Sequence record: NC_027349.1
Direction: 5' to 3' (one strand)
DNA from: Escherichia phage HY01
DNA: 64,000 nt
Shown here: positions 1 to 64,000 of the stretch, one piece after another
How positions within the stretch are numbered: position 1 is the stretch's first letter
Layout: the number at the start of each line of letters is the position of its first letter
Made by a program: the position numbers and the translations under genes
The notes under the pieces: generated by a model
Seen by the model: the letters and a program-made list of their open reading frames with translations, nothing else
What the model was told of the DNA's origin: nothing
Database searches by the model: none

Positions 1-1150
1 GTGCTATTTCATCAGCATGGTCAATAAACTCGGATGATGCTTTTTCTATAGCCGCTTTAACTTTTTTAGCTTTATCTACCGTCGTGATTAGAGATTGCTT
101 TTTATTGCGAATATCATTTGCCAACGTCTGCTGGGTTTTAATATTATCTCGGTATTCATCAACAAGAACTTTTAAATTATCACGGTGTGTTGAAAGCTGT
201 TCAAACGAATGCGTGCATTCAGAAACTTTATCTTTAATTTTAGAAACAACTTTATCACCGGAACTTAACTGTGACAAACAAGTTGGGCATAATCCACCTT
301 CGTGATACATATTAATGACTTTATTATACGAGTCAATTTTTGATTTAATTAAAAATGCTTCTTGACCGATTTTATTAAATGCATCAGTCGGGTCTTCATC
401 CAAAACAATATTAACTAATCTTTCATTAGCTTCTTCTATTTCCGATTTTAGCGTTCTAGCTTCCTTTGCCAAATCGTCATACATATTCTGCAGACGAGTA
501 AGGTTGTCACCAGACAATTTTTTCTGGCGTTCAACATTATCGTTATATATTTTAATTTGTTGGATAATACTATCTTTTTTAACATCAAGCACTTGGTTTT
601 GTGAATTTAATTCACGTATTAGTGCTTTATTAAGCTTATCCATTTCAGCTAATGTTCCTACCTCGAGCAGGTCTTCGACGAGTTTTCTTCTTGCAGGAGT
701 GGATAGGCCCATAAAAGGGGTATATCCAGCCGTGCCGAGTACGACGATCTGTTTGAAACTGGCGTATGACATTCCGATAAGCTGTTCAAATTCTGCTTGG
801 AAATCTTTACTGCTGGCAGATTCATTAAGACGTGTACCGTTAACGGTGATTTCGAAAACATTTGGTTTTTGTCCTCTTTTGATATAGTACTTTTTCTCAT
901 CATATTCCATCCACAGTTCAACTAAAAGCTCTTTCTTATTTGTACTGTTTATTAATTGACCTTTCTTTACATCACGAAATGGCTTGCCAAAAAGCCCAAA
1001 TGTGATGGCTTCTAACATAGTAGACTTACCACCGCCATTTCGTCCAGTAATAAGAGTTTTTTGAACCTTATCTAATTGAATGTCAATAGGATTTCCACCT
1101 ACTGACATTATATTTTGATACCTAACTCGGTTTAGTTTAAAATTCTTCAC
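1..1150 (-). CDS. 46: Recombination endonuclease subunit gp46 (Rad50/SbcC-like ATPase), N-terminal part; gene continues beyond window start
   Basis: Manual minus-strand translation from apparent GTG at 1150-1148 (AAGGA 7 nt upstream): KNFKLNRVRYQNIMSVGGNPIDIQLDKVQKTLITGRNGGGKST (Walker A). Directly downstream of gene 47. Absent from ORF track because no in-window stop. Confidence 0.85.
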   Translation of the reverse strand, partial: MKNFKLNRVRYQNIMSVGGNPIDIQLDKVQKTLITGRNGGGKSTMLEAITFGLFGKPFRDVKKGQLINSTNKKELLVELWMEYDEKKYYIKRGQKPNVFEITVNGTRLNESASSKDFQAEFEQLIGMSYASFKQIVVLGTAGYTPFMGLSTPARRKLVEDLLEVGTLAEMDKLNKALIRELNSQNQVLDVKKDSIIQQIKIYNDNVERQKKLSGDNLTRLQNMYDDLAKEARTLKSEIEEANERLVNIVLDEDPTDAFNKIGQEAFLIKSKIDSYNKVINMYHEGGLCPTCLSQLSSGDKVVSKIKDKVSECTHSFEQLSTHRDNLKVLVDEYRDNIKTQQTLANDIRNKKQSLITTVDKAKKVKAAIEKASSEFIDHADEIA

Positions 1151-1410
1151 AAAAGATTCCTTTTAATGTATCTTTTAGACCATTCTATCATATCATCATA
1201 ATCTAAAAAGTATTCATCAAATTCAGCCATACAAACCACACCTTGTGCTGCTTTTGATGTGATATAAATTATTCCAACATGTCTAGAATCTTCTTCGGTG
1301 TAATCAATATTTGCTATGAATTCATCATTAATGTCAAATGTCGAAAACTTCACAGTATGCATCCTTAATACAAGATACAGCCATATCTTGTAATGATTTA
1401 GGTGTGTCAT
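1147..1410 (-). CDS. Hypothetical small protein (87 aa); overlaps next ORF by 77 nt in another frame, start uncertain
   Basis: ORF track; stop overlaps gene 46 start (GTGA). Between genes 47 and 46. Confidence 0.4.
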   Translation of the reverse strand: MTHLNHYKIWLYLVLRMHTVKFSTFDINDEFIANIDYTEEDSRHVGIIYITSKAAQGVVCMAEFDEYFLDYDDMIEWSKRYIKRNLL

Positions 1411-1597
1411 TATCTAAAATGTTGAAGTTAAAAGATACAGCCCAGTCAGTGCAGACTGTAACCTTTTTAATACAATTATCTTCAACCTCTAGTGGTTCAA
1501 ACCAGTATTCAATAATTTCTTTATGACCAATATCATCTTTTACTTCACATTCAAAATGCTGACTCATCATAACATTTTTAAATTCATCAAAAGTCAT
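1334..1597 (-). CDS. Hypothetical small protein (87 aa)
   Basis: ORF track; ATG overlaps gene 47 stop (ATGA), suggesting translational coupling. Confidence 0.55.
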   Translation of the reverse strand: MTFDEFKNVMMSQHFECEVKDDIGHKEIIEYWFEPLEVEDNCIKKVTVCTDWAVSFNFNILDNDTPKSLQDMAVSCIKDAYCEVFDI

Positions 1598-2613
1598 TGT
1601 GTTGCCTCTACATATAACTGATTTGCATATTGAATAAGTGCTTCACGGTCAGAATCAGTGATGTCTGGAATTGCATTAATGTATTCTTCCATCAACGTCT
1701 GAAGAGATTGAACTTCAACTTCTTCGCTATCATCTGACTCGACAGAGTTATCAATCTTTGACACAACTCGTAATGAATGCACAACTTTTTCTAGTTCAGA
1801 TTCGAACTTCGTTAGATTTTTGTCTACCTCAGTTACTATAACACGTACTGACAGATTTGTAAAATCTTTATAGTCAATTTTTCCCTTAAATGGATATTGA
1901 ATTCGACGATGCCAGGTAGTGTTGTTTGGAATAAATTCCATTCGTTCTGTTTCTGTATCAAACATCCAGAACCCGCGAGGGTCATTCTCGTCACCTGCAG
2001 TTAGTGTCCATGGTGTCCCAATATATTTGACGTTAGCAGCCTCAGAGATAGTATGGAAGTGACCAGACCACACTTCTTTATAAGTCTTAAGGAAATCAGG
2101 TTCAAGACCGTGAGATTTCATTCCTTTATAAAAATAAAATCCATTCAGTTCCCAGTGACCAACACAAAAGGAAGCAGATGAAGTTTTAATATGTTCAAGA
2201 ATTTCACCGGTATTTTCTTCACACATCCAAGGAATTAAATCAATCAAACATCCGTCAAAATCTACTGTAGTAGGCTTATCATATACTTTAACATTAGGAT
2301 ATTTAGCCAAAAGCTCAGTAGAAGCATTTGGAGTTAAAGTATTTTTAAAGTGCATATCATGGTTTCCTACAATAGTATGTAGGGTAATACCAGCATCATC
2401 AAGCATTTGAACTATTTCACGGGCAAACTCCATAGTTTTATGCGTAATTGCTTTTCGCACATCAAAAATATCACCATATTGAATCCATGTAGTAATTCCG
2501 TTTTTCTTAGAATATTCTATCGCTTGCTTAATTCCATCCAACTGAATGGATTGAATCCACTCATCATCAGCTTTAACGCCTAAATGCCAATCACCTAAAT
2601 TTAAAATTTTCAT
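1594..2613 (-). CDS. 47: Recombination endonuclease subunit gp47 (Mre11/SbcD-like metallophosphatase)
   Basis: 339 aa; N-terminal LNLGDWHLG and GNHD phosphoesterase motifs; same length as T4 gp47; position between a-gt and 46. Confidence 0.93.
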   Translation of the reverse strand: MKILNLGDWHLGVKADDEWIQSIQLDGIKQAIEYSKKNGITTWIQYGDIFDVRKAITHKTMEFAREIVQMLDDAGITLHTIVGNHDMHFKNTLTPNASTELLAKYPNVKVYDKPTTVDFDGCLIDLIPWMCEENTGEILEHIKTSSASFCVGHWELNGFYFYKGMKSHGLEPDFLKTYKEVWSGHFHTISEAANVKYIGTPWTLTAGDENDPRGFWMFDTETERMEFIPNNTTWHRRIQYPFKGKIDYKDFTNLSVRVIVTEVDKNLTKFESELEKVVHSLRVVSKIDNSVESDDSEEVEVQSLQTLMEEYINAIPDITDSDREALIQYANQLYVEATQ

Positions 2614-2773
2614 ATATCAAGAACCGTCATTGAAATGCAAAATAAAATTATTGAAATAAATCCATCTGGAGTACTAAAGAACCCAATCCAACACGCTCTG
2701 GTGAACAAATAAAACGCTAGAAAAAGTATCACATATCCAAGAAATATCATTATATCAAACTCCGTATAAAGCT

Positions 2774-2791
2774 AAAGGGCCGAAGCCCTTT
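2774..2791 (-). terminator. GC-rich tetraloop hairpin (AAGGGC-CGAA-GCCCTT) at 3' end of a-gt
   Basis: Perfect inverted repeat with T-rich flank; member of a hairpin family recurring at gene boundaries in this window. Confidence 0.5.
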
Positions 2792-3992
2792 ATTTTGTAA
2801 TAATGTCAAACTGCTCTTTAAAGCAGAAGCTTGAATCTTGGTGCTGATACAAAAATTCATAAGCTTTTTCACGTTCACGGTCATAAAGAGCTCGGTCAGA
2901 TGACAGTTCTTTAATACGTTCAAATGTTGATTCCATGTCATTTTCATCAAACCAAACGATACCGCTATCATGTGAAATTAATGGAGTATTATCAACACGA
3001 AATTTTAAATTTTCGCCAGTAGATTTCCAAAATACTGGAATTGTTCCGCATGCACCAAGCTCGAGATGAGTGTATTCTAAAGAACGTTGTAGATATTTTT
3101 TATCTAATTTACTCAGCTGATAACCAAATCCGGATTTACTCATGCGTTCAAGCATTTCGCTATTTACATAACGATCGAGAATTTGCGTTGGCAAATTAGG
3201 AGCAATTTTAATTTGGTCTACTTGATGAAGACGATAATACTCGTATGGAATTCCTTTTTCTTTAATAGGAATGAATGCTGGAGAACGTTCCAGACCTTCC
3301 ATAATAGTACTTAGTCCTGCAGGTTTAAGATGTTTTTCGTGAAAATCAAACATCTGATAAAAGCCTTTCCATGTAGTAGTACGACCAATCCAACGGTTGA
3401 TATTCATGTTAATTTCAGAAACATCTTTCCAGTAAGTTGATCGAACCTTCGCAATATCCATAGGAGGCTGAAAGTTATATACAGTCGGTGCTTCTTCAAT
3501 ATCATCAAACAAAGAAACAGTTTCCGGATACCATTCTTTCATTAAAACTTTATTAAAATCACCATTATCAGAATGACTAAAAATAACATCAGCTCGACGA
3601 ACAGTTTCTTCTAATCCCAAATTTCGGCGCAAAGAAAGAGAAGAATGGTCATGTTGATAAACTACAACACGAACTGAAGGTTTAATGTTATCAATAATTT
3701 TTTTATAGTTATTAATAGTGTCTTCTTCGACTGAAGTAGCAGGAACTGAATTGATAATTAGAATATCACAATCATTTACCAGCTTAAGTGTTTTATCGTA
3801 TTCTTTTGCCAATAAAACCGGAATTGAAAATGATTTATAATCATGCGCGCAATTACGGGTAAATGATTTATCTTTAGCATAAACCAAAGTTACTTCATGA
3901 CCATTTTTAATAAACCAATCACGTTGCTCAAGAGAAAATTTAGTTACACCGCAACCTTCAAGACCTCGAGCCATAAAAATGCATACTTTCAT
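2790..3992 (-). CDS. a-gt: DNA alpha-glucosyltransferase (glucosylation of hydroxymethylcytosine DNA)
   Basis: 400 aa; N-terminus M(K/R)(V/I)CIFMARGLEGCGVTKFSLEQRDWFIKNGHEVTLVYAKDKSF and C-terminus match T4 AGT as I recall it; same length. Confidence 0.93.
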   Translation of the reverse strand: MKVCIFMARGLEGCGVTKFSLEQRDWFIKNGHEVTLVYAKDKSFTRNCAHDYKSFSIPVLLAKEYDKTLKLVNDCDILIINSVPATSVEEDTINNYKKIIDNIKPSVRVVVYQHDHSSLSLRRNLGLEETVRRADVIFSHSDNGDFNKVLMKEWYPETVSLFDDIEEAPTVYNFQPPMDIAKVRSTYWKDVSEINMNINRWIGRTTTWKGFYQMFDFHEKHLKPAGLSTIMEGLERSPAFIPIKEKGIPYEYYRLHQVDQIKIAPNLPTQILDRYVNSEMLERMSKSGFGYQLSKLDKKYLQRSLEYTHLELGACGTIPVFWKSTGENLKFRVDNTPLISHDSGIVWFDENDMESTFERIKELSSDRALYDREREKAYEFLYQHQDSSFCFKEQFDIITK

Positions 3993-4045
3993 TTAATATC
4001 CTCATTGTTTTGGTTTATTTTACCAAAAATTTATAAAGCAATATA

Positions 4046-4061
4046 GGAGCCGAAGCTCCTA
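4046..4061 (-). terminator. Tetraloop hairpin AGGAGC-CGAA-GCTCCT
   Basis: Perfect inverted repeat overlapping the stop of the small ORF 4059-4232. Confidence 0.45.
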
Positions 4062-4232
4062 TCCGCACAATACGCCATACAAAGGCTCGTTAGAGCTTCT
4101 AAATTTTATACGCTTATGTGTTATAGTTCCTTCTGCTTTAGCTTTATCATGGGACTCTTTAAAGCGTCTCATCATTTCTACTTTAGAGGAACGAATTTTA
4201 TTATAATCTATTTCAGAAGTCTGGGTGTTCAT
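4059..4232 (-). CDS. Small hypothetical protein (57 aa), below ORF-track length cutoff
   Basis: Manual translation MNTQTSEIDYNKIRSSKVEMMRRFKESHDKAKAEGTITHKRIKFRSSNEPLYGVLCG; fills an otherwise empty gap. Confidence 0.3.
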   Translation of the reverse strand: MNTQTSEIDYNKIRSSKVEMMRRFKESHDKAKAEGTITHKRIKFRSSNEPLYGVLCG

Positions 4233-4235
4233 CTT

Positions 4236-4442
4236 TCACAGTTGCCACCATTTTTTGACTTGATAGGAATCAACCCACACTTTCATATTAGGGTCTGCTC
4301 TTACAATAGGAGGATTAACTTCTTTAATTGAACTATCATGGTATTCTTTTTCAGAAATTTTCACACAAAGATGACCGTTCAAAGATTCAGTAAATCCTGC
4401 ATTAATTTTAAGACGCTTGAATTTTACGTGTGTAAGCATCAA
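4236..4442 (-). CDS. Hypothetical protein (68 aa)
   Basis: ORF track; co-oriented, tightly packed downstream of gene 55. Confidence 0.5.
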   Translation of the reverse strand: MMLTHVKFKRLKINAGFTESLNGHLCVKISEKEYHDSSIKEVNPPIVRADPNMKVWVDSYQVKKWWQL

Positions 4443-4725
4443 TCATATCCTCAATCTGTGATCTAGTAGTCTTCCAAAGAATACTAATGAGTTCATCGTT
4501 ATATGGCTGTTTTAGAATATCCCGACTTTTCTTGATAGCATATTCGTATTGAGCAAAATTATTGTTTTCAGCTGCAATCTGAGCGTGTTTATAAAGACGG
4601 TTCAGTTCGCGTTTATTTTTAGACAATAACTTATTTGCTTTTCTTTCTGCTTCAAGACGGTTCTTTTCTTCAATAGAAGAAATAAGCTTTTCCACTTCAT
4701 CATTAATTTCGGGTTTATCAGTCAT
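4408..4725 (-). CDS. Hypothetical protein (105 aa), charged/helical
   Basis: ORF track; co-oriented. Confidence 0.55.
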   Translation of the reverse strand: MTDKPEINDEVEKLISSIEEKNRLEAERKANKLLSKNKRELNRLYKHAQIAAENNNFAQYEYAIKKSRDILKQPYNDELISILWKTTRSQIEDMIDAYTRKIQAS

Positions 4726-4726
4726 A

Positions 4727-4945
4727 TTATTTCTCTAATATAAAATAAAAATCATCATCTGTTAAATGATACCGATAGTTTAATTCTACACCATTAGATT
4801 TAAAAGCGGTATCATACGGATTTTCTGGATCAATATCAATGTCAAGAGCTAAAACTTCCCTGAGATACATTTTAAGTAAATAGGGAATAGCTTCAACTTC
4901 AGGTATTTCTTCCAAGAATCCGGAGAGGTTAATCGTTAGCCTCAT
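4727..4945 (-). CDS. Hypothetical protein (72 aa)
   Basis: ORF track; immediately downstream of gene 55. Confidence 0.5.
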
Positions 4946-5486
4946 ATAAAAAATCCAAACTAGGAGAATCGTCTACAACACTTTTCTTTTCAGCCCCCGG
5001 TGTTCTATAGGTTGATTCTTCGTAATGCGTCATTTTATCGTAGATGTCTTGAATAAAAGTTTCATCTACTAACGCAACCATATCGTCGTCACGACTGTCA
5101 TAGACATTGTGAACGAAGTAACTATATTTCTTTGCAACTTCCTTACGTTCTTTTTTAATACGTTGGACGAATGCATTAAAACAAGCTTGAGTTATATATG
5201 CATGTGGGTTTTTATATTTCGTTTCATCAAAATTATGAAGTCCCTTAATAGAAGCTTCTATACCATCTGCAATCATTTCTTGTTTCCAAGACTGGGTGTA
5301 TCCTGAAAAGTTGAAACGTTTAGATAAGCCTTCTGCAATAAGCATAATGGCTAATCCGATAGTATCATTCTGACGAACTACTTTATTTGGGTCTTTATTA
5401 TTTGCTAATTCTGTTTTCCAATCAATAATAGCTTGTAAAAGCTCTTTATTGTTTACGTAATTATATTTAGGCTTAGTTTCTGACAT
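4929..5486 (-). CDS. 55: Late-transcription sigma factor gp55
   Basis: Track ORF is 187 aa; start at second Met ([21 protein letters not shown]) gives 185 aa as in T4 gp55. Confidence 0.9.
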
Positions 5487-5566
5487 TTTCACCTCTTAGC
5501 TCAATTCATAGATCTATTATATCATAATATTTGAAGATCTATCTTAAAGCATAGAGGATGAATCAG

Positions 5567-5836
5567 CTATCTAAGTAAACAGTATGCTTGGAATACTTTC
5601 TCCATCATCTTTTTAAATTCATGAATATCTATATAATGACTAGTTAAATCAGCATGATATAAAAAGTCTAAAAACTTTTCATGTGTGCTAACATATTCGC
5701 TTTCATTTAATTCAGAAACATGGCTTTCCCAATATCCAACACCAGTCTTATTTGGGAAAAATGAAATTTTCATGTATTGGTCAACATAGAAAATGCCATA
5801 ATTTTCAATAGTAATAGAAATATTAATAAATTTCAT
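5567..5836 (-). CDS. Hypothetical protein (89 aa)
   Basis: ORF track; ATG overlaps stop of upstream ORF. Confidence 0.5.
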   Translation of the reverse strand: MKFINISITIENYGIFYVDQYMKISFFPNKTGVGYWESHVSELNESEYVSTHEKFLDFLYHADLTSHYIDIHEFKKMMEKVFQAYCLLR

Positions 5837-6048
5837 ACATTCATCAACTTAGCCGCTTCAAGAGCTGCATCTAGTGAATCAAATTGATCGACATATTCAA
5901 TCAGTTTGCCGTAATTAGCATATAACCACCATTGGCTAAATTCATACTCAAGGATAAATCCATTTCCTTCAATTTGAGTTAAACCACTGCCGTTTGTATT
6001 TACTTCATATCCGGCAAGACGTAAATCGTTAATAAGAGCTTCGTTCAT
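5833..6048 (-). CDS. Hypothetical protein (71 aa)
   Basis: ORF track; 2-nt gap to upstream ORF. Confidence 0.5.
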   Translation of the reverse strand: MNEALINDLRLAGYEVNTNGSGLTQIEGNGFILEYEFSQWWLYANYGKLIEYVDQFDSLDAALEAAKLMNV

Positions 6049-6050
6049 AA

Positions 6051-6377
6051 TTATGCCTTAGTAATTTTCAGGTCAGCAAATTTTTTCTTGCGTTGATTTT
6101 TCATACGACGAATAGTTTTATCGGAAATTTCATGTTTTTGATAAGCTTTAGATTCTACGCCAAAAGCTTTAACATCAAATTCTGACAAGATATATTGAAC
6201 TAACAATTCACGGACAGTATTGCGTCCAATTTTCTGATCATTCTGTTTCATCGTCTGATGAAGCTCTTTTTCCCATTTATCCAAAATTTGAGGAGTTACA
6301 ATATCGCCTTTTTCTAGCAGAGAAACTACTTTGTCATATGCGTAAGAATTGATGGCGTTTTTAATTTGAATAGTCAT
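6051..6377 (-). CDS. Hypothetical protein (108 aa), basic C-terminus
   Basis: ORF track. Confidence 0.55.
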   Translation of the reverse strand: MTIQIKNAINSYAYDKVVSLLEKGDIVTPQILDKWEKELHQTMKQNDQKIGRNTVRELLVQYILSEFDVKAFGVESKAYQKHEISDKTIRRMKNQRKKKFADLKITKA

Positions 6378-6415
6378 ACATTATCCTCAATTACGTTAAA
6401 ATTTTATTATCCAAA

Positions 6416-6431
6416 AAGGGCCGAAGCCCTT
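6416..6431 (-). terminator. Tetraloop hairpin AAGGGC-CGAA-GCCCTT
   Basis: Same 16-mer as at 2774-2791; lies between ORFs 6430-6630 and 6051-6377. Confidence 0.45.
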
Positions 6432-6630
6432 AGCTAAACTGTTTGGCGCCCTTCCAGCCTTCATACATCATTGCGGCTGATATTAATATTGCTCCTGCGC
6501 ATTTTGAATATTTGTGATTCCAAAACCAGTTCAGAAAAACTTCGTCATCAATACCTTGGGCTATCATATTTTCAAAGAACTGACGACGAGCTTCGGCAAT
6601 TCGTTGCGATAATTTAGATTCAGGATTCAT
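6430..6630 (-). CDS. Hypothetical protein (66 aa)
   Basis: ORF track. Confidence 0.45.
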   Translation of the reverse strand: MNPESKLSQRIAEARRQFFENMIAQGIDDEVFLNWFWNHKYSKCAGAILISAAMMYEGWKGAKQFS

Positions 6631-6846
6631 TTAAATTTTCCAGTTACCATTTTCATTAATGAATTTAATCCAGTCATTTACTGACCACTTGGTCGTATCG
6701 CCTTTTGGAGCAACATTTAAAGTGTATAATCCTTGTTTAAAAAGCATTCGTTTGATATTCATATTTTCCTCAGCTATAACGATAGCACTCGTTTGATTTA
6801 CGCTTAGCAACTCGTTGAGAAGTATTGTAATCAAAATCATCGTCAA
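6631..6846 (-). CDS. Hypothetical protein (71 aa); true start may be an internal Met near 6762
   Basis: ORF track; overlaps upstream ORF by 77 nt if full length. Confidence 0.4.
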   Translation of the reverse strand: MTMILITILLNELLSVNQTSAIVIAEENMNIKRMLFKQGLYTLNVAPKGDTTKWSVNDWIKFINENGNWKI

Positions 6847-7084
6847 TGTAAACTGATTTTTTCAACTTTCTTACTTCACCACGTAATTGACGATTTAACT
6901 CATCTTTAACTTCTGAATCAATGCCTTTCATTCTACGCCATTTATCAGAGCGAAAAATGTTTTCAACCATATCTTTATGACTTACACCATCAGGAGCTTT
7001 ACGCTTTCCGAAATAGTCATAATCACGAACTTTCAAGTCTTTACGACGATACGTTTTACCCATGGAGTTTAATTTCCTTAGCAA
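6770..7084 (-). CDS. Hypothetical basic protein (104 aa)
   Basis: ORF track; Lys/Arg-rich. Confidence 0.45.
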   Translation of the reverse strand: MLRKLNSMGKTYRRKDLKVRDYDYFGKRKAPDGVSHKDMVENIFRSDKWRRMKGIDSEVKDELNRQLRGEVRKLKKSVYIDDDFDYNTSQRVAKRKSNECYRYS

Positions 7085-7238
7085 CTAAACTAAATACAGC
7101 ACGGTCACAAATCATCTGTTTATGTAACTTGAGTATAAGATAATAAACTTCAAAACCGTTTACATAAGTAACACGAACAACATTACCATTAATAAAATAA
7201 TATTGTCCCTTTTTAATTTCTTTATCAACCACAACCAT
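7056..7238 (-). CDS. Hypothetical protein (60 aa)
   Basis: ORF track; preceded by an early-promoter-like element. Confidence 0.4.
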   Translation of the reverse strand: MVVVDKEIKKGQYYFINGNVVRVTYVNGFEVYYLILKLHKQMICDRAVFSLVAKEIKLHG

Positions 7239-7268
7239 ATCAATTCCTCAAAGGCAATTCATATGTTA

Positions 7269-7298
7269 ATAATACCACAGTTTGAACTTGTTGTAAAC
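7269..7298 (-). promoter_or_regulatory. T4-type early promoter (GTTTAC -35, 18-nt spacer, TATTAT -10) with upstream TTTCACAAAGTT element
   Basis: Minus-strand GTTTAC at 7298-7293 and TATTAT at 7274-7269; same extended motif recurs at least 8 times in the window. Confidence 0.5.
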
Positions 7299-7379
7299 AA
7301 CTTTGTGAAAATTATTTTAGGGAATGATAAGAAGGGAACGATAGCTTAGAATGGTAATATACAGAATGTGAGAAAGAAA

Positions 7380-7393
7380 GGCCCAAAGGGCCC
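7380..7393 (-). terminator. Hairpin GGCCC-AAAG-GGCCC
   Basis: Perfect inverted repeat 3' of nrdH. Confidence 0.4.
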
Positions 7394-7396
7394 GTC

Positions 7397-7705
7397 TTAG
7401 TCTTCTATGATATCTCTATCATATCCAAGTGAAATGAGAGTTTCTTTGAAGTGTTTAATGTTCTTTTGTCTAGAATCATTAATGAAAATGACTGGATAAC
7501 GAATGTTAAGAGATGTGAATCCAGCACGTTTAGCAAGAGATACAATCAGTGGACGATCATACTCAATCTTACCATTATTTGTAAGAACTTTATAGAAAGT
7601 AAAAGGAGCATTGAGCTCCTTTAGAAGTTTTGTAACTGATTGACATCCAGGACAACGACCTACTTCATCTGGAATTCCATAGACTTCAATCTTGTTTTGT
7701 TTCAC
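7397..7705 (-). CDS. nrdH: Glutaredoxin-like protein NrdH
   Basis: 102 aa; CPGC redox motif near N-terminus; thioredoxin-fold size; adjacent to nrdG and nrdD. Confidence 0.75.
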   Translation of the reverse strand: MKQNKIEVYGIPDEVGRCPGCQSVTKLLKELNAPFTFYKVLTNNGKIEYDRPLIVSLAKRAGFTSLNIRYPVIFINDSRQKNIKHFKETLISLGYDRDIIED

Positions 7706-7707
7706 AA

Positions 7708-7944
7708 CTATTCCTTACTAAGAGCAGCATTCAGCTTGTTAGTAATTTTATCCAGACGCTCATTGAACTCGCTAGAAGATAAGCCTTTTTCTGGAGAAAT
7801 TAAGCTAATCACGAAAAATATAGCAATAAAAGGAATAAGAAAAATAGCACCAACTGCCATAAACAAAAAGAACGTTACAGTTGTAAGAAAATCAGCTAAA
7901 CCTTTACGAAATTTATACATATTTACCCTTAATTGATTAACCAA
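7708..7944 (-). CDS. Small membrane protein (78 aa)
   Basis: Hydrophobic helix VTFFLFMAVGAIFLIPFIAIFFVISLI. Confidence 0.5.
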   Translation of the reverse strand: MVNQLRVNMYKFRKGLADFLTTVTFFLFMAVGAIFLIPFIAIFFVISLISPEKGLSSSEFNERLDKITNKLNAALSKE

Positions 7945-8034
7945 GCATTGATAAGTACTAAACTATACTGCGAATAAAATTCTGGACCAAAATGAAAAAT
8001 CATATCATTTATAGTATCAATAATATAATTCAGT

Positions 8035-8505
8035 TTAATCATGTTTCCACACCCCATCGGTATTTGACCAAAGTCGCTGATTATCTGAACCTCGCCACAG
8101 CTTTTTGGTCGGAAGATTTTTCTCATACTTCCCATCAATAATAACATCAACATATTTAAGCATTTCTAGTTGTTTAATATCTTCAAACTTATATCCTGTC
8201 CACAACCAAATGCTTTTATTCGGATAAAGATTTTTTACCGTTTGAACAATGCAATGAACATCATCTCGGTTATCAGGATAAAGAGGGTCTCCTCCAGTTA
8301 TAGTTAATCCTTCTATATAATCATTATTCAAACATTCAATTAATTGTTCTAGTGTTTCACCAGTAAATGGAACGCCATTTCTAGCATTCCATGTTGATTT
8401 ATTATAACACCCTTCACATTTATGCAAACACCCCGTAACGAAAAGAACGACCCTGCATCCAGGGCCATTCACAAAATCACAGGGATAAAATCTATCGTAA
8501 TTCAT
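8035..8505 (-). CDS. nrdG: Anaerobic ribonucleotide reductase activating protein (radical SAM)
   Basis: 156 aa; CxxxCxxC motif (CLHKCEGC); immediately downstream of nrdD with 4-nt overlap. Confidence 0.9.
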   Translation of the reverse strand: MNYDRFYPCDFVNGPGCRVVLFVTGCLHKCEGCYNKSTWNARNGVPFTGETLEQLIECLNNDYIEGLTITGGDPLYPDNRDDVHCIVQTVKNLYPNKSIWLWTGYKFEDIKQLEMLKYVDVIIDGKYEKNLPTKKLWRGSDNQRLWSNTDGVWKHD

Positions 8506-10319
8506 TGGTGTTTAACCCTATGCATGATTTCTTTATTTTTGCCAAGATTAAATCCGCGTTCGTTCGGATTTCCCAAATAGCCACATGTTCTTCTTATTGT
8601 GTTCATCTTTTTAGGATCAGTTTCTCCACAAATAGAACAAACAAATCCGTTTTCAGTAGGAGTCATTTCATGGGTACTTCCACACGTAAAACATTTATCT
8701 ACTGGCATATTAACACCAAAATAATCTAAATGTTGTGCAGCATAATCCCATACAGCCTCAAGGCCTTTTAAGTTATTTTTCATATCAGGAAGTTCAACAT
8801 AAGAAATGTGACCACCTGTCGCAATGAAATGATACGGTGCTTCGCGAGAAATCTTTTCAAATGGAGTAATATTTTCTTCTACTGAAACGTGGAAACTGTT
8901 AGTGTACCAGCCTTTATCAGTAACATCTTTTACACTTCCATATTTTTCGGTATCAAGTTTACAGAAGCGATAGCACAGGTTTTCAGCAGGAGTAGAATAC
9001 AAACTAAAAGCAAATCCGGTTCTTTCTGTCCATTGTTTAAGATGAGTATTCATTTTAGTTAAAATTTCTTGCCCAATATCACGACCGACAAGAATATTCA
9101 ATTCGTGAATACCAATGTATCCTAGGGACACTGAACTTCTACCGTTTTTAAATAACTCAATTATATCGTCATCAGGTTTAAGACGAACCCCGAATGCACC
9201 TTCTTGGTAAAGAATAGGAGCAACAGTAGCTTTAACTCCTTTTAAGGAACTAATTCTACACATCAATGCTTCAAAACATAAATCCATTCGCTCATTGAAC
9301 AATTCGGCAAATTTCTGTTCATTGAACTGTGTTCCAATATAAGAATCTAGCGCAATGCGAGGAAGATTCAGTGTTACAACACCAAGATTATTACGTCCAT
9401 CAAGAATTTCATTACCAGTCGAATCTTTCCATACACTCAAGAAACTACGACAACCCATTGGAGAAACAGGAATAGATGAACCGGTGATAGCTTTATTGTT
9501 CTTAGCCGAAATGATGTCAGGATACATTCTTTTACTTGCACACTCTAGAGCAAGCTGCTTAATATCATAGTTCGGATCGTCTTTATAAAGATTAACACCT
9601 TCTTCAACGAACATAACAAGTTTAGGGAAAATAGGAGTTATCCCGTCACGACCAAGGCCTTTAATACGATTTTTCAGAATTGCTTTCTGAATCATTCGTT
9701 CAGTCCAGTCAGTTCCCGTACCAAATGTAATTGTTACAAAAGGCGTTTGTCCGTTTGAACTAAAGAGAGTATTTACTTCATATTCATAAGCTTGGAATGC
9801 ATCGTATACGTCTTTTTCTGTTTTAGATTGGGCATAATTCAACGCATCAGCGATTTGCCATTTTTCTGCATCCTCAATATGTTTTGCATAGGTGCGTTTA
9901 ACATAAGGAGAAAGTACTTTATCTACATTCGCAAAAGTCGTTCCACCGTATTGATGGGAAGCAACCTGTGCAGTAATTTGTGCCATAATTGCAGTAGCAA
10001 CGCCGATTGATTTAGGAGTTTCAATCTGTGCATTACCGAGCTTAAATCCGTTCTCAAGCATTCCTTTTAAATCTACTAAACAGCAATTAGTAAATGGAAG
10101 AGCAGGGGAATAATCAATATCATGGAAATGAATAATTCCGCTTTCATGCGCTTTCATAATAAAAGACGGGACCATATTTTTGGCAATGTGTTTAGACACA
10201 ATACCAGCCATAAGGTCCCGTTGAGTTGGAAAAACACGAGAATCTTTATTAGCATTCTCGTTTAAAAGGTCTTTATTAGTTTTATGAATCAATCCTTCAA
10301 TTTCTTTTTCAATTGTCAT
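8502..10319 (-). CDS. nrdD: Anaerobic ribonucleoside-triphosphate reductase (glycyl radical enzyme), uninterrupted
   Basis: 605 aa continuous ORF; C-terminal Zn ribbon CFTCGSTHE...CSICG and glycyl-radical motif RTCGYLG. Confidence 0.95.
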   Translation of the reverse strand: MTIEKEIEGLIHKTNKDLLNENANKDSRVFPTQRDLMAGIVSKHIAKNMVPSFIMKAHESGIIHFHDIDYSPALPFTNCCLVDLKGMLENGFKLGNAQIETPKSIGVATAIMAQITAQVASHQYGGTTFANVDKVLSPYVKRTYAKHIEDAEKWQIADALNYAQSKTEKDVYDAFQAYEYEVNTLFSSNGQTPFVTITFGTGTDWTERMIQKAILKNRIKGLGRDGITPIFPKLVMFVEEGVNLYKDDPNYDIKQLALECASKRMYPDIISAKNNKAITGSSIPVSPMGCRSFLSVWKDSTGNEILDGRNNLGVVTLNLPRIALDSYIGTQFNEQKFAELFNERMDLCFEALMCRISSLKGVKATVAPILYQEGAFGVRLKPDDDIIELFKNGRSSVSLGYIGIHELNILVGRDIGQEILTKMNTHLKQWTERTGFAFSLYSTPAENLCYRFCKLDTEKYGSVKDVTDKGWYTNSFHVSVEENITPFEKISREAPYHFIATGGHISYVELPDMKNNLKGLEAVWDYAAQHLDYFGVNMPVDKCFTCGSTHEMTPTENGFVCSICGETDPKKMNTIRRTCGYLGNPNERGFNLGKNKEIMHRVKHQ

Positions 10320-10789
10320 TTTAAACTCTTTCTAAGCTGCTTCTTAAATGAAGCTATTAATTGTGTTTTAGTGTCAGATTCATTATATTCAAATCCTCTT
10401 TGAAGCATCTCAGCCATCATTTCCTCTTTTCCTAAACGAGAAAATTCCTTTGATTTATCTCCAACGAAGTTAGGGTGAATATTATTTTGGGTGTAATCGG
10501 ATTTTAAATAAGTAAGTAAATTTTCTAACCATTCAAGATAATCAACACCTTGTCCCTTTAAGCCAGAACGATTAAATTTATGCTTCATTTGACCTTCTGC
10601 AGCATTACAGAGATTACACAGCAACCCACGTACCTTTCCTGCTTTTGGTCCATTTAATTCATGGTCATGGTCAAGGTGATTAGCTTGAACATCAGGATTT
10701 AGTTCTCGTTGGCAAATTAAGCATTTACCGTTTTGTGCATTATAAAATTTTTGTTTTTCTTCTTTGTACAATTTGCCAGTCAATAACAT
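10316..10789 (-). CDS. 49: Endonuclease VII (Holliday junction resolvase) gp49
   Basis: 157 aa; Cys cluster CLICQ...CNLCN and HLDHDH motif; length as in T4 gp49; 4-nt overlap with nrdD. Confidence 0.92.
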   Translation of the reverse strand: MLLTGKLYKEEKQKFYNAQNGKCLICQRELNPDVQANHLDHDHELNGPKAGKVRGLLCNLCNAAEGQMKHKFNRSGLKGQGVDYLEWLENLLTYLKSDYTQNNIHPNFVGDKSKEFSRLGKEEMMAEMLQRGFEYNESDTKTQLIASFKKQLRKSLK

Positions 10790-10795
10790 AATAAA

Positions 10796-10826
10796 ACCCT
10801 TACCTTGAATAGATAAGGGTATTTAT
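10796..10826 (-). promoter_or_regulatory. Hairpin (ACCCTTA...TAAGGGT) with U-run immediately upstream of gene 49 start
   Basis: Inverted repeat within 10 nt of the gene 49 ATG; could be a terminator for upstream transcripts or a structure affecting gene 49 translation. Confidence 0.35.
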
Positions 10827-10831
10827 TATTT

Positions 10832-11008
10832 TCAAGTATTGTAAAACATTCGATGCAATCGCTTATATTGTCGAATCATCTTTTTAGTAGGACGAGAATA
10901 AGTTCCTATACAAGTGGTCATATTAGGGTCAGTAGGACTTCCTTTAATAAAAAGTTTCCAAACCTTACCACCATTTAACTTTTCAGTATAAACCAATTCA
11001 GTTTTCAT
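10832..11008 (-). CDS. Small hypothetical protein (58 aa), below ORF-track cutoff
   Basis: Manual translation MKTELVYTEKLNGGKVWKLFIKGSPTDPNMTTCIGTYSRPTKKMIRQYKRLHRMFYNT; ATG overlaps upstream stop (TAATG). Confidence 0.3.
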   Translation of the reverse strand: MKTELVYTEKLNGGKVWKLFIKGSPTDPNMTTCIGTYSRPTKKMIRQYKRLHRMFYNT

Positions 11009-11472
11009 TAAAATGCTCGGTCAGAAAAAGAAATTTGAGTTTCAAGCCATTCAATATATTCTGCCGCAGCTTGCATCAAATTTCCTTCATAGCCATCGTT
11101 GTTTTCTTGCGCAGCTAATTTAGCTAATGCATATGAAATGCGTTCACCTTGAAAAGCGGCTTTAGGTTTATGAATAGCTTGATCAACTCGTTCTACAACT
11201 TCTTCAATTTCGCCATTTTCTACTGATTCAGTATTCCATAAGCACCAATACGTAATTGGCTTATCGTAGATGTTAATAATCTTTCCATCAGAAAGTTCAA
11301 TTTCAATAATTCCAGTATCAGGTTCTATATCATCTTCGCATTCTTTTGCGAGTTCACGAACTTTAAAGACAGTACCTGCACTAAGTTCTGGCCAATAATT
11401 ACATAGCCCTTTATCAGCACGATTAATTCTAAACCACTTATCTACTGTAATCATGTCCCATCTCCATATCAA
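11008..11472 (-). CDS. Hypothetical acidic protein (154 aa); in the position where T4 carries pin
   Basis: ORF track; assignment to pin is by synteny and size only. Confidence 0.5.
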   Translation of the reverse strand: MIWRWDMITVDKWFRINRADKGLCNYWPELSAGTVFKVRELAKECEDDIEPDTGIIEIELSDGKIINIYDKPITYWCLWNTESVENGEIEEVVERVDQAIHKPKAAFQGERISYALAKLAAQENNDGYEGNLMQAAAEYIEWLETQISFSDRAF

Positions 11473-11577
11473 TTAAGTCATTTATCGTAGGTTCATTATA
11501 TACTGTTTCTTCATCAGTGTAAACCGGTTCTTCCGGCTCTGGCTCTACTGTTTCCCATCTAGCCGCCCACCAGGGTT

Positions 11578-11898
11578 TTATAGCGTAATCCATTCTCGTA
11601 TTGTCTGAATTACTACACGTTCACGGGGCTCGACTAGTTCAACAGTCGGAACTGCATAATACCAGTCAGAATGGTAAGAACCTGAGCGAGTTTCATTTAC
11701 AGACACATGAACGTTATGTTTTGGACTAAAATAAACGCACTGCCGATATTGGCATTTGCCGTCTTGTACCCAATCTTCTATTTCGATAGGTTTAAGATAA
11801 TCCGAAAAATCGAAATCATAATTTTCTGAAAATGCATCATGGTCTTCGATGATTTCACTCAGAACTGCATCAACATCTAATTTATTTTCAGTATTCAT
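11578..11898 (-). CDS. Hypothetical protein (106 aa)
   Basis: ORF track. Confidence 0.5.
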   Translation of the reverse strand: MNTENKLDVDAVLSEIIEDHDAFSENYDFDFSDYLKPIEIEDWVQDGKCQYRQCVYFSPKHNVHVSVNETRSGSYHSDWYYAVPTVELVEPRERVVIQTIREWITL

Positions 11899-11908
11899 TT
11901 GTCACCAC

Positions 11909-12118
11909 TTAATTTCGCAATTTATTAAGTTCTTCATAATCAATCCAGGATTCTAATCCTGATGGCAAATCAGATTCAATTTCCCAAAGAAGTTCTTCAA
12001 TTTTCTGAAGACGATCTAGTTCTTCAGCAGAAATAGTAACCATTGACGGAGTTCTTGATGCACTAATATCATAAATCATATTTACCCCAGTTTGACCATA
12101 CAATCGCCATATTTCCAT
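11909..12118 (-). CDS. Hypothetical protein (69 aa)
   Basis: ORF track. Confidence 0.45.
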   Translation of the reverse strand: MEIWRLYGQTGVNMIYDISASRTPSMVTISAEELDRLQKIEELLWEIESDLPSGLESWIDYEELNKLRN

Positions 12119-12297
12119 TTAGAAATAGACTTTTCACCGTTAGAATAATAAACTTCGAGTTTAGCGCGGCCATTTTTAATTTGAATAACCTTTGCTGTCA
12201 TCAAAGTTCCATACCCATAGTAAACTGCAACCCCATCACCTACATATACCGCGCTTCCGCGGTAGTCATGGATATAATCAGTTCCTTCGAGCATCAT
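12082..12297 (-). CDS. Hypothetical protein (71 aa)
   Basis: ORF track; downstream of nrdC with 4-nt overlap. Confidence 0.45.
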   Translation of the reverse strand: MMLEGTDYIHDYRGSAVYVGDGVAVYYGYGTLMTAKVIQIKNGRAKLEVYYSNGEKSISKWKYGDCMVKLG

Positions 12298-12557
12298 TTA
12301 AAGTATTCCCGCAATTGGTCAAATCCACCAATATGACTTCCATCAGGAGCAAATACTTGTGGCATCGTCAAACCAATTTGAGTATCACGACCTAGTTTCG
12401 TCAGAAGCTCAGCGATTTTCTCATCATCAAAAACACCTTTTTCCGGCATAATGTTGATAAATTCAAACGGCTGTTTCTTCACAGTCAAAAGACGTTTTGC
12501 ATTATCGCAATACACACATTTATGAATGTTGCTATCATAACCATATACTTTAAACAT
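12294..12557 (-). CDS. nrdC: Phage thioredoxin/glutaredoxin NrdC
   Basis: 87 aa; CVYC active site; length as T4 NrdC. Confidence 0.9.
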   Translation of the reverse strand: MFKVYGYDSNIHKCVYCDNAKRLLTVKKQPFEFINIMPEKGVFDDEKIAELLTKLGRDTQIGLTMPQVFAPDGSHIGGFDQLREYFK

Positions 12558-12558
12558 A

Positions 12559-12816
12559 TTATTCCTTAATTCCTAGTACTTGTTTAAAAGTCTCGTCGTA
12601 ATCAAGACTTTGACCTGTTTGTTCTTTATGTTTGTATATAATATCACTTACTTCTGATAGCATATTTTTATATGAACGAGTTAAAGCAGATTTAAGCACG
12701 CTGTATCTATCAGGAAATTTACCATGTTCATTATAATACGCTATTGCTAATTCACGGACTGCCTTTTCAGCAATCTCCATATATTCTTTACGCTTTTTCA
12801 TTTTCTTCTCGGTCAA
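12559..12816 (-). CDS. Hypothetical protein (85 aa)
   Basis: ORF track. Confidence 0.5.
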
Positions 12817-13105
12817 ATCGGTGTTTGCAATGACGACATTTATAACGAAGAATACTAGTCTGCCAATGAACTAATTGTACCTGTTCAGTACCGCATTCAG
12901 GACAACTAGGAACGTTTTTAGAAGCCCTTTCACGACGTTCAACCATAACCATAATGGCATCCCAAGCTGGAGGTTTAAAGTCTAAATCATCGCAACCATG
13001 AATCTTTCCACGCATTTCTAAATCGTCTTCTTCACCAGCCATAATAATTTTAATTAGACTGGAATTACTTGAAGCTGCAATATCTTCTAATAGACGCTTT
13101 TTCAT
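12788..13105 (-). CDS. Zinc-ribbon-containing small protein (105 aa)
   Basis: CPECG...CRHCKH (CxxC-x17-CxxC) at C-terminus. Confidence 0.5.
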
Positions 13106-14031
13106 TTCAATACCTCAATAGCATTACGTAAACCATTTGCTTTTGCATTAAGAGCTTTTAACAATTTAGTGTGTTCGGCAATCTGAGCTTCAACTTCAAC
13201 TAGTCGAGATTTGAGGTATTCACGTTCTTCGCTCAAGTTATCAACCTTTTCTACTTTAGGTTCTTTTACAACTGGCTTATATGTATTAGGGTTCTTCAGT
13301 TTAATTAGAATGCGTGAACTGTATAACATTGAACCATTATCTTCGGTTTCGTCATACATTTCTACTACGTCCATGATTTTTAACATCATGCGGAGTTTAT
13401 AAGATAACGAACGAATAGTTTTGTTGTGCTTATTAATTTCTCTAGAGTTCATGGTGCCGAGATTACGTGAGTAATAATAAGGAACCTGGATATTAATTAA
13501 TACTGATGAACCACCTGGCTTATGTGTTACTTCATCAGCAATAACCCAATCCTTAACATGAACTGTATTTGTACGGTCATCGCCCGCGGTAAATAGTTTG
13601 CGAGCATGCTTAAAAAGCATATTCACTTGGTCATTGAATTGACAAGTAAATTTATCAGCAAATTTAGTTTCAGGAATGGTAGATAACCAATCAGCCAAAT
13701 GGGTCTTTTTAACATCGTTAACAATAGTAAATTCAACCAAATCAGTTATAGATGTCTCAGATTTAATAAAGCTCGGCTTCATAAAGTTTTTAATGTTATC
13801 GCGAGCTACAGTAGAAGATAACATACGAGAACGTTTAAACCATTGAAGCAAATTGCCTAATGAATGAGAATAGGCGTTCTGAGTATCTTTACAGATATGA
13901 TTTTCCTGCCCAACATATTGAAGGAAATCACGAAGAATATTATTGATTACTGCTCTGTGCCCGATTTGATAATTACGGTGTTTAGTAATAAGACTGTCAA
14001 AATAATCAATATAATGTTTACGAGTTTTCAT
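13102..14031 (-). CDS. Hypothetical protein (309 aa) with C-terminal coiled coil; first of four tandem genes of similar architecture
   Basis: C-terminal heptad-like segment ...[44 protein letters not shown]. Confidence 0.6.
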   Translation of the reverse strand: MKTRKHYIDYFDSLITKHRNYQIGHRAVINNILRDFLQYVGQENHICKDTQNAYSHSLGNLLQWFKRSRMLSSTVARDNIKNFMKPSFIKSETSITDLVEFTIVNDVKKTHLADWLSTIPETKFADKFTCQFNDQVNMLFKHARKLFTAGDDRTNTVHVKDWVIADEVTHKPGGSSVLINIQVPYYYSRNLGTMNSREINKHNKTIRSLSYKLRMMLKIMDVVEMYDETEDNGSMLYSSRILIKLKNPNTYKPVVKEPKVEKVDNLSEEREYLKSRLVEVEAQIAEHTKLLKALNAKANGLRNAIEVLK

Positions 14032-14083
14032 GTTCTTCTCACTTGGTTAATGATTTATACTCCGAGCCATCCTTGGCTTTAAA

Positions 14084-15085
14084 TTACTTAATTAACTGTA
14101 AAGCTTGTTCAAGACGATCCAGGCGATTAACAGATTCTTCCCAAATCCTTTTAGCCTGCTCATATTCTTTCTGCGCTTTATTAGAAATTTCTAGAGCTTC
14201 TTTATAAGCTTTTTCTAATGCAATAACTTCTGGACGAATTTCTACCGATTCAGGTGAATCATCAAGATTATCCATTAGTTCCTCAAGGGTAGTTTCTTCT
14301 TTAGGGGTATTCACAATTTCCTCACATTTTTGTTGGTAAATTTCTTTATCAGTAAGTGAGTACGCACATTTCACTTCACGAAGACTAACTACAATTTTAT
14401 ATCCTTCCCAACCGCACATATTCTTAAAAGGATAAGTATGAATATTTTCTACTGTTTCCATACAAAGTAATGCGGTTTCTAATTGACGAGTTATAGTGCT
14501 AGCAATTGAGAAAAATTTATTAATATTCTTTTGGTTAGTTTCTGGTGTAAAAAATCCATAATTCACAAAAATAGATACTTTATTTTTATCAAGTTCATAT
14601 TCTTTTATGATAATCATATCAGAAGCCAAAGGATGAATTTGACGATAATCGCCATAACATAATTTAGAAGCTGATTTTAGAATCTGTCCTTTGAAAAGTC
14701 TGAAATTACTAATCCAACGACGAGTAAAAATATTCTCAGGGTCTTCTTTATTATTAAGATGATAAGAATTAACATCACCGAACCAATTATATCCTACTAC
14801 ATCTTTAGTTCGTTTAATTTCTTTCCCAAATTTACCAAGAATATCCCGATTAACCAAATATGAAAGAAGACGAGACTCTTTAAAGGTTTTCTTGATAACA
14901 TCTTTATCTACACGGCTAGAAATTTTACGAATTTCATGAATAAATTTAGTAGAAGAAACAATACTTGCATCAACACTATTGAGCCATTGATTGATAATAG
15001 AAAGAACGATATTTTGGCCAAACATCGGTATAGCTTTATCATCAATAACGCTATTAAATGATTTGATATATTCGTCACGAGTCAT
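14084..15085 (-). CDS. Hypothetical protein (about 333 aa) with C-terminal coiled coil
   Basis: Track ORF extends to 15136, but a GAGGAG site precedes the Met at 15085 (MTRDEYIKSF) and a promoter-like element overlaps the longer N-terminus. Confidence 0.6.
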   Translation of the reverse strand: MTRDEYIKSFNSVIDDKAIPMFGQNIVLSIINQWLNSVDASIVSSTKFIHEIRKISSRVDKDVIKKTFKESRLLSYLVNRDILGKFGKEIKRTKDVVGYNWFGDVNSYHLNNKEDPENIFTRRWISNFRLFKGQILKSASKLCYGDYRQIHPLASDMIIIKEYELDKNKVSIFVNYGFFTPETNQKNINKFFSIASTITRQLETALLCMETVENIHTYPFKNMCGWEGYKIVVSLREVKCAYSLTDKEIYQQKCEEIVNTPKEETTLEELMDNLDDSPESVEIRPEVIALEKAYKEALEISNKAQKEYEQAKRIWEESVNRLDRLEQALQLIK

Positions 15086-15113
15086 ATTAATCTCCTCAGT
15101 AGAAAGTAAGAAC

Positions 15114-15143
15114 ATTATACCACATCCTTGTGGCAAAGTAAAC
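15114..15143 (-). promoter_or_regulatory. T4-type early promoter-like element (GTTTAC...TATAAT)
   Basis: Minus-strand GTTTAC at 15143-15138, TATAAT at 15119-15114, 18-nt spacer. Confidence 0.4.
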
Positions 15144-16159
15144 TAGTTTAGTGCATTTAGTGCATTGTTCAGTTTAGAACGTTGCTTCGTAAGATTTTTG
15201 ACTTTTTCTTGAGCTTTTTCTAGCATCTTTTCAGCTTCTAACACTTCATTAGTTGCTTTAACTAGTTCATCATCTACTGCTTTAAGAGAATTCTCAATCG
15301 CATCTGCATGCCATTTTTCAACAGGTTTAAGACTCGGATTTTCAACAGGAAGAAAATTCACTTTATTGAATTTCCATGCATCCTTATTACCTGAACTATA
15401 CATCCAAAATTTAGGATCGTTTGATGAGTAATTGGATAAATTTAAATTTAAGTTATCTTGCACTTCTTGCTTTTTCTCTTGCGTGACTTCATCCTTTCTC
15501 AAAAAATCGTATTTAAATGAAACGATCATATCAAGTTCATATGTTGTTGTGTCTAATAAACGAGGTAAAATCTTAGACTGAACAGCGGCAACAACATCCA
15601 TATACTTAAATGCTTCTGTCAACTGCGATTTAAGGCATTCGCAAATTGAAAGAGAATTTTTTGTATTAGGTTTAAAGCTAATTCGTGCAGTTCTGTTATT
15701 TTCTTTTAATGGTCTTACTTCCATCTGAAGAGTATAACCATCAAATTTCAAGTTCTTTAAGTTAATATCAGAACCTTTTAATCGACTCGCAGTTGATAAA
15801 ATTTGCTTTAATTGTCTACGGAACAGAGCAATAAATCTCCATTCAATACGATAATGATTTGGATTGAAAAATCCAGATGATAAATCGACCTTACTTTGAC
15901 CAACGCCTTGAACAAATAAAGGATTTTTATAATCAATAGTTTTACAGAAATCGGTGAGTTGCTCACGAGCAGTCATTTGTGTAATATATCCCGCTTTACT
16001 AAAATTACGCACCCATTCACTGCTATTCGTATACTTAAAGTGATGAATAACACGATTAACTTTATCAGGGTCTAAATTATTTTCACACAAAAATGTCATA
16101 ACATCACAAGTATAACTGGCATTACGAACCATATCTTCAATTTGAGAACGAGTTTTCAT
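15143..16159 (-). CDS. Hypothetical protein (338 aa) with C-terminal coiled coil
   Basis: C-terminus ...ENSLKAVDDELVKATNEVLEAEKMLEKAQEKVKNLTKQRSKLNNALNALN. Confidence 0.6.
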   Translation of the reverse strand: MKTRSQIEDMVRNASYTCDVMTFLCENNLDPDKVNRVIHHFKYTNSSEWVRNFSKAGYITQMTAREQLTDFCKTIDYKNPLFVQGVGQSKVDLSSGFFNPNHYRIEWRFIALFRRQLKQILSTASRLKGSDINLKNLKFDGYTLQMEVRPLKENNRTARISFKPNTKNSLSICECLKSQLTEAFKYMDVVAAVQSKILPRLLDTTTYELDMIVSFKYDFLRKDEVTQEKKQEVQDNLNLNLSNYSSNDPKFWMYSSGNKDAWKFNKVNFLPVENPSLKPVEKWHADAIENSLKAVDDELVKATNEVLEAEKMLEKAQEKVKNLTKQRSKLNNALNALN

Positions 16160-16167
16160 AGTGTTCC

Positions 16168-17094
16168 TTAAGATTTAAGTAAATCAACAATTTTAATTAA
16201 TTTTTCACGCTCAGATTTAGCTTTATTACTCAATCCAGATAGTCTGAAAATTTCATCGTCATACTGTTGAATAGAAATATTCAGCTCTTCAATTTGCTTA
16301 TTAAAATAATCAATTTGTTCAGAATGTTTTTCATTACTACGAACTGGTACAGGTTTTGTAGGCAATTTAGTTGAACTGGATTCATCCGGGCGATAAATTA
16401 AAATACAACTTGAACCAATCGGGCATTTAGCACCAGACGTATATTCTAATGTTCCAGCTTCTTTTAAAACTTCAAAAGCTAAACAGAGATGATGCCCCAT
16501 ATTAGCATAATCTGTAGAGTGAGCTCTGATGTAATAATCATCTCCACGAATACTAAATTTAAAGCATTTAAGGTCTTCTGTATTATTGGTCTTAAAAATC
16601 ATTTGTTTATCTAGACCTTTAGCTAATCGAGCGCCTAATGCTAATAATCGTCTTTGATTTTCCCACAAATCCGCTATCATTTGATCGAATGATAATTTTG
16701 GCATCAGTCGACCATAAAGGTCATATCCTTTATTATAATTACGAAGGATTTCACTCGCGTTAATACGAGACAATGCTCCAATTTTATTAAGGGCTTTCAT
16801 AATGCGATTAGATAAACTCATTCCAGATCCGCTTGTTCGCTGCAAATGTTTTTCTAATCCAAATCCAATATCAACTTTAAACTTATCTAAAATTTCGGCA
16901 TGAACATCTTTATCAATAACATTCAAATCCAAAGTTGGGTTAAATCTATGAAAAAATTTATCTGGCTCTCCACGACGAAGTACAGTCCATTCATTCATCA
17001 TTTTTTTATTAACTAAAGATTTAATTACTGCATTGACATTATTAATTACTACTGACATATTTTCCTCACTCAATTTCAATTTTACTAAATACAC
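16168..17094 (-). CDS. Hypothetical protein (308 aa) with C-terminal coiled coil
   Basis: C-terminus ...QIDYFNKQIEELNISIQQYDDEIFRLSGLSNKAKSEREKLIKIVDLLKS. Confidence 0.6.
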   Translation of the reverse strand: MYLVKLKLSEENMSVVINNVNAVIKSLVNKKMMNEWTVLRRGEPDKFFHRFNPTLDLNVIDKDVHAEILDKFKVDIGFGLEKHLQRTSGSGMSLSNRIMKALNKIGALSRINASEILRNYNKGYDLYGRLMPKLSFDQMIADLWENQRRLLALGARLAKGLDKQMIFKTNNTEDLKCFKFSIRGDDYYIRAHSTDYANMGHHLCLAFEVLKEAGTLEYTSGAKCPIGSSCILIYRPDESSSTKLPTKPVPVRSNEKHSEQIDYFNKQIEELNISIQQYDDEIFRLSGLSNKAKSEREKLIKIVDLLKS

Positions 17095-17473
17095 AGAATA
17101 TGATTGAACAGACTACATAAGCACCGCACACAGATTGAACTAATACCATCCCAAAGAACCAAACAATATTATCAAACAATGTCTGTTTTACGTCGAAAGG
17201 ACGTAAACTTACAGTAATATTATCACCTTTTTCTATTGAAGAATACATCTCTGGGGAAATATATTCACTAAATCTATAACCGTCTTTGAGTTCATATACG
17301 GCAATAAACGATAAACTAGACCCTTTTCCTTGTGTTCCTGTAATAGTATTAACTACAGTAACATCATAATCTTTATAATGCATATAATCATTAATTGCGT
17401 AATAACCATATGCAACTACTACACATAAACAACATATCAATAAATTCAATCTTTTAATTATCAACTGTTTCAT
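17066..17473 (-). CDS. Membrane protein (135 aa), N- and C-terminal hydrophobic helices
   Basis: LLICCLCVVVAYGYYAI and FFGMVLVQSVCGAYVVCSIIFCVF segments. Confidence 0.55.
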   Translation of the reverse strand: MKQLIIKRLNLLICCLCVVVAYGYYAINDYMHYKDYDVTVVNTITGTQGKGSSLSFIAVYELKDGYRFSEYISPEMYSSIEKGDNITVSLRPFDVKQTLFDNIVWFFGMVLVQSVCGAYVVCSIIFCVFSKIEIE

Positions 17474-17528
17474 AATAATCTCAATTAAAAGGGCTTAGAA
17501 CCATTATACCATCCTTGGTATAAAGCGG

Positions 17529-18056
17529 TTATGCGAGTACCGTCTTTAACCGTTCTTCAAACTTCCGAAGAGTATTTTGGCGTTCAGCTCTTTGCTTTTT
17601 GTAAGTTTCAATACGCTCTGAAATGAGAGTGTATCGTTCATTTACTGATTCTTTCATAAAATCAGGAATTTCACGAGAAGCTTTAATCTCATCAAATTTA
17701 TCAATAACAGCTTGCTCTTCAGCAATTAAGTTATCATACATTAAAATATCTTTCTTGATGAACTCAATATCTTCTTGAGTTACACGAGATAATTTAGATG
17801 CTTTATCCTTTTTGTACTGTTCGTTAGTATCACGAGACCAATGTAATGTACGATTTTTATTCGTATTCTTGTAAATTTCTACAATACCAATCTCATCGAT
17901 AATAACGATCCAATTCCAACGGGATTTATAAATTTGTCCTCCATCAACTGTGATTTCACCTCCGATTGAGATGTCATTAAAGAACTTGCTTTGTGCTTCA
18001 GATTTAAATTTACCATCGTTGTAATTTACCAAGTTGAAAATATCTTTAGCATTCAT
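17529..18056 (-). CDS. Hypothetical protein (175 aa) with C-terminal coiled coil
   Basis: ORF track; preceded by a consensus early promoter and RBS GGAGGAAC. Confidence 0.55.
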   Translation of the reverse strand: MNAKDIFNLVNYNDGKFKSEAQSKFFNDISIGGEITVDGGQIYKSRWNWIVIIDEIGIVEIYKNTNKNRTLHWSRDTNEQYKKDKASKLSRVTQEDIEFIKKDILMYDNLIAEEQAVIDKFDEIKASREIPDFMKESVNERYTLISERIETYKKQRAERQNTLRKFEERLKTVLA

Positions 18057-18084
18057 TTTGTGTTCCTCCGTAGTTGATAGTTGT

Positions 18085-18114
18085 ATAGTACCACAGAGGA
18101 ACAGTCTTGTAAAC
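18085..18114 (-). promoter_or_regulatory. T4-type early promoter (GTTTAC -35, TACTAT -10) followed by conserved leader ACAACTATCAACTAC
   Basis: Minus-strand GTTTAC 18114-18109, TACTAT 18090-18085. Confidence 0.55.
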
Positions 18115-18116
18115 CA

Positions 18117-18431
18117 CTAAAAGAAACTTCTTTCACAATTTTTTCCACTGAACCATGCGCTTACCGCTTTCTTAGTCTCAGGAGCAGTGTTATCCATAAA
18201 CCATTCAAAGGCAGCCTTTTTATGATTCTGGAGGGCTTCTCGGGCTTTAATCTGCTCACGGTCTATTAACACTAACATATGAGCCTTTCTTGTCACCATG
18301 GGCTTCTTATGATTTTTTGAATACTCCCAGTCATTTGTCCATCGCATTGTCGTTGCGAATTGAAATACTGCTTCTTTAATCTTAGTTTCGTAAATTTCAC
18401 GAGCCTTTGAGTATAACATCACTACCTCCAT
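18117..18431 (-). CDS. Hypothetical protein (104 aa)
   Basis: ORF track. Confidence 0.5.
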   Translation of the reverse strand: MEVVMLYSKAREIYETKIKEAVFQFATTMRWTNDWEYSKNHKKPMVTRKAHMLVLIDREQIKAREALQNHKKAAFEWFMDNTAPETKKAVSAWFSGKNCERSFF

Positions 18432-18520
18432 TCACCAGTTTAATTCTAGTCATCTTTTTAATGGCAGTCCATATAATCTATTTCTGAACTGCCTTTTTGT
18501 CATAGAAGTCCTCTTATGAA

Positions 18521-19501
18521 TTATTTCAGAAGAGTAACCTCAGCAATTTCTTCCCAACCGTTTTTGTCGGTCATAATAAAGTCAGCAAGATAAAGAGCAG
18601 TACGCAGTGAAACATTGCGTAAACGATTAACATTAACTTTCATCCATGATAATGCTTTATAAGTTTCTTCATCAGAAAGACCGCGCTTTTGCATCATGTC
18701 AGTTGAAAGAATAACATCTTCAACCCTGACCATAATTTCTTCATTAGTATGAACACCCAAATCCAAATAAACTGAGCGGGACACTAATGCTTGTAAGTGT
18801 GGAGCAAGTTTAGTACCACGGTCTAATTCGCGGTCAATGTCAACGTTTGTGATAAAAACAATCGTTCCTTTAAATTCAAACTCACGCTCAATGCCTTTTT
18901 CTTCTAAGTAAGAAGATGCAGTGCTCCAGCAGACTTTACGGGTTTCTCCGGTGTCCAGAGCGGCTTTTAGAAGATTAAGAATGTCCATATCAGAGAAAAC
19001 ATCCACATCATCAATCAAAAGGACAGAATTCTCTTCACGATTATTCCAAAGCTGTTCATAAAGACCAATACCAGAGATTTTACCATTAATGCTTTTATAT
19101 TCAATGTATCCAATATCATTTGCTTTATTTAAAGCTTTATCTAAAGAATACGTTTTACCAATACCTGCTGCGCCAGAGATAATTAATGAACGAATATTTC
19201 CATTAATAATACCGTTCGTCATCATTCCCATAACATTAAATCTTTTATTAATGCGGGTTTTCATATCTTCATATGATTCTTTAACTTCTTCAACTTTTAC
19301 ACCATCATATGAAATATCTGATTTGTAAACCCAAACACCGCGACGTTTACCGTCAATTTCAACAAAAACTTTACCATCTCCTTGTGCATCTACCGGAGCA
19401 TTATCTGGGAACCATTCGCCTAAGAGCTCAAAAGTTCCAGAGATTTCTTTACCAAAGTAGATACCCTTATTGATAGTTACAGTTTTCATTTTATTCTCCA
19501 A
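18521..19501 (-). CDS. P-loop NTPase (AAA-like ATPase), 326 aa
   Basis: Walker A SGAAGIGKT and Walker B VLLIDDVD. Confidence 0.7.
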   Translation of the reverse strand: MENKMKTVTINKGIYFGKEISGTFELLGEWFPDNAPVDAQGDGKVFVEIDGKRRGVWVYKSDISYDGVKVEEVKESYEDMKTRINKRFNVMGMMTNGIINGNIRSLIISGAAGIGKTYSLDKALNKANDIGYIEYKSINGKISGIGLYEQLWNNREENSVLLIDDVDVFSDMDILNLLKAALDTGETRKVCWSTASSYLEEKGIEREFEFKGTIVFITNVDIDRELDRGTKLAPHLQALVSRSVYLDLGVHTNEEIMVRVEDVILSTDMMQKRGLSDEETYKALSWMKVNVNRLRNVSLRTALYLADFIMTDKNGWEEIAEVTLLK

Positions 19502-19526
19502 ATCTGTATCAGTAGTTGATAGTTGT

Positions 19527-19556
19527 ATAGTACCATAAAGCTTTATGCTTGTAAAC
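19527..19556 (-). promoter_or_regulatory. T4-type early promoter (GTTTAC / TACTAT)
   Basis: The 32-mer 19504-19536 is identical to 35343-35374. Confidence 0.55.
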
Positions 19557-19584
19557 TGTTTTGTGAAAAAATTTTTGAAATAAA

Positions 19585-19607
19585 AAGGGGCCTTTAGGGC
19601 CCCCTTT
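19585..19607 (-). terminator. GC-rich hairpin (AGGGGCC-TTTA-GGGCCCCCT) with flanking T/A runs
   Basis: Perfect stem; lies just upstream of the early promoter, giving a terminator-then-promoter unit. Confidence 0.5.
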
Positions 19608-19615
19608 GTGTTGAT

Positions 19616-20101
19616 TTATTCCATTTCTACTATATGCATGTTCTTTTTGCTATCAAAATATATGTTTTTAACTATTAACTCAGAATTAATTGGCAGTAAA
19701 AACTCTCTTTCATAATCTACCATACAAAGATTATCATAAAGCTTGTTAAGCTTATCATCGTCAGTTTGGCCAGATTCTTCAATTGCGATTAAATTTTCTA
19801 AAATGTCAATCATGGCAGTCGAATAGTCGAAAACGTTTGCATTTTTTAACACTACTAAAACATTAGTCATATAGCGTTCTGCCGCAAACGTTTCAGCTAT
19901 ATGAGACTCACTGCTAAAGGAAGTTATTCTTTTAAATTTGATTCTCCTATTAACTTCAAACTTATAAGATAGCACTTCCTCTATTGTAAGTCCTCTAAAA
20001 AGTATGTCTTTAATCTCAAGTTTGTCTTTAATGTAATCATTAACACGCTTATGATTAAAATCACTAATTTTGTTGCCAAGGCATTGCATTAAAATATGCA
20101 T
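19616..20101 (-). CDS. Hypothetical protein (161 aa)
   Basis: ORF track. Confidence 0.55.
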   Translation of the reverse strand: MHILMQCLGNKISDFNHKRVNDYIKDKLEIKDILFRGLTIEEVLSYKFEVNRRIKFKRITSFSSESHIAETFAAERYMTNVLVVLKNANVFDYSTAMIDILENLIAIEESGQTDDDKLNKLYDNLCMVDYEREFLLPINSELIVKNIYFDSKKNMHIVEME

Positions 20102-20147
20102 TGTATTCTCCTCAATTTTTAAAGAGCAATTAATTAACTACACATAT

Positions 20148-20177
20148 ATTATAATATGCTTTGTGATAGAAGTAAAC
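20148..20177 (-). promoter_or_regulatory. T4-type early promoter (GTTTAC / TATAAT)
   Basis: Minus-strand GTTTAC 20177-20172, TATAAT 20153-20148; upstream TTTCACAAAGTT element. Confidence 0.5.
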
Positions 20178-20206
20178 AACTTTGTGACGTCATTTTAAAC
20201 AAAAAA

Positions 20207-20225
20207 GGGGAGCCCGAAGGCTCCC
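20207..20225 (-). terminator. Tetraloop hairpin GGGGAGCC-CGAA-GGCTCCC plus T-run
   Basis: Perfect inverted repeat directly 3' of ORF 20229-21242. Confidence 0.5.
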
Positions 20226-20228
20226 TTA

Positions 20229-21242
20229 TCATTTATAATAACTTCGGTGGTTTTCAAGATAAACCCTCTCAAGGAAGTCATCCCAGAAACTCATGTCTAC
20301 TTTTTGCTGCATACCGTTCTTAGAAGCTTCAATGGATGCTGCTTCTACTTGATCGACCACATCTTCCAAAAACTCTTGAACAGTTTTAAATGGGTGTTTA
20401 CCCAGCTTCACGTCGAGAATAAATGGAGCGTCTTGAAGTGGATAAACCAAGTCACCAGTTTTGTAAATTTCCAATAGTTGGAGTCCACCACGACAAGCAT
20501 GACTTAGAGCTTTCCAGTCAATGCCCTCATTCGCTTCAGCCTTACGAGCACGTTCGCCATATTCAGCATCAAGTTTATTCAAAGACTGCTTAAGCTCAAT
20601 AAGAGAAAGTGTTGTCTGATATTTACGACCCAACACGGTATAGAACGTTTGCGGGCCTGTTTTCTCATGGTTATGGAATACCCATTCACAGAACTCGTTT
20701 TCAGGGAGTCTGTGTTTGATATCTTCTACCTTAGTACGACGAAGTCTATCAGGAATTCCTTCTTGATAGTCGACCCACTGGTCAGGGATTTGATTAACTA
20801 CTTTCAATACATCACGTAATGCGGCCAAACGAGAACCCTTGACACCGTATTTAGAAGCTTGCTTGCGGACATATCCTAAATAGGATTTCATGTTAGTTGT
20901 ATAAAACCGTGAACGATTGTCTTGGATAAATTTCCATACATCAGGCAAATCAGATTTAACCACTAGTTCAGGCGGAGTGTGAAGCATATCCAATGCTACA
21001 GTTTCACCATCTGCTGCTAATTTAAAGAAATACTTAAGACTGTACAGTTCATGGTCAATATCATCTTTGGTGTTTTTAGATGATGTGTTGTTAGTGTTTT
21101 TACTCATATGCTCTTTAACATTTCCGATAAGAATATCGCGAGCAGGAGGAACAAAGATTTCTTTAAAATCTACATCAGATTCTGGAGTAGAAGTTCCATA
21201 AAGATGACTACCAAAATAGCTTTTCATTACTGTTTTCATCAT
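20229..21242 (-). CDS. Pol-beta-superfamily nucleotidyltransferase-like protein (337 aa)
   Basis: N-terminal motif YFGSHLYGTSTPESDVDF fits the G[SG]x9-13Dh[DE] NTase signature; remainder has no motif I recognise. Confidence 0.55.
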   Translation of the reverse strand: MMKTVMKSYFGSHLYGTSTPESDVDFKEIFVPPARDILIGNVKEHMSKNTNNTSSKNTKDDIDHELYSLKYFFKLAADGETVALDMLHTPPELVVKSDLPDVWKFIQDNRSRFYTTNMKSYLGYVRKQASKYGVKGSRLAALRDVLKVVNQIPDQWVDYQEGIPDRLRRTKVEDIKHRLPENEFCEWVFHNHEKTGPQTFYTVLGRKYQTTLSLIELKQSLNKLDAEYGERARKAEANEGIDWKALSHACRGGLQLLEIYKTGDLVYPLQDAPFILDVKLGKHPFKTVQEFLEDVVDQVEAASIEASKNGMQQKVDMSFWDDFLERVYLENHRSYYK

Positions 21243-21700
21243 TCAGCCTTATATTCAATAACAGGACATACTTTAGCTTTACGCGCTTTTAAAAATTCGA
21301 CGATAATAGATTTCTTGGGTTGAATAGGAGGTAAACCTTTATACGCCCTATCAATATTTTCTACATGTAAAGCATAATCCTTTTTCCATTTATAATCTTT
21401 ATATTTTTCATGCAATTGTGCAGGAATAACAAATGAACCGATAATAAGTAAAACAAGCAAAATGGCAAGTATAAATGCTGCTGGAATAAGAGTCCATAAA
21501 CTACCAAAAATAAGCCATTTCTGTATGATTTCTGCACAGATGATAGTTAGACCTGCGAGTATAGTACATCCGAAAAAAGAAACGAAAAATGTAGGAATAA
21601 CAATAGACCAAAAATACGCGCATAGTGTCTTAGGTCGTTTCCATTCATCATTAAACATTTTGAATAATTTATAGTGCCAAGAGCTTTCATTAATAATCAT
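21239..21700 (-). CDS. Multi-pass membrane protein (153 aa)
   Basis: Three hydrophobic helices (PTFFVSFFGCTILAGLTIICA, LIFGSLWTLIPAAFILAILLVLLIIGSFVIP). Confidence 0.55.
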   Translation of the reverse strand: MIINESSWHYKLFKMFNDEWKRPKTLCAYFWSIVIPTFFVSFFGCTILAGLTIICAEIIQKWLIFGSLWTLIPAAFILAILLVLLIIGSFVIPAQLHEKYKDYKWKKDYALHVENIDRAYKGLPPIQPKKSIIVEFLKARKAKVCPVIEYKAE

Positions 21701-21702
21701 AA

Positions 21703-22224
21703 TTATCCTTTCATTGAAGGTGTAACAGTTGTTAAATACTTAATCATAGCTTCAGCTTCTGATTTTGATAATGAAATTTCTCCATTGTTTTGACGAATAG
21801 AAATAAAATCCGGATGACGGTCACCACCAGCTTTCAAAACACACATATAAGTATCAGTTTCATCTTCAATATTTGAAATGATTGAAGCAGTTCCACATGA
21901 ATGTGGTTTTTGATAAATCAATACGGCTTTTCTTCCACCGTTTGACTGTTCATAAACTTTTAACACATCAAACAAATCAATTCTTTTATCAATAGCTAAG
22001 ATGTTGTTTTCATCTTCAATGTTAAATCCTTCGGATACTTCATAAAGTGTCACCCATAAATCACCGATGTCAATAACAACATTTACTTTTCCATGACTTT
22101 CAAGAGCATTACAAATTTTCTTGATTTCGTCATAACTCATTTTAATAATATCATCTCCTTGAATAAGGAAGATGTCATTTTTAAATTCAACACGAATTAA
22201 ACCACTTCCACTTGAAATAAACAT
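21703..22224 (-). CDS. Hypothetical protein (173 aa); paralog of 22231-22788
   Basis: C-terminus SKSEAEAMIKYLTTVTPSM resembles TKDEAIALKTYLDSVIPTM of the neighbour. Confidence 0.55.
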   Translation of the reverse strand: MFISSGSGLIRVEFKNDIFLIQGDDIIKMSYDEIKKICNALESHGKVNVVIDIGDLWVTLYEVSEGFNIEDENNILAIDKRIDLFDVLKVYEQSNGGRKAVLIYQKPHSCGTASIISNIEDETDTYMCVLKAGGDRHPDFISIRQNNGEISLSKSEAEAMIKYLTTVTPSMKG

Positions 22225-22230
22225 ATTTCC

Positions 22231-22788
22231 TCACTTTGAAATCATAGTTGGAATGACAGAATCAAGATAAGTCTTTAGCGCAATAGCTTCGTCTTTGGTA
22301 AATGTGACAATATGTGATCGAAAATCGTCAATTTGGCGAATAGTTAAGACATCTCCCTCTTCATAACATTTTGATACATTTAAAAGAGTTTCATCATTCT
22401 GATTGTAAGAGTTAGTAATAATAGCATTGCAATTTTTGAGCCATTTTAAACTATGTTTTCTTTCATTAGAATAATAAAAATATTTAATCTTAGCTATAAA
22501 ACTATCCCAATGGATAACTGATAAACACATTGACTCACTTTTAATATTAAATCCTGGGCATGAAGAATAAAAATGAATTTTGTGCTCATCATTGATGCTT
22601 ACTATTTTATCAGTATAAGGATATTCAATTTGGGTTAAATGAATAATTTCGCTAGGCGTAAAATATAGCATATCGTCTTCTTGCGTCAAACGATACATGT
22701 TATTTACTTTTTCTATAGCCAATTCACCAAAAAGCGGACTAACTTCTAATACTAATCGTTTCATATTGATTCTCTTCGACTCACTCAC
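22231..22788 (-). CDS. Hypothetical protein (185 aa); paralog of 21703-22224
   Basis: Shared C-terminal motif with the neighbour. Confidence 0.55.
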   Translation of the reverse strand: MSESKRINMKRLVLEVSPLFGELAIEKVNNMYRLTQEDDMLYFTPSEIIHLTQIEYPYTDKIVSINDEHKIHFYSSCPGFNIKSESMCLSVIHWDSFIAKIKYFYYSNERKHSLKWLKNCNAIITNSYNQNDETLLNVSKCYEEGDVLTIRQIDDFRSHIVTFTKDEAIALKTYLDSVIPTMISK

Positions 22789-22955
22789 AATTACATACTC
22801 CTTTGAATAATATCAATAATGTTGTTCACTAGATTATAAGTAAACATTGGGTAATTATATTGAATCATCACATACACAACAAACAAAACTTTCATTCTCT
22901 TCTCCTTGGCAGTTGGCAAGATTACTATACCATAACCTTGCCAACTTGTAAACCA

Positions 22956-23129
22956 TTAAATGACGTTTTCAATAAAATTCTGAAGCTTTGTGTGAGCATC
23001 AACCATGATTTTCATTTCTTCCTTTGCGAAAGCTGTACCTCTTTCTCGAGAAGAATACTCATAGTCAGAAACTGCATTAGCATATTCTTCAATTAGCTTC
23101 ATTAAAAACATCTGCTTTTCAGTTTTCAT
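22956..23129 (-). CDS. Small hypothetical protein (57 aa), below ORF-track cutoff
   Basis: Manual translation MKTEKQMFLMKLIEEYANAVSDYEYSSRERGTAFAKEEMKIMVDAHTKLQNFIENVI; AGGTGG 5 nt upstream; 11-nt overlap with upstream ORF. Confidence 0.3.
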   Translation of the reverse strand: MKTEKQMFLMKLIEEYANAVSDYEYSSRERGTAFAKEEMKIMVDAHTKLQNFIENVI

Positions 23130-23313
23130 TATTCCACCTAATCATTTCAAGATATTGAACTAACTTAGCTTTGGATTTATCCAAATCCTTTTTAGCTGCT
23201 TCTATACCATCGTACGAATATCCTTCACAATGTTCAACTGCCAATTGGTATGAATCTATTTCAATATCACGTGCTAATTTAATGATTTTTTCAAACTGTT
23301 CACGTGTCAGCAT
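23119..23313 (-). CDS. Hypothetical protein (64 aa)
   Basis: ORF track. Confidence 0.45.
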   Translation of the reverse strand: MLTREQFEKIIKLARDIEIDSYQLAVEHCEGYSYDGIEAAKKDLDKSKAKLVQYLEMIRWNNEN

Positions 23314-23315
23314 AC

Positions 23316-23534
23316 TTAAACTCTCGTATTGTGATCGATAATTTCATCAAGAAACATATCTAAAGCTTCTAAAGCATTATCAACTTTAGCTTCAAATTCT
23401 TCAATACCTGATAAGGCAAAGTTAATGCGTTCCTCATCTGCTTTGCGAATTAAAGCTACCAATTCTTTAATTTTATCTGCTTGTTCGATATTAATCATTA
23501 TTCCACCACATATGAAAGAGAGAATATTGCACAC
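23316..23534 (-). CDS. Hypothetical acidic protein (72 aa)
   Basis: ORF track. Confidence 0.45.
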
Positions 23535-23731
23535 GCCATGTGAGTTGCAGCTTCATCACACATATCATAACGTTTCTTAAGAAGTTCTTCAAGTTCTTCA
23601 CTGGTAACTTCATCCATGTCGACGAAAAAATCACCATTAATGATGACGTAGATATTTCCTTCTTGATTAAGTGCTTCAATTTTCATGATGTTCTCCTCTT
23701 TATCCGATGGTTGTATAGTATCACAGCTCAA
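23498..23731 (-). CDS. Hypothetical acidic protein (77 aa)
   Basis: ORF track; preceded by early promoter and RBS. Confidence 0.45.
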
Positions 23732-23744
23732 ATGGAAAGTAAAC
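23715..23744 (-). promoter_or_regulatory. T4-type early promoter (GTTTAC / TACTAT)
   Basis: Minus-strand GTTTAC 23744-23739, TACTAT 23720-23715. Confidence 0.5.
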
Positions 23745-23759
23745 CGGTAAAATGAAAAA

Positions 23760-23777
23760 AGTCTCCCGAAGGAGACT
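23760..23777 (-). terminator. Tetraloop hairpin AGTCTCC-CGAA-GGAGACT plus T-run
   Basis: Perfect inverted repeat 3' of ORF 23782-24168. Confidence 0.5.
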
Positions 23778-23781
23778 AATG

Positions 23782-24168
23782 TTATTCGAGGGAAAGAAGA
23801 TACTTACTCTGGTAAAACATTCCAGTAATATCATCTATCGTGCTTTGAATGGCTGGAGGCATTTCTTTGTAAATGCTGTTAGATTGGTCTAGTATACGAT
23901 CAATCATTTTAATTGTGTCGGTAGGAAGTTTACTAGCATCTGGAATTGAAGGTGTGTATTTTCTACCAGAATACCCCAAATACTGCTCACCAAATTTATC
24001 AATCAAATCTGGCAACTCAGAGAAAATAAAATCGTATGCCTTGTGTCTAGCATAACTTTTAGTTTCAAAATGCGCAGAATGAAAATAAGCTTGTGCAGCC
24101 ATTAATAAACCTAAGTATTCATCTGCCTTTGAAGGTTTTCCACTTTGTGAAAAGTCGCTGAATTTCAT
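23782..24168 (-). CDS. Hypothetical protein (128 aa)
   Basis: ORF track; 4-nt overlap with rI. Confidence 0.55.
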
Positions 24169-24458
24169 TCAGTCTCCAATTTAATGTTCATAATTCTAGC
24201 GTATGATTGTGCCATCTCCGCGCCTCGTTCTATACATTCAAAATCGGAAGAGCACGGGTCATTTTTATAGGTCGTTCGCATAAAACTATAGAACTGTTCA
24301 GATGATTCTACGCTTTTATTTTCAAAAAGCATATAAACATGTCTAATACCAGATTCCATAAATTTATCAAAATGAGGATCGACATTCGCTTCAATCGGTG
24401 GAGATAAAGCAAACGCTAATCCTAGCATGGCAAATAGTGCCGTTGCTTTTAAGGCCAT
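24165..24458 (-). CDS. rI: Lysis inhibition regulator RI (periplasmic antiholin)
   Basis: 97 aa; N-terminal signal-anchor MALKATALFAMLGLAFA; length as T4 RI; position upstream of tk. Confidence 0.85.
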   Translation of the reverse strand: MALKATALFAMLGLAFALSPPIEANVDPHFDKFMESGIRHVYMLFENKSVESSEQFYSFMRTTYKNDPCSSDFECIERGAEMAQSYARIMNIKLETE

Positions 24459-24470
24459 AAAGGCCTCCTA

Positions 24471-24683
24471 TCATTTTTGTCCTGTATTTACTTTATGCCG
24501 ATGCACGGCCTTAACTTTATCAAGGTATTTTTCAAAATTTCGCAATCTAGTATAGTCTGCCGGAGATTGGTTGAGTGATACTTCTCGACGCAAAGCTGAA
24601 ATGATATTTCCAACTTCCCTACGAATTTCATCTAATTGAAGAACAGTAAGATTGCGAAGTTGCTTTTCAGTTAATTGTAGCAT
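24471..24683 (-). CDS. Hypothetical protein (70 aa)
   Basis: ORF track. Confidence 0.5.
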
Positions 24684-24725
24684 ATATACCCCTTTAGTTA
24701 GATAAACCTATTTATAACTTTTGCA

Positions 24726-25307
24726 CTAACCGAGCTTTTTAGTTAATTCATTCCAATGTTTTCTGCACAAAGAAACATAAATTTCATCACCAATACAGAT
24801 TTGATTACCTTCTTTAACTGGTGTTCCATCTTCCATTAATCGAGCCGTCATAATCGCTTTTTTACCGCAATGACAAACTGCCTTTAGTTCAATAAGTTTA
24901 TCTGCAATCGCCAAAAGTTCTTTAGAACCTTCAAATAATTTTCCAGCGAAATCAGTCCTTAGACCATAAGCCATAACAGGAACATTGTATGTATCGACAA
25001 TTCGGCTTAATTGATGCACCTGTTCAGTTTTTAAAAACTGAGCTTCATCTACAAATACGCAATGAATATCTTTTTGTGCTTCAGCCCATTTATAGAACTC
25101 AAAAATATCCATATCATCCGTAATAATATTCGCTTCCTGCTTAATTCCAATGCGAGAAACGACTTCACAGACAGAATCGCGAGTATCAATAGCAGGCTTA
25201 AGAACTAATACACCCATTCCGCGTTCTTTATAATTATGCGCAGCAGTCAAAAGAGAAGCAGATTTTCCAGCATTCATTGCTGCATAAGTAAAAATTAAAC
25301 TCGCCAT
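24726..25307 (-). CDS. tk: Thymidine kinase
   Basis: 193 aa; P-loop AAMNAGKS; C-terminal Zn-binding cysteines; length as T4 Tk. Confidence 0.93.
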   Translation of the reverse strand: MASLIFTYAAMNAGKSASLLTAAHNYKERGMGVLVLKPAIDTRDSVCEVVSRIGIKQEANIITDDMDIFEFYKWAEAQKDIHCVFVDEAQFLKTEQVHQLSRIVDTYNVPVMAYGLRTDFAGKLFEGSKELLAIADKLIELKAVCHCGKKAIMTARLMEDGTPVKEGNQICIGDEIYVSLCRKHWNELTKKLG

Positions 25308-25316
25308 ATCACCTTC

Positions 25317-25502
25317 TTAAAGCGTATTCACATAAGCTATTAATTCGTTTTCTTTCTTATCAAACCGGTCAGCAAATTCTTCTTGTTGTTCGGGAGATAG
25401 CGGGCCGTATTCATCATAAAAGGTGTTTGCTTCTGCATTCTCATCTAGAAGTTCATGGATAAGCTCAAACAATTTATCTTTTTGTTCTTTACTCAGACTC
25501 AT
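25317..25502 (-). CDS. Hypothetical acidic protein (61 aa)
   Basis: ORF track. Confidence 0.45.
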   Translation of the reverse strand: MSLSKEQKDKLFELIHELLDENAEANTFYDEYGPLSPEQQEEFADRFDKKENELIAYVNTL

Positions 25503-25668
25503 ATATTAATTTCCAGGAGTTTTAAAATAATTCGCTTTTGCTTAAATATTTCCGTAGTTAAATGGTCAGTATCTTTTTGACCGATTCCAACGGCAAAACC
25601 TTTATTAACAGCGAGTTCAATTAAATTATCAAGCTCACGTAACACTTCATATTGTAACTCAAAATTAT

Positions 25669-25896
25669 TCATTTTGGTTTACCTTCTTTAACGAAATCAG
25701 GATAAGGATAAAATCCTGAATAAAATCCTTCACCTTTATGATTGATGCATCCTTTATTAGAACAATAGCACCAATAGTCGAAATCACAGGCCATTTCATC
25801 ATTACATAAAGCAAAAACAACAGGCCATTTACACTTTTCACAATGGGCATTTTTAAGAATACTAGTTTGGCTCATAACCATGTAACCTTTAAGCAA
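25669..25896 (-). CDS. Cys-rich small protein (75 aa), possible zinc binding
   Basis: Nine Cys including CEKCKW and CYCSNKGC. Confidence 0.45.
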   Translation of the reverse strand: MLKGYMVMSQTSILKNAHCEKCKWPVVFALCNDEMACDFDYWCYCSNKGCINHKGEGFYSGFYPYPDFVKEGKPK

Positions 25897-26084
25897 TATT
25901 CTTCTACATGTTGTTTACGACCTTTCCTATCAATGAAGGTATATTCAACGAATGTTCCAATATAGTCTTTATCTACATCATGAGGACTATTAATTGGGCA
26001 TTTAGTACGGCAAATGCGTTTCCATTGACGAATAATTTCCACTTTGTTTTTAGGATCAAACGGATGCGGGCAATGTACTTTCAT
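25872..26084 (-). CDS. Cys/His-containing small protein (70 aa)
   Basis: ORF track; CPHPFD...CRTKCP. Confidence 0.45.
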   Translation of the reverse strand: MKVHCPHPFDPKNKVEIIRQWKRICRTKCPINSPHDVDKDYIGTFVEYTFIDRKGRKQHVEEYCLKVTWL

Positions 26085-26535
26085 AATCCACCACTATTAA
26101 ATCAATATCAGGAGTAAACATGTCGATTAATTTAGAAACCTTATCCCAATCACCGCCAGCAATACCACAACCTATGCGTGGAATGTAAATTACTGGTTTA
26201 AACAGAAGGGTCTCTGCCTGTAGATTTAATTCTATCATGCAGTTTACTAAAGCACCATAATCAAGATTAGGACCCGGTTCGTATTGCGTATACAGGTTAT
26301 AGCATATACCAAATCCCGTAGGACTATGTTTAAAAACAATAGACATATCGCCTAATTTATCGCGAGAACCGTACTCGGTAGTAGTTTTATCTATTTCTAA
26401 AATTTTAGGATAGGCCCTCGCTAATTGACCCGCTACACCTGAACCCATAGTATGAAAGCAGTTGCACCCGTGCGCAATAATATTACCTTGAAGAAATAGG
26501 GCGACAATATCGCCCTTGATATATTTTACAATCAT
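26056..26535 (-). CDS. Macro-domain protein (ADP-ribose binding/hydrolase fold), 159 aa
   Basis: GDI...NIIAHGCNC...GSGVAGQLA...IGCGIAGG motifs typical of macro domains. Confidence 0.7.
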   Translation of the reverse strand: MIVKYIKGDIVALFLQGNIIAHGCNCFHTMGSGVAGQLARAYPKILEIDKTTTEYGSRDKLGDMSIVFKHSPTGFGICYNLYTQYEPGPNLDYGALVNCMIELNLQAETLLFKPVIYIPRIGCGIAGGDWDKVSKLIDMFTPDIDLIVVDYESTLPASV

Positions 26536-26873
26536 CTAGTACTCAATCCTCGATTATAAGAATCTACCAAACGGTCAACCATTGAATGACAAGCGGCTTT
26601 ATCTTTCTCCTCCGCAACTGAACATTCTAAGGTATTCCACTTTTTAGCATATCGTTTTAATAAAGTATCGTTCTTGTATCTACTTGATTTATCTCTTTCT
26701 CCGTCTTTATATGCATATATTAATTTCTGCGCAAATTCAGCTTGACATGCTTTATTTTTCCCACAATAATCCGCGGCAGTACGGTTTACATACTCTCTAA
26801 TTTCAGTGTATGATGTATTTGCTAACGCAGAAAATGAAATTAATCCTACACATAAAACCAAAATTTTAGTCAT
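26532..26873 (-). CDS. Secreted Cys-containing protein (113 aa)
   Basis: Signal-peptide-like N-terminus MTKILVLCVGLISFSALA; four Cys. Confidence 0.55.
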   Translation of the reverse strand: MTKILVLCVGLISFSALANTSYTEIREYVNRTAADYCGKNKACQAEFAQKLIYAYKDGERDKSSRYKNDTLLKRYAKKWNTLECSVAEEKDKAACHSMVDRLVDSYNRGLSTR

Positions 26874-27411
26874 TTACTATTTCCAACAGTTTATTATTTT
26901 TAAGGTAGTTAGCCTTTTCTAGGACTTCAGAAGCATATTTAGAACCTGCTTTAACATTCCATCCCGAATTATAAGAGGATATTGCCTTTCTTATATCGCC
27001 CTTATGTATATTTAACCAATAAGAAAGTTCAATGTACGCCCAGGAAGCTGAATTGGACCGTTTATTCAACATTCTTTTTATTTCAGCATCGGTCATATTA
27101 TAACCAAGTTCCTTAACTCTTGCTCGCATGGTCGGCAAATAATTTTGGAACATTCCATAGGCATGATGCTTTGGTTTAGATTTTAAATTAACTCCGGCAG
27201 AGCTTTCTTGCCATAAAATAGCAGCCATTATATGACCTAATCCACTCTTGTGGATATTTTTGTGTGTTTTATATTTTCCATCCTTAGAAAATTGTTCCCC
27301 GAATTGATATGCGTAACGCATGTTATCGAGTTGGACATTACTGAAAGTATGCTCGGAGCTATGTGCCATCATTGAAATGGCCAATAGACCAGCGAGTAGT
27401 GCTTTTCTCAT
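26866..27411 (-). CDS. Secreted lytic-transglycosylase-like protein (SLT domain), 181 aa
   Basis: Signal peptide MRKALLAGLLAISMMAHS; catalytic-region motif ILWQESS and YNSG. Confidence 0.6.
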   Translation of the reverse strand: MRKALLAGLLAISMMAHSSEHTFSNVQLDNMRYAYQFGEQFSKDGKYKTHKNIHKSGLGHIMAAILWQESSAGVNLKSKPKHHAYGMFQNYLPTMRARVKELGYNMTDAEIKRMLNKRSNSASWAYIELSYWLNIHKGDIRKAISSYNSGWNVKAGSKYASEVLEKANYLKNNKLLEIVND

Positions 27412-27418
27412 GCTTACC

Positions 27419-27880
27419 TCATTGAGTTTTAATTACTGCTTTAGAAGCCTTTCCTGGTAAACGACGACTGTTAATAATTGCCATCCTGCACTGAAGCGAC
27501 GGGTCTTTGAACTTCGCATTAGGTTTACAAACTGTAAATCCAAGCCAAAGATTTCCATCTGTGATTTCTAAACGCCCAGGACGATATTCAACCCCATCAA
27601 TAAAATCCTCGTCAATGTCAGGACGCGGAGGCATACTCAGGAATTCATTAACTTCTAAAACATGGTCTTTTATTTTGTGGAATAATTCAAAAACATATGT
27701 CTCATCAATCTCCCGTTGAATTGCACGATCAAGAAGATGTTGAGAATATTTTAGATGAAACGATGAGACCCCTGCTGCTTTTGATGCCTCACGAATCTCA
27801 TTGTTAATTTGACGAAACTCCGACTCAAAGTGACGACGGAGCTTATTTCGACGGATAAAAACTTCTGTGTTGATAGTCAT
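27419..27880 (-). CDS. regB: Endoribonuclease RegB
   Basis: 153 aa, length as T4 RegB; position between tk region and denV; sequence matches my recollection of RegB. Confidence 0.8.
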   Translation of the reverse strand: MTINTEVFIRRNKLRRHFESEFRQINNEIREASKAAGVSSFHLKYSQHLLDRAIQREIDETYVFELFHKIKDHVLEVNEFLSMPPRPDIDEDFIDGVEYRPGRLEITDGNLWLGFTVCKPNAKFKDPSLQCRMAIINSRRLPGKASKAVIKTQ

Positions 27881-27907
27881 GTTATTCTCCTCTTAACTGA
27901 TAGAAAA

Positions 27908-27937
27908 ATTATACCACAGTCAAGAGGAAAAGTAAAC
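27908..27937 (-). promoter_or_regulatory. T4-type early promoter-like element (GTTTAC / TATAAT) upstream of regB
   Basis: Minus-strand GTTTAC 27937-27932, TATAAT 27913-27908. Confidence 0.45.
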
Positions 27938-27939
27938 AG

Positions 27940-28260
27940 TTATTCTTTAAATCTAATCAATTTATTCATAGACTTTGAAACTTCTGCACGAACCTCATGT
28001 AGGTTTTTGAGCTGTTCAAGACGCTGCTCATAGTAAGCAATTTCATCTTCTTCGAGACAGTCCTGTGAATCTTCTTTAAGATAACGTGCATAGTCCTGGA
28101 AAGCTTTACGGACTACTTCCTGGAAGTCATCAAGACTTTGAATTTTCTTAGGAGCAACAGATACACGACGAGGGGCAGTATAATACTCATAACCAAACCC
28201 TACGCTTAATTGAGCCATTAATATTTTTCCTCTGGTTGGAACACAGCACGACAAGCCCAC
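27940..28260 (-). CDS. Hypothetical protein (106 aa)
   Basis: ORF track. Confidence 0.5.
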
Positions 28261-28484
28261 ATACTGGCTTCTTTGAGTTTCGTTTTAGCAATAGTTAACT
28301 GATCGAGGCTTTCAGCATAATTCTTTGCGAATTCACAGTCTTCACAATTATCCAGTGCTTCCCAGAATTCATCATATAAAGCATCAAAGATAAGTCCTAA
28401 ACGAACTTCAGCGTCTTTGATAGCATTCACTTTACCGATTTTCTCTTCAGTGTGCGGCTTATAACCTTTAATGTCTTCAATCAT
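28218..28484 (-). CDS. Small helical protein (88 aa); in the position of T4 vs.4 (Acb2 anti-CBASS cyclic-nucleotide sponge)
   Basis: Assignment by synteny (second ORF after regB, two before the GrcA-like gene) and size only. Confidence 0.45.
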
Positions 28485-28698
28485 ATTCTACTTCCTCACC
28501 TGTTCCCAAATCATATTCAACTAAACGAATAGGCTCATGAATGCCATATCCTTGAACAGAAATTTCTGTCGTAGGATAAATTCCATTAATATCACCCATG
28601 TTCCACGCTTCATTAAATTGCTGTTCGCCTGAATTACTAAACCACTCGGCGAAAGCATTTAGCACATCTTTAGAACCTTCAATAATTATCTTTGCCAT
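28477..28698 (-). CDS. Hypothetical protein (73 aa)
   Basis: ORF track. Confidence 0.45.
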   Translation of the reverse strand: MAKIIIEGSKDVLNAFAEWFSNSGEQQFNEAWNMGDINGIYPTTEISVQGYGIHEPIRLVEYDLGTGEEVEYD

Positions 28699-29060
28699 TA
28701 CAAACTCTCAGTAAAGGTACGAGCGATAACGTCGCGCTGCTGTTCCGGAGTCAGAGAGTTAAAGCGAACTGCATATCCGGATACACGGATGGTCAGCTGC
28801 GGATATTTTTCCGGATGCTTAACTGCATCTTCCAGAGTTTCACGACGCAGAACGTTTACGTTCAGGTGTTGACCACCCTCAATTTTAACTGTAGGCTGTG
28901 TTTCAATTTCAATTTCACGGGCATGCAAACCATAGAAAATTTCTGGGTCTACAAAAGAGTCCTCTTTAAAAGTTTTAGAGACAATAATTCGTGCTTGAAT
29001 ACCGTCTTCAAAATAAATAGTACCTTTATGCGTGCCTTCAAGAATTTGATATGCTTTCAT
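28698..29060 (-). CDS. Autonomous glycyl radical cofactor GrcA/YfiD-like protein
   Basis: C-terminal [60 protein letters not shown] matches the glycyl-radical domain of E. coli GrcA as I recall it; N-terminal about 50 aa differ. Confidence 0.85.
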
Positions 29061-29070
29061 ATAACCCCTC

Positions 29071-29451
29071 TCAATTAGAAAATAAATTTATCCAAGATTG
29101 CTCTTTAATTAAAAATGGCTCAGAATCATATGCCATTAAACTTTGGGTAATTAGTCCTTTAAAAGGCCCATCAATAAATTCCATGGTAAAATATGGAATT
29201 TTATTCATTAATCTTGCATTAGGAGCAGTGCATAAAACTCTGCATCCTTTGAATACACCTTTTTGTAATTTGTATTGCTTAGGATAAAATTCACTCAAGA
29301 CGTTGTTATTTGCCAAAATTTCAAAATGATTCACCAATTTATTTTTAATAGTTTTTGGCGAAAAATAAAGATATTCGAAAAGTTGCGTGTCTGTCATCAT
29401 TGCATTCCGATTATGAAAAACTGTGGACGAGTAATACCACCAATGCAACAT
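29071..29451 (-). CDS. Hypothetical protein (126 aa; likely starts near 29397)
   Basis: ORF track; overlaps upstream ORF unless an internal Met is used. Confidence 0.45.
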
Positions 29452-29984
29452 TTACTATTGCAACAGTGGTGCACAGTTTCAATATGAATATCGTAAATTT
29501 TATCCATATCAGGAGATTTAACAGGCTCATCAATTATATACAAAATCCGCGAAAGCGATAAACCTCTGAACTTGCTTCCTTTATTACCGATAAAACTACG
29601 GACAGAATCGGTAAATAAGCGGAATCGAATATCATCGCCAGAATAACGAGAAAATTCTTTTTTAATGTGGCCCGCAGAAATTTTAGCGTAAGCTGAAGTA
29701 TTAGAAAGAACAATAACTGTTCCACCATCATACAGCCAATTAGCAGCAAAGTTAGTCACAGCAGTTGATTTACCGGATTGTCTGCCACCATCTAATCGAA
29801 GTGTGCAATACTGCTTGAGTAAGTCTTCAAATGGTGGGATATAATCGTTTTTACAAATTTCTTCTACTCTAGCATCAGAATGGTGTGTAAAAGCATTCAT
29901 CAGGGATAGATAAGGACCAGTTAAAAATGTTCTCATTTTATTCTCTCTAAATTTGGGCCATTCCATGGCGCATGAATTGTCCAT
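29397..29984 (-). CDS. Small P-loop NTPase (195 aa)
   Basis: Walker A GGRQSGKST and Walker B-like LYIIDEP. Confidence 0.6.
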   Translation of the reverse strand: MDNSCAMEWPKFRENKMRTFLTGPYLSLMNAFTHHSDARVEEICKNDYIPPFEDLLKQYCTLRLDGGRQSGKSTAVTNFAANWLYDGGTVIVLSNTSAYAKISAGHIKKEFSRYSGDDIRFRLFTDSVRSFIGNKGSKFRGLSLSRILYIIDEPVKSPDMDKIYDIHIETVHHCCNSKCCIGGITRPQFFIIGMQ

Positions 29985-30089
29985 TTCTGTATTTACCCAT
30001 TACCGCACTTGGGCTCGACCTTATTACAGGTTGGCGGGAATCCCTCACAGAATCATGAGGTCCAGGTTGTTCCCATATTTCTTATTTGC

Positions 30090-30563
30090 TTATTTGAATG
30101 ATTTAACGTACTGAATAGAACCTTTACTATTTACAAAGGCAATTTTACCATTTTTATTGTACATAGTAGCAGTACGCTGATAACCATAAGTTTGTTTACC
30201 AGATTGATAACCAACTAATGCGAAATTATCTTCGCCCATTTTATTCTGTTTAGCGCGGATGCGTTCATGACCGTGTGCCATAAGAACCTTAGCATCACCA
30301 GTTGAAATTGATCTACGAGTTTTTTCATCTTCAACTGTATTAACAAAGTCGTCAAATGAATCAAATTTAGCATGGGATTTATTATACAGTTTTCCATCTA
30401 CTGCATAATTATATCCCTGTACATCCATCTCAACTTCTGTACCATCATCCAATACAGCAGTGATTTTTTGACCTTTTTTAAATTTCAAAAGATCAGTAAA
30501 AGATTCAGCAATAATTTGAGAATTAATAGCTGCTTCAGTGATAAATTCTTGATATGTTTTCAT
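30090..30563 (-). CDS. Internal-protein-like capsid-targeted protein (157 aa)
   Basis: N-terminal capsid-targeting sequence MKTYQEFITEAAINSQIIAE with prohead-protease-type L/I-x-E sites. Confidence 0.65.
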   Translation of the reverse strand: MKTYQEFITEAAINSQIIAESFTDLLKFKKGQKITAVLDDGTEVEMDVQGYNYAVDGKLYNKSHAKFDSFDDFVNTVEDEKTRRSISTGDAKVLMAHGHERIRAKQNKMGEDNFALVGYQSGKQTYGYQRTATMYNKNGKIAFVNSKGSIQYVKSFK

Positions 30564-30572
30564 ATGTTTCCT

Positions 30573-30989
30573 TTAAATGTAAATATTTTTGCCGTAATAC
30601 TTGTACCAGTGTGGCTTCATTAAAATTTTTTTATCGAGTCGTTGTTGACTCAATTTAATAGCTGATTTGCATGGATTATAATCATTTTTCCATTCTGCTG
30701 GAATATCGCTGATGTCAGGAACTTCAGTATCTTTTATACTAAACCCACGTTTTAAGCATTCCATTATAATGTCTGATTGACGCTTTCGCAAAAATTCTAA
30801 CTTGTCGTAAAAGAACGTAACATGACCAGAACCTAAAATAAACTCGGAAGATATTTTAAAATCTTTAACCCGCTTACCATTTGCCACGTGTTTACGAACT
30901 ATACCAAAAACGCGTGGCAATTCACGGTATTCTGCGATTAAATGTTGATCAGCAAGTTCAGATACTAAAGTCAAATTAATACGAGTCAT
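30573..30989 (-). CDS. denV: Endonuclease V (pyrimidine-dimer DNA glycosylase)
   Basis: 138 aa; [17 protein letters not shown]...WYKYYGK matches T4 endo V. Confidence 0.93.
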
Positions 30990-31012
30990 TTTATCCCTCC
31001 AAGTAACTGTGA

Positions 31013-31044
31013 ATATACTATCACAATTCTAGGAGAAAGTAAAC
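31013..31044 (-). promoter_or_regulatory. T4-type early promoter-like element upstream of denV
   Basis: Minus-strand GTTTAC 31044-31039 with AT-rich -10. Confidence 0.4.
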
Positions 31045-31048
31045 CACT

Positions 31049-31579
<531 letters not shown>

Positions 31580-32035
31580 TTAAAAGAGGCTGTTCATTAT
31601 TCGGTAAAGTGAAGGACCCATCACATATTGCCACTGGGTACGAGGAATAAGAGCAAAAGCGTCCATCTCTGGAATCATAATGCCATCTTTATTTTCAAAA
31701 TAAGACTCACAATGGCAATTTCTAAACATCTCATGCTCTACTGGAATCGTATAATAAAATAACTGTAAGTCTTTATTACTAGAATATTTAAATACACCTA
31801 GGTCTTCTAGAAGGTCTGGATTATAATTGCTAAAACCAGTCTCTTCTAAACATTCTCTTCGTGCTGCATCTAGTGCGTTTAAATCAGAATTTTCTACGCG
31901 GCCCTTTGGGATATCCCAGCGATGTGCCATCATTCCAGGCTTACGAGAACCAGTAACCCGACCCATAAATAAATCTTTATCTTCTGTCATAAAGATAATA
32001 CCAGCCGATAATGTTTTCATTTTAATTTCCTGCAT
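31580..32035 (-). CDS. nudE: Nudix hydrolase NudE
   Basis: 151 aa; Nudix box GRVENSDLNALDAARRECLEETGF. Confidence 0.85.
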   Translation of the reverse strand: MQEIKMKTLSAGIIFMTEDKDLFMGRVTGSRKPGMMAHRWDIPKGRVENSDLNALDAARRECLEETGFSNYNPDLLEDLGVFKYSSNKDLQLFYYTIPVEHEMFRNCHCESYFENKDGIMIPEMDAFALIPRTQWQYVMGPSLYRIMNSLF

Positions 32036-32505
32036 TCAGTGATAAAGTTATTTAAATTTTGAGTATATTTCTTTTCATCAAAAATCTTTTGTTGTCTGCG
32101 TAGCCGCCATGGCATTTCAATGAACGTGTACCATATCCCAGATAATATTGCTGCTGTAAAAATATTAACAAGTATGGTTAAAAGAATCCAATCTCCTATT
32201 CTGTCCATTGGATTTTTTATAAAAAAGTAAAATACGAATGATGTCACAGGAAGACTAATAATATACCACAGAATCATAATCTTATCTGTGAACCAATCAG
32301 CGTTCGTTAACTTAGCGCGACCATTATAAATACACACGAATTTATCATCTGTTGCAGTAGATGGCTTAACTGGTTGATATCCCATTCTAAACTCCCTAAT
32401 CAACAAATTTTTCATATCTTCGGAACAGCCATTCCAGTCAACTCTATCAACTGAAATGCCATCATCCCCATCATCTAAATCATACCAGCGAGTTTTTAAA
32501 ATCAT
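32017..32505 (-). CDS. Membrane protein (162 aa) with C-terminal F-I-x-E-C-R-K motif
   Basis: Two hydrophobic helices; C-terminus NNFITECRKLK. Confidence 0.55.
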   Translation of the reverse strand: MILKTRWYDLDDGDDGISVDRVDWNGCSEDMKNLLIREFRMGYQPVKPSTATDDKFVCIYNGRAKLTNADWFTDKIMILWYIISLPVTSFVFYFFIKNPMDRIGDWILLTILVNIFTAAILSGIWYTFIEMPWRLRRQQKIFDEKKYTQNLNNFITECRKLK

Positions 32506-32864
32506 TTAATTTTCCTGCAATCGCTCACAAACTCTTTCATTGATTCATTTTCAATATAAGACATGTAGCTATTGTATTCTTTTAATTGTATTTTGTAATC
32601 CTTTTTTCTTTGCCAATTTATTTTAAAATTATCATAATGAAAATATAGTATAGTGCCAAAGAATGAAAATAATGAAATCGCTATAGTAAAACGAAGTTCA
32701 CTCCAAACCTCTGTTATAATTGCTGAACCATCGATGTTTAAAATAATACAGTCAATCATTAATCCAATAAGACTACCAGCAAGAGCTGCAAATACTGACA
32801 CGGCAAGAATTAATAGTGCCTCGGGAAACGAATATTTGACTTTATTTAGTTTTGGCTTTTGCAT
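32502..32864 (-). CDS. Membrane protein (120 aa), paralog-like
   Basis: Two hydrophobic helices; C-terminus KEFVSDCRKIK. Confidence 0.55.
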   Translation of the reverse strand: MQKPKLNKVKYSFPEALLILAVSVFAALAGSLIGLMIDCIILNIDGSAIITEVWSELRFTIAISLFSFFGTILYFHYDNFKINWQRKKDYKIQLKEYNSYMSYIENESMKEFVSDCRKIK

Positions 32865-33247
32865 CGTGATTCCTTAACAAATTTCATAATTTCGTTAAAT
32901 TCATACATATCTAGTTTAAGCTGGTGTTCCTTTTTAATCTTTTTACACTGAGCTTTCCATTCACGTACGCGTTTACGATAATGTCTTCCTTGATACCAGT
33001 ATCCTACCCAATTTACAGGTACTAATAAAAATGGAACTATCATTGGAAGAATTAGTGTTGACACAAATATTACATCAAATTTATTAGCAGTCATAACGTC
33101 TATAACCATTCCAGCTATAAATGATACAACTACAACAGGACCCATTAATACATCGGTAGAAATTATCTGGCGCTTTAATTCATACTTCAAAGGTTTACTT
33201 GGAAGGTATAGTGATGGCTTTGACATATTCTCTACATTCCTTAACAA
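32846..33247 (-). CDS. Membrane protein (133 aa by track; track start codon is TTG, probable ATG at about 33226)
   Basis: Two hydrophobic helices; C-terminus MKFVKESRCKSQN. Confidence 0.5.
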   Translation of the reverse strand: MLRNVENMSKPSLYLPSKPLKYELKRQIISTDVLMGPVVVVSFIAGMVIDVMTANKFDVIFVSTLILPMIVPFLLVPVNWVGYWYQGRHYRKRVREWKAQCKKIKKEHQLKLDMYEFNEIMKFVKESRCKSQN

Positions 33248-33809
33248 ATTTTTCTAGTAATAAATCGCTTTCAAAATTAGGATTTTCTACGAATTTATCA
33301 AAAAGATCATCAACAACAGTCAAGATATTCTTTTTACTAAGAATACGCTTATTTTCATATTTTGTTTCAGAGTCAACTATAAGAGTAAAGAAATATTTCT
33401 TTCCCTGAAATTTTACCGTAGTATCAATATAAAATAAATTTGACTTTTGTAAATTACGTTTAAACCCTGCGTCACTTAAACTGTAAACGCCAAGATAATC
33501 ATAATCGTCGTTTAAATAACAAACTGTCCATTCAGGGGAAACGAAATCAGTAAATTCAACATCAAAATCACACGTCAATGAATGAATTGATTCAATACTT
33601 TTAATAAGTATTCCAGGGCGTATTAAAGACTTTTTACCTCTATAAAATCTTCCAGAAAGACTTTCATCAGTTTCATATGAAGACCCCCAATAGTAATTAC
33701 GTCCTTCTGCCATACGTTTAAGAGCATTTAGTAATTGGTCTGGAACATCAACCTGTCTTTGGAACTCTTCAAACATTGAATTGAAATCACTTTGCATTTT
33801 CATTTTCAT
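33195..33809 (-). CDS. Hypothetical protein (204 aa)
   Basis: ORF track; C-terminal EKFVKECREYVKA resembles the motif of the three downstream membrane proteins. Confidence 0.55.
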   Translation of the reverse strand: MKMKMQSDFNSMFEEFQRQVDVPDQLLNALKRMAEGRNYYWGSSYETDESLSGRFYRGKKSLIRPGILIKSIESIHSLTCDFDVEFTDFVSPEWTVCYLNDDYDYLGVYSLSDAGFKRNLQKSNLFYIDTTVKFQGKKYFFTLIVDSETKYENKRILSKKNILTVVDDLFDKFVENPNFESDLLLEKFVKECREYVKAITIPSK

Positions 33810-33828
33810 TCCTATTTACTCCAAGTAT

Positions 33829-33846
33829 AAGGGGCCGAAGCCCCTT
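33829..33846 (-). terminator. Tetraloop hairpin AAGGGGC-CGAA-GCCCCTT
   Basis: Perfect inverted repeat between ORFs 33851-34444 and 33195-33809. Confidence 0.5.
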
Positions 33847-33850
33847 ATCA

Positions 33851-34444
33851 TTATTTCAGAGAATTAATGTATTCCTGAACATCGGCAGAGGTAGTTTCAA
33901 CCCCGGAAATATTACCGTTAAAGGTTTCAACTCGAGCAAGAGTATCTTCAATATCAACCTTAGTTAGCGCTGCGATTTCAACTACATCATCAGCAGTACT
34001 AATTCCAAGGGCATTTGCCGCACGAGTTTCACGGATATATTCCAATTTAACTGCAAGTTCTTGACGAGCATCATCTAACTCAACTACTTTCTTGGCGATT
34101 TCAATTCGCATTTCAGCATAACCATCAGCTTTAGTAGTCAACTGCTCAGCTGTTCGACGATATAGTAAACCGAGCTTAGCATGCATTGTTACATCTTGAC
34201 CTTCGGAAAGAAGTTTGCGAATTTCACGCTCTTTTGATTCGGCTTGTCGATTCTTTTCGATAACAAGTTCACGAATACGTTTTTCTTCATTAATAGATTT
34301 AACAGAAGCAGTTTTTAGGTCTTTAATTTTATCAAGAAGTTTTGCTGCTGCAGCAGTATACTGTTCTTCAACAGATAGATTTTTAGCCATAGCAGAACCA
34401 AGTTTAGTGCGAATAAACTCAACAATTTTCTTCAGTGTGTTCAT
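33851..34444 (-). CDS. Coiled-coil protein (197 aa), PspA/IM30-like architecture
   Basis: Predominantly helical, charged heptad-like sequence; similarity to PspA is architectural only. Confidence 0.5.
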
Positions 34445-34487
34445 AGTATTTCCTTAGGTTGATTAAAAATTAAAATCTATGGAAGAA

Positions 34488-35003
34488 TTATATCATGCTA
34501 TTTAAGAGATGTAAACTATTTTTAATTTTACAAATTCGTTCAGCTTCTTCAACAGCGGCGATAATGCTTTTAGCTATAGGAGTACTAATACTAGTAGCTT
34601 TTACACTTAACACGATTTCTTTATCTTTACCAGGCCAACCCCACGATTTTTCACCGTGAGTGCCTTTAATTACAGCAGACACCTCAAGTGAGCATCCATT
34701 ATCATATGTTTTTACATTGACAACCCAAGGTTCACTTTTCTCAATCGGTTTATCCCAGTAAATATTAAGAATACGTGGGACATCAAATTTGGCAGGACAA
34801 ATCTTAACCGTAAGACCTTCGCTTTCTAGCCAATTAATAAGAGGGCGTTCATACAGGCGACGATGTGGGCTTGGGATTCGACAAGCCTTATGTCCGTTGC
34901 TTGCGGCTTCACTAAGCTGTTCTAATACCTGCTTTTGCATTATTGATAAGATACCATCAAAAGATTTTTCGGAAGTTTCATTCAGTTCGGTATAAAGAGA
35001 CAT
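34488..35003 (-). CDS. Hypothetical protein (171 aa)
   Basis: ORF track. Confidence 0.55.
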   Translation of the reverse strand: MSLYTELNETSEKSFDGILSIMQKQVLEQLSEAASNGHKACRIPSPHRRLYERPLINWLESEGLTVKICPAKFDVPRILNIYWDKPIEKSEPWVVNVKTYDNGCSLEVSAVIKGTHGEKSWGWPGKDKEIVLSVKATSISTPIAKSIIAAVEEAERICKIKNSLHLLNSMI

Positions 35004-35058
35004 AACAGTTTCCTCAAATTATAGGCTCATAATATCTCAATCATGAGCCTATGTAAAC

Positions 35059-35334
35059 TTATTTCATATTATTAAAATATTCTTCTGCGATTTCGTCGTT
35101 ATCATGGTAAACTTTAGAAGACAGTTTAACATAACCTTCAGCAGTGAACATGTTAATCACAACCTTTACAGTATACCACTGACCGTCTTCATTACCCATT
35201 ACTGCGTAAGTTTCAAACATCGGATGGTCAGGACCGATAACTTTAATATCATTCACTGTACGACCGAAATCTTCTGAAACGCATTTCATAAAGAAGTTGA
35301 ACAGTTCGCCGTAATTATCCATTTCATTCTCCAA
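35059..35334 (-). CDS. Hypothetical protein (91 aa)
   Basis: ORF track; preceded by consensus early promoter. Confidence 0.5.
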   Translation of the reverse strand: MENEMDNYGELFNFFMKCVSEDFGRTVNDIKVIGPDHPMFETYAVMGNEDGQWYTVKVVINMFTAEGYVKLSSKVYHDNDEIAEEYFNNMK

Positions 35335-35365
35335 GTTGTTTTCTGTATCAGTAGTTGATAGTTGT

Positions 35366-35395
35366 ATAGTACCATGGAAAAACGGGGATGTAAAC
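35366..35395 (-). promoter_or_regulatory. T4-type early promoter (GTTTAC / TACTAT)
   Basis: 32-mer 35343-35374 identical to 19504-19536. Confidence 0.55.
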
Positions 35396-35530
35396 AGTTT
35401 TGTGAAAAATTTTTTAAAAAGTTTTAGGGAATTCTAGGGTGGGAAGGGGCAATTAAAGGATAGGATAATATATTATAAAGGGTAGAAACTAAATGGTGCC
35501 TAGAGAGGTCCAGAAAGGTCTAGATACCAA

Positions 35531-35560
35531 AAAGCCCCAACCTTTTGGTCGGGGCTAAAA
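35531..35560 (-). terminator. Rho-independent terminator hairpin (GCCCCGACC-AAAA-GGTTGGGGC) plus U-run
   Basis: Near-identical copy of the hairpin at 36090-36117; 3' of the ip-like gene. Confidence 0.55.
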
Positions 35561-35562
35561 TG

Positions 35563-36036
35563 TTATTTGATTTGTTTAGCAGACCAAATGCGGTCTTTAA
35601 TAATTTTTTGGATGTCTTCAACATACTCAAGAGAGTGAGCATGTGGATTATCTTTGAAACTATAAGCGCGGGCTAACTTTTGGCCTTCGGTTTTGATTAC
35701 TAAAAGCTCTTTAAGGATAGCTTCATATTTAGCGATAATTCCTTTAACGATATTTTTTTCTTGTGCAGCTTTAGGATCTGCTTTAGGAGCAGGTTTACCT
35801 GAAGCCTTTGCAAAAGCAGCGCCAGTAGCAACTAAACTTTTCCAGGCCATACTAACTGCATTTCCCGTAAATCCTTCTGCTTTCATGTCGCGAGCAAACT
35901 GGAATCGTGATTCGTCAGAAGCATCTTTATAGGAATATTTACCCGCTGCAATGGCTGCTTTTGCGACAGCTTGAATTTCGGTGCTAGATGCTTCATTTAA
36001 CACCGCTTCATTTAAAAATTGAGCATATGATTTCAT
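35563..36036 (-). CDS. Internal-protein-like capsid-targeted protein (157 aa)
   Basis: N-terminal MKSYAQFLNEAVLNEASSTE with L-x-E protease-type sites, resembling IP capsid-targeting sequences. Confidence 0.6.
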   Translation of the reverse strand: MKSYAQFLNEAVLNEASSTEIQAVAKAAIAAGKYSYKDASDESRFQFARDMKAEGFTGNAVSMAWKSLVATGAAFAKASGKPAPKADPKAAQEKNIVKGIIAKYEAILKELLVIKTEGQKLARAYSFKDNPHAHSLEYVEDIQKIIKDRIWSAKQIK

Positions 36037-36076
36037 CTTATTTCCTGTTTTAATTCGTGGATTTAATATACTACTA

Positions 36077-36084
36077 TATTTATA
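36077..36084 (-). promoter_or_regulatory. Late-promoter box TATAAATA upstream of the ip-like gene
   Basis: Plus-strand tatttata at 36077-36084, about 40 nt upstream of the ATG at 36036. Confidence 0.4.
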
Positions 36085-36089
36085 CTAAA

Positions 36090-36117
36090 AAGCCCCAACC
36101 TTTCGGTCGGGGCTAAG
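36090..36117 (-). terminator. Rho-independent terminator hairpin (GCCCCGACC-GAAA-GGTTGGGGC) plus U5
   Basis: Strong GC stem followed by TTTTT on the minus strand; ends the small-RNA/tRNA transcription unit. Confidence 0.55.
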
Positions 36118-36122
36118 CCTTG

Positions 36123-36420
36123 CGGCAACCTTGTCGGGGTTCCACCTGCTAAGGCAAGTGTTTGTACGAAACGCCGGGATTCGAACCCGGTTATTAAGCA
36201 GTTGACGCTACTCAATATTTTTAAAAGGCCATATCTCGACCATATCCGAACGTTCCGTCAAAAACGCTACTCGGCTTACGGCAAAGATATTTCCTCGAAT
36301 CGATAATTCGGTGCGCCGTTTCTGTTGTGATAGTAAAGAATCAGAACACAGTAAAACTGTGGGAGAAACTATACTCCAGGGAACATCAGTCCGACGACTT
36401 ACCGGTAGCGACCCGGTTTC
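36123..36420 (-). ncRNA. Putative small stable RNA(s) with tRNA-like acceptor/T-arm (resembling T4 species 1/2 RNAs)
   Basis: No credible ORF. Minus-strand sequence has a canonical T-arm CCGGGTTCGAATCCCGG flanked by a 7-bp acceptor-like stem (CGGAACG/CGTTTCG), but the internal region is too long for a canonical tRNA. Confidence 0.35.
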
Positions 36421-36771
36421 TTAGTATTCTTTTAAAGCATCAACCTGTTCACGACGTTTACGCCATAAATCAATTACTTCATACGCAGATTCAGCATTTC
36501 GAATTGGACGGCATTTATATAAAGACTTATGATTTTGATATTGTGTAGATAACGGAATTTTATCTAAAAGGTCTTTACGTTCAAAATATTCGTAACCATC
36601 TAAACCAAATGAACGATTTTTGAGAAATTGCCAATGACCATATTCGTTTTCGACATAAACATAATCTGCATGCTGATAAAGTAAATTAATTACACGTTCA
36701 GAAATAACAGTGTCATTATGATTAAAATAGAATGTTAAATCATGAACTACTAAATAAACATTACCTTTCAT
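36421..36771 (-). CDS. Hypothetical protein (116 aa) embedded in the tRNA/small-RNA region
   Basis: ORF track. Confidence 0.5.
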   Translation of the reverse strand: MKGNVYLVVHDLTFYFNHNDTVISERVINLLYQHADYVYVENEYGHWQFLKNRSFGLDGYEYFERKDLLDKIPLSTQYQNHKSLYKCRPIRNAESAYEVIDLWRKRREQVDALKEY

Positions 36772-36787
36772 ATTTTCCTCACTTAAT

Positions 36788-36863
36788 TGGTCGAGGCAGT
36801 AGGGATCGAACCTACGACCTAGGACTTAGAAGGTCCTTGCTCTTCCTTCTGAGCTATGCCTCG
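36788..36863 (-). tRNA. tRNA-Arg (anticodon UCU)
   Basis: Manual fold of reverse complement: 7-bp acceptor, anticodon loop CUUCUAA, T-loop GGTTCGATCC, encoded CCA. Confidence 0.8.
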
Positions 36864-36867
36864 GATT

Positions 36868-36942
36868 TGGCGGACGTGATAGGATTCGAACCTATAACCA
36901 ATCGCTTAACAGGCGATCGCTCTGCCATTGAGCTACACATCC
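36868..36942 (-). tRNA. tRNA-Asn (anticodon GUU)
   Basis: Manual fold: acceptor GGATGTG/CACGTCC, anticodon stem ATCGC/GCGAT, loop CUGUUAA, T-loop TTCGAAT, CCA. Confidence 0.75.
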
Positions 36943-36946
36943 AAAT

Positions 36947-37033
36947 TGGTGGGGAGTGATGGAGTCGAACCACCCGAGTCGCAATGACAATGGATTTACA
37001 GTCCACACCGCTACCTCTACGGAATAACTCCCC
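36947..37033 (-). tRNA. tRNA-Tyr (anticodon GUA), long variable arm
   Basis: Manual fold: acceptor GGGGAGT/ACTCCCC, anticodon loop CUGUAAA, long variable arm, T-loop TTCGACT, CCA. Confidence 0.7.
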
Positions 37034-37042
37034 AAATTAATT

Positions 37043-37117
37043 TGGTGGCCCTGGGTGGAATTGAACCACCATCTGGCGATTATGAGTCGCTTGCTTGAAC
37101 CTTCCAGCTACAGGGCC
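37043..37117 (-). tRNA. tRNA with anticodon CAU (Ile-lysidine or Met)
   Basis: Manual fold: acceptor GGCCCTG/CAGGGCC, anticodon loop CUCAUAA, CCA; T4 tRNA-Ile also carries a CAU-derived anticodon. Confidence 0.7.
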
Positions 37118-37118
37118 T

Positions 37119-37195
37119 TGGTGCTGATTGACGGAATCGAACCGCCGACCTTCTCATTACAAGTGAGTTGCTCTACCTACTGAGCTAAATCAGCA
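37119..37195 (-). tRNA. tRNA-Thr (anticodon UGU)
   Basis: Manual fold: anticodon loop CUUGUAA, T-loop GGTTCGATTCC, CCA. Confidence 0.75.
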
Positions 37196-37199
37196 AAAC

Positions 37200-37289
37200 T
37201 GGCGGAGGCGATAGGATTCGAACCTATGAGTCGCCGGAGCGACTGCCGGTTTTCAAGACCGGTGCATTAAACCACTCTGCCACGCCTCC
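37200..37289 (-). tRNA. tRNA-Ser (anticodon UGA), long variable arm
   Basis: Manual fold: acceptor GGAGGCG/CGCCTCC, anticodon loop CUUGAAA, long variable arm, CCA. Confidence 0.75.
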
Positions 37290-37295
37290 AAATAT

Positions 37296-37946
37296 TTATA
37301 TATTGTTAATTTGATTTAGAATTCTTTTTGCTTGAGTATGACTTACGCCAATATGCTTAGCATATTTAGATAATTCACCACGCTTAGAAAAATCATATAA
37401 TTTAGAAATTTCTATTCTTCTTTTTCTTTCATCCGCAGAAACTTTTGCTTCGTTTGCTTTTGCTATTTTACGTTTAGCTTCTTGAGAATGAGTTTTACCA
37501 GCAAAGCCATTCTTCATTAATCCATTTGAAGACCATCCTTTTAATTTTCCGTTAGAATGTGCCTTTTTAACACCCAATGAAATTAATTCGCGTTGCTGAT
37601 CTGTCATAGGATAATTATTTATATGGTCCCATCCACCTTCACCTCCAAGTTTTAAATTATACACATCTGGTCTATTTAAAAACTCTTCTGTGACAATATT
37701 TTTCTCGGCTTCAAGCATAGATTCTTTATCATCAAAATACTCTAATATTTCTTTAGAAAAATTTTCTATACCATATTTATCTTGGGCTCTTTTTAATAAT
37801 TTACCAGAACCCATATATCCATCATCTAAATTTTCGGTAGAATGCACACCAATATAAATTTTATTATTAATTTTATTTGTTATTTTATAAAGATAAAAAT
37901 GCATATCAGTCCCTAATAAAGAACTGAGCGTCTCACGACGAGTCAT
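37296..37946 (-). CDS. segB: GIY-YIG homing endonuclease SegB-like
   Basis: 216 aa; GIY-YIG module YLYKITNKINNKIYIGVHS...GYMGSG; embedded in the tRNA cluster, as reported for T4 segB. Confidence 0.8.
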   Translation of the reverse strand: MTRRETLSSLLGTDMHFYLYKITNKINNKIYIGVHSTENLDDGYMGSGKLLKRAQDKYGIENFSKEILEYFDDKESMLEAEKNIVTEEFLNRPDVYNLKLGGEGGWDHINNYPMTDQQRELISLGVKKAHSNGKLKGWSSNGLMKNGFAGKTHSQEAKRKIAKANEAKVSADERKRRIEISKLYDFSKRGELSKYAKHIGVSHTQAKRILNQINNI

Positions 37947-37949
37947 AAA

Positions 37950-38024
<75 letters not shown>

Positions 38025-38029
38025 AAATT

Positions 38030-38118
38030 TGGTGCGAGAAGTGGGACTCGAACCCACAAGGAAATCATTCCGCAGCATTTTAAGTGCTGTGCCTTTACCA
38101 ATTTGACCATTCTCGCGC
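38030..38118 (-). tRNA. tRNA-Leu (anticodon UAA), long variable arm
   Basis: Manual fold: anticodon stem CAGCA/TGCTG, loop CUUAAAA, long variable arm, CCA. Confidence 0.75.
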
Positions 38119-38190
38119 TGGGAATAAAGGACTTGAACCTTTGCATCCTGGAATCAAAATCCAGTGCCTTACCAACTTGGCTAATTCCCA
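38119..38190 (-). tRNA. tRNA-Gln (anticodon UUG); 3' CCA not encoded, directly abuts tRNA-Leu
   Basis: Manual fold: acceptor TGGGAAT/ATTCCCA, anticodon stem CTGGA/TCCAG, loop UUUUGAU; matches the T4 Gln-Leu dimeric precursor arrangement. Confidence 0.75.
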
Positions 38191-38287
38191 ATTATTAACA
38201 AAGGCTCTCAAACAAGAACCCTTGATGATAGAGGGTATTAATCAGTGCGGTATGAGTTAATAATAACAAATAATTCTTAAAGCATAT

Positions 38288-38575
38288 TTACCATTTATGA
38301 TAATACATATTTACGATGCAGTCAAGACCTAAAGGATTCTTGAAAATATCATATTCAAGAGGACCTTTTTCCGTTTCAATAAAGAAATCAAAGTTAACTG
38401 TGTTAAATTTACGGTCTTCCTTCACTAATTTAACTTGAGAAGATGAACGGTCAATGTAAACCTTTTCAACTTCAAAATATGTTAAAATGCCGTAATCATC
38501 AATCAAGGCTTTAGCTGCTTCTTGATCATATTTATATCCATTTTCAATGGATGATACTTTCGCATAAAGAATCAT
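38288..38575 (-). CDS. Hypothetical protein (95 aa)
   Basis: ORF track. Confidence 0.5.
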   Translation of the reverse strand: MILYAKVSSIENGYKYDQEAAKALIDDYGILTYFEVEKVYIDRSSSQVKLVKEDRKFNTVNFDFFIETEKGPLEYDIFKNPLGLDCIVNMYYHKW

Positions 38576-38577
38576 TA

Positions 38578-39000
38578 TCAGCCTTCATCAACAATAGTAT
38601 GAGTATGGGCATTTACAATTTGCCACCAGTCAAAACGATTAGAACCATACATCGGTTTATTTTCATTTTCTTTAATAATATCACGAAGTTCATCTTCGGT
38701 AGCGGCTTTCGCGATTAAATCAGCATATCCACCACGAGGATAATAATTATCACCTGCAAAAAGTAAAAAGTTTGGTTTAATATTATTGAACTCTTCAAGA
38801 GTAATAACTGTTCCTGATGGGAGTTGAACAATCTCTACATATTTATATCCCAATTTTTGAGCAGCATCTACTGCTTCAAGCAAAGTATCATGAGCCCGTC
38901 CTATTTGACAATTCGGCTTTTTAGATGGATTAGCCTGATAATCCGCATACACTTTATACATTCTATTCACCTTTAGAAATTTTATCCATAACGATAGCAA
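38578..39000 (-). CDS. Hypothetical protein (140 aa by track; probable start at internal Met near 38961)
   Basis: ORF track. Confidence 0.5.
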   Translation of the reverse strand: MLSLWIKFLKVNRMYKVYADYQANPSKKPNCQIGRAHDTLLEAVDAAQKLGYKYVEIVQLPSGTVITLEEFNNIKPNFLLFAGDNYYPRGGYADLIAKAATEDELRDIIKENENKPMYGSNRFDWWQIVNAHTHTIVDEG

Positions 39001-39148
39001 TTAAACCAATTAAAAATGCTACTACAAGTGAAAACACATTTTCTGCTGTAGTTAATAATCCGCATATAAATCCAGCAAACATTGAAAAACTAAAAGCGGA
39101 AGCAGAAATTGCAATAGCAACATTTCGAATTAATTCACAACGTTTCAT
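38963..39148 (-). CDS. Small membrane protein (about 61 aa)
   Basis: Track ORF 38963-39352 overlaps ipI and a promoter; trimmed to internal Met MKRCELIRNVAIAISASAFSFSMFAGFICGLL, which follows promoter and RBS GAGGAG. Confidence 0.4.
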   Translation of the reverse strand: MKRCELIRNVAIAISASAFSFSMFAGFICGLLTTAENVFSLVVAFLIGLIAIVMDKISKGE

Positions 39149-39176
39149 TTTATTCTCCTCGGTAGTTGATAGGGTA

Positions 39177-39206
39177 ATAGTATCACTACTAAAACCCTGT
39201 GTAAAC
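39177..39206 (-). promoter_or_regulatory. T4-type early promoter (GTTTAC / TACTAT)
   Basis: Minus-strand GTTTAC 39206-39201, TACTAT 39182-39177, conserved leader and upstream element. Confidence 0.5.
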
Positions 39207-39224
39207 AACTTTGTGAAATATTTA

Positions 39225-39512
39225 TTACAAAAGATTTTTAGCAATAATCTTGAGATGTGCCGCAGAAATGTGTTTAGCTTTAAACAACGCAGTTTCTTCA
39301 GCAGGAGAGATAATGATTGTAGCACCATCCTTTTTAGCAGACCACCCATCACCTAGGTAAACAGTACCTTTGATTTCTTCGCCATCAACCAAGCTAATCA
39401 TTGGTTTACCTTCTCGTCCTTTATTTGCTTTAATAACTTCAGAAGTAAGAGTAGCTTCGGTAATGGTAGAAACCGGGGTAGTTGTAGAAGTAAACTCTTT
39501 GAAAGTTTTCAT
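39225..39512 (-). CDS. ipI: Internal protein I-like capsid-targeted protein
   Basis: 95 aa (length of T4 IPI precursor); N-terminal capsid-targeting sequence MKTFKEFTSTTTPVSTITEATLTSE with L/I-x-E sites; position upstream of 57B. Confidence 0.7.
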   Translation of the reverse strand: MKTFKEFTSTTTPVSTITEATLTSEVIKANKGREGKPMISLVDGEEIKGTVYLGDGWSAKKDGATIIISPAEETALFKAKHISAAHLKIIAKNLL

Positions 39513-39542
39513 TTTATTTTCCTAATTAATTTTGATGAGATA

Positions 39543-39572
39543 ATAGTATCACTACCTCATCAGCATGTAAAC
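39543..39572 (-). promoter_or_regulatory. T4-type early promoter upstream of ipI
   Basis: Minus-strand GTTTAC 39572-39567, TACTAT 39548-39543. Confidence 0.5.
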
Positions 39573-39584
39573 AACTTTGTGAAA

Positions 39585-40281
<697 letters not shown>

Positions 40282-40282
<1 letters not shown>

Positions 40283-40995
40283 TATAGTACCTTTAGTGTA
40301 TTTTTAATTTTAGAAAAAAGTTCTTCAAGAGAACCATCGTTTGTAATTACTAAATCGCCATCACGAATTGGCAATCCAGCTTCTGTAATGTGTGTATCAT
40401 TGGATTTTTGACCAGGACGAACTACATGAATTACTGTAGCACCCATCGCCCTAGCCGCATCCATTTCATGATCTTGACGAGTATCAGGAACGATATAATA
40501 ATCATAACCTGAGTTAAATTTATCAAGATAATCTAAAGCAAATAATTTTACCCAATACATGCGGTCGAAGTTATTAACAATCAAATCCGTACCTAGGGCT
40601 TGCATCAGACGACGGACTGACCATTGATCTTCAATAGTATTTATAACGTCAGCAATCTTGTTAAATGCTACGAAATTAACTGCGTCATCAAAAACAAACA
40701 CACCTTTAATTGGGCTTTTACTATTAAGATAGCAAAATGCTTGTTCCATAATCGTAATTACTTCTAATTTAGTCAGATTTAAATTAGTTTCACGATCATA
40801 GTCAATTCCTTCAAACTCTTTACGAGTTAAACAAGGATAGTCAGTGTTTGCTGCAAATACGCCCCATGCATAAGCCAATGCATCCTTAATAGGACCAGCA
40901 AGTTGATATTTAACTGCAGAATAATTATTCATGATAAAATCTGCAGTAGTATCTTTTCCACTACGCTTTACACCACTTAAAAAGATTAGTTTCAT
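40282..40995 (-). CDS. 1: Deoxynucleoside monophosphate kinase gp1
   Basis: 237 aa; P-loop GVKRSGKDT; position. Confidence 0.92.
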
Positions 40996-41044
40996 ATGTT
41001 TCTCCTCAAATTTAGTTAAGATTATAACACATGAAACTGAAGCA

Positions 41045-41575
41045 TTAAACTTCTGCTATAATTTTACCATCTTTTTCTACTTGAAAATACGTATAAGGAA
41101 TCGTTGCTGTACATACTAAAGCTGGGTCTGAATCTTCAGTGTAGCTAAATTCTACTTCAGACAGGTCAGAAACCCAAGGCTTATAAAAGTTTATTGACAT
41201 CACGATTTCAGTTTTACTATTATCTAAAATGTAAAGCGTAATGTATTCAGGACCTGTTTTTTGGGCAGTATTTTCGCCTGTAAGATAGTTACTAGTTCCT
41301 AGCATCCATTCATACATTCCTATCCACGACTTAAGCTCTTCATCAACTATAAATCTCACGATGAGTGGATCGTACTCAAATGTAACTCCTGGACGTTGTG
41401 CTCGGCCTAGTCCAAACGGCCCAGTCACGGTATCAGTAACAGGTATTCTAATTCCCGGAATAGGAACTGATTGAGCATTTAAAGTAAAAGCAGATGTAGT
41501 ATTACTATGTGGTATTGATACTACAAAGTTAGTTGTATTTGCTTGGTTAAAAATTTGTTGTAGTGCTTGCGACAT
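41045..41575 (-). CDS. 3: Tail completion / sheath stabiliser gp3
   Basis: Track ORF is 203 aa; start at internal Met MSQALQQIF gives 176 aa as in T4 gp3. Confidence 0.85.
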   Translation of the reverse strand: MSQALQQIFNQANTTNFVVSIPHSNTTSAFTLNAQSVPIPGIRIPVTDTVTGPFGLGRAQRPGVTFEYDPLIVRFIVDEELKSWIGMYEWMLGTSNYLTGENTAQKTGPEYITLYILDNSKTEIVMSINFYKPWVSDLSEVEFSYTEDSDPALVCTATIPYTYFQVEKDGKIIAEV

Positions 41576-41681
41576 ATATTCCTCATAATGCTTTATAAAT
41601 GTTGGTGGTATAATGGGTCTAAGTCCCTTCCATTCAATTCCAATTAGAATAAACAATAGAAAAGAATGGAAGATAATAGAA

Positions 41682-42506
41682 TTAGATATTTGACCAGACT
41701 TTGTTTGCAGAGAAACGTTTTCCTTTTGAAACGAACTGCTGAAGTGGCATTAACACAACGTTCGCCCAGTCTTTCGGGGCGATTTCAACAAGGCTACCCA
41801 TAATATTACCGGGTATATATGCCTTAATCATTTGGTCTGCACCCCTAAATCCTTTCACTTGACTCCAATCAATTTTTAATTTCGTTTTATTAGTAATAGT
41901 AGGTGTATTTGAATATTGCTTTAAAAGCTCTTCTAAAAATTGCTGACGAGCTTTAGGTGGAATATAGTGCAAGTTCAATCCGTACATTAAATTATGTTTA
42001 CCTAAACCAAGGTAAATTATCAAAGGAAATTTATCCCAGTAAGGAAGAGTTTCCTTGTGTTTAGCATCATAAGCAAAAGCATATATTCGTCCCGGCTGCG
42101 GGCGAACAACTTTATGTCCTTTTACTTGCTTAATAGTTTCAGCAAACCACTTTCTGGTTTTATTATTAATTGCTGCGCCTTCATTACGAATTTTATCACG
42201 CAATGTTTGCCTGAATGAATTTATCATAAGCAGTTGTCTTTCTTGCTTATTGAGTTTATTCATTGGTTTTGATTCAAGCTTTTGAATCTTTTCAGCTGTT
42301 TTAATTCCTGAAGCATATTTTGACATTGCTGAAGTAAACGTAGAGTATTTGATTCCTCTTTCTTCGGCAAATTGCTTTCCTGTCATTCCTTTTGCTTTGG
42401 CCTTTCTGTATTCAAGACCTATCTGAATCCATTTCTTTTCGTTTAATGATTGCTTAACCTTTGGAACTTGGGGAGTGCTTTCATTAATTATTTGAAAAAT
42501 AGCCAT
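41682..42506 (-). CDS. 2: DNA end protector gp2
   Basis: 274 aa as T4 gp2; position. Confidence 0.9.
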
Positions 42507-42958
42507 TATGCCCCCTTAAAGCCAAGAGCTCGTAATCCATCTTCTGTTAGAATTCTAAATTTTATTCCACGCTTTTCAGCTAAAGCTTGTGCTGCTTTCC
42601 ATTTGTCAGTATTAACGGAATATGTATAAATTTCATTCATAAATCTTTTCTTCGCTGCAGTTGTTAGATGTGCTGGTTTAACTGGTGGTTGTGTTTCTTT
42701 TTTAGGTTTTATTTCAATAAAAAATTCTTGACCAGAAGAATCTTTCATCCAAATATCCATGAAGTATCTACGTTTTTTCCCTTCTGCATTACAAAAATAA
42801 GGAATTACTGCTGTTTCACTACCCCATGCAATAATTTCTGGATTTTTATCTAACCATTCAAAAAAGAATTTTTCCCAATTTGATCTATACGTAATTTTTT
42901 TAGGGTCACCTCTATATTTTGATATATTTTTAGGAACCCATTTTCCAGAATATGCCAT
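42506..42958 (-). CDS. 4: Head completion protein gp4
   Basis: 150 aa as T4 gp4; position. Confidence 0.9.
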
Positions 42959-42969
42959 TGGATTCTCCT

Positions 42970-42977
42970 TATAAATA
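42970..42977 (+). promoter_or_regulatory. Late promoter box TATAAATA for gene 53
   Basis: Exact TATAAATA about 29 nt upstream of the gene 53 ATG at 43006. Confidence 0.5.
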
Positions 42978-42984
42978 GATAATA

Positions 42985-42992
42985 TATTTATA
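42985..42992 (-). promoter_or_regulatory. Late promoter box TATAAATA for gene 4
   Basis: Plus-strand tatttata, about 27 nt upstream of the gene 4 ATG. Confidence 0.5.
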
Positions 42993-43005
42993 AACAGGAG
43001 GGCCC

Positions 43006-43596
43006 ATGCTCTTTACATTTTTTGATCCGATTGAATATGCGGCCAAAACGGTGAATAAAAACGCGCCGACTATTCCTATGACAGATATTTTTAGAAACTA
43101 TAAAGACTATTTCAAACGTGCTCTTGCGGGATACCGCTTACGTACTTATTATATTAAAGGTTCACCACGCCCGGAAGAATTAGCAAATGCTATATATGGA
43201 AATCCGCAGTTGTATTGGGTTTTATTGATGTGTAATGATAATTATGATCCGTATTATGGATGGATTACTTCGCAAGAAGCTGCTTATCAAGCATCTATAC
43301 AAAAATATAAAAACGTAGGTGGAGACCAAATAGTATATCATGTGAATGAGAACGGTGAAAAATTTTATAATTTAATATCATATGATGATAATCCATATGT
43401 TTGGTATGACAAAGGTGATAAAGCTAGAAAATATCCTCAATATGAAGGAGCACTTGCTGCGGTCGATACGTATGAAGCTGCTGTTCTTGAAAATGAAAAA
43501 CTTCGTCAAATAAAAATAATAGCAAAATCAGACATCAATTCATTTATGAACGACCTTATACGTATAATGGAGAAATCTTATGGAAATGATAAGTAA
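43006..43596 (+). CDS. 53: Baseplate wedge protein gp53
   Basis: 196 aa as T4 gp53; first plus-strand late gene. Confidence 0.9.
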   Translation: MLFTFFDPIEYAAKTVNKNAPTIPMTDIFRNYKDYFKRALAGYRLRTYYIKGSPRPEELANAIYGNPQLYWVLLMCNDNYDPYYGWITSQEAAYQASIQKYKNVGGDQIVYHVNENGEKFYNLISYDDNPYVWYDKGDKARKYPQYEGALAAVDTYEAAVLENEKLRQIKIIAKSDINSFMNDLIRIMEKSYGNDK

Positions 43597-45307
43597 TAAC
43601 CTTAATTGGTTTGTTGGTGTTGTTGAAGATAGAATGGACCCATTAAAATTAGGTCGTGTTCGTGTTCGTGTGGTTGGTCTGCATCCACCTCAAAGAGCAC
43701 AAGGCGACGTAATGGGTATTCCAACTGATAAATTACCATGGATGTCAGTTATTCAACCTATAACTTCTGCAGCAATGTCTGGAATTGGAGGCTCCGTTAC
43801 TGGTCCGGTAGAAGGAACTAGAGTTTATGGTCATTTTTTGGACAAATGGAAAACTAACGGAATTGTCCTTGGCACGTATGGTGGAATAGTTCGCGAAAAG
43901 CCTAATAGACTTGAAGGATTTTCTGACCCGACTGGACAGTATCCTAGACGTCTAGGAAATGATACTAACGTATTAAACCAAGGTGGAGAAGTAGGATATG
44001 ATTCGTCTTCTAATATTATTCAAGATAGTAATCTAGACACTGCGATAAATCCTGATGATAGACCGCTATCAGAGATTCCAACTGATGATAATCCAAATAT
44101 GTCAATGGCTGAAATGCTTCGCCGTGATGAAGGATTAAGACTAAAAGTTTATTGGGATACTGAAGGATATCCGACAATTGGCATTGGTCATCTTATCATG
44201 AAGCAGCCAGTTCGTGATATGACTCAAATTAATAAAGTTTTATCAAAACAAGTTGGTCGTGAAATTACCGGAAATCCAGGTTCTATTACAATGGAAGAAG
44301 CGGTAACTTTATTTGAACGCGATTTGGCTGATATGCAACGTGACATTAAATCACATTCTAAAGTTGGCCCAGTTTGGCAAGCAGTTAATCGTTCTCGTCA
44401 AATGGCATTAGAAAATATGGCATTTCAGATGGGTGTTGGCGGTGTAGCTAAATTTAACACAATGTTAACTGCTATGTTAGCCGGAGATTGGGAAAAGGCA
44501 TATAAAGCTGGTCGTGATTCATTGTGGTATCAACAAACAAAAGGCCGTGCATCCCGTGTTACCATGATTATTCTTACCGGGAATTTGGAATCATATGGTA
44601 TTGAAGTCAAAACACCGGCTAGGTCTTTGTCAGCAATGGCTGCTACTGTAGCAAAGTCTTCTGATCCAGCTGATCCTCCTATTCCGAATGATTCGAGAAT
44701 TTTATTTAAAGAACCTGTTTCTTCATATAAAGGTGAATATCCGTATGTTCACACAATGGAAACTGAAAGCGGTCATATTCAGGAATTTGATGATACCCCT
44801 GGGCAAGAACGATACAGATTAGTTCATCCGACTGGAACATATGAGGAAGTATCGCCTTCAGGAAGAAGAACAAGAAAAACTGTTGATAATTTGTATGATA
44901 TAACAAATGCTGATGGTAATTTTTTGGTAGCTGGCGATAAAAAGACTAACGTCGGTGGATCAGAAATTTATTACAACATGGATAATCGTCTTCACCAAAT
45001 AGATGGAAGCAATACAATATTTGTACGTGGCGATGAAACTAAGACGGTTGAAGGTAATGGAACTATCCTAGTCAAAGGTAATGTTACTATTGTAGTTGAA
45101 GGTAATGCTGACATTACAGTTAAAGGAGATGCTACCACTTTAGTTGAAGGAAATCAGACTAATACAGTAAATGGAAATCTTTCTTGGAAAGTTGCTGGGA
45201 CAGTTGATTGGGACGTTGGTGGTGATTGGACAGAAAAAATGGCATCTATGAGTTCTATTTCATCTGGTCAATACACAATTGATGGATCGAGGATTGACAT
45301 TGGCTAA
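43580..45307 (+). CDS. 5: Baseplate hub/central spike with lysozyme domain gp5
   Basis: 575 aa; internal lysozyme motif LRLKVYWDTEGYPTIGIGHL; C-terminal beta-helix VxGxxxxx repeats. Confidence 0.95.
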   Translation: MEMISNNLNWFVGVVEDRMDPLKLGRVRVRVVGLHPPQRAQGDVMGIPTDKLPWMSVIQPITSAAMSGIGGSVTGPVEGTRVYGHFLDKWKTNGIVLGTYGGIVREKPNRLEGFSDPTGQYPRRLGNDTNVLNQGGEVGYDSSSNIIQDSNLDTAINPDDRPLSEIPTDDNPNMSMAEMLRRDEGLRLKVYWDTEGYPTIGIGHLIMKQPVRDMTQINKVLSKQVGREITGNPGSITMEEAVTLFERDLADMQRDIKSHSKVGPVWQAVNRSRQMALENMAFQMGVGGVAKFNTMLTAMLAGDWEKAYKAGRDSLWYQQTKGRASRVTMIILTGNLESYGIEVKTPARSLSAMAATVAKSSDPADPPIPNDSRILFKEPVSSYKGEYPYVHTMETESGHIQEFDDTPGQERYRLVHPTGTYEEVSPSGRRTRKTVDNLYDITNADGNFLVAGDKKTNVGGSEIYYNMDNRLHQIDGSNTIFVRGDETKTVEGNGTILVKGNVTIVVEGNADITVKGDATTLVEGNQTNTVNGNLSWKVAGTVDWDVGGDWTEKMASMSSISSGQYTIDGSRIDIG

Positions 45308-45836
45308 TATACTTCCAATGAGCGCTGATTTAGGAGAATCCATGGAAGGTTCTTCTATCGACGTCACCTTTACCGCTCAATTAGAAACAGGTGAAACGTT
45401 AGTATCTATAAATATAACTAGTTACGAAGAAACTCCTGGGGTTTTAGTAGAAGAAAATCGTTTATATGGAACGTATGAATCTGTATTTGGATTTGGAAAT
45501 GATGCGTTGAAATATCGTTTAGATAATGAATTTAAAACTGCTGCTTCATGGGAAGAACTTCCAACTGATTCTAACACTCAGTTATATTTATGGAAAGCTC
45601 CTCAAAACCTCCAGAAGACATTCACTTACGAAGTAACATTAATATATGACTATCAAGAACAAGGTGAATCTGGAGGTTCTGGCAGTAATTCTAGGTCATC
45701 TTCTGATACTACTGAACCGACGAATCCTCCAGCTCCAATAAGAAAAACTCTTGTTAAAAATTATACAAAAACTATAGTTGGAAATTGGAGTCGTTGGGCT
45801 AATAAATTGAGAAGCTACGTGTATGAGAGGCCATAA
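45279..45836 (+). CDS. gp5.1-like baseplate-region protein (start uncertain)
   Basis: Track ORF 185 aa overlapping the gp5 3' end; likely starts at an internal Met (45315 or 45339). Confidence 0.6.
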
Positions 45837-46130
45837 ATGTCAGGATTAAGTTATGATAAGTGTGTTACTGCCGGCCATGAAGCATGGCCTCCAACAGTTG
45901 TGAATGCTACGCAAAGTAAAGTATTCACTGGAGGAATTGCTGTTCTCGTAGCAGGTGATCCAATTACAGAACATACAGAAATTAAAAAGCCATATGAAAC
46001 ACATGGCGGAGTGACACAACCTAGAACTTCTAAGGTATATGTCACTGGAAAGAAAGCTGTTCAAATGGCTGATCCAATATCATGCGGTGATACAGTGGCT
46101 CAGGCATCATCTAAAGTATTCATTAAATAG
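45837..46130 (+). CDS. 5.4: PAAR-repeat spike-tip protein gp5.4
   Basis: 97 aa; sequence and length match T4 gp5.4 as recalled. Confidence 0.85.
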
Positions 46131-46138
46131 GATTTAAA

Positions 46139-48121
46139 ATGGCAAATACCCCTGTAAATTATCAATTAACAAGAACAGCAAATGCTATTCCCGAGATATT
46201 CGTCGGGGGTACATTTGCTGAAATAAAACAAAACCTCATTGAATGGCTTAATGGCCAAAATGAATTTTTGGATTATGATTTTGAAGGCTCAAGATTAAAC
46301 GTTCTGTGCGACCTTTTGGCTTATAATACATTATACATTCAGCAGTTTGGTAATGCTGCCTTGTATGAAAGCTTTATGCGTACTGCTAATTTGCGTAGTT
46401 CAGTAGTTCAAGCTGCACAAGATAATGGATATTTACCTACTTCAAAATCAGCTGCTCAAACTGAAATTATGCTAACTTGTACAGATGCATTGAATAGAAA
46501 TTACATTACTATTCCTCGCGGTACTCGCTTTTTAGCATATGCAAAAGATACTTCCGTTAATCCTTACAACTTTGTATCTACCGAAGATGTTATTGCTATT
46601 CGCGATAAAAATAACCAATATTTTCCACGTTTAAAATTAGCCCAGGGGCGTATAGTAAGAACTGAAATCATTTATGATAAATTAACACCTATTATCATTT
46701 ATGACAAAAATATAGATAGAAACCAAGTTAAACTATACGTTGATGGAGCAGAATGGATTAACTGGACAAGAAAGTCAATGGTTCATGCTGGTTCTACATC
46801 AACAATTTACTACATGCGTGAAACTATTGATGGAAATACTGAGTTTTATTTTGGTGAAGGCGAGATTTCTGTTAATGCGGCAGAAGGAGCATTGACTGCT
46901 AATTATATTGGAGGTCTTAAACCTACCCAGAACTCTACGATTGTTATTGAGTACATCAGTACTAACGGTGCAGATGCGAATGGCGCAGTCGGATTTTCAT
47001 ATGCAGATACATTAACAAATATAACTGTCATCAACATTAATGAAAATCCAAACGATGACCCAGATTTTGTTGGGGCAGATGGCGGCGGCGATCCAGAAGA
47101 TATTGAACGTATTCGCGAATTGGGTACTATTAAACGTGAAACCCAGCAACGCTGCGTAACTGCGACTGACTATGATACATTCGTTTCAGAGAGATTTGGT
47201 TCTATTATTCAAGCAGTTCAGACGTTCACTGATTCTACTAAACCTGGTTATGCATTTATTGCTGCTAAACCTAAATCAGGTCTGTATTTAACTACCGTAC
47301 AGCGTGAAGATATTAAAAATTATCTCAAAGACTATAATTTAGCTCCTATTACACCGTCAATTATTTCTCCTAATTATCTTTTTATTAAGACTAATTTAAA
47401 AGTCACATATGCTTTAAATAAGCTGCAAGAATCCGAACAGTGGCTTGAAGGTCAAATAATTGATAAAATTGATCGCTATTATACCGAAGATGTAGAAATT
47501 TTTAACTCATCTTTCGCTAAATCTAAGATGTTGACATATGTAGATGATGCAGATCATTCTATCATTGGCTCATCAGCGACAATTCAAATTGTTCGTGAAG
47601 TACAAAACTTCTATAAAACGCCTGAAGCAGGTATTAAATACAATAATCAAATAAAAGATCGTTCTATGGAATCTAATACGTTTTCATTTAATTCTGGACG
47701 AAAGGTTGTAAATCCTGATACTGGTTTAGAAGAAGATGTATTATATGACGTTCGCATAGTATCAACAGACCGAGATTCTAAAGGAATTGGTAAAGTTATT
47801 ATTGGTCCATTTGCTTCTGGCGATGTTACAGAAAATGAAAACATTCAGCCATATACAGGCAACGATTTTAACAAATTAGCAAATTCTGATGGACGCGACA
47901 AATACTATGTTATCGGTGAAATAAATTATCCAGCTGATGTGATTTATTGGAATATCGCTAAAATTAATTTAACATCTGAAAAATTTGAAGTTCAGACCAT
48001 CGAATTATATTCTGACCCAACCGATGATGTTATCTTTACTCGCGACGGTTCACTGATTGTATTTGAAAATGACTTACGTCCACAATACTTAACTATCGAT
48101 TTGGAGCCTATATCACAATGA
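46139..48121 (+). CDS. 6: Baseplate wedge protein gp6
   Basis: 660 aa as T4 gp6. Confidence 0.93.
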   Translation: MANTPVNYQLTRTANAIPEIFVGGTFAEIKQNLIEWLNGQNEFLDYDFEGSRLNVLCDLLAYNTLYIQQFGNAALYESFMRTANLRSSVVQAAQDNGYLPTSKSAAQTEIMLTCTDALNRNYITIPRGTRFLAYAKDTSVNPYNFVSTEDVIAIRDKNNQYFPRLKLAQGRIVRTEIIYDKLTPIIIYDKNIDRNQVKLYVDGAEWINWTRKSMVHAGSTSTIYYMRETIDGNTEFYFGEGEISVNAAEGALTANYIGGLKPTQNSTIVIEYISTNGADANGAVGFSYADTLTNITVININENPNDDPDFVGADGGGDPEDIERIRELGTIKRETQQRCVTATDYDTFVSERFGSIIQAVQTFTDSTKPGYAFIAAKPKSGLYLTTVQREDIKNYLKDYNLAPITPSIISPNYLFIKTNLKVTYALNKLQESEQWLEGQIIDKIDRYYTEDVEIFNSSFAKSKMLTYVDDADHSIIGSSATIQIVREVQNFYKTPEAGIKYNNQIKDRSMESNTFSFNSGRKVVNPDTGLEEDVLYDVRIVSTDRDSKGIGKVIIGPFASGDVTENENIQPYTGNDFNKLANSDGRDKYYVIGEINYPADVIYWNIAKINLTSEKFEVQTIELYSDPTDDVIFTRDGSLIVFENDLRPQYLTIDLEPISQ

Positions 48122-51100
48122 CAGTAAAAGCACCTTCAGTCACTAGTCTCAGAATTTCCAAGTTATCCGCAAATCAGGTGCAAGTACGCTGGGATGACGT
48201 TGGTGCTAATTTCTACTATTTTGTAGAAATCGCTGAGACAAAAACGAACTCGGGGGAAAATCTCCCGAGTAATCAATACAGATGGATTAACTTAGGATAT
48301 ACTGCAAATAACAGCTTCTTTTTTGATGATGCTGACCCATTGACATCATACATTATCAGAGTAGCTACAGCTGCGCAAGATTTTGAGCAGTCTGATTGGA
48401 TTTATACTGAAGAGTTTGAAACTTTTGCTACAAATGCTTATACATTTCAAAACATGATTGAAATGCAATTAGCCAATAAATTCATTCAGGAAAAATTTAC
48501 TCTTAATAATTCTGATTATGTCAATTTTAATAATGACACTATAATGGCTGCATTGATGAATGAATCTTTTCAATTCAGTCCATCATATGTTGATGTTTCA
48601 TCAATAAGCAATTTTATTATTGGTGAAAATGAGTATCATGAAATACAAGGTTCTATTCAGCAAGTATGTAAGGATATTAACCGAGTTTATTTGATGGAAT
48701 CAGAAGGGATTTTATACCTTTTTGAGCGTTATCAACCTGTAGTTAAAGTATCCAATGATAAAGGACAAACATGGAAAGCTGTAAAGCTCTTCAATGACCG
48801 CGTAGGATATCCTTTATCTAAGACAGTATATTACCAATCTGCGAACACAACATACGTTCTAGGATACGACAAGATTTTCTATGGCCGCAAATCGACTGAT
48901 GTTAGATGGTCAGCTGATGATGTCAGATTTAGTTCTCAGGATATAACATTCGCTAAACTTGGCGACCAATTACATTTAGGATTTGATGTAGAAATTTTTG
49001 CCACTTACGCGACTTTACCAGCGAATGTATATCGCATTGCAGAAGCTATTACTTGCACCGATGATTACATTTACGTTGTCGCCAGAGACAAAGTTAGATA
49101 CATAAAAACGAGCAATGCACCTATAGATTCTGATCCATTATCTCCAACATATTCGGAAAGGCTTTTTGAACCTGATATAATGACTATAACCGGAAATCCT
49201 AAAGCAGTATGCTATAAAATGGATTCTATCGGTGATAAAGTTTTTGCTCTTATTATTGGTGAAGTTGAAACATTAAATGCTAATCCTAGAACATCAAAAA
49301 TAATTGATTCTGCTGATAAAGGAATATATGTTTTAAATCACGACACAAAAACGTGGAAAAGAGTTTTTGGCAACACTGAAGAAGAAAGAAGACGTATTCA
49401 ACCAGGGTACGCGAATATGTCAACTGACGGTAAATTAGTTTCTCTATCATCGAGTAATTTTAAATTTTTAAGTGATAATGTTGTTAATGACCCTGAAACT
49501 GCAGCAAAATATCAGTTAATCGGTGCTGTTAAATATGAATTTCCTCGTGAATGGTTAGCTGATAAGCATTATCATATGATGGCATTTATAGCAGATGAAA
49601 AGTCTGACTGGGAAACTTTTGCTCCTCAGCCGATGAAATACTACGCAGAACCGTTCTTTAACTGGTCTAAAAAATCTAACACACGTTGTTGGATAAACAA
49701 CTCCGATAGGGTTGTAGTAGTTTATGCTGATTTAAAATACACTAAAGTTATAGAAAATATTCCGGAAACATCACCAGATAGATTAGTTCATGAATACTGG
49801 GATGATGGCGATTGTACTATAGTAATGCCAAATGTTAAATTCACTGGATTTAAAAAATATGCATCTGGGATGCTTTTCTATAAAGCCTCTGGCGAAATAA
49901 TTTCTTACTATGATTTTAACTATCGTGTTAGAGACACTGTCGAAATTATTTGGAAGCCAACTGAAGTATTTTTAAAAGCATTTTTACAAAACCAAGAGCA
50001 TGAAACTCCTTGGTCGCCTGAAGAAGAGCGTGGATTAGCTGACCCTGATTTAAGACCATTGATTGGCACAATGATGCCTGATTCTTATTTGTTGCAGGAT
50101 TCGAATTTTGAGGCATTTTGCGAAGCATATATTCAATATCTTTCTGATGGATATGGAACTCAGTATAACAATTTACGAAATTTAATTCGTAACAAATATC
50201 CACGAGAAGAGCATGCGTGGGAGTATTTGTGGTCAGAGATATATAAAAGAAACATTTATTTAAATGCTGACAAACGTGATGCTGTTGCAAGATTTTTCGA
50301 ATCACGTAGCTATGATTTTTATTCTACTAAAGGAATTGAAGCATCATACAAATTTCTTTTTAAAGTTCTTTATAATGAAGAGGTTGAAATTGAAATTGAA
50401 TCTGGGGCTGGTACTGAATATGATATAATCGTTCAATCTGATTCTTTGACTGAAGACTTAGTAGGACAAACGATTTATACAGCTACAGGAAGATGTAATG
50501 TTACTTATATAGAAAGAAGCTATTCTAATGGTAAATTGCAATGGACCGTAACTATTCATAATCTTTTGGGAAGATTGATTGCTGGTCAAGAAGTTAAAGC
50601 AGAAAGACTTCCTAGTTTTGAAGGCGAAATTATTCGTGGGGTTAAAGGAAAGGATTTGCTTCAAAATAATATAGACTATATTAATAGAAGTCGATCATAT
50701 TATGTAATGAAAATTAAATCCAATTTACCTTCTTCCCGCTGGAAATCTGACGTTATTCGTTTTGTTCATCCAGTAGGATTTGGATTTATAGCAATTACCC
50801 TTTTAACGATGTTTATTAATGTTGGTTTAACTCTTAAACATACAGAGACCATAATTAATAAATACAAAAACTATAAATGGGATTCTGGATTGCCTACTGA
50901 ATATGCTGATAGAGTAGCTAAATTGACTCCGACTGGTGAAATTGAGCATGATTCGGTAACAGGCGAAGCAATTTATGAGCCTGGCCCAATGGCTGGTGTA
51001 GAATATCCTCTTCCTGATGACTATAATACTGAAAATAACAATTCAATATTTCAAGGTCAATTGCCTTCTGAACGACGCAAATTAATGAGTCCTCTATTTG

Positions 51101-51216
51101 ACGCATCTGGAACAACGTTTGCGCAATTTAGAGATTTAGTTAATAAACGTCTAAAAGATAATATAGAAAATCCAAGAGACCCTGAAAATCCAACACAGGT
51201 TAAAATAGATGAATGA
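48118..51216 (+). CDS. 7: Baseplate wedge protein gp7
   Basis: 1032 aa as T4 gp7. Confidence 0.93.
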   Translation: MTVKAPSVTSLRISKLSANQVQVRWDDVGANFYYFVEIAETKTNSGENLPSNQYRWINLGYTANNSFFFDDADPLTSYIIRVATAAQDFEQSDWIYTEEFETFATNAYTFQNMIEMQLANKFIQEKFTLNNSDYVNFNNDTIMAALMNESFQFSPSYVDVSSISNFIIGENEYHEIQGSIQQVCKDINRVYLMESEGILYLFERYQPVVKVSNDKGQTWKAVKLFNDRVGYPLSKTVYYQSANTTYVLGYDKIFYGRKSTDVRWSADDVRFSSQDITFAKLGDQLHLGFDVEIFATYATLPANVYRIAEAITCTDDYIYVVARDKVRYIKTSNAPIDSDPLSPTYSERLFEPDIMTITGNPKAVCYKMDSIGDKVFALIIGEVETLNANPRTSKIIDSADKGIYVLNHDTKTWKRVFGNTEEERRRIQPGYANMSTDGKLVSLSSSNFKFLSDNVVNDPETAAKYQLIGAVKYEFPREWLADKHYHMMAFIADEKSDWETFAPQPMKYYAEPFFNWSKKSNTRCWINNSDRVVVVYADLKYTKVIENIPETSPDRLVHEYWDDGDCTIVMPNVKFTGFKKYASGMLFYKASGEIISYYDFNYRVRDTVEIIWKPTEVFLKAFLQNQEHETPWSPEEERGLADPDLRPLIGTMMPDSYLLQDSNFEAFCEAYIQYLSDGYGTQYNNLRNLIRNKYPREEHAWEYLWSEIYKRNIYLNADKRDAVARFFESRSYDFYSTKGIEASYKFLFKVLYNEEVEIEIESGAGTEYDIIVQSDSLTEDLVGQTIYTATGRCNVTYIERSYSNGKLQWTVTIHNLLGRLIAGQEVKAERLPSFEGEIIRGVKGKDLLQNNIDYINRSRSYYVMKIKSNLPSSRWKSDVIRFVHPVGFGFIAITLLTMFINVGLTLKHTETIINKYKNYKWDSGLPTEYADRVAKLTPTGEIEHDSVTGEAIYEPGPMAGVEYPLPDDYNTENNNSIFQGQLPSERRKLMSPLFDASGTTFAQFRDLVNKRLKDNIENPRDPENPTQVKIDE

Positions 51217-52213
51217 TTCAAGTGTTATCTATCGTGCGATAGTTACTTCAAAATTTAGAACAGAAAAAATGTTGAATTTTTATAATTCAATTGGAAGTGG
51301 TCCGGATAAAAACACTATCTTTATCACATTTGGAAGATCAGAACCGTGGTCATCAAATGAAAATGAGGTGGGCTTTGCTCCACCTTATCCAACTGATTCT
51401 GTATTGGGTGTAACTGACATGTGGACTCATATGATGGGAACCGTAAAGGTTCTTCCATCTATGCTTGATGCGGTTATTCCTCGTAGAGATTGGGGAGATA
51501 CTAGATATCCGGATCCATACACATTTAGAATTAACGATATTGTGGTGTGTAACTCAGCTCCTTACAATGCTACTGAATCAGGCGCAGGCTGGTTAGTATA
51601 TCGTTGTTTAGATGTTCCTGATACCGGAACGTGTTCAATAGCATCTTTAACTAATAAGGATGAATGTCTTAAGTTAGGTGGAAAATGGACTCCTTCTGTT
51701 AGGTCAATGACTCCTCCTGAAGGTCGAGGAGACGCTGAAGGAACAATCGAACCCGGCGACGGTTATGTTTGGGAATATCTTTTTGAGATTCCGCCTGATG
51801 TATCTATAAATAGATGCACGAATGAATATATCGTAGTTCCTTGGCCTGAGGAATTAAAAGAAGACCCTGCTAGATGGGGGTATGAAGATAATCTCACTTG
51901 GCAACAAGATGATTTTGGATTAATTTACCGTGTTAAGGCAAATACTATCCGTTTTAAAGCATATTTAGATTCAGTTTACTTTCCTGATGCTGCATTACCG
52001 GGAAATAAAGGATTTAGACAAATATCAATAATCACCAATCCTCTTGAAGCTAAAGTTCATCCAAATGACCCAAACGTTAAAGCTGAAAAGGATTATTATG
52101 ATCCGGAAGATTTAATGAGGCATTCGGGCGAAATGATTTATATGGAAAATAGGCCACCTATTATCATGGCAATGGATCAAACAGAAGAAATCAATATTCT
52201 GTTTACATTTTAA
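51209..52213 (+). CDS. 8: Baseplate wedge protein gp8
   Basis: 334 aa as T4 gp8. Confidence 0.93.
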   Translation: MNDSSVIYRAIVTSKFRTEKMLNFYNSIGSGPDKNTIFITFGRSEPWSSNENEVGFAPPYPTDSVLGVTDMWTHMMGTVKVLPSMLDAVIPRRDWGDTRYPDPYTFRINDIVVCNSAPYNATESGAGWLVYRCLDVPDTGTCSIASLTNKDECLKLGGKWTPSVRSMTPPEGRGDAEGTIEPGDGYVWEYLFEIPPDVSINRCTNEYIVVPWPEELKEDPARWGYEDNLTWQQDDFGLIYRVKANTIRFKAYLDSVYFPDAALPGNKGFRQISIITNPLEAKVHPNDPNVKAEKDYYDPEDLMRHSGEMIYMENRPPIIMAMDQTEEINILFTF

Positions 52214-52218
52214 ATTAA

Positions 52219-52241
52219 GGGAGCCCATGGGCTCCCTTTTT
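52219..52241 (+). terminator. Hairpin GGGAGCCC-ATGGGCTCCC plus T5 after gene 8
   Basis: Perfect palindrome followed by TTTTT. Confidence 0.55.
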
Positions 52242-52244
52242 CTT

Positions 52245-52252
52245 TATAAATA
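52245..52252 (+). promoter_or_regulatory. Late promoter box TATAAATA for gene 9
   Basis: Exact TATAAATA about 25 nt upstream of the ATG at 52277; RBS AAGGAAA. Confidence 0.55.
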
Positions 52253-52276
52253 CTATAAACTCATAAGGAAACCGCT

Positions 52277-53143
52277 ATGTTCATTCAAGAACCAAAGAAA
52301 TTGATTGATACCGGCGAAATTGGTAACGCTTCTACTGGTGATATCTTATTCGACGGTGGTAATAAAATTAATAGTGATTTTAACGCAATTTATAATGCGT
52401 TTGGCGATCAGCGTAAAATGGCAGTAGCAAATGGCACTGGAGCAGATGGCCAAATTATTCATGCTACTGGATATTATCAAAAACACTCTATTGCAGAGTA
52501 CGCAACTCCAGTAAAAGTTGGCACTAGGCATGATATTGATACCTCTACTGTAGGTGTTAAAGTTATCATTGAAAGAGGCGAACTTGGTGACTGCGTTGAA
52601 TTTATTAACTCAAATGGATCTATATCAGTTACTAATCCTTTAACGATTCAAGCGATTGATTCAATAAAAGGTGTTTCAGGTAATTTAGTAGTAACTAGTC
52701 CATATAGTAAAGTAACTTTACGCTGTATTTCATCTGATAATTCTACGTCTGTTTGGAATTATTCTATTGAAAGTATGTTTGGACAAAAGGAATCACCAGC
52801 TGAAGGTACATGGAATATTTCTACATCCGGGTCAGTTGATATTCCACTATTTCATCGTACTGAATACAATATGGCTAAATTGCTAGTTACATGCCAATCG
52901 GTAGATGGAAGAAAAATTAAAACAGCAGAAATAAATATTCTTGTAGATACTGTTAATTCAGAGGTAATTTCTTCTGAATATGCTGTCATGCGGGTTGGAA
53001 ATGAAACCGAAGAAGACGAAATCGCTAATATTGCATTTAGTATTAAAACAAATTATGTAACAGCGACTGTAAGTTCTTCTATTGTTGGCATGAGAGCGGC
53101 AGTTAAAGTTATCGCTACGCAGAAAATCGGGGTGGCTCAATAA
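52277..53143 (+). CDS. 9: Baseplate protein gp9 (long tail fibre socket)
   Basis: 288 aa as T4 gp9. Confidence 0.92.
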   Translation: MFIQEPKKLIDTGEIGNASTGDILFDGGNKINSDFNAIYNAFGDQRKMAVANGTGADGQIIHATGYYQKHSIAEYATPVKVGTRHDIDTSTVGVKVIIERGELGDCVEFINSNGSISVTNPLTIQAIDSIKGVSGNLVVTSPYSKVTLRCISSDNSTSVWNYSIESMFGQKESPAEGTWNISTSGSVDIPLFHRTEYNMAKLLVTCQSVDGRKIKTAEINILVDTVNSEVISSEYAVMRVGNETEEDEIANIAFSIKTNYVTATVSSSIVGMRAAVKVIATQKIGVAQ

Positions 53144-54948
53144 TGAAACAAAATATTAATATCGGTAATGTTGTAGATGATGGTACCGGTGACTACCTGC
53201 GTAAAGGTGGTATAAAAATAAATGAAAACTTTGATGAGCTTTATTATGAACTCGGTGATGGTGATGTTCCATATTCAGCCGGTGCCTGGAAAACTTATAA
53301 CGCTTCATCTGGGCAAACATTAACAGCAGAATGGGGAAAATCATACGCTATTAATACTTCGTCTGGGAGAGTAACACTACAACTTCCTAAAGGAACTGTT
53401 AATGATTATAATAAAGTAATTAGAGCCAGGGATGTATTTGCAACATGGAACATTAATCCAGTTACACTAGTAGCTGCTTCTGGCGATACAATTAAAGGGT
53501 CGTCATCATCGGTTGAAATTAATATTCAATTTAGTGATTTGGAGCTAGTTTATTGTGCTCCAGGACGTTGGGAATATGTCAAAAATAAGCAAATTGACAA
53601 AATTACCAGTTCAGACATTAGTAATGTAGCTCGTAAAGAATTTTTAGTTGAAGTTCAAGGACAAACTGACTTTTTAGATATTTTCCATGGAACTAGTTAT
53701 AATGTCAATAACATCAGAGTAAAACATCGTGGTAACGAATTGTATTACGGCGATGTATTTAGCGAAAACAGTGACTTTGGTTCTCCAGGGGAAAATGAAG
53801 GAGAATTAATTCCTCTCGATGGATTTAATATTAGGCTAAGACAGCCTTGTAATATTGGTGATACTGTTCAAATTGAAACATTTATGGATGGTGTATCACA
53901 ATGGAGAAGTTCATATACAAGACGCCAAATAAAAGTACTAGATTCAAAACTAACATCAAAGACTTCTTTAGAAGGAAGCATTTATGTTACTGATTTATCG
54001 GCGATGAAATCAATTCCATTTTCTGCATTTGGATTAATTCCTGGTGAACCCATTAATCCTAACTCTCTTGAGGTTCGTTTTAATGGAATTTTACAGCAGC
54101 AGGCTGGAACAGCTGGATATCCTCTGTTTTTGTGTGAAGGCGCTAGTTCAGATACACAAGAAGGATGTATATCTCTTGGTGGCGAATGGAAAGAATCAAA
54201 CACAGATTATTCTATAGAATATGAAGATGGAAAACCTACCAGTCTTTTATTTGATAGAAAATTTGAATCAGGTGACATTATCGTTATAACATGGTTCAAT
54301 AACGATTTAGGAACTCTTTTAGAAAAAGATGACATTATTGAATTGACTGATGACCGCTATGTTAGCAAAGGATCATCTACTGAAGTTACTGGTGATGTGG
54401 CCTTAACAGATTTCGATAAAATCGGTTGGCCAAATGTTGAAAAAGTTGATTCTTATACTAGAACGTATAATTCAATATCATCTATTTTCGATAGCATTTA
54501 TCCTGTAGGTTCAATTTATGAAAATGCTATAAATCCAAATAATCCGGTGACTTATATGGGATTTGGTTCATGGAAATTATTTGGTAAAGGACAAGTTTTA
54601 GTAGGATGGAATGATGATGTTACGGATCCAAACTTTGCTTTAAACAATAATGATTTAGATTCTAGTGGAAATCCTTCACATACTGCCGGTGGAACGGTTG
54701 GAACAACATCAGTAACGCTTGAAAACGCAAATCTTCCTGCAACTAAAACCGACGAAAGAGTTTTAATTGAAGACGAAAATGGATCGGTTATTATTGGAGG
54801 TTGCCAATATGACCCAGATGAAACTGGTCCTATATATACAAAATACCGTGAAGATTACGCAACAACAAACTCTTCACATACTCCTCCTGCTAATATTAGT
54901 AATATTCAACCGTCTATTACTGTATACCGTTGGATAAGGATTGCATAA
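53143..54948 (+). CDS. 10: Baseplate wedge protein gp10
   Basis: 601 aa (T4 gp10 is 602). Confidence 0.92.
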
Positions 54949-55607
54949 TGAGTTTACTTAATAATAAAGCGGGAGTTATTTCCCGCTTAGCAGATTTTCT
55001 TGGTTTTAGAACTAAGAAAAATGATATTTCGGTTATGAATAATCAGCCAGTAGGCGCTGTAACAATTTCACAAATAGCAAAGGGTTTTTATGACCCAAAT
55101 GTAGAATCTGCTATCAATGATGTTAGAAATATGGCAGAGCAACAAGTTGGAGCTGTATTAGTTAATATAAGCGGCGTATCTCCTACTGGCGTGCAGCAAA
55201 CAGACTATTGGTCATTTGACGGAACTGTTACTGATACTTCAGCTAAACCGGGTGACCCAGTTATTGTTAACATGTTTGGCATTCCTGTTAAAGCTACTAA
55301 CGGAATGACTTCAATCGAATTTACCAGTGCCGTTAGAACAGCTCTACAGGAAATGGTTGCAAAATTTATTGCAATTGATTCATTTGAAGACCATCCTACC
55401 ATAGGAAATAAAATACAAGTTAAGTATTTAGATAACCAAGAACATATCTTAGAACAATACTCTGATAAAGGAATTACTTTCAAACAGGAAATAATTTCTC
55501 CTTCTAAACCTGGATACGGAACTTGGCAATTATTAGGTGCGCAAACTGTCACGCTAGATAGTCACACACAACCTACAGTATTTTATTATTTTGAGAGAAT
55601 AGCATGA
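54948..55607 (+). CDS. 11: Baseplate protein gp11 (short tail fibre attachment)
   Basis: Start at Met overlapping the gp10 stop (TAATG) gives 219 aa as in T4 gp11; track ORF begins 18 nt earlier. Confidence 0.9.
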
Positions 55608-57154
55608 GTAACAATACATATCAGCACGTATCAAATGAATCAAAATATGTTAAATTCGATCCTACTGGATCGAATTTTCCTGACACTGTCACGACAGTGC
55701 AGTCTGCATTATCAAAAATAAGTAATATCGGCGTAAATGGTATTCCTGATGCAACTATGGAAGTTAAAGGAATAGCAATGATTGCGTCAGAGCAAGAGGT
55801 TTTAGATGGAACTAATAATTCTAAAATCGTTACACCAGCTACATTAGCAACAAGATTATTGTATCCAAATGCTACTGAAACTAAGTATGGTTTAACGCGC
55901 TATTCAACAAATGAAGAAACATTAGAAGGCTCAGATAATAATTCATCAATAACGCCGCAAAAACTGAAATACCATACTGACGATGTGTTCCAAAATAGAT
56001 ATTCGTCTGAGTCATCAAACGGGGTTATTAAAATATCATCTACACCTGCAGCTTTAGCTGGAGTTGATGATACTACGGCAATGACTCCATTAAAAACGCA
56101 AAAACTTGCAATAAAATTAATTTCACAAATAGCTCCTTCCGAAGATACTGCATCAGAATCTGTGAGAGGTGTAGTTCAATTATCTACTGTTGCGCAAACT
56201 CGTCAAGGAACTCTCCGCGAAGGATATGCAATTTCTCCGTATACCTTTATGAATTCTGTTGCAACACAAGAATATAAGGGTGTTATACGTTTAGGAACAC
56301 AATCGGAAATTAACAGTAATTTGGGAGATGTTGCAGTAACGGGTGAAACACTAAATGGTCGAGGAGCTACTGGTTCTATGCGTGGAGTAGTTAAATTAAC
56401 GACGCAAGCCGGTATTGCCCCTGAAGGTGATAGCTCTGGTGCATTAGCATGGAACGCAGATGTAATTAATACTCGTGGTGGACAAACTATTAATGGTTCT
56501 TTAAATTTAGACCATCTTACAGCAAACGGAATTTGGTCGCGCGGCGGAATGTGGAAAAATGGCGATCAACCTGTTGCCACTGAAAGATATGCGTCCGAAA
56601 GGGTTCCAGTCGGAACTATTATGATGTTTGCGGGAGATTCGGCACCTCCGGGTTGGATTATGTGCCACGGTGGAACAGTGTCAGGAGATCAATATCCTGA
56701 TTATAGAAACACAGTTGGAACAAGATTTGGTGGTGATTGGAATAACCCTGGCATTCCTGATATGCGAGGTCTTTTCGTCAGAGGAGCTGGCACGGGAGGT
56801 CATATTTTAAATCAACGAGGACAAGATGGCTATGGGAAGGATAGACTTGGTGTAGGATGTGACGGAATGCATGTTGGTGGTGTTCAGGCACAACAAATGT
56901 CATACCATAAACATGCTGGTGGTTGGGGAGAATACCAAAGACATGAAGCTCCATTTGGCGCGTCCGTTTATCAAGGATATCTTGGAACTAGAAAATATGC
57001 CGACTGGGATAATGCTTCATACTTCACTAATGATGGATTTGAATTGGGTGGACCGAGAGATGCCCTTGGTACACTTAATCGTGAAGGATTAATTGGTTAT
57101 GAAACTAGACCATGGAATATATCATTAAACTATATTATTAAAATTCATTACTAA
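55604..57154 (+). CDS. 12: Short tail fibre protein gp12
   Basis: 516 aa; position after gene 11. Confidence 0.9.
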
Positions 57155-57163
57155 GGATTACAA

Positions 57164-58621
57164 ATGATTGAATTAAAAGAGTTACCTTTTGTTGATAGCG
57201 TTCCTGGCGAAGGTCAGGAACGTATTTCATGGATTAAAAATGGTGAAGAAATATTAGGAGCTAGTACTAAGTATGGAAACGATGGGTCAATGAATAGACC
57301 AACTGTTTCCGTGTTTAAAAATGTCGAGGTTCTCGACGAAAATGTAGGAATTCTTAAAACTGCCATTGAAACGTCTCAGGAAGATATTAAAACCATTCAA
57401 GGCATTTTAGATGTATCAGGAGATATAGAAGCGCTATCACAGATCAGCATTAATAAAAATGATATATCAAATTTAAAGACACTCACGAATGAACACACTG
57501 ATATATTAAATGGTACAAATACCACGGTTGACAATATTCTTTCTGATATTGGTCCATTTAATTCGCAAGCAAATTCAGTTTATAGAACGATTAGAAATGA
57601 TTTGTTATGGATTAAAAGGGAATTAGGACAATATGCTGGACAAGACATTAATGGTCTTCCTGTTGTAGGAAATAGCAGCACGGGGATGAAGCACCGTATC
57701 ATTAATAATACAGATGCTATAACTTCCCAAGGAATACGTCTAAGCGATTTGGAAGAAAAATTTATTGAATCTGATGTAGGTTCACTGACAATTGAAGTCG
57801 GAAATCTTAGACAAGAACTTGGACAAAGACCATCTTCATTCAGTGAAAGCATATATTCACGTGTTCATAATTTAGATCAATCGCAGATTAATCTTAGTTC
57901 CGAAATTAAATCTATCAAAACTTCTATTGGATATCCAGGAAATACTTCAATAATCACAGATGTTAACACTAATACACGAGAAATTTCAGCTTTAAATGAT
58001 GAACTAAATAAAAGCGGAGGTATTAAACAACGATTGACTGTCATTGAAACATCAATTGGCTCAGATGATATTCCTTCTAGTATTAAAGGTCAAATTAAAG
58101 ATAATACCACATCAATTGAGTTTTTAAATGGAATTGTTGGTGAAAACACTTCATCTGGACTACGAGCAAACGTTTCATGGCTAAACCAAATCGTTGGAAC
58201 TGATTCTAGTGGAGGTCAGCCTTCTCCTCCTGGGTCTCTTTTAAATAGAGTTTCAACAGTTGAAACTTCAGTTAATAGACTGAACAATGATGTTCAAAAC
58301 TTACAAGTTGAAATTGGTAATAACACTACTGGAATTAAAGGCCAAGTTGTTGCATTAAATAAACTAGTAAGCGGCACAAATCCAAATGGTTCAACAGTAG
58401 AAGAACGCGGATTAACTAATTCAATAAAAGCTAATGAAACTAACATTTCTTCTATTAATCAAGAAATGCGTAGTATTAAAAGTAATGTATCTTCATTACA
58501 GGGGGATGTTCAGACTTTACAGGAAGCAGGTTATATTCCTGAAGCTCCAAAAGATGGTCAAGCTTACGTTCGTAAAGACGGCGAATGGGTATTACTTTCT
58601 ACCTTTTTATCACCAGCATAA
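57164..58621 (+). CDS. wac: Fibritin (whisker antigen control, Wac)
   Basis: 485 aa coiled-coil protein; C-terminal foldon-like [27 protein letters not shown]. Confidence 0.9.
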
Positions 58622-58624
58622 CAT

Positions 58625-58640
58625 GGGGCCGCAAGGCCCC
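58625..58640 (+). terminator. Hairpin GGGGCC-GCAA-GGCCCC after wac
   Basis: Perfect inverted repeat between wac and gene 13. Confidence 0.5.
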
Positions 58641-58653
58641 AAAGGATTTTTAA

Positions 58654-60355
<1,702 letters not shown>

Positions 60356-60396
60356 TAAATATTATAAACTAATTAAAGCCCAGATTAGGAGAAATC

Positions 60397-63537
<3,141 letters not shown>

Positions 63538-63565
63538 TATTAAAGCATATTAAAGAGGATTAAAA

Positions 63566-64000
63566 ATGACTTTATTATCTCCGGGCATTGAGCTCAAAGA
63601 AACTACGGTTCAAAGCACCGTGGTTAATAACTCTACTGGTACAGCAGCTTTGGCCGGTAAATTCCAGTGGGGTCCTGCTTTTCAGATTAAACAGGTTACA
63701 AATGAAGTAGATTTAGTTAATACTTTTGGTCAACCTACAGCTGAAACTGCTGATTATTTTATGTCTGCAATGAATTTCTTACAATATGGAAATGATTTGC
63801 GAGTTGTGCGCGCTGTCGATAGAGATACCGCTAAAAACTCATCTCCGATTGCTGGTAATATTGAATACACTATTTCTACCCCAGGTAGTAACTACGCGGT
63901 TGGAGATAAAATCACGGTTAAGTATGTTTCAGAAGATGTTGAAACAGAATGTAAAGTTACCGAAGTAGATGCTGATGGAAAAATTAAGAAAATTAATATT
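63566..64000 (+). CDS. 18: Tail sheath protein gp18, N-terminal part (continues beyond window end)
   Basis: Manual translation MTLLSPGIELKETTVQSTVVNNSTGTAALAGKFQWGPAFQIKQV matches the T4 gp18 N-terminus; no stop in window. Confidence 0.9.
   Translation, partial: MTLLSPGIELKETTVQSTVVNNSTGTAALAGKFQWGPAFQIKQVTNEVDLVNTFGQPTAETADYFMSAMNFLQYGNDLRVVRAVDRDTAKNSSPIAGNIEYTISTPGSNYAVGDKITVKYVSEDVETECKVTEVDADGKIKKINI

Follow-up and report, generated by a model that had tools for sequence, protein, structure and literature searches.

Does the absence of T4's mobile elements from the nrdD region of this phage mark an unusual lineage, or is it the ordinary state of the locus? We examined this question in the 64-kb window, that is, the whole stretch of DNA analysed, to which nrdD belongs. 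The window is 100% identical at the nucleotide level, along its whole length, to phage PEC04 (KR233165.1; Tequatrovirus hy01). It is the reverse complement of positions 37294 to 1 and then 167552 to 140847 of that record, and spans the record start. We conclude, with a probability of about 0.92, that the region is the ordinary, uninvaded nrdD/nrdG and nrdC block of this published, T2-like Tequatrovirus. The element-free layout is real, ordinary and already known: the introns and free-standing endonucleases of T4 are variably present, and mostly absent, among T-even phages, a distribution recognised since the late 1980s and reviewed in PMC2988022.

An uninterrupted nrdD gene with an empty intron site

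The gene and the position of interest within it are as follows.

8502–10319, minus strand: nrdD, large subunit of the class III (anaerobic) ribonucleotide reductase, a single uninterrupted 605-aa ORF
9781–9782, minus strand: site at which T4 nrdD has its group I intron, empty here, GCTTATGAAT being followed directly by ATGAAGTAAATACTCTCTTTAG on the gene strand

NrdD matches the Pfam NRDD profile (PF13597, E = 3.1e-171; residues 21–604 against profile positions 1–562 of 562) and the Gly_radical domain (PF01228, E = 1.2e-25). The protein ends in RRTCGYLGNPNERGFNLGKNKEIMHRVKHQ, immediately before the stop codon, and its translation shows the RxCGY glycyl-radical motif, in the form RRTCGYLG, about 26 residues from the C-terminus. 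The full-length NRDD profile, the glycyl-radical domain and the adjacent radical-SAM activase NrdG place the protein in class III. The ORF list, Pfam and the translation agree with the sequence-only reading, which had described nrdD as one continuous 605-aa frame with a glycyl-radical motif.

The spliced nrdD of T4 is 95.5% identical to that of PEC04 in nucleotides and 98.8% in amino acids. The T4 intron, 1033 nt long, lies between nrdD codons 179 and 180 and carries I-TevII; the I-TevIII that had been named for it resides in nrdB instead. We placed the corresponding junction in PEC04 from the reading frame and the splice-site rules of group I introns, and a blastn comparison of the window with T4 returned a T4-only segment of about 1035 nt at this site. 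An Rfam search for the group I intron (RF00028) gave no match at the gathering threshold in the whole window, while the T4 nrdD intron, used as a positive control, scored 105 bits. A tblastn search for I-TevII likewise found no match in PEC04. From −40 to +45 of the insertion site (85 nt), PEC04 is identical to T2.

The nrdD–nrdG junction and the nrdG–nrdH interval

Downstream of nrdD lie the following genes.

8035–8505, minus strand: nrdG, radical-SAM activase of NrdD (Pfam Fer4_12, E = 2e-48, and Radical_SAM)
7929–8042, minus strand: conserved 37-aa ORF between nrdG and 55.8, PEC04_0056 (phrog_3350, E = 4e-25)
7708–7920, minus strand: gp55.8 homologue, a 70-aa single-pass membrane protein (phrog_1930; Kyte–Doolittle 19-residue maximum 2.9)
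7397–7705, minus strand: nrdH, glutaredoxin (PEC04 annotation; collinear with T4 nrdH)

The start of nrdG overlaps the stop of nrdD by 4 nt (8502–8505), and this overlap is the empty mobC site: T4 has 601 extra nucleotides, containing mobC, exactly at the nrdD–nrdG junction, and PEC04 is without them (blastn). The start of mobC in T4 duplicates the first 21 nt of nrdG. Because the nrdD stop overlaps the nrdG start, the two subunits are probably translationally coupled, judging from the gene arrangement. The sequence-only reading had put mobC between nrdG and nrdH, which is the wrong interval. Table 1 of PMC2988022 gives mobC at nrdG/nrdD, together with I-TevII in nrdD and mobD at nrdC.11/mobD.1.

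What does occupy the nrdG–nrdH interval is a membrane ORF, as had been noted, with a product 100% identical to T4 gp55.8. The length of 78 aa proposed for it requires an upstream TTG (7944), whereas the ATG gives 70 aa; nor is it the only ORF there, as the 37-aa ORF shares the interval. In T4, gp55.8 alone is annotated between nrdG and nrdH, and frame comparison showed the counterpart of PEC04_0056 to be frameshifted in the T4 reference sequence.

The mobB, mobD and segC positions

Three further positions at which T4 carries endonuclease genes fall within the window.

3984–4007, minus strand: empty mobB site at the a-gt/a-gt.2 junction, where T4 has 861 extra nt (blastn; T4 annotation) and T2 has the same layout
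20229–21242, minus strand: nrdC.11, nucleotidyltransferase, next to the T4 mobD position on its downstream side (annotation; blastn against T4)
21239–21700, minus strand: 153-aa multi-pass membrane protein, part of the T4 mobD position (phrog_944 "membrane protein", E = 1e-49; hydropathy maximum 3.1)
21703–22224, minus strand: 173-aa mobD.1 paralogue with T4_y05I N- and C-terminal domains, second gene at the T4 mobD position (PF24449, E = 3e-33; PF24448, E = 1.5e-23; phrog_1502)
22231–22788, minus strand: orthologue of T4 mobD.1, 185 aa, GTG start (ORF list; phrog_1502, E = 1e-79; collinear with T4 from 57258 onward)
45833–45838, plus strand: empty segC/5.3 site between 5.1 and 5.4, where T4 has 557 extra nt (blastn; T4 annotation)

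In the blastn comparison of the window with T4, the stretches present in T4 alone correspond exactly to five elements: mobB, mobC, the intron, mobD and segC. The intron, mobC and mobD are indeed missing relative to T4, as had been claimed, and so are mobB and segC, which had not been listed. For absences of this kind a comparison with chance is not meaningful; the absence itself is shown, as are the signatures of insertion and replacement on the T4 side.

At the mobD position T4 shows a two-gene replacement, not a simple insertion. PEC04 has two intact genes at this point; of these T4 retains, upstream of mobD, just a stub of the y05I paralogue, its first 19 nt. Set beside the intact pair in PEC04, this stub points to T4 as the genome in which the replacement took place. 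Under this reading, PEC04 would have kept the membrane-protein gene and the second mobD.1-like gene, and T4 would have lost both when mobD arrived. Pfam found no significant domain in the 153-aa ORF, whose product is no endonuclease. That this ORF and its 173-aa neighbour are another mobile element was considered and ruled out: they encode a membrane protein and a mobD.1 paralogue and occur in 421 records at 92–97% identity, and on these sequence features the cassette looks vertically inherited.

Element-free alleles predominate among phage records

We counted the alternative alleles in 50,697 phage records. The nrdD junction is contiguous in 619 of the 692 records that match it and contains the T4 intron in 25; the remaining matches, about 48, have neither 80% query coverage in one place nor a full-length T4 intron, and may be partial matches or partial records in some cases and other nrdD insertions in others. 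The direct nrdD–nrdG junction occurs in 582 records and mobC in 32, and the two-gene cassette of PEC04 at the mobD position in 421 records and mobD in 47. The rarity of the elements outside T4 is a direct count, although sampling skews these numbers, T4 laboratory stocks and therapeutic E. coli phages having been sequenced many times over. All copies of the intron, mobC and mobD share at least 99% identity, which fits recent spread, whereas the PEC04-type alleles at the mobD position show the 92–97% identity expected for vertically inherited DNA.

From the record frequencies and the junction remnants we infer a polarity in which T4 is derived and PEC04 ancestral. In PEC04, nrdD is a normal continuous gene, and the sites of the I-TevII intron, mobB, mobC, mobD and segC are simply empty; in such a history T4 and a few close relatives would have acquired these selfish elements recently, by homing. 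The contrast between PEC04 and T4 would then exist because T4 and a few relatives gained the elements, not because the PEC04 lineage is special. The direction and the recency of these gains and replacements are both suggested by the same evidence.

Alternatively, an ancestor of PEC04 could have possessed the nrdD intron, mobC and mobD and lost them secondarily, through precise deletion or through recombination with element-free phages. Co-infecting T-even phages recombine frequently, and loss through replacement by the alleles of an element-free phage keeps a small probability. Models of the homing-endonuclease life cycle also predict degeneration and loss after fixation (PMC2988022). However, neither the nrdD–nrdG junction nor the intron site bears a footprint of loss, and their form is identical to that of T2; the mobD position has two intact genes in PEC04 and a 19-nt stub of one of them in T4; and the elements are rare and nearly uniform, whereas the empty or alternative alleles are common and diverged. 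We therefore regard secondary loss as very improbable, and favour recent gain in T4 and its few relatives.

Exon flanks of the intron and homing

Between −2 and +20 of the insertion site PEC04 and T4 differ by seven clustered changes, all of them synonymous, so that the protein is unaltered. The cut site of I-TevII, reported to lie 13–15 nt downstream of the insertion site, would fall inside this cluster. One could suppose from this that the changes make PEC04-type nrdD uncleavable and its lineage resistant, since they cover the presumed cut region and no intron-less record has T4-type flanks: such flanks were found in 0 of the 425 records with a continuous nrdD junction, the best full-length identity being 94.9% over 100 nt. 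The PEC04 site, however, equals the T2 site over 85 nt, and T2 is said to be the classical intron-less recipient, the nrdD (sunY) intron reportedly homing into it with high efficiency (Quirk et al. 1989). A simpler explanation of the T4-specific flanks is a co-conversion tract carried along with the intron (PMC2988022). Because the intron site is identical to that of T2, we reject target-site immunity as the main reading and consider it even less probable than secondary loss.

PEC04 presents the same naive I-TevII target as T2. It is a plausible recipient for homing, to judge by the 85 nt that the two share, but for the same reason would add nothing beyond T2. A bolder idea, which we put forward tentatively and think rather unlikely to hold in full, is that precise loss of the T4 nrdD intron may never occur in natural populations, and that the intron may always move with its own exon tract. 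If this were true, every PEC04-type allele would count as a naive target, universally so, the signature in the flanks could serve as a marker to date and trace each homing event across Tequatrovirus genomes, and the mobD locus, with its 19-nt stub of the displaced gene, would provide a like marker.

Homing endonuclease genes in the window and in the genome

One homing endonuclease gene was recognised in the window.

37296–37904, minus strand: GIY-YIG Seg protein, 202 aa, the sole homing-endonuclease gene in the window (Pfam GIY-YIG and NUMOD3; phrog_314, E = 2e-54)

A tblastn search with all 15 T4 endonucleases (E up to 0.1) revealed no HNH gene in the window. Nor did a Mob-family HMM detect HNH among 1158 six-frame window fragments of at least 25 aa (best E = 0.22); as a control, it recovered all T4 mob genes at E = 5e-17 or better. 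With the Seg HMM included, the tRNA-cluster Seg gene alone scored in the window. The sequence-only reading was therefore right to report no HNH ORF between nrdC and rI, and the result extends to the entire 64 kb. A tblastn match of mobC inside gene 47 (E = 0.026) and HMM matches at E = 0.2 or worse were taken as noise.

The Seg gene had been read as segB. It is a GIY-YIG gene (PF01541, E = 5.5e-6, 27.0 bits against a cut-off of 22.6; Seg HMM, E = 1.6e-48), but not a segB orthologue: it occupies the stretch between tRNA-Gly and tRNA-Ser, not the interval from tRNA-Ile to tRNA-Arg that holds segB in T4, and its product is 83% identical to SegB over residues 1–117 of 202 only, being near-identical to about residue 94. 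The protein combines a SegB-like predicted catalytic domain with a C-terminal part unrelated to SegB. The GenBank annotation of KR233165 names this tRNA-cluster gene "segD"; it also leaves out the mobD.1 orthologue (22231–22788) and gives segG in truncated form.

Genome-wide, tblastn and the Mob and Seg HMMs recognised 4 homing endonuclease genes in PEC04 and 15 in T4. SegG is 99.5% identical between the two. PEC04 has an intact mobA and, outside the window, an HNH gene that cuts nrdA into two ORFs, both with short non-NrdA tails. T4 has neither gene in that form, and the nrdA-splitting gene, one of the 4 in PEC04, occurs in only 33 phage records. "Uninvaded" accordingly applies to the nrdD and mob loci treated here, not to the whole genome, because PEC04 has HNH genes elsewhere. 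The proposal of a distinct, homing-endonuclease-poor lineage stands in that PEC04 has fewer such genes than T4, although its poverty is not uniform. It fails as to distinctness, since the element-free state is that of the majority, T2 has the same layout and it is T4 that is the outlier according to the review PMC2988022. With empty-site alleles outnumbering occupied ones at all three loci (619 to 25, 582 to 32 and 421 to 47 records), the complement of PEC04 is not clearly below that of typical relatives.

We see very little chance that a degenerate endonuclease, or one of another family, was missed in the region: our HMMs were limited to Mob-type HNH and Seg-type GIY-YIG, and five PEC04-specific ORFs are without a Pfam domain (19616–20101, 21239–21700, 34488–35003, 35563–36036 and 36421–36771), but when all window ORFs that T4 lacks were compared with Pfam and PHROGs, no nuclease family was returned (the matches being to a membrane protein, y05I, a zinc-binding domain, an Alt-like C-terminal fragment and families of unknown function), and each of the remaining window ORFs is collinear with, and homologous to, a named T4 gene with a non-endonuclease product.

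Comparison with known systems

The significance of the locus is small beyond housekeeping, the genome being already in GenBank; what is gained is the correction of two facts about T4 (I-TevII in the nrdD intron and mobC at nrdD/nrdG) and a quantification of element frequencies in the phage database.

The split nrdA of PEC04 resembles that of the Aeromonas phage Aeh1, in which mobE splits the gene (PMC3045599, discussed in PMC2988022). Aeh1 belongs to another phage genus, and the likeness concerns the split itself. The nrdD/nrdG intergenic locus is variably occupied among T-even phages (PMC2988022). In phage U5, segH replaces mobC there (Sandegren et al. 2005, as cited in PMC2988022), whereas in PEC04 the junction is a 4-nt overlap free of mobC and of any seg gene.

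T4 (NC_000866) is collinear with the window at 90–98% nucleotide identity. Within the same span it has mobB, mobC, the nrdD intron with I-TevII, mobD and segC in addition, and is without the pair of membrane-protein and y05I-paralogue genes and without the 161-aa ORF (19616–20101). T2 (NC_054931), by contrast, shares the layout of PEC04 in the region from a-gt to rI: a-gt and a-gt.2 are direct neighbours, mobB being absent; nrdD, 96.5% identical overall to that of PEC04, runs uninterrupted for 1818 nt into an overlap with nrdG, without mobC; and mobD is absent, with the extra 161-aa ORF present between nrdC.10 and nrdC.11. The ORFs of the mobD position and mobD.1, however, are annotated in T2 as shorter fragments.

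Identity of the window

Searching window positions 1-22000 and 47001-64000 by megablast returned one 100% match each, to Escherichia phage PEC04 (KR233165.1, Tequatrovirus hy01). Reverse-complementing positions 37294..1 of that record followed by 167552..140847 reproduces the window, which is therefore a circular permutation of the published genome.

An uninterrupted nrdD and the elements absent beside it

The following genes lie in and around nrdD.

8502-10319, minus strand: nrdD, a single ORF of 605 aa
8035-8505: nrdG, with Fer4_12 and Radical_SAM matches, overlapping the nrdD stop by 4 nt
7929-8042, between nrdG and nrdH: 37-aa ORF (phrog_3350), conserved and intact in the window
between nrdG and nrdH: gp55.8 homologue, 70 aa from ATG, 100% identical to T4

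The nrdD product covers the entire Pfam NRDD profile (E 3e-171), also matches the glycine-radical domain and ends in ...RRTCGYLGNPNERGFNLGKNKEIMHRVKHQ, confirming the sequence-only reading of an uninterrupted gene with a glycyl-radical end. That reading had placed just a 78-aa membrane ORF between nrdG and nrdH; the gp55.8 homologue is indeed there, but it reaches 78 aa solely when an upstream TTG is taken as the start, and the 37-aa ORF accompanies it. As in PEC04, gp55.8 is the sole annotated gene of this interval in T4. In the T4 reference, where this stretch is unannotated, a frameshift has apparently divided the phrog_3350 ORF between two reading frames.

We located the T4 elements from the T4 RefSeq annotation (NC_000866), in agreement with Table 1 of Edgell et al. 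2010 (PMC2988022), and the T4-only segments by blastn of the window against T4.

T4 elements and the corresponding window positions

mobB, between a-gt and a-gt.2 in T4: 861 nt extra in T4; window 3983/4008
mobC, between nrdD and nrdG in T4: 601 nt extra; window 8505
nrdD intron, encoding I-TevII: ~1035-nt extra segment (1033-nt intron); window 9782/9781
segC (between 5.1 and 5.3 in T4) plus 5.3: 557 nt extra; window about 45835
mobD, between nrdC.11 and mobD.1 in T4: 808 nt in T4 versus 962 nt in PEC04

The T4-only segments coincide with the elements. The absence of the nrdD intron, mobC and mobD had been rightly noted; two details given for T4 were mistaken: I-TevIII, assigned to the nrdD intron, sits in nrdB, and mobC does not lie between nrdG and nrdH (T4 annotation and PMC2988022).

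Introns and endonucleases in the window and the whole genome

An Rfam search at gathering thresholds detected no group I intron in the 64-kb window, its sole matches being nine tRNAs; the same search recovered the T4 nrdD intron at 105 bits. Likewise, no HNH gene was found anywhere in the window by tblastn with all 15 T4 endonucleases or by a Mob-family HMM against 1158 six-frame fragments (best E 0.22), an HMM that recovered every T4 mob gene; the claim that no HNH ORF lies between nrdC and rI stands. Across PEC04, HMM and tblastn searches identified four endonuclease genes versus 15 in T4, and ORFs without a T4 homologue showed no nuclease domain.

Endonuclease genes of PEC04

window 37296-37904: GIY-YIG Seg gene, sole endonuclease gene in the window, inside the tRNA cluster (36788-38190)
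between genes 39 and 60: mobA, intact
PEC04 record 90576-91205, outside the window: segG, full length, 99.5% identical to T4 SegG
PEC04 record 96297-99465, outside the window: split nrdA, 477-aa and 329-aa ORFs around a 236-aa HNH gene

The Seg gene, flanked by tRNA-Gly and tRNA-Ser, had been called segB; it is a GIY-YIG gene, but a chimeric one: near-identity with T4 SegB is confined to residues 1-94, and the C-terminal DNA-binding part bears no relation to that protein. The surrounding cluster includes Asn, Tyr and Met tRNAs and lacks T4's Ile and Pro. Although full length, segG is entered in the record as a 'putative homing endonuclease' truncated to 153 aa. The HNH gene inside nrdA encodes I-HmuI NUMOD-like and HNH domains; the break in nrdA follows the position corresponding to residue 449 of T4 NrdA, and the fragments have non-NrdA tails of 28 and 26 aa. 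This element occurs in only 33 phage records. Since it has four endonuclease genes to T4's 15, PEC04 is poor in T4's elements, yet not devoid of such elements.

The intron insertion site

When the reading frame is used to set the junctions, together with the usual U / terminal-G rule, T4 nrdD has a 538-nt exon 1 and a 1033-nt intron. PEC04 differs from spliced T4 by 7 synonymous changes between -2 and +20, leaving the peptide the same, and every T4-specific change is synonymous and falls in a cluster at most 40 nt from the insertion site (window 9700-9830). A 100-nt T4 spliced-junction query matched 425 records continuously with a top identity of 94.9%, so T4-type flanks were found in none of these intron-less phages. 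This result fits co-conversion of flanking exons in homing (PMC2988022). PEC04 and T2 (NC_054931) are identical across -40..+45 of the site, and as a homing recipient PEC04 would present the same target as T2.

Junctions at the mob positions

21239-21700: membrane protein, 153 aa, within PEC04's 962 nt at the mobD position
21703-22224: mobD.1 paralogue, 173 aa (Pfam T4_y05I_N and T4_y05I_C), also within the 962 nt
22231-22788: mobD.1 orthologue, 185 aa, GTG start (phrog_1502, E 1e-79), inside a 730-nt gap without annotation in the GenBank record

A 19-nt stub, the start of the 173-aa paralogue's ORF, is all that T4 keeps of it, upstream of mobD, and 421 records carry the two-gene cassette; mobD therefore probably displaced two genes, a replacement rather than a simple insertion. 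Most Tequatroviruses (these 421 records) have the membrane-protein gene and second mobD.1 (y05I) paralogue here. In T4 the opening 21 nt of nrdG, which specify MNYDRIY, recur at the start of mobC (window 8485-8505; T4 42896-42916 and 43518-43538). As MNYxxIY opens all Mob proteins, the insertion junction lies inside mob/nrdG 5'-end microhomology. Marked by the 19-nt remnant and this duplication, T4 would represent the derived state.

A 161-aa ORF (19616-20101), present in T2 and not in T4, matches just the C-terminal part of an Alt-like ADP-ribosyltransferase PHROG (phrog_832, E 2e-23) and has GC-rich hairpins on either side (19587-19603 and 20208-20225). A conserved ~90-nt cassette, AAAAATTTTTTCACAAAAC(A/T)GTTTACA ... 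TGGTACTATACAACTATCAACTACTGATAC(A/G)G, then TTGGAGAAT(A/G)AAATG, occurs at 19483-19604 and 35313-35418 and at no fewer than 6 T4 intergenic sites, with 6 extra nt before TTGGAGAAT(A/G)AAATG in 2 of 5 aligned copies. It is promoter-like, contains a ribosome-binding site and is similar to promoter-early stem-loop modules known from T4-type phages.

Discussion

Records of each state in the phage collection of 50,697 records

nrdD intron: 25 full-length T4-type records; empty junction spanned in one piece in 619 of 692
mobC: 32 T4-type; direct nrdD-nrdG junction in 582
mobD: 47 T4-type; two-gene cassette in 421

Full-length intron carriers are mostly T4 stocks, RB55/59, PST, fPS-2, G8 and a few others. 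Every occurrence of the elements shows at least 99% identity, against 92-97% for the alternative alleles; we therefore suggest that they spread recently by horizontal transfer, in contrast to host DNA that diverges vertically. The proposed endonuclease-poor lineage is poor relative to T4 but not distinct, given the 619, 582 and 421 records of the PEC04-type states and T2, whose a-gt to rI region has the same element-free layout as PEC04.

The observation is real. Edgell et al. 2010 already describe T4 as the outlier. Different seg and mob genes hit nrdD and nrdG in different phages (PMC2988022), and our finding repeats this known literature for one genome already published; nothing in it is new in kind. 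The split nrdA of PEC04, with its non-NrdA tails, resembles the 'gene in pieces' case of Aeh1 mobE.

Follow-up and report, generated by a model that had tools for sequence, protein, structure and literature searches.

Several phage proteins that disarm bacterial immunity bear on the genes described here. The closest is NrdC.5 of phage T4: a plasmid copy of nrdC.5 alone is enough for a deletion phage to plate again on Dsr1-bearing cells (Srikant, Guegler and Laub, eLife 2022; PMC9391042). Bas37_0203, encoded at MZ501089 124393-124920, is a reported inhibitor of Druantia III (HIDEN-SEQ preprint, 10.1101/2025.11.20.689424). Of two neighboring genes, nrdC.1 inhibits Septu and 49.2 inhibits OLD. 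DSAD1 of SPbeta-like phages is likewise a phage protein that neutralizes a defense-associated sirtuin, which it does by direct binding; its target is DSR2, whereas the system countered by NrdC.5 is Dsr1, and the likeness is one of analogy only.

In the window (the whole 64,000-nucleotide stretch of DNA that was analyzed), the product of nrdC.5 is the orthologue of T4 NrdC.5, and nothing sets nrdC.5 itself apart. What this analysis adds to the work on T4 NrdC.5 is a set of three paralogs, nrdC.3, nrdC.4, and nrdC.6, with the same architecture. We propose, with a probability of roughly 55%, that nrdC.3 to nrdC.6 form a paralog family of counter-defense binders found only in T4-like phages, which would engage their targets through N-terminal domains and assemble into homo-oligomers through coiled coils.

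Gene content of the locus

The window belongs to a T4-like phage (Tequatrovirus) and matches phage PEC04 at 100% identity; the T4 gene names used here were transferred from phage ime09. The four consecutive, co-oriented open reading frames that were noted in the initial annotation are present as nrdC.3, nrdC.4, nrdC.5, and nrdC.6, all on the minus strand (Table 1). The fifth gene, nrdC.8, is on the same strand, and between it and the four-gene array lies nrdC.7, which is outside the nrdC.3-nrdC.6 family.

Table 1. Genes of the nrdC.3 to nrdC.8 block in the window
Gene	Coordinates	Strand	Product	Family or annotation
nrdC.3	13102..14031	-	309 aa	phrog_1435
nrdC.4	14084..15085	-	333 aa	phrog_1435
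nrdC.5	15143..16159	-	338 aa	Pfam DUF7235 (PF23882)
nrdC.6	16168..17058	-	296 aa	phrog_2257
nrdC.7	17066..17473	-	135 aa	predicted membrane protein
nrdC.8	17529..18056	-	175 aa	Bas37_0203 orthologue

The most likely start of nrdC.6 is the ATG at 17058, which is served by a GAGG Shine-Dalgarno sequence. The size range of 308 to 350 aa first given for the four proteins does not hold for nrdC.6, which is shorter from this ATG, and the sizes in Table 1 are corrected because the start was moved. The GTG at 17094, previously taken as the start, would overlap nrdC.7. The ATG of nrdC.4, at 15085, is preceded by a GAGGAG Shine-Dalgarno sequence and, directly upstream at about 15142-15114, by the T4 early promoter GTGGTATAAT. 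A MotA-type middle promoter was found upstream of nrdC.7, and by these sequence-based assignments nrdC.3 to nrdC.6 are transcribed from early and middle promoters.

Architecture and family membership

NrdC.3 to NrdC.6 share one architecture, in which an alpha/beta core of ~220 to 250 aa is followed by a proline-rich flexible linker and ~7 heptads that end at the C terminus. In NrdC.3, for example, a core of ~240 aa is joined by a KPV-containing linker to seven heptads that run to the C terminus (…LRNAIEVLK). The AlphaFold2 models of NrdC.5 and NrdC.6 are of moderate confidence (pLDDT 63 and 71). In that of NrdC.5, the core spans residues 57-222, the linker (223-279) is disordered, and residues 280-337 form a helix; that of NrdC.6 has C-terminal helices at 246-272 and 278-295. 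Common to both models is the element order HH-EE-H-EE, then a linker, and then a long helix.

NrdC.3 and NrdC.4 match phrog_1435 end to end (E values of 3.6e-116 and 4.1e-167, respectively), NrdC.5 matches PF23882 over its full length (residues 1-338; 408.9 bits, cutoff of 30), and homologues of NrdC.6 carry PF26899. NrdC.5 is 96% identical to its T4 counterpart, with the gene order kept between nrdC.4 and nrdC.6; the identity between NrdC.3 and T4 NrdC.3 is only 61%. Searches, those of PDB sequences included, found no enzyme or solved-structure relative for NrdC.3 to NrdC.6; a match to well-characterized enzymes, which had been named in advance as a result that would speak against a family of effectors or adaptors, was thus not among the results. 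With NrdC.5 and the family profile as queries, the PDB sequences returned no chain at E values of ≤0.1 except an SMC coiled coil, and no homology to DSAD1 was detected there, the DSR2-DSAD1 complexes included.

Relatedness of the N-terminal cores

The initial annotation held that the N-terminal 250 aa of the four proteins show no detectable similarity. This was wrong; BLASTP and phrog_1435 link NrdC.3 with NrdC.4, and profile and structure evidence links NrdC.5 and NrdC.6. BLASTP aligns NrdC.3 with NrdC.4 over 226 residues at 25% identity (E value of 1.6e-6), and their cores, compared without the coiled coil, align at 97.6% in hhalign. Judged by these alignments, the two are clearly paralogs. 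Core-only profile comparison joins NrdC.5 to this pair, both against the NrdC.4 family (71%; E value of 3.7e-5) and against NrdC.3 and NrdC.4 combined (82.6%; E value of 1e-5). P0206 matches the family profiles of all three (NrdC.3, 79%; NrdC.4, 85%; NrdC.5, 96%).

Profile alignment, which the initial annotation had suggested as a check, thus related the cores of NrdC.3, NrdC.4, and NrdC.5 to one another but gave no significant result in direct comparison of the NrdC.6 core with the other three (E values of 0.03 to 0.2). NrdC.6 is tied to them indirectly, by a bridging sequence and by common structural neighbors. The bridge is one single sequence, P0214, from a 1.9-kb contig: it was found by the NrdC.3/4/5 profile at an E value of 1.6e-4 across 1.84 billion representatives, with the best stretch within the core, and it matches the NrdC.6 family at 48.5 bits (HMM) and at 96.6% over 254 columns in hhalign. 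Foldseek neighbors in BFVD that are common to the moderate-confidence models of NrdC.5 and NrdC.6 are proteins of Yersinia fHe-Yen9-01 and Serratia CBH8 (A0A1V0DXL6, E values of 6.4e-6 and 7.3e-4; A0A1Z1LY96, E values of 1.3e-5 and 6.9e-3, for NrdC.5 and NrdC.6, respectively). In a MAFFT alignment of the four families, the motifs (L/I)(S/T)..A...L.N(F/Y).K and R..(L/I)L..A.RL..G.D fall in the same columns.

Since the N-terminal domains are homologous, nrdC.3 to nrdC.6 are whole-gene paralogs rather than domain shuffles, and the earlier picture of a shared C-terminal module carried by unrelated N-terminal domains is not supported.

Predicted function, distribution, and selection

That the block has no assigned function, as first stated, is out of date, given the published activities of NrdC.5, NrdC.8, nrdC.1, and 49.2. 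The accompanying guess, that the block encodes anti-defense or host-takeover factors, has fared well: T4 NrdC.5 acts against Dsr1, and an orthologue of NrdC.8 acts against Druantia III. NrdC.8 and Bas37_0203 are identical at 174 of 175 residues, D122N being the sole difference. Because one copy of the family disarms a defense system, the other copies are good candidates for doing likewise, and we infer that NrdC.3, NrdC.4, and NrdC.6 are also counter-defense factors. Each paralog would neutralize a different host immunity protein, with the fast-diverging N-terminal domain as the part that contacts it. The mode of action would be direct protein binding, which we assume for NrdC.5 and Dsr1 as well.

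In profile searches, the family was confined to T4-like phages (Straboviridae), with only 22 clusters at E values of ≤1e-3 in the whole library (1.84 billion representatives). Genomes carry from one to four copies. In other phages, the interval between nrdC.10 and nrdC contains genes of equal size that encode the same coiled-coil tail: two in tandem in Acinetobacter phage Acj61, two in Yersinia phage fHe-Yen9-01, and one each in Klebsiella phage VIPKPNOM02 and Enterobacter phage KMB19. The genes from nrdC.2 to nrdC.11 are all nonessential in T4 (HIDEN-SEQ preprint, 10.1101/2025.11.20.689424). The allele of NrdC.3 has been replaced within the genus independently of the neighboring genes. In a naturally occurring deletion variant, nrdC.4 is gone entirely, together with most of nrdC.3 and most of nrdC.5. 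Values of dN/dS were 0.07 to 0.27 for nrdC.3 to nrdC.6, compared with 0 to 0.05 for nrdC, nrdC.8, nrdC.9, and nrdC.10; by this measure selection on the four genes is purifying, yet more relaxed than on those neighbors, and pairwise comparisons detected no positive selection.

Host physiology is modulated by many early genes of T4 whose functions are not known. By extension from this general T4 biology, NrdC.3, NrdC.4, and NrdC.6 might be host-takeover or housekeeping modulators, with the nucleoid, transcription, or metabolism as examples of what they act on, and NrdC.5 alone would have been recruited to immunity evasion. Purifying selection with no sign of positive selection would suit such proteins, and none of the three had a significant conditional phenotype in HIDEN-SEQ as far as the available text of the preprint reports (10.1101/2025.11.20.689424). 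We nevertheless consider this alternative unlikely. The three proteins have the family and the architecture of a proven counter-defense protein, and they sit in a block with 49.2, nrdC.1, nrdC.5, and nrdC.8, for all of which anti-defense activity has been published. Presence, absence, and allele replacement between close relatives are, moreover, typical of accessory arms-race genes.

C-terminal coiled coil

The C-terminal coiled coils proposed from the first inspection of the sequence are real, as indicated by top-ranking heptad scores and by the long terminal helices of the AlphaFold2 models of NrdC.5 and NrdC.6, which are solvent exposed. On an ad hoc heptad score for the last 60 residues, which is not a calibrated coiled-coil predictor, NrdC.5, NrdC.3, NrdC.6, and NrdC.8 ranked 1 to 4 and NrdC.4 ranked 6 among 83 putative genes. 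Taking at least four proline-free heptads with hydrophobic a and d positions as the mark of a coiled coil, we count NrdC.3, NrdC.4, and NrdC.5, with seven heptads each. The terminal helix of NrdC.6 is interrupted at a conserved Gly, and its modeled tail could be a hairpin rather than a continuous coiled coil.

A leucine-rich L-x-x-(A/L)-L-x-x-L ending had been described for all four proteins; it is exact in NrdC.5 only and looser in NrdC.6 and NrdC.8. A looser pattern, hydrophobic-x-x-[ALIV]-hydrophobic-x-x-hydrophobic-x(1,2)-stop, closes 5 of the 101 open reading frames in the window (0.86 expected from shuffling), 4 of which are nrdC.3 to nrdC.6. A K/T-P-V motif lies 57 to 62 residues ahead of the C terminus.

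NrdC.8 ends in a long heptad helix, as had been noted, and in this it resembles NrdC.3 to NrdC.6; its N-terminal domain is different and smaller. Profile comparison gave no significant sequence link between NrdC.8 and the four larger proteins, so its coiled-coil tail may be convergent.

In each of the four families, the tail is better conserved between clades than the core is (73 versus 59, 64 versus 46, 51 versus 36, and 58 versus 34% identity), and both its heptad register and its length, counted from the C terminus, are identical across them. These features are consistent with selection on the tail for some role. They could also mean that the coiled coil serves all four proteins for docking and brings different N-terminal effectors to a single partner of host or phage origin, a reading to which the invariant polar positions of the helix within families and the significant likeness of the NrdC.3 and NrdC.5 tails (hhalign E value of 2.9e-5; reversed control, 0.06) would lend weight. 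We regard it as quite doubtful. The tails otherwise differ strongly between paralogs, most pairs being nonsignificant in hhalign, and divergence of this kind is easier to reconcile with homo-oligomers specific to each paralog than with a single common receptor. The N-terminal domains, being homologous, are not diverse effectors, and plasmid-borne NrdC.5 alone sufficed against Dsr1, a result with which a host partner is still compatible.

That the paralogs instead hetero-oligomerize through coiled coils of equal length, as a multiheaded complex covering several targets, is suggested by their common seven-heptad length and register and by the adjacency and cotranscription of their genes, but it is very unlikely given the variable copy number between genera, the natural deletion variant, the independent exchange of NrdC.3 alleles, and the complementation by NrdC.5 by itself.

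In the homo-oligomeric counter-defense reading that we favor, the more conserved coiled coil would assemble each protein with copies of itself, and such assembly would raise avidity for oligomeric defense proteins.

Implications

Although T4 is the reference phage, the majority of its early accessory genes are without an assigned role. The present analysis names three concrete candidate inhibitors, NrdC.3, NrdC.4, and NrdC.6, with a defined architecture. A counter-defense family would explain the variation of these genes in number and allele between close relatives, and it bears on the host range of therapeutic T4-like phages. The advance is incremental in that the genes were known and the anti-defense role of the block was already partly published.

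A more far-reaching idea, which we rate as rather improbable, is that immunity proteins are bound by a new, evolvable scaffold, the N-terminal domain, and that the conserved tail is more than a passive oligomerizer. As a functional module, the tail might attach all paralogs to a single hub of the host or the phage, or it might form mixed bundles. If true, the array would be a modular, multispecific anti-defense platform, and each of NrdC.3, NrdC.4, and NrdC.6 would lead to a defense system that has no paired inhibitor yet.

The T4 internal proteins IPI, IPII, and IPIII offer a parallel, as they too are an accessory anti-restriction set with one conserved terminal module on divergent bodies. 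Their module is an N-terminal capsid-targeting sequence, and they are packaged and injected, whereas that of NrdC.3 to NrdC.6 is a C-terminal coiled coil. The capsid-targeting sequence MKTYQEFI.E and its protease site are absent from NrdC.3 to NrdC.6; NrdC.3 (MKTRKHYIDY) and NrdC.5 (MKTRSQIEDM) have only MKT in common with it, a frequent start in the window. A true capsid-targeting sequence, MKTYQEFI.E, is present elsewhere in the window, in the open reading frame at 30090-30563.

Locus and gene identity

The window matches Escherichia phage PEC04 (Tequatrovirus) at 100% identity, and the array is flanked by nrdC.10 upstream and by nrdC.2, nrdC.1, and nrdC downstream. The initial annotation was sound in the start it gave nrdC.4 (ATG at 15085, with GAGGAG in front); the start proposed for nrdC.6, a GTG at 17094, overlaps nrdC.7, and the ATG at 17058, which follows GAGG, is the better fit. 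No recombination-sized DNA repeats were detected between the genes, and the only DNA common to nrdC.3 and nrdC.5 is the start-codon region (GAAC ATG AAA ACT CGT).

Genes and promoters in and around the nrdC.3-nrdC.6 array
Feature	Window coordinates	Strand	Remarks
49.2	11578-11898
nrdC.1	12559-12801
nrdC.2	12788-13105
nrdC.3	13102-14031	minus	T4 gene names in annotated records
nrdC.4	14084-15085	minus	T4 gene names in annotated records
nrdC.5	15143-16159	minus	T4 gene names in annotated records
nrdC.6	16168-17058	minus	T4 gene names in annotated records
nrdC.8	17529-18056	minus	T4 gene names in annotated records
nrdC.10	18521-19489
161-aa ORF	19616-20101
T4 early promoter			GTGGTATAAT, upstream of nrdC.4
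MotA-type middle promoter			GCTTTA-N13-TATAAT, upstream of nrdC.7
Early promoters			Upstream of nrdC.8 and of nrdC.10

Searches of Pfam, NCBIfam, and PADLOC for an enzyme or known domain yielded DUF7235 (in NrdC.5) only, with subthreshold noise for the other proteins. We rejected a reading of the shared MKTR start as a capsid-targeting sequence because many ORFs in the window begin with MKT. Two ORFs elsewhere (30090-30563 and 39225-39512) have N termini resembling capsid-targeting sequences (MKTYQEFITEA and MKTFKEFTST, respectively) that are typical of the T4 internal proteins.

C-terminal coiled coils

Heptad periodicity was scored on the last 60 residues of the 83 putative genes of the window; NrdC.5, NrdC.3, NrdC.6, and NrdC.8 took ranks 1 to 4, and NrdC.4 took rank 6. 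A terminal pattern (hydrophobic-x-x-[ALIV]-hydrophobic-x-x-hydrophobic, with the stop one or two residues later) occurred in 5 of 101 ORFs, compared to 0.86 expected from shuffling, and four of the five are exactly the tandem genes nrdC.3-nrdC.6. Register analysis found seven unbroken heptads, in identical register relative to the C terminus, in NrdC.3, NrdC.4, and NrdC.5; the tails of NrdC.6 and NrdC.8 keep this register with one additional terminal residue. AlphaFold2 models built from family alignments place helices at residues 280 to 337 of NrdC.5 (pLDDT of 63 overall and 70 to 90 in the core) and at residues 246 to 272 and 278 to 295 of NrdC.6 (pLDDT of 71), in both cases behind a low-confidence linker. 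Taken together, the ranks, pattern, register, and models bear out, far beyond chance, the coiled coils first noticed at the ends of the four tandem proteins and of NrdC.8.

Relatedness of the N-terminal cores

The N-terminal regions of the four proteins had been described as unrelated, with a shared tail module attached to them. Our comparisons contradict this view. BLASTP aligned NrdC.3 with NrdC.4 over 226 residues at 25% identity (E value of 1.6e-6), and both proteins match phrog_1435 over their full length. For each family, we aligned the sequences of Tequatrovirus, Mosigvirus, Gaprivervirus, and Dhakavirus loci and took out the linker and coiled coil; with the cores alone, hhalign gave 97.6% for NrdC.3 versus NrdC.4, 71% (E value of 3.7e-5) for NrdC.4 versus NrdC.5, and 82.6% (E value of 1e-5) for NrdC.3 and NrdC.4 combined versus NrdC.5. 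The NrdC.6 core had no significant hhalign match to the other three cores, and we set aside a direct sequence link between either NrdC.6 or NrdC.8 and the other proteins as not significant.

A search of 1.84 billion cluster representatives with a profile that combined NrdC.5 relatives with the NrdC.3 and NrdC.4 of the window retrieved only 22 proteins at an E value of ≤1e-3. Database protein P0206, from the Klebsiella phage vB_Kpn_F48 group, scored 79%, 85%, and 96% against the NrdC.3, NrdC.4, and NrdC.5 families, respectively. P0214, encoded on a 1.9-kb contig, was matched by the profile at a library-wide E value of 1.6e-4, with the core as the best stretch, and it also matched the NrdC.6 family (HMM score of 48.5 bits; hhalign, 96.6% over 254 columns). 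By sequence comparison, P0214 is thus a bridge from NrdC.3, NrdC.4, and NrdC.5 to NrdC.6.

The predicted structures of NrdC.5 and NrdC.6 share one order of elements: a pair of helices leads into a beta hairpin, followed by a long helix, another hairpin, and then the linker and terminal helix. Both models matched the same BFVD entries from Yersinia phage fHe-Yen9-01 (E values of 6.4e-6 and 7.3e-4, respectively) and Serratia phage CBH8 (1.3e-5 and 6.9e-3), and a joint MAFFT alignment put two core motifs and the tail of all four families in common columns. From these alignments and models, we conclude that nrdC.3, nrdC.4, nrdC.5, and nrdC.6 are whole-length paralogs, with NrdC.6 joined through one bridging sequence and indirect structural evidence. 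NrdC.8, which direct sequence comparison joined to none of the larger proteins, is a distinct, smaller protein that ends in a similar tail.

Distribution, copy number, and divergence

Word-indexed and exhaustive searches found the family solely in T4-like phages and their metagenomic relatives. Tequatrovirus members carry four copies of the nrdC.3-nrdC.6 family, and members of Mosigvirus, Gaprivervirus, and Dhakavirus carry three. The nrdC.10-to-nrdC interval also holds genes of equal size with the same tail in several other phages: Acinetobacter phage Acj61 carries a tandem pair, each member matched by the NrdC.6 model in Foldseek; Yersinia phage fHe-Yen9-01 carries two; and a Klebsiella phage and an Enterobacter phage carry a single gene apiece. 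No such gene lies there in an Aeromonas phage. The fHe-Yen9-01 genes (record L018) are about 6 kb apart rather than in tandem and encode gp94 (292 aa; 9459-10337) and gp111 (313 aa; 16382-17323), the latter of which, from its length, seems to correspond to BFVD entry A0A1V0DXL6, matched by the NrdC.5 and NrdC.6 models. Our family HMMs matched none of these Acinetobacter, Klebsiella, Enterobacter, and Yersinia phage genes; their kinship is judged from size, position, and tail, with Foldseek matches in some cases.

Among PEC04, T4, and Bas37, a T4-like phage, dN/dS values were 0.07 to 0.27 for nrdC.3-nrdC.6 and 0 to 0.05 for nrdC, nrdC.8, nrdC.9, and nrdC.10; all pairwise values were below 1, giving no sign of positive selection. 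NrdC.3 of the window is only 61% identical to T4 NrdC.3 (dS of about 1.3), whereas the flanking genes are 95 to 100% identical (dS of 0.1 to 0.25), a sequence pattern that speaks for recombinational replacement of the allele and against rapid local divergence. Tequatrovirus nrdC.3 occurs as two allelic types, and the window and Bas37 carry one that is unlike the T4 copy.

Rearranged copies were also observed. In phage ACG-C40 (L016, 4805-5216), a natural deletion has removed the whole of nrdC.4 and the larger part of both nrdC.5 and nrdC.3, so that the 5′ end of nrdC.5 is fused to the nrdC.3 3′ end. In the chimeric database protein P0057, NrdC.5 residues 146 to 270 are combined with NrdC.3 residues ~135 to 309, and P0089 (Shigella phage Sf25, 378 aa) is an NrdC.6 in which residues 177 to 259 are duplicated in tandem. 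In an 803-bp metagenome contig (L023; ENA k141_89665), a segment with the final 53 codons of nrdC.5 and the beginning of nrdC.4, at 94% nucleotide identity to window positions 15305-14981, is joined to 478 nt of unrelated sequence. The latter encodes the 120-aa N terminus of protein P0088, and this N terminus matched nothing among phage records. P0088 may reflect a genuine exchange of tails or a chimeric assembly, and given the short contig and its phage-unmatched part, we do not count it as a case of natural tail exchange.

Anti-defense functions and a proposed mechanism

The block had been thought to have no assigned function, which published activities contradict. A T4 deletion clone failed to plate on ECOR17 or on MG1655 with ECOR17 dsr1, and plasmid-borne nrdC.5 restored its plating on Dsr1 hosts (Srikant et al. 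2022, PMC9391042); NrdC.5 of the window is 96% identical to this anti-Dsr1 protein. The HIDEN-SEQ preprint (10.1101/2025.11.20.689424) lists bas37_0203 as a Druantia type III inhibitor and nrdC.1 as a Septu inhibitor, and it gives nrdC.2 to nrdC.11 as dispensable in T4. The gene table of the preprint, together with the KarlGJung record, identifies bas37_0203 as the orthologue of nrdC.8, and NrdC.8 of the window matches its product at 174/175 residues. Gp49.2 is reported to inhibit OLD (PMC13096335, 2026). Given these activities, window positions from about 11.5 to 18 kb make up an anti-defense island. Two of its counter-defense genes, nrdC.1 and 49.2, adjoin the array, and neither product has a Pfam match.

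The earlier guess of an anti-defense role is thus supported for NrdC.5 and NrdC.8. For NrdC.3, NrdC.4, and NrdC.6, we infer such a role, beyond the gene identities, architecture, paralogy, and phage-restricted distribution observed here. The T4 ORFs themselves and the function of one of the four tandem genes were known already, and our literature search turned up no later publication on how NrdC.5 acts or on the other three proteins. What is new is the grouping of nrdC.3-nrdC.6 into a single superfamily of defined architecture, which nominates NrdC.3, NrdC.4, and NrdC.6 as three further candidate inhibitors. We postulate that each paralog probably neutralizes a different host immunity protein, which its diverging N-terminal domain would bind directly, and that the proteins probably assemble into homo-oligomers through the coiled coil.

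The data leave room for an alternative hypothesis in which the tails bind a common partner, as the initial annotation proposed, or the paralogs form mixed bundles. Between clades, the coiled coil is better conserved than the core in each of the four families (73 versus 59, 64 versus 46, 51 versus 36, and 58 versus 34% identity), which, like the identical length and register of the tails, would suit either arrangement. However, the tails are strongly unlike between paralogs, copy number varies, and NrdC.5 complements alone, all of which favor paralog-specific homo-oligomers.

Neighboring genes

nrdC.2 (phrog_1474) encodes a zinc-ribbon protein with two CxxC pairs. A phrog_1474 gene lies immediately downstream of the coiled-coil gene in the Klebsiella phage, and a gene of similar size takes that place in the Enterobacter phage. 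The 161-aa ORF between nrdC.10 and nrdC.11 is missing from T4 and has no Pfam match; its ACG-C40 equivalent is annotated as a ModB-like ADP-ribosylase. nrdC.10 encodes an AAA-type ATPase that is far more strongly conserved than its neighbors (100% identity in Tequatrovirus, about 65% in Acinetobacter phages, and 45% in Vibrio phages), and copies are also carried by jumbo phages.

Follow-up and report, generated by a model that had tools for sequence, protein, structure and literature searches.

The early promoters of bacteriophage T4 are known to combine UP, -35, TGn and -10 elements with extra consensus positions (Hinton 2010, PMC2988021), with GTTTAC occupying positions -36 to -31 (Nolan et al. 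2006, PMC1524935), and are stimulated by Alt-mediated ADP-ribosylation of the polymerase alpha subunit (PMC2988021). The use of dRNA-seq in T4 recovers the early motif TGTG(A/G)TA(C/T)(A/T)AT (bioRxiv 10.1101/2024.04.04.588121; GSE255091). Promoter-early stem-loops (PeSLs) and the modular shuffling associated with them were described in RB49 and phi1 (Arbiol et al. 2010, PMC2839356), where recombination between flanking PeSLs yielded mini-circles, detected by inverse PCR, with crossovers inside the units (PMC2839356). The concept was subsequently extended to T4/PST, with the consensus TTTACW-N17-TAYWAT (Comeau, Arbiol & Krisch 2014, PMC4122927), and polymorphism of the T-even internal-protein (IP) locus is credited to Repoila et al. 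1994, as cited in PMC4122927 and PMC2839356. Against this background, the view that recurring terminator and early-promoter units bound exchangeable genes in Escherichia phage HY01 is sound in its essentials and not new: the early promoters of T4 are standard textbook material, PeSL shuffling dates from 2010 and its T4/PST version from 2014, and several of these very promoters, terminators and flanking repeats appear in the existing annotations of T4 and RB32. What is added here is a clear allelic series at one slot, together with a caution on the meaning of single units.

The window analysed was a 64-kb stretch of the HY01 genome (NC_027349.1). By sequence comparison, the 6-kb stretch around the focal locus matched Escherichia phage PEC04 at 100% identity and T2 and many relatives at 94-97%, and the window is identified on such comparisons as that of a Tequatrovirus, a T2/T4-like coliphage. 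Its GC content is about 35%, and the genes up to ~43 kb lie on the minus strand in T4 early-gene order (55, nrdH/G/D, 49, pin, nrdC to nrdC.11, mobD.x, rI, tk, vs, regB, denV, e, the tRNAs, an Ip gene, 57B/57A, 1, 3, 2 and 4), followed after ~43 kb by plus-strand late baseplate genes. The linear PEC04 GenBank record begins inside the tRNA cluster, at window position ~37294, and the window spans the arbitrary ends of that record, which is consistent with a circularly permuted genome or a differing record origin. An Rfam search of the window matched only nine tRNAs and no family for the leader or the hairpins discussed below; the tRNA set (Arg, Asn, Tyr, Met, Thr, Ser, Gly, Leu and Gln) differs from that of T4. 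The cluster is split between tRNA-Ser and tRNA-Gly by a 216-aa ORF (37296-37946, minus strand) that is missing in T2 and several other loci (a 655-bp gap) and is 98.5% identical to T4 segB over 37616-37890; it is probably a segB-like homing endonuclease.

All eight of the minus-strand early promoters that a sequence-only reading had proposed (low ends of the -10 hexamers at 7269, 18085, 19527, 20148, 23715, 35366, 39177 and 39543) were found in place, each consisting of GTTTAC, 18 nt and TAYWAT, mostly with TGn. The combination of GTTTAC and a TAYWAT -10, with a 17-bp spacing from TTTAC(A) to the -10, occurred at 15 minus-strand sites, one of which (41050) is counted as possible, and at least seven units had gone unnoticed in that reading (-35 G at 15143, 22953, 27937, 31044, 34516, 35058 and possibly 41050). 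Most units carry the extended -10 (TG), the region from -40 to -60 is A/T-rich, and all lie on the coding strand, with a Shine-Dalgarno (SD) sequence and ATG 25-46 nt past the -10. The 18-mer TTTCACAAAGTTGTTTAC was matched six times at ≤3 mismatches (0.2 expected) and the composite pattern GTTTAC-N14-20-TAYNATACAAC four times (0 expected), and an unbiased repeat search of the whole 64 kb returned the units as the largest direct-repeat families (D1, D2, D3, D6 and D16). A generic sigma-70 scan of the AT-rich window was not above chance (98 found vs 87 expected), and a loose GTTTAC-type scan came close to the shuffled expectation (65 matches vs 53); it is only the T4-specific pattern, not the generic sigma-70 pattern, that is above chance in the window. 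In a search of 2.9 million viral contigs, the exact 18-mer was confined to 19 stretches, all in T4-like contigs.

An extended consensus common to all eight sites, as initially supposed, was not seen. The units instead form a mosaic, the TTTCACAAAG block being missing at 18085 and 23715 and the ACAACTATCAACTAC leader being complete only at 18085, 19527 and 35366, partial at 39177 and 23715, and absent at 7269, 20148 and 39543. Across the 15 units, the TCACAAA upstream block was present in six, a TATCAAC-type leader in five and an adjacent hairpin in three. In a sequence logo of 196 distinct units taken from distant T4-like loci, C-rich positions and CTAT appeared around +1, and part of the 'leader' (CCTAT near +1) is therefore a general promoter feature even in distant T4-like phages. 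The TCACAAA block and the full TATCAACTAC leader were found only in minorities, which is consistent with paralogous copying. Inspection by eye led to rejection of the TCACA of the upstream block as a CRP half-site, there being no TGTGA half-site at the right spacing. The pyrimidine-rich spacers at 7299-7370 and 35396-35530 (minus strand), which lie between a terminator hairpin and the upstream block of a promoter, have ATTCCCTAAAA in common about 15-25 nt upstream of the -35. Two near-perfect matches to TTTACA-17-TATAAT/TACAAT were also observed in or beside coding sequence at 11495-11524 and 6824-6853 (minus strand), in the 49.1/pin region (intergenic in the PEC04 annotation) and in gene 55.5, respectively; both are retained in T4, T2 and RB32, and may represent internal promoters or codons conserved by coincidence.

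By motif and position, the units are identified as T4-type sigma-70-dependent immediate-early promoters. They occur at the same positions in T4, T2 and RB32, and the T4 record U76612.1 carries -35/-10 annotations for five orthologous sites, of which two are unnamed and three bear the names early promoter 50.0, 54.4 and 57.9; terminators are annotated at two of the five. The ortholog of early promoter 50.0, found by motif scan and supported by the T4 annotation, precedes nrdC.4 (15114..15143, minus strand, as are all units given here), and that of early promoter 57.9, annotated in T4 with its terminator, is a strict PeSL upstream of mobD.5 (23715..23777; UUCG hairpin at 23760-23777, -35 at 23739-23744, -10 at 23715-23720). 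The promoter of nrdC.8 (18085..18114) has the full leader and neither hairpin nor TCACAAA block, and the unit at 7269..7310, found by motif search, has the exact 18-mer upstream/-35 block. Motif scanning further placed promoters at the orthologous positions upstream of mobD.2 (22924..22953) and regB (27908..27937), and upstream of denV (31015..31044), alongside which ipII and ipIII are inserted in T4.

Hairpins had been said to precede several of the units. They do exist, and are predicted to be terminators, being stable (-10.8 to -20.3 kcal/mol, RNAfold) and followed by U-runs, but they adjoin only three of the 15 units (-35 G at 19556, 20177 and 23744), with gaps of 16-31 nt. Hairpins lie at a distance from two more, about 80 nt upstream of the unit at 7298 (7379-7393) and 137 nt upstream of that at 35395, and the other ten have no upstream hairpin. 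UUCG tetraloops were found in the hairpins at 20208-20225 and 23760-23777, 15-31 nt from the -35; that at 19585-19603 has a loop of 3-5 nt. The distant hairpin at 35533-35556 has a duplicate at 36091-36114. A second family of near-identical hairpins, GGGCC-GAAG-GGCCC (D11), was noted at 2773-2793, 6414-6434 and 33828-33848; these are palindromic enough to serve either strand, and one lies at the e.5/e.6 junction. The three strict hairpin-promoter composites support the likeness to promoter-early stem-loop cassettes that had been drawn.

Two of these three composites flank the slot between nrdC.11 and nrdC.10, all features of which are on the minus strand. Upstream of the slot lies the conserved gene nrdC.11 (20229..21242), which by domain match encodes an RlaP-type nucleotidyltransferase. 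It is followed by a predicted terminator hairpin, part of PeSL A (20208..20225; GGGAGCC-UUCG-GGCUCCC and a U-run; RNAfold -15.1 kcal/mol), whose ortholog is annotated as 'terminator' in T4 U76612.1, and then by the early promoter of the cassette gene (20148..20199), with its upstream block at 20178-20199, -35 GTTTAC at 20172-20177, -10 TATAAT at 20148-20153 and a predicted start near 20141. The cassette payload (19616..20101) is a 161-aa Alt/Mod-family ADP-ribosylase-like protein (PEC04_0038) that matched PHROG 832, 'RNA polymerase ADP-ribosylase' (E=2e-23), and no Pfam or NCBIfam family; its homologous gene in T2, ACG-C40 and Moon is preceded by the same promoter. Behind it stands the predicted terminator hairpin of PeSL B (19585..19603; GGGGCC-loop-GGCCCC and a U-run; -16.5 kcal/mol), followed by the early promoter of nrdC.10 (19490..19584), the ortholog of T4 early promoter 54.4, with upstream block TTTTTCACAAAACA, -35 at 19551-19556, -10 TACTAT at 19527-19532, leader ACAACTATCAACTACTGATACAG and SD GGAG. 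Downstream, nrdC.10 itself (18521..19489) was recognised as conserved from gene order and comparison. The AAA/STAND-NTPase Pfam matches of NrdC.10 were weak and all below threshold, and proteins of the NrdC.10 region are named inconsistently in related NCBI records (thioredoxin, ADP-ribosylase).

The proposal that this pair of units brackets an exchangeable cassette was borne out by the alleles of related phages. Most of the 901-bp focal stretch was present in 38 of 522 matching phage records. T4, RB3 and RB32 lack the cassette and have in its place a single unit, formed by the nrdC.11 hairpin and the nrdC.10 promoter, the slot measuring 114 bp in T4 (one chimeric unit) as against 739 bp in the window. 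D5505 carries a different two-ORF cassette, ACG-C40 carries both cassettes in tandem, and Moon has the ADP-ribosylase gene with two other ORFs. Homology between the alleles breaks inside the repeated unit, within the common TTTTTATTTCAAAAATTTTTCACAAAnnGTTTAC block and after ACAACTATCAA in the leader, and the alignments on either side of the indel share 39 nt, corresponding to the repeat. Across 34 T4-like IMG/VR loci together with the window and T4, with NrdC.10 identity ranging from 100% down to 61%, the slot varied from 108 to 2277 bp and its contents comprised 44 ORF clusters, about 20 of them recurrent, in varied order and with hairpins and promoters between them. On the basis of this survey, the nrdC.11-nrdC.10 slot is regarded as a cleanly resolved combinatorial cassette hotspot.

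Exchange within the units was also indicated by the leader of nrdC.10. A 32-mer at 19504-19536 had been reported as identical to 35343-35374 ahead of unrelated genes; the identity is exact, but its true span is 33 nt (35343-35375), and comparison of the two downstream proteins confirmed that they are unrelated. The second copy belongs to the early promoter of e.8 (35343..35407, minus strand, with upstream block), the -10-to-leader segment of which is 33/33 identical to 19504-19536. Two types of nrdC.10 leader were distinguished, type A (...CAACTGATACGG) in T4, T2, RB32 and two IMG/VR loci (L008 and L010), and type B (...CAACTACTGATACAG) in the window and RB3, type B being identical to the e.8 leader in all genomes examined. 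The 33-nt identity is explained by this match of the nrdC.10 leader here to that of e.8, for which gene conversion from the e.8 unit would be the simplest reading, although the dimorphism could be an ancestral polymorphism rather than a conversion. Every pairing of cassette state with leader type is represented (PEC04 +/B, T2 +/A, RB3 -/B and T4 -/A), a four-gamete pattern that is taken as the signature of recombination, or of recurrent change, within ~60 nt. Chimeric spacer/leader combinations were likewise found among the units.

Indel edges within units, together with a chimeric unit in the empty allele, were found at the nrdC.10/11 slot, the internal-protein locus and the e.7 swap. At the internal-protein locus, a 95-aa internal virion protein gene (39225..39512, minus strand, phrog_4363) lies between two minus-strand early promoters, one upstream of it (39543..39584, family D6), whose upstream block and -35 are identical to 39201-39218, and one recognised by its motif upstream of trna.4 (39177..39218), where extra Ip genes are inserted in T2 and RB32. 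The two units have a 20-nt exact core in common. There is one Ip gene in the window as against two in T2 and three in RB32, where the 95-aa gene is replaced or multiplied; the extra genes are flanked by a 43-47 bp unit repeat (noted in the RB32 annotation as a '43 bp direct repeat'), and the alignment flanks at this locus overlap by 47 nt. In the e.7 swap, a 171-aa gene (34488..35003, minus strand) is exchanged against T4 e.7 (annotation note 'replaces e.7'), and the swap lies between the promoters with -35 G at 35058 and 34516, which motif scanning placed upstream of the 171-aa gene (35029..35058, minus strand) and of e.6 (34487..34516, minus strand).

A repeat consisting of a hairpin only was found around a further gene. 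Two 35-nt copies on the minus strand, 94% identical to each other (repeat family D12), lie at 35524..35558 (AGCCCCGACC-AAAA-GGUUGGGGCU; RNAfold -20.0 kcal/mol) and 36082..36116 and bracket the ORF 35563-36036 (157 aa, phrog_2280), with no promoter in the repeat. In T4 and T2 the ORF is missing and the hairpin is present once, the RB32 annotation notes that the ORF is 'flanked by 34 bp imperfect direct repeat', and at that same hairpin two IMG/VR loci (L045 and L076) contain a different insert of ~640 bp. Separately, denV (30573-30989) is ~76% identical to T4 with flanks that are >91% identical, and would therefore represent a replaced mosaic segment; beside it lies an IpIV-like internal virion protein gene (30090-30563, phrog_3155), in contrast to T4, in which ipII and ipIII lie on the other side of denV. 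An additional 89-aa gene between gene 55 and 55.1 (5566-5821), missing in T4, T2 and RB32, has edges that coincide with no promoter unit.

It had been further proposed that the units in general mark individually exchangeable accessory genes and are enriched at their boundaries. Sixty unique indel or replacement breakpoints were collected for window positions 5-43 kb against T4, T2, RB32 and seven partial same-genus loci, so that the statistics rest on three full and seven partial genomes. Twelve of the 60 fell inside unit spans, against 3.2 expected at random positions. Breakpoints, however, generally lie at gene junctions, and relative to other junctions the units were not enriched, a breakpoint being present at 9/15 unit junctions and 27/65 others (P=0.16) and, for intergenic gaps of ≥40 nt, in 9/14 with a unit and 9/15 without. 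Variable genes were likewise not significantly more frequent behind a unit (5/15 vs 15/64 without one, P=0.31), and in 73 diverse T4-like loci the conservation of unit-driven ORFs was no lower than that of the ORFs around them, with a median prevalence of 0.32 against 0.27 in one set and 0.35 against 0.35 in a second. Most units drive conserved genes, namely nrdC.4, nrdC.8, nrdC.10, regB, e.6 and e.8. The general rule is therefore not supported by junctions, variability or prevalence, and only a narrower form is: genes bracketed by two units were variable in 3/4 cases as against 17/75 of the rest (P=0.048). What predicts an accessory gene is bracketing by a pair of units, not the presence of one.

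Homing-endonuclease or intron events (mobB, mobC, I-TevII, mobD, segB and seg-like) or 9-nt start-site microhomology account for many or most of the indels in the window. The e.2 deletion (32046|32502) and a deletion in locus L010 (21252|23120) were considered as unit-mediated events and rejected, their flanks sharing only 9 nt at RBS/start sites.

We consider it highly probable that the units are early promoters, whether or not a terminator hairpin precedes them, and that they also serve as patches of homology through which cassettes are exchanged. As 'uber' promoters with an A/T-rich UP element, GTTTAC at -36 to -31, TGn, TAYWAT and a C-rich/CTAT start region, they would capture host RNA polymerase within seconds of infection, and transcription in HY01 would be expected to start at them. 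An intrinsic terminator hairpin, where the upstream gene ends in one, would, with the promoter, constitute the PeSL and insulate successive early transcription units. Because they are 40-70 nt long and very similar, the units may in addition act as dispersed homology patches for the very active recombination of the phage. Crossover between directly oriented units would delete the intervening gene, with a single chimeric unit remaining; a self-sufficient promoter-gene-terminator cassette would be inserted or swapped by the opposite reaction, or by two crossovers with a co-infecting phage of related type. Against this step, the repeats concerned, at 39-47 imperfect nt, are at the lower limit reported for T4 homologous recombination.

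The main alternative is that the units are promoters and terminators and nothing else, their similarity reflecting selection for maximal polymerase binding, the coincidence with indel edges reflecting purifying selection, under which an insertion is viable only if it brings its own promoter and terminator and lands between transcription units (as in the 'moron' model), and the breakpoints arising by illegitimate or microhomology recombination anywhere. The lack of breakpoint enrichment at unit junctions over other junctions and the comparable conservation of unit-driven ORFs are in keeping with it, and mean that the association could reflect tolerance of insertion rather than initiation of recombination; the 9-nt microhomology at other indels and the presence of CCTAT near +1 even in distant T4-like phages point the same way. 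It does not readily account, however, for empty alleles that hold exactly one chimeric repeat, with flanks overlapping by 35-54 nt, as seen at the hairpin pair of 35.5-36.1 kb, at the internal-protein locus and at the nrdC.10/11 slot, a pattern read as the signature of recombination between repeats. Also against it are the chimeric spacer/leader units, the four-gamete pattern within ~60 nt, a 33-nt identity that reaches well beyond the polymerase contact region, and the RB49 mini-circles, which have their crossovers inside PeSLs (PMC2839356). Confinement to promoter and terminator function is thus considered possible but rather unlikely.

A bolder form of the preferred homology-patch reading would make the units measurable, concerted-evolving recombination hotspots, with frequent ectopic conversion between sites 16 kb apart (the nrdC.10 leader having been converted to that of e.8), crossovers within ~60 nt and possibly a structure-specific factor acting on the hairpin or TCACAAA block; this is thought improbable. 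Were it true, PeSL cassettes would form a class of mobile elements resembling integron cassettes, without an integrase. We find it very improbable that the units are targets of a dedicated nuclease or recombinase recognising the GC hairpin or the TCACAAA block, with the cassettes as true mobile elements. Such an activity was raised for the GGGG...CCCC stem by Arbiol et al. in 2010 (PMC2839356) and would suit the hairpin-only repeat around the ORF at 35563-36036, the other cassettes found at the same hairpin and the confinement of the exact 18-mer block to T4-like contigs, but crossovers do not share one site and occur in the upstream/-35 block, in the -10 region and in the leader, hairpin sequences vary among units, and neither the TCACAAA block (6/15) nor an adjacent hairpin (3/15) is general. 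The cassettes, moreover, have no linked candidate recombinase, and T4 general recombination would be sufficient in principle. Finally, the notion of functionless chance or low-complexity matches in AT-rich DNA, which fits the generic sigma-70 and loose GTTTAC counts, is refuted by the enrichment of the 18-mer and composite patterns far above expectation, by the placement of all units on the coding strand 25-46 nt before start codons, and by their retention at orthologous T4, T2 and RB32 positions with annotation as promoters in T4, and its probability is considered negligible. The nrdC.11-nrdC.10 slot carries candidates for host takeover or anti-defence, such as the ADP-ribosylase-like gene.

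Compared with the T4 early promoters, the units have the same architecture and the same orthologous positions, and the downstream genes in common include nrdC.4, nrdC.8, nrdC.10, mobD.2, mobD.5, regB, e.8 and ipI/trna.4. The HY01 window differs in having an extra promoter and ADP-ribosylase-like gene in the nrdC.10/11 slot and another nrdC.10 leader allele, and promoter activity here is predicted from sequence. As in the T-even IP locus, the interval from 57B to trna.4 is subject to gain, loss and replacement of Ip genes, which have early promoters of their own and direct-repeat flanks; there is no difference of substance, the window representing one particular Ip allele (95 aa).

With the PeSLs, the window units share their anatomy (terminator stem-loop, AT-rich region, sigma-70-like early promoter and SD/ATG), their setting in hyperplastic early regions, the fit to the T4/PST consensus TTTACW-N17-TAYWAT, and the deletion, insertion or swapping among close relatives of single ORFs between two units, with one chimeric unit as the outcome. 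They differ in that an adjacent stem-loop accompanies only three of the 15 window promoters, in that indel edges showed no preference for them over other gene junctions, and in that the cassette at 35563-36036 has hairpin-only repeats with no promoter; the mini-circles on record are those of RB49/phi1. The morons of lambdoid phages and mycobacteriophages are autonomous promoter-gene-terminator units between conserved genes, usually expressed from the prophage and not known to be flanked by a genome-wide family of near-identical regulatory repeats. The HY01 cassettes resemble them as autonomous promoter-gene-terminator units inserted among conserved genes, and differ from them in that the flanking signals themselves would supply the homology.

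Follow-up and report, generated by a model that had tools for sequence, protein, structure and literature searches.

Two adjacent minus-strand genes at positions 21703–22788 of the window (the whole 64,000-nt stretch of Escherichia phage HY01 DNA analysed here) are, judged by sequence, real tandem paralogs of the T4 MobD.1 (UniProt Y05I) family. The explanation that best accounts for all observations jointly, to which we assign a probability of about 0.55, is that the two proteins are old paralogs acting as dimeric, three-repeat PUR-like accessory proteins with a variable N-terminal platform. The pair itself is not new: hundreds of T-even phage entries in the databases match its genes at 92–100% identity, the family is already catalogued (PF24448/PF24449, PHROG 1502), and the two genes are already labelled 'MobD.1-2' (185 aa) and 'MobD.1-1' (173 aa) in the record of Yersinia phage PST. 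What is added here, while nothing categorically new, is a structural reading, in which three PUR-like repeats are predicted and the conserved C-terminal motif is the helix of a probable dimerisation half-domain, together with the evolutionary history of a hyperplastic T-even locus.

Two tandem members of the MobD.1 family

The two open reading frames (ORFs) of 173 and 185 aa that the initial annotation had described are both present on the minus strand in the ORF list. The upstream member of the pair, the mobD.1 ortholog of 185 aa (22231..22788, minus strand), starts with GTG and has an AAGGAG 9 nt upstream of this codon. Many records annotate a 177-aa form of MobD.1, which would result from an in-frame ATG at 22764. 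The downstream member, of 173 aa (21703..22224, minus strand; PEC04_0035), starts with ATG, and each of the two ORFs contains both PF24449 and PF24448. An intergenic gap of 6 nt separates mobD.1 from the 173-aa gene. The gene of a small membrane protein of 153 aa (21239..21700, minus strand; PHROG 944, 'membrane protein') starts 2 nt past the stop codon of the 173-aa gene and overlaps by 4 nt with nrdC.11 (20229..21242, minus strand), which encodes an RlaP-like nucleotidyltransferase (Pfam RlaP, E 2.7e-11; PHROG 388) and forms the downstream end of the module.

On the T4 map, the pair region corresponds to the early, minus-strand tk–rI–mobD.x–nrdC.11–nrdC.10 segment. A pattern scan returned a sigma-70-type, T4-early-like promoter match at 22924..22952 on the minus strand (GTTTACA, 17 nt, TG-n-TATAGT), with 10 of 12 matches and an extended −10 element. 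This candidate lies upstream of the pair, with a mobD.2-like mini-ORF (22791–22895) in between, and the pair is probably expressed early. Around the pair, a 4-kb stretch matches Escherichia phage PEC04 (KR233165.1, Tequatrovirus) at 100% identity; the GenBank record of this phage is missing the CDS for mobD.1. The 4-kb stretch is also 93–98% identical to hundreds of T-even phages, T2 and T6 included.

The initial annotation had recognised the pair by a shared C-terminal motif, which is indeed found in both proteins: SKSEAEAMIKYLTTVTPSM at residues 153–171 of the 173-aa protein (21712–21768, minus strand) and TKDEAIALKTYLDSVIPTM at residues 164–182 of MobD.1 (22243–22299, minus strand), in each case at the end of the C-terminal domain. 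The similarity extends over the full length of the proteins rather than being confined to the C-terminus. BLASTP aligned residues 3–171 of the 173-aa protein with residues 16–182 of the 185-aa protein at 27% identity over 176 columns (E = 5e-8, single comparison), and both Pfam domains are common to the two proteins. PF24449 (T4_y05I_N; gathering score 24.9 bits) matched the 173-aa protein with 114.9 bits (E 3e-33) and the 185-aa protein with 133 bits (E 7e-39); the respective values for PF24448 (T4_y05I_C; gathering score 27 bits) were 83.4 bits (E 1.5e-23) and 73.5 bits (E 1.8e-20). PHROG 1502 was matched end to end by both proteins (E 6e-66 and 1e-79), and the family HMM found exactly two members within the window, the 173-aa and 185-aa ORFs. 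We also considered nrdC.8 (175 aa, window 17529–18056) as a third paralog and rejected it, its sequence being unlike those of the pair and the family HMM finding just the two ORFs.

T4 mobD.1 has its ortholog, in position as well as in sequence, in the 185-aa gene, whose product shares 87% identity with T4 MobD.1; relatives occur in 727 phage records. Both members of the pair share with the T4 MobD.1/Y05I family the two Pfam models, PHROG 1502 and the position upstream of nrdC.11. The 173-aa protein, of which copies at least 90% identical occur in 432 phage records, is 27–31% identical to any MobD.1 and represents a deeply diverged second branch of the Y05I family, a lineage that T4 lacks. A profile search of 1.84 billion representatives retrieved 29 family proteins only, all from T4-like phage material, and none of these 29 carries a domain fusion that would hint at function.

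Age and origin of the duplication

Local duplication followed by divergence had been proposed as the origin of the pair. The head-to-tail position and the paralogy agree with this proposal, whereas the degree of divergence shows that the duplication is not a recent one. At the nucleotide level, mobD.1 and the 173-aa gene no longer resemble each other (best blastn E = 0.12), and the 27% identity of the paralogs is lower than that of MobD.1 orthologs between genera (33–48%). In an NJ tree, the 173-aa clade is placed outside the Tequatrovirus plus Mosigvirus MobD.1 clade with 97.5% bootstrap. Since neither residual DNA similarity nor a 173-aa clade nested inside the local ortholog clade was found, and the paralogs are so dissimilar, we conclude that the duplication is not recent. 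The tandem position nevertheless favours a local duplication, which would then have to be old or to have been followed by accelerated divergence. The second copy has mobD.1 on one side and the membrane-protein gene on the other, two genes that adjoin each other in RB69, JS10 and other genera. It may stem from an ancient duplication with subsequent losses, may have evolved fast, or may derive from another phage.

The paralogs still recombine, as shown by a natural chimera found on six contigs (P0011). In this gene, nucleotides 1–387 of mobD.1 are fused to nucleotides 361–520 of the 173-aa gene at a 9-bp microhomology (GATGAAACT) that lies in register, and the chimera occurs in a single-copy context.

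Copy number and synteny across phages

Comparison of one-copy and two-copy phages gave a clear distribution. Two copies are confined to Tequatrovirus, where they are the majority state (e.g. PEC04, T6, RB33, wV7, KIT03, PST and NBEco003), and RB69 (Mosigvirus) and JS10 (Dhakavirus) have a single family gene, followed by the membrane protein and then by nrdC.11. T4 has the order mobD.1, mobD (HNH homing endonuclease), nrdC.11, and its mobD cassette fills the exact slot that is occupied in PEC04 by the 173-aa paralog together with the membrane-protein gene; this T4-type mobD junction is present in 47 records only. In T2, each of the two family genes contains two frameshifts. A seemingly divergent 173-aa allele in T2 (55.6% tblastn match) proved to be an artefact of reading through the two frameshifts, the allele being the ordinary one, broken. 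In Yersinia phage fHe-Yen9-01 (Tegunavirus), a 74-aa C-domain protein stands alone at the corresponding place. Among 15 IMG/VR loci, sampled by means of the C-terminal motif, three have two copies (all Tequatrovirus-like), a single full-length copy is present in eight, and in the remaining four the gene encodes the C-domain only. The hyperplastic T-even locus can thus be described by five states: two copies, replacement by an endonuclease cassette in T4, decay in T2, a microhomology chimera, and a single copy or C-domain-only gene in other genera.

The early tk–nrdC position, directly upstream of the membrane protein and nrdC.11, is common to PEC04, RB69, JS10, fHe-Yen9-01, NBEco003 and T6. 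Synteny with nrdC.11 is kept in all sampled genera, and nrdC.11 is found downstream of the family gene in all 15 IMG/VR loci; a homolog of the membrane protein lies directly 3' of the family gene in RB69, JS10, L018 and 12 of the 15 loci. Across genera, the membrane protein retains 28–32% identity, compared with 68–84% for nrdC.11. The family gene(s), the small membrane protein and NrdC.11 form a conserved three-gene module that may be a functional one, or the synteny may reflect mere general collinearity of T4-like genomes.

Predicted fold and repeat architecture

Monomer models were generated with AlphaFold2 from 17 sequences for the 173-aa protein and from 23 diverse sequences for the 185-aa protein. 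Both models show two beta-beta-beta-beta-alpha units in the N-terminal domain and a C-terminal sheet-plus-helix unit. DSSP of the models assigned the order E-E-E-E-H twice in the N-domain, with pLDDT values of 82–98. The 185-aa model has a mean pLDDT of 87.5, and its C-terminal domain (residues 113–182; 22243..22452, minus strand), the third beta-sheet-plus-helix repeat and putative dimerisation half-domain, reaches about 80–90. In the 173-aa model, the N-terminal two-repeat domain (residues 2–95; 21940..22221, minus strand) is confident and the C-terminal domain (residues 102–171; 21712..21921, minus strand), which is the part matched by PF24448, is of low confidence (pLDDT 40–60). The C-domain model has five strands, not four as in a Pur-alpha repeat.

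The top structural neighbours of the models are Pur-alpha, Whirly p24 and StWhy2, MRP1/2 and PC4-like proteins, including the phage T5 PC4 homolog. Structural comparison gave scores of 10.2 and 11.1 for Drosophila Pur-alpha repeats I–II, 7.1 and 8.3 for Whirly p24, 6.7 and 7.7 for StWhy2, 7.2–8.3 for Trypanosome MRP1/MRP2, and 8.4 and 7.0 for an SsgA-like protein. Scores of 7.5, 7.2 and 6.7 were obtained with Drosophila Pur-alpha repeat III (59/62 residues), human PURA repeat III and Borrelia Pur-alpha, respectively. Significant 3D similarity to structures solved for the PC4-like superfamily (PUR/Whirly fold) is therefore present in the predicted models. Repetition within the chain is also visible at the profile level: hhalign matched repeat 1 to the C-domain with a probability of 94% (E 1.6e-7), pairing '..ltQeDd.i.~s..E...i' of repeat 1 with 'I.Q..d.V.fTK.EA.aLv.YL' of the C-domain over a strand-turn-strand-helix. 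Repeat 2 could not be matched by hhalign to either repeat 1 or repeat 3. Both proteins are predicted by these models to be three-repeat PC4-like proteins, arranged as in eukaryotic Pur-alpha.

In the models, the C-terminal helix noticed in the initial annotation is the helix of the third repeat. It is kept as TKxEAxALxxYLxxVIPTM across 23 diverse family members, and the motif is the best-conserved part of the family, including stand-alone C-domain proteins of 67–87 aa.

The likeness to Pur-alpha (PDB 3K44, 5FGP, 5FGO, 8CHW) lies in the repeat unit, a four-stranded sheet plus helix, and in the presence of three repeats, a two-repeat domain being followed by a single repeat in both Pur-alpha and the predicted phage models. 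In contrast, there is no detectable sequence homology: neither protein has a PurA (PF04845) or Whirly Pfam match at E ≤ 1, and a profile search of all PDB sequences at E ≤ 10 found nothing relevant. The Gly-rich and Gln/Glu-rich tails of Pur-alpha are missing from the phage proteins. Borrelia Pur-alpha, the phage T5 PC4 homolog, Whirly and MRP1–MRP2 likewise have no sequence relationship to the phage proteins, and a BFVD viral fold search found the Y05I family itself and nothing else. The SsgA-like proteins (PDB 3CM1) are an unrelated lineage without the third repeat, in which a Whirly-like fold serves actinomycete cell-division protein contacts; we know of no functional link between them and phage biology.

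The third repeat as a putative dimerisation half-domain

In Pur-alpha, repeats I–II pair within the molecule as one domain, and repeat III dimerises between molecules (PMC4764581, PMC7549692), and a lone PUR-type repeat is considered unlikely to be a stable folded entity by itself (PMC7549692). Because stand-alone C-domain proteins bearing the family motif exist, and because a lone repeat is unlikely to be folded, dimerisation through repeat 3 is the most economical reading, which we infer by analogy with Pur-alpha. By this proposal, repeats 1 and 2 would pack as an intramolecular domain, and the C-terminal third repeat would be a half-domain, completed only by a second copy, as in Pur-alpha repeat III and in Borrelia Pur-alpha. 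The proteins would then act as dimers via the conserved C-terminal repeat, either as homodimers or as MobD.1/paralog heterodimers, and two fast-evolving N-terminal binding platforms would be exposed on every dimer. Heterodimerisation is not implied by the data, since the C-domains of the two paralogs share only 36% identity. Oligomeric state differs among proteins of this fold, Borrelia Pur-alpha being a type II homodimer and Whirly proteins being tetramers.

Ligand and function

The literature found on MobD.1/Y05I function is limited to the naming of the mobD insertion site, where mobD.1 is a table entry as the gene flanking that site (PMC2988022), and to one deletion report, in which genome-reduced T4 mutants without the nrdC.11–mobD.3 fragment were viable (PMC9825161). 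Their replacement in T4, their frameshifts in T2 and their loss from viable T4 mutants show the genes to be dispensable and accessory. Family members are acidic, with pI values of 4.2–5.9; only two of the stand-alone C-domain proteins are higher, at 6.7 and 9.2. The net charge of full-length members ranges from −3 to −22 and that of the N-domains from −3 to −12 (N-domain pI 4.2–5.8), a composition unlike the basic or aromatic surface expected of single-stranded nucleic-acid binders with this fold. As to the ligand, a protein partner or nucleic-acid mimicry seems to us slightly likelier than classical binding of ssDNA or RNA.

The initial annotation had pointed out that diverged duplicates in phage accessory regions often target variable host factors. 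A tentative reading along these lines, which we hold to be less likely than not, is that the proteins serve host take-over or counter-defence, the acidic dimers binding a host or phage protein or mimicking nucleic acid, possibly together with the membrane protein, and the paralogs and alleles covering target variants. The acidic composition is consistent with this, as are the dispensability of the genes on laboratory hosts and their location in an accessory region that is probably transcribed early and has a T4-early-like promoter match. The N-domain is polymorphic between near-identical phages: MobD.1 of NBEco003 is 48% identical to that of PEC04 and stands beside a 173-aa gene that is 97% identical, and between the allele classes of each gene the N-terminal domain shows 34–39% identity and the C-terminal domain 56–78%. 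The genes also adjoin the membrane protein, which evolves similarly fast, and the SsgA-like and T7SS-chaperone proteins provide examples of the PUR/Whirly fold working via protein contacts. However, neither protein has a match in PADLOC or in other defence, anti-defence or NCBIfam annotation, gene-wide positive selection is not seen (dN/dS within allele classes is well below 1), and the allele mosaicism may stem from recombination in a hyperplastic region rather than from target selection. If both the dimer and the host-factor idea are true, a function would be assigned to one T4 early gene among the many that are uncharacterised, and the PC4-like fold would gain protein-directed roles in phages.

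It is also possible, though slightly less likely still, that both proteins are PUR/Whirly-like in function as well as in fold, binding ssDNA or RNA via the beta-sheet faces of the N-domain and having an early regulatory role in transcription, translation, replication or RNA repair, with the paralogs differing in the sequence recognised. All top structural neighbours are single-stranded nucleic-acid binders, and Whirly, MRP1–MRP2 and PC4-like domains are basic, proven nucleic-acid binders. The proximity to the RlaP-like nucleotidyltransferase ('RNA repair pathway') is conserved, Pfam labels the family 'putative transcription factor', and a review of PC4-like proteins stresses their common nucleic-acid-binding surfaces (PMC7549692). 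Against this, the N-domains are negatively charged, and the residues conserved in the surface loops are acidic ones (QEDD, N-I-E-x-E). In Pur-alpha, nucleic-acid binding is mediated by the KNR/F motif on the sheet of repeats I and II (PMC4764581), whereas inspection of the family alignments shows that the K-x-N-x-R...F pattern is not conserved. The acidity of the family and the missing KNR/F motif together weaken the classical reading. The Pfam label presumably derives from the single-stranded nucleic-acid binding that the fold suggests; based on fold alone and at odds with the acidic composition, it should be used with caution.

A bolder and unlikely extension would make the MobD.1 family a phage-borne, sequence-unrelated counterpart of Pur-alpha, with type I and type II PC4-like domains in one chain. 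The Tequatrovirus paralogs would heterodimerise via their C-terminal repeats, and the acidic dimer, mimicking nucleic acid or serving as an adaptor, would together with the membrane protein neutralise a variable host factor. To our knowledge, no type II PC4-like heterodimer has been documented yet. The combination of type I and type II PC4-like domains is discussed only for eukaryotic Pur-alpha in the 2020 review (PMC7549692).

Selection on the two genes

Both genes are intact in nine of nine sampled phages. Pairwise dN/dS within an allele class, calculated gene-wide for these nine phages, is about 0.07–0.36; the 173-aa gene has a median of 0.13, as low as that of mobD.1 or lower, against 0.055 for nrdC.11. 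Both genes are functional and under purifying selection, with dN/dS of about 0.1–0.25, and on these values we reject pseudogene status of the second copy. That the 173-aa copy is a redundant, decaying duplicate without a function of its own, the motif being residual ancestry, is very improbable: the copy is missing from T4 and other genera, frameshifted in T2 and, in some metagenomic phages, fused with mobD.1 to one chimeric gene, but it is intact in 432 records at 92–100% amino-acid identity and its dN/dS is no higher than that of mobD.1. A distinct allele of the 173-aa gene found in metagenomes (P0010), 56% identical, is intact as well.

Replacement, possible decay and recombination of the family genes

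In T4, the mobD HNH homing-endonuclease cassette (4606-5385 of the T4 locus L003) occupies exactly the position (21239-22224) at which PEC04 and most Tequatrovirus genomes carry the 173-aa paralog (21703-22224, minus strand) and the 153-aa membrane gene that follows it (21239-21700, minus strand). The T4-type junction was found in 47 phage records only. The target of MobD might lie within the segment replaced in T4.

In phage T2 (locus L001, 4700-5790), each of the two family genes carries two frameshifts, as read from one of four T2 records that scored identically by megablast across the 4 kb around them, and the record annotates both genes as several short hypothetical ORFs. If the frameshifts are real, both family genes would be pseudogenes in T2.

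Two rearrangements were found in metagenomic sequences. In the natural chimeric gene encoding P0011 (L015:3001-3540; also in loci L016 and L017), mobD.1 nt 1-387 are continued by the 173-aa gene from its nt 361 to 520, with an in-register 9-bp microhomology, GATGAAACT, at the junction, which reduces the pair to one copy; the chimera is present on six metagenomic contigs. The second protein, P0045 (210 aa), consists of approximately the first 50 residues of MobD.1 fused to the C-terminal part of NrdC.11. This arrangement implies a deletion in which the paralog and the membrane gene were lost, along with the 5' portion of nrdC.11 and everything in mobD.1 beyond those first residues.

Neighboring genes and transcription signals

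A small membrane protein is encoded directly after the MobD.1-family gene in nearly all genera sampled, with RB69ORF104c, JS10_0090 and L018:2299-2772 as counterparts of the gene at 21239-21700. Its ends are conserved (N-terminus MIINExSWHYK, C-terminus K..CP..EYK). The protein evolves fast, with a cross-genus identity of 28-32% compared to 68-84% for nrdC.11. The small membrane protein may be a functional partner of the MobD.1-family protein.

Downstream of rI.-1, pattern matching identified a strong hairpin resembling a terminator, AGTCTCC-TTCG-GGAGACT with a T-run after it (23760-23777, minus strand), and a match to a T4-early-like promoter upstream of the mobD.2-like mini-ORF (22924-22952, minus strand). 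Together, these two matches suggest a separate early transcription unit to which the pair would belong.

Just upstream of the pair lies another, bigger group of small paralogs (57-64 aa), the equivalents of mobD.2a (22956-23129), mobD.3 (23119-23313), mobD.4 (23316-23498) and tk.1 (25317-25502), all on the minus strand and all four matching Pfam DUF7438 with E values of 7e-13 to 4e-19. In related phages, the region contains up to five copies.

Small relatives with a single repeat may also be dispersed through the same region, as hinted by weak similarities: Pfam DUF7189 matches the strand-turn-strand-helix motif of repeat 1, the first beta-sheet-plus-helix unit, at residues 16-41 of the 173-aa protein (E 3e-4, below the cut-off), and the family HMM matches neighboring ORFs of ~66 aa (L018:989-1189 and L006:2739-2936) at E about 0.04.

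Between nrdC.10 and nrdC.11, a 161-aa ORF (19616-20101, minus strand) matches the PHROG of Mod-type RNA-polymerase ADP-ribosyltransferases (E 2e-23), and related contigs have a 161-aa counterpart with Pfam Mod_ADP_RT at the same position. The ORF is shorter than ModA and ModB, and T4 has no gene at this position.

Annotation of mobD.1 in public records

The PEC04 GenBank record, KR233165.1, has no CDS feature for the 185-aa mobD.1 ortholog (22231-22788, minus strand), although this gene is conserved, has an intact reading frame and evolves under purifying selection; its GTG start is the likely cause of the omission. Wrong names for MobD.1 homologs are widespread in GenBank and RefSeq, among them 'integrase and recombinase', 'prohead core scaffold protein' and 'molybdopterin-guanine dinucleotide biosynthesis protein MobD', the last of which looks like a mix-up with mob, an unrelated gene name used in bacteria.

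Follow-up and report, generated by a model that had tools for sequence, protein, structure and literature searches.

Which ADP-ribose linkage is the target of the small macrodomain protein encoded between tk.3 and vs? The question is raised by a gene of Escherichia phage HY01 (NC_027349.1), from which a stretch of 64,000 nucleotides, here called the window, was analyzed. A preliminary description of this DNA called the product a phage macro-domain protein and proposed two targets for it, the phage's own Alt/Mod modifications or DarT-like marks left on DNA by host defense. In the open reading frame table of the window, the gene is a 159-aa frame with an ATG start on the minus strand (Table 1), and this start fits the N termini of homologues (MIxxxIKGD). 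The three glycine-rich motifs quoted in the preliminary description are all present, NIIAHGCNC at residues 18–26, GSGVAGQLA at 31–39, and IGCGIAGG at 121–128. Pfam Macro (PF01661) matches over model positions 2–117 of 118 with 32 bits (E = 1.3e-7), above its gathering cutoff of 22 bits. In a sequence search of the PDB, the protein alone retrieved macrodomains with E values down to 3.7e-10, and the family profile retrieved BT1257 (3e-20), TARG1 (2e-16), SCO6735 (3e-16), and DarG (4e-11). The AlphaFold2 model, calculated for the 159-aa protein with an alignment of homologues, has alternating strands and helices, a mean pLDDT of 94.8, and a pTM of 0.89. Upon comparison of this predicted model with the PDB by Foldseek, the top matches were all macrodomains (probability 1.00), led by TARG1 (E = 3.6e-10, TM 0.75/0.84) and including Poa1p, BT1257, and the DarG proteins of Mycobacterium tuberculosis and Thermus aquaticus. 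The macrodomain match is far beyond chance, and by sequence, profile, and predicted fold the product is a macrodomain. Thus, the name given in the preliminary description is borne out, and structure prediction, which had been suggested as a check, returned the macro fold. Homologues were detected by tblastn in 2788 phage records.

The window shows 100% identity to Escherichia phage PEC04 (KR233165), a Tequatrovirus, and the gene order (tk, tk.1, a variable slot, tk.3, tk.4, vs, vs.1, regB) is that of T4 (NC_000866). The 159-aa protein aligns with the 155-aa T4 Tk.4 (NP_049723) over 155 aa without gaps, with 57%–58% identity and 74% positives (E = 1e-70). All family-invariant residues, including H22, N25, Q84, G122, G124, and W130, are common to both. 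Judged from sequence and gene order, the gene is the positional orthologue of T4 tk.4, lying between tk.3 and vs. There is nothing new in this identity, which is already known: the gene is the T4-family tk.4, lately renamed adfM, macrodomains of the Tk.4 family have long been annotated in phages, and an anti-defense role has now been assigned to the one in T4. Differences from the T4 protein include the second glycine loop, which reads IGAGIGKGNW in T4 and IGCGIAGGDW here, and a C-terminal tail four residues longer, which has low confidence in the model and overlaps the first 29 nt of tk.3. With Tk.4 of the Dhakavirus JS98, by contrast, the 159-aa protein shares 93% identity. The genes flanking tk.4 are 96%–100% identical to their T4 counterparts, and the island of divergence from T4 around tk.4 takes in adjacent, unrelated small genes as well. 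The stop codon of vs and the start codon of tk.4 overlap in the sequence ATGA, an arrangement suggestive of a common transcript for the two genes and perhaps of translational coupling between them. A promoter belonging to tk.4 itself was considered and rejected: the 12 promoter-like sites found across the region, compared with 16.7 expected, are not above chance and are no commoner than in shuffled sequence, and the scan found none immediately upstream of the gene.

Table 1. Coordinates of the macrodomain gene, its putative active-site segments, and adjoining features in the window
Feature	Position	Strand	Basis or conservation
tk.4/adfM orthologue, stand-alone ALC1-like class (TARG1, SCO6735, Poa1p, DarG)	26056..26535	-	ORF, Pfam, identity to T4 and gene order, AlphaFold2, Foldseek
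ATGA, vs stop codon overlapping tk.4 start codon	26532..26535	-	Sequence and ORF table
Codons H22-G23-C24-N25-C26	26458..26472	-	H22, G23, N25, and C26 invariant in 51 homologues
Codons M30-G31-S32-G33-V34-A35-G36, first glycine-rich (GxG) ADP-ribose-binding loop	26428..26448	-	G33 and A35 invariant; M30 and G31 at least 90% conserved
Codons N80-L81-Y82-T83-Q84	26284..26298	-	N80, Y82, and Q84 invariant in 51 homologues
Codons P119-R-I-G122-C-G124-I-A126-G-G-D-W130, second glycine-rich (diphosphate-binding) loop	26146..26181	-	P119, G122, G124, and W130 invariant; coordinates confirmed on the sequence
tk.3 orthologue, 70 aa, 4 Cys, DUF7202	25872..26084	-	Pfam E = 4.8e-36; 89% identical to T4 Tk.3
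75-aa ORF, 7 Cys, Pfam "Phage zinc binding domain" (PF23895)	25669..25896	-	E = 3.3e-29, residues 8–75

The genetics of T4 bear directly on the choice of target. A T4 transposon screen carried out on a DarTG2 host gave one significant hit, tk.4, and T4 became sensitive to DarTG2 upon clean deletion of the gene, the conditions for T4 being 30 °C and M9 glucose; the gene was renamed adfM, for anti-DarT factor Macrodomain (bioRxiv 10.1101/2025.11.20.689424). Reversal of DarT-like marks on DNA, one of the two options in the preliminary description, therefore has genetic support, because T4 tk.4 is needed on DarTG2 hosts. Hydrolysis by T4 Tk.4 is described in the same preprint as something that "seems likely" only. 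Two other macrodomains act on this type of lesion: PhiKZ gp104, a second phage protein, strips DarT2-made ADP-ribose from DNA in vitro (PMC13309987), and SCO6735 of Streptomyces removes thymidine-linked ADP-ribose from DNA (PMC9411070). On the basis of sequence, model, and analogy to these systems, the gene probably encodes the tk.4/adfM orthologue, a Gln-type macrodomain enzyme that reverses DNA ADP-ribosylation by DarT2. The anti-DarTG2 phenotype belongs to the T4 allele, whereas the allele here is diverged; by analogy, it would act like T4 tk.4 at 57%–58% identity.

The proposed course of events during infection is as follows. The macrodomain would probably be translated from an mRNA shared with vs, and a DarTG2-carrying host would set DarT2 free. 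DarT2 would then ADP-ribosylate thymidines in single-stranded phage DNA and block replication. The macrodomain may hold the ADP-ribose by its two glycine-rich loops and hydrolyze the bond between ribose and thymine, restoring normal DNA, with Gln84 positioned by Asn25 as in SCO6735.

To place the active site, residue equivalences were taken from hmmalign to the family profile, which agree with the HMMER-to-PDB alignments, and conservation was scored over 51 homologues of 38%–100% identity. In TARG1, the counterpart of the loop M30–G36 is MGAGIA, and the GxG loop is part of the ADP-ribose cleft (PMC9503650). Q84, N25, and G124, all invariant in the family, align in hmmalign to Gln85, Asn27, and Gly128 of SCO6735, and N25 also corresponds to N23 of PhiKZ AdfM. 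In the HMMER profile alignment, Q84 falls on the catalytic Lys84 of TARG1 and on a Gln of BT1257; SCO6735 Gln85 is itself equivalent in position to TARG1 Lys84 and DarG Lys80 (PMC9411070). The second catalytic residue of TARG1, Asp125, is replaced by A126. From these alignments, the active site of the Tk.4-type protein is of the Gln type, as in SCO6735, and not of the Lys type of DarG and TARG1. Mutation of these residues has been informative elsewhere. Removal of thymidine-linked ADP-ribose by SCO6735, which is inactive on the guanine adduct, was abolished by Q85A and nearly abolished by N27S (PMC9411070), and the asparagine mutant N23A of PhiKZ AdfM showed lowered activity (PMC13309987). Analogous to SCO6735, catalysis here would depend on Gln84. 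In SCO6735, the Gln has been modeled in contact with the ring oxygen of the distal ribose.

SCO6735 of Streptomyces coelicolor (PDB 5E3B) and BT1257 of Bacteroides (PDB 2FG1/2AFC) are the best PDB sequence matches. Both are stand-alone ALC1-like proteins of ∼150–180 aa in which Gln stands where DarG and TARG1 have their catalytic Lys, and both have a positioning Asn and a PRIGCGxAGGxW loop. The identity is only about 25%, and the motif HGCNC here reads HVCND there. The loop following the Gln is 5–6 residues shorter here and has no lysines: YEPGPN, as compared with HGMKTGSKGAP in SCO6735 and HGIYKDSKGLPP in BT1257. Lys89 and Lys94 of SCO6735, for which a role in DNA binding has been proposed (PMC9411070), are thus missing. 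The invariant Gly23 occupies the position of Val25 (or Ile) in SCO6735, whose backbone positions the catalytic water; the change of side chain may not matter, as the proposed role is mediated by the backbone. Human TARG1/OARD1 (PDB 4J5R/4J5S), which can also reverse DarT damage (PMC9411070), is the best structural match and shares the length class and a short loop after the catalytic position, but its catalytic dyad Lys84/Asp125 is Gln84/Ala126 here. Several points count against the proposed function. The allele is only 57%–58% identical to the T4 one that was tested, with an altered second glycine loop. The catalytic Lys found in DarG is missing from the protein, and so is the long "mobile loop" whose lysines are proposed to serve DNA binding in SCO6735 (PMC9411070).

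Yeast Poa1p ranks near the top of the matches by both sequence and fold, and this raises the alternative that the main substrates are not DNA adducts but small soluble derivatives, such as ADP-ribose-1''-phosphate (as for Poa1p), O-acetyl-ADP-ribose, or ADP-ribose-based immune signals or toxins. RefSeq and PHROGs call the family "phosphatase," the T4 record carries the note "A1pp phosphatase motif," and a comparative-genomics survey argued that phage macrodomains act mostly on low-molecular-weight, soluble ADP-ribose derivatives (PMC9503650). The H-x-C-N-C motif is nearly that of Poa1p (HGCNC here, HSCNC in Poa1p). Structures of the Poa1p mutants H23A, S30A, and F152A have been deposited; H22 aligns with His23 and T29 with Ser30, and Phe152 lies outside the aligned segments. 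A histidine at the His23 position is, however, also found in TARG1, SCO6735, and BT1257 and so does not discriminate. The "phosphatase" names were simply transferred by homology, and the only phenotype known from T4, the loss of DarTG2 resistance upon deletion of tk.4, concerns a system that modifies DNA. Moreover, both activities can coexist, as TARG1 and SCO6735 each have several substrates (PMC9411070). We regard a mainly soluble substrate as unlikely.

The resemblance to DarG, the antitoxin of DarTG2 (PDB 5M3I, 5M31/5M3E), extends to the macro fold (TM 0.74–0.75 for the predicted model) and, by inference, to a job in common, the undoing of thymidine ADP-ribosylation by DarT2. DarG has ∼330–340 aa with a C-terminal domain that binds DarT, whereas the protein here has 159 aa and matches the N-terminal macro part alone. 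The profile matches to DarG are weak but significant: the NCBIfam DarG model (NF048014) scored 27.7 bits (E = 1.5e-6), well below its equivalog cutoff of 250, over positions 2–142 of 338, and the PADLOC DarG model scored 27.5 bits (E = 5e-7), over positions 3–144 of 329. The catalytic Lys80 of DarG is absent from the 159-aa protein, with Gln84 in its place, and no DarT gene is adjacent to tk.4, the neighbors being vs and tk.3. Membership in DarG was rejected on these grounds: the score, the lack of the C-terminal domain, the change of Lys to Gln, and the lack of a DarT neighbor. A close bacterial homologue from Pelagimonas (P0094) is likewise a stand-alone gene, lying among housekeeping genes with no DarT or toxin neighbor.

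Protection need not be purely catalytic, because DarT is also inhibited when SCO6735 or DarG binds to it (PMC9411070). Carried further, this would make the phage protein a stoichiometric mimic of the antitoxin that neutralizes DarT2 mainly by binding or blocking it, with hydrolysis dispensable. In vitro, DarT is inhibited even by the catalytically dead mutants SCO6735 Q85A, DarG K80A, and TARG1 K84A, the effect being strongest for SCO6735 (PMC9411070), and AdfB of phage ICP1 counters DarT by direct binding (PMC11481870). Co-evolution with a binding partner would also fit the strong divergence of tk.4 in a locus otherwise 96%–100% identical to T4, but the diverged island spans the neighboring small genes and so resembles a product of mosaic recombination more than one of selection on tk.4 in particular. 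The DarT-binding domain of DarG is missing, the match ending at position 142 of 338, and the ADP-ribose-binding and SCO6735-type catalytic residues are invariant even in distant homologues, which points to selection on enzyme activity. Neutralization mainly by binding appears quite improbable.

Arginine-linked ADP-ribose is removed by ARH/DraG-type enzymes. The other target in the preliminary description, the phage's own Alt/Mod marks, is unlikely because Alt, ModA, and ModB modify arginine, their targets including Arg265 of the RNA polymerase alpha subunit and Arg84 of MazF (PMC8120803). In the literature consulted, the substrates reported for the macrodomain class are Glu/Asp esters, phosphate-linked ends of nucleic acids, O-acetyl-ADP-ribose, and thymidine-linked adducts on DNA, with no arginine-linked one among them (PMC9411070). 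It is true that T4-like phages encode three ADP-ribosyltransferases (PMC8120803). A related possibility is that ADP-ribose on RNA is the target, for instance that placed by mRNA-targeting defense transferases. TARG1-class macrodomains can act on phosphate-linked ADP-ribose at the ends of nucleic acids (PMC9411070), and one report describes an mRNA ADP-ribosyltransferase defense against T-even phages (PMC11618068). Nothing links tk.4 to RNA marks, however, and the gene is not reported as required in standard growth (bioRxiv 10.1101/2025.11.20.689424). Taken together, a role against Alt, ModA, and ModB marks on host proteins or against ADP-ribose on RNA is very improbable.

The comparison with the chimallivirus PhiKZ bears on the name AdfM itself. 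Like the protein here, PhiKZ gp104/AdfM is a stand-alone phage macrodomain of ∼160 aa with the conserved Asn, N23 there and N25 here; gp104 counters DarTG2, as the protein here would. In contrast, gp104 is truly DarG-like, scoring 132.9 bits with the PADLOC DarG model as compared with 27.5 here; it gives only short local BLASTP matches to the 159-aa protein (E = 0.001), and it is imported into the phage nucleus. From its sequence, the FPTK motif of gp104 would carry the DarG-type Lys. The two AdfM proteins, T4-type and PhiKZ, look like independent recruitments from different branches of macrodomains. The small new point is that the T4-type AdfM is of the Gln type, like SCO6735, and comes from a branch different from that of the PhiKZ protein of the same name. 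This matters for the design of catalytic mutants and for the transfer of annotation by name.

A broader reading, which we hold tentatively and regard as plausible rather than probable, is that Tk.4-type AdfM represents a distinct branch of compact, Gln-type, lysine-independent macrodomains that T4-like phages recruited against DarT2 in an event separate from the one that gave chimalliviruses their DarG-like, Lys-type AdfM. Such a protein would clear thymidine-linked ADP-ribose from DNA although it has no long DNA-clamp loop with lysines like that of SCO6735, and it might have a wider range, including Glu/Asp-linked ADP-ribose on proteins or soluble derivatives, or bind DarT2 directly. If true, a wider substrate range or binding of DarT2 could explain the presence of a strongly diverged allele in a near-identical locus. 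In practice, resistance to E. coli carrying DarTG2 is expected of any T4-like phage whose tk.4/adfM allele is intact, which may be of use in predicting phage host range and in therapy.

Two small Cys-rich genes accompany the macrodomain gene (Table 1). The preliminary description had placed such a pair just upstream; the pair exists, but it is upstream in plus-strand coordinates only and lies downstream of tk.4 in transcription, because the minus strand encodes all of these genes. The idea that tk.4 forms a functional module with its Cys-rich neighbors was considered and dropped, there being no sign of a specific partnership. Tk.3 (836 phage records, mostly T4-like) and the 75-aa zinc-binding-domain ORF (736 records) are largely restricted to T4-like phages, as compared with 2788 records for the macrodomain. 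In one Slopekvirus, the proximity of the zinc-binding ORF to the macrodomain simply reflects conservation of the tk locus. In the Vequintavirus LL12, the macrodomain adjoins a gene that matches nothing in Pfam, and the gene beyond belongs to another small zinc-binding family. The 75-aa ORF has no counterpart in the T4 tk–vs locus, shows no similarity to T4 Tk.2, and is unannotated in the PEC04 record (KR233165). Its true start is probably an internal ATG, at M6 or M8.

The three glycine-rich motifs noted in a preliminary description of a 159-aa phage protein are all present in the tk.4 reading frame, at residues 18–26 (NIIAHGCNC), 31–39 (GSGVAGQLA) and 121–128 (IGCGIAGG). Its identification as a phage macrodomain protein was borne out by both sequence and structure comparisons. 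The Pfam Macro model scored 32 bits (gathering cutoff 22), and a single-sequence search matched solved macrodomains with a best E value of 3.7e-10. A family profile built from 32 homologues matched BT1257 (3e-20), TARG1 (2e-16), SCO6735 (3e-16), yeast Poa1p (4e-14) and DarG macrodomains (4e-11 and 3e-9) in the PDB. The AlphaFold2 model, based on an alignment of 51 homologues, had a mean pLDDT of 94.8 and a pTM of 0.89 and was uncertain only at the last residues. Foldseek against the PDB returned TARG1 at the top (E=3.6e-10, TM 0.75/0.84), followed by Poa1p, BT1257 and the DarG macrodomains of Mycobacterium tuberculosis and Thermus aquaticus, all with a probability of 1.00. Structure prediction thus returned a macro fold, and the protein is a macrodomain by all of these tests. 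By tblastn, the family was found in 2788 of 50,697 phage records.

The gene is the orthologue of T4 tk.4. The order of genes in the window (thymidine kinase, small ORFs, macrodomain gene, vs, SLT-domain protein, RegB) is that of the T4 tk-regB region, and the two Tk.4 proteins align without gaps over 155 residues at 58% identity. The family has long been annotated, in T4 as 'phosphatase; contains A1pp phosphatase motif', and the T4 member has a published anti-DarTG2 role. In a T4 transposon library grown on DarTG2-expressing E. coli, only tk.4 emerged as a significant hit; T4 with a clean tk.4 deletion became sensitive to DarTG2, and the gene was renamed adfM, for anti-DarT factor Macrodomain (bioRxiv preprint, November 2025, 10.1101/2025.11.20.689424). 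The same preprint notes that the product resembles the DarG macrodomain of M. tuberculosis in structure; in its words, enzymatic ADP-ribose removal from DNA 'seems likely' (10.1101/2025.11.20.689424). PhiKZ gp104, the chimallivirus AdfM, strips DarT2-made ADP-ribose from an oligonucleotide and rescues cells from DarT2 (PMC13309987). Streptomyces SCO6735 removes thymidine-linked, not guanine-linked, ADP-ribose from DNA and likewise rescues cells from DarT (PMC9411070).

Given the DarTG2 sensitivity of the T4 deletion and the reactions demonstrated for SCO6735 and PhiKZ AdfM, the earlier suggestion that the protein reverses host DarT-like defence marks on DNA has experimental backing, by analogy. 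Removal of ADP-ribose from arginine is the job of ARH/DraG-type enzymes. A less probable alternative is that Tk.4 reverses RNA marks or marks made by the phage itself. For the phage's own Alt/Mod modifications, the first option of the preliminary description, this is unlikely, as Alt and ModA modify arginine (PMC8120803), which lies outside the substrates reported for the macrodomain class in the literature consulted: thymidine adducts, O-acetyl-ADP-ribose, phosphate-linked ends of nucleic acids and esters of Glu/Asp (PMC9411070). The initial observation was correct and its interpretation essentially right. Tk.4 may also act on soluble ADP-ribose derivatives, as suggested by the homology-transferred 'phosphatase' name, the resemblance to Poa1p and an argument made in PMC9503650.

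To compare active sites, SCO6735 and BT1257 sequences from PDB alignments and the PhiKZ gp104 sequence from its paper were aligned to the family profile. Gln84 aligns with Gln85 of SCO6735 and the corresponding Gln of BT1257, and in TARG1 with the catalytic Lys84; HMMER-PDB alignments agree. In SCO6735, Gln85 takes the structural place of TARG1 Lys84 and of DarG Lys80, and Q85A abolishes activity (PMC9411070). Asn25 aligns with SCO6735 Asn27, where the N27S substitution leaves almost no activity (PMC9411070), and with N23 of PhiKZ AdfM; mutation of the conserved asparagine of PhiKZ AdfM reduced activity (PMC13309987). Gly124 aligns with SCO6735 Gly128, and Ala126 stands at the place of TARG1 Asp125. 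Gln84, Asn25, Gly122, Gly124, His22 and Trp130 are invariant in the 51 homologues (38%–100% identity). Since Gln84 occupies the Lys position, and given these equivalences and the invariance, the predicted active site of the Tk.4 family is glutamine-type, as in SCO6735, and not the lysine-type of DarG and TARG1. The loop after the Gln is shorter by 5–6 residues than in SCO6735 and BT1257 and lacks the two lysines proposed as a DNA clamp in SCO6735.

In the mechanism proposed here, the window protein would bind ADP-ribose via both glycine-rich loops and hydrolyse the ADP-ribose-thymine bond in single-stranded phage DNA carrying DarT2-made thymine-ADP-ribose. Gln84, held by Asn25, would position the distal ribose for hydrolysis. 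By analogy, the window allele would act as that of T4 does, and its catalysis would be Gln-dependent. DarT is inhibited even by catalytically dead mutants of SCO6735, DarG and TARG1 (PMC9411070), so that Tk.4 may also block the toxin by binding DarT. Both toxin blocking and action on soluble derivatives can coexist with removal of ADP-ribose from DNA.

Membership in DarG was rejected: the NCBIfam DarG equivalog model, whose cutoff is 250 bits, gave a score of 27.7, with the match confined to the N-terminal macro part. The PADLOC DarG model gave 27.5 bits for the window protein, 36 for T4 Tk.4 and 132.9 for PhiKZ gp104, and BLASTP between the window protein and gp104 found short local matches only. 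PhiKZ gp104 is DarG-like and carries an FPTK motif, whereas T4 Tk.4 is Gln-type. Because of these differing scores and short matches, the two proteins named AdfM belong to different macrodomain branches, and annotation transfer by name would mix them. This split and the predicted short-loop, Gln-type site go slightly beyond the literature consulted. A close homologue in Pelagimonas phthalicica (GCA_004364805.1, L003 6001-6459; 152 aa, 40% identity) is a stand-alone gene amid housekeeping genes, and neither DarT nor any other toxin gene lies in that neighbourhood; Tk.4-type macrodomains therefore also occur outside toxin-antitoxin contexts in bacteria.

Features of the tk.4 region (window coordinates; L002 is the T4 locus)
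Feature	Position	Strand	Basis
Macrodomain ORF (tk.4), 159 aa, ATG start	26056-26535	-	ORF listing
Cys-rich ORF (tk.3), 70 aa	25872-26084	-	Pfam DUF7202, E=4.8e-36
Cys-rich ORF, 75 aa, 7 Cys	25669-25896	-	Pfam 'Phage zinc binding domain' PF23895, E=3.3e-29
Divergence island, tk.1 to tk.4	25317-26535; T4 L002:4347-5390	-	protein identity to T4
Palindrome	26498-26516		terminator-like in scan
vs.1 orthologue	26866-27411		SLT transglycosylase domain
RegB	27419-27880		Pfam REGB_T4, E=1.4e-68
Sigma-70-like site	27908-27936	-	TTTACT-17-TATAAT, extended TG

The proteins flanking the island are 96%–100% identical to those of T4 (rI.-1, rI, rI.1 and tk; vs, vs.1, regB, vs.3, vs.4 and vs.6). Inside it, tk.1 is 31%, tk.3 89% and tk.4 57% identical, and two unrelated ORFs (57 and 75 aa) fill the tk.2 slot. 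The tk.4 allele shares 93% identity with its counterpart in Dhakavirus JS98. Sequence comparison suggests mosaic replacement or exchange of a small variable island. The small Cys-rich pair previously placed just upstream does exist, but lies downstream of tk.4 in transcription, since the pair and tk.4 are all encoded by the minus strand. The T4 tk-vs locus contains no equivalent of the 75-aa ORF, its Tk.2 being unrelated; the ORF is present in 736 phage records. As its Pfam match begins at residue 8, translation of the ORF probably starts at an internal ATG and not at the listed TTG. The Cys-rich neighbours are mostly confined to T4-like phages and, in the phage records compared, showed no specific association with the macrodomain beyond conserved synteny.

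Co-transcription of tk.4 with the upstream gene vs is probable, because the vs stop codon shares nucleotides with the tk.4 start codon (ATGA) and the promoter scan found no promoter-like site directly upstream. The 3′-terminal 29 nt of tk.4 overlap the start of the next downstream gene. Promoter-like sites in 24600-29200 were not commoner than in shuffled sequence; the strongest minus-strand sigma-70-like site of the region, just upstream of regB, may drive a regB-vs.1-vs-tk.4 transcript. The GC-rich palindrome AGGGCGATATTGTCGCCCT, within tk.4 codons 7–13 (KGDIVAL), scored as terminator-like on both strands, and a 'terminator' is annotated in its neighbourhood in one related phage record. The palindrome may form a true RNA structure, or may simply follow from the conserved peptide sequence.

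Over 1.6 kb around tk.4, the sequence matches Escherichia phage PEC04 (KR233165; species Tequatrovirus hy01) with 100% identity; there the macrodomain gene is a 'hypothetical protein' only and the 75-aa ORF is without annotation. Other records give identical or near-identical proteins the name 'phosphatase' or 'macro domain protein'. Several unrelated PEC04 genes (4467-5012, 5541-5819 and 6672-7585), the vs.1 orthologue among them, are labelled 'endoribonuclease RegB domain-containing protein', and the true RegB is a 'putative site-specific RNase'. These RegB labels look like annotation-transfer errors.
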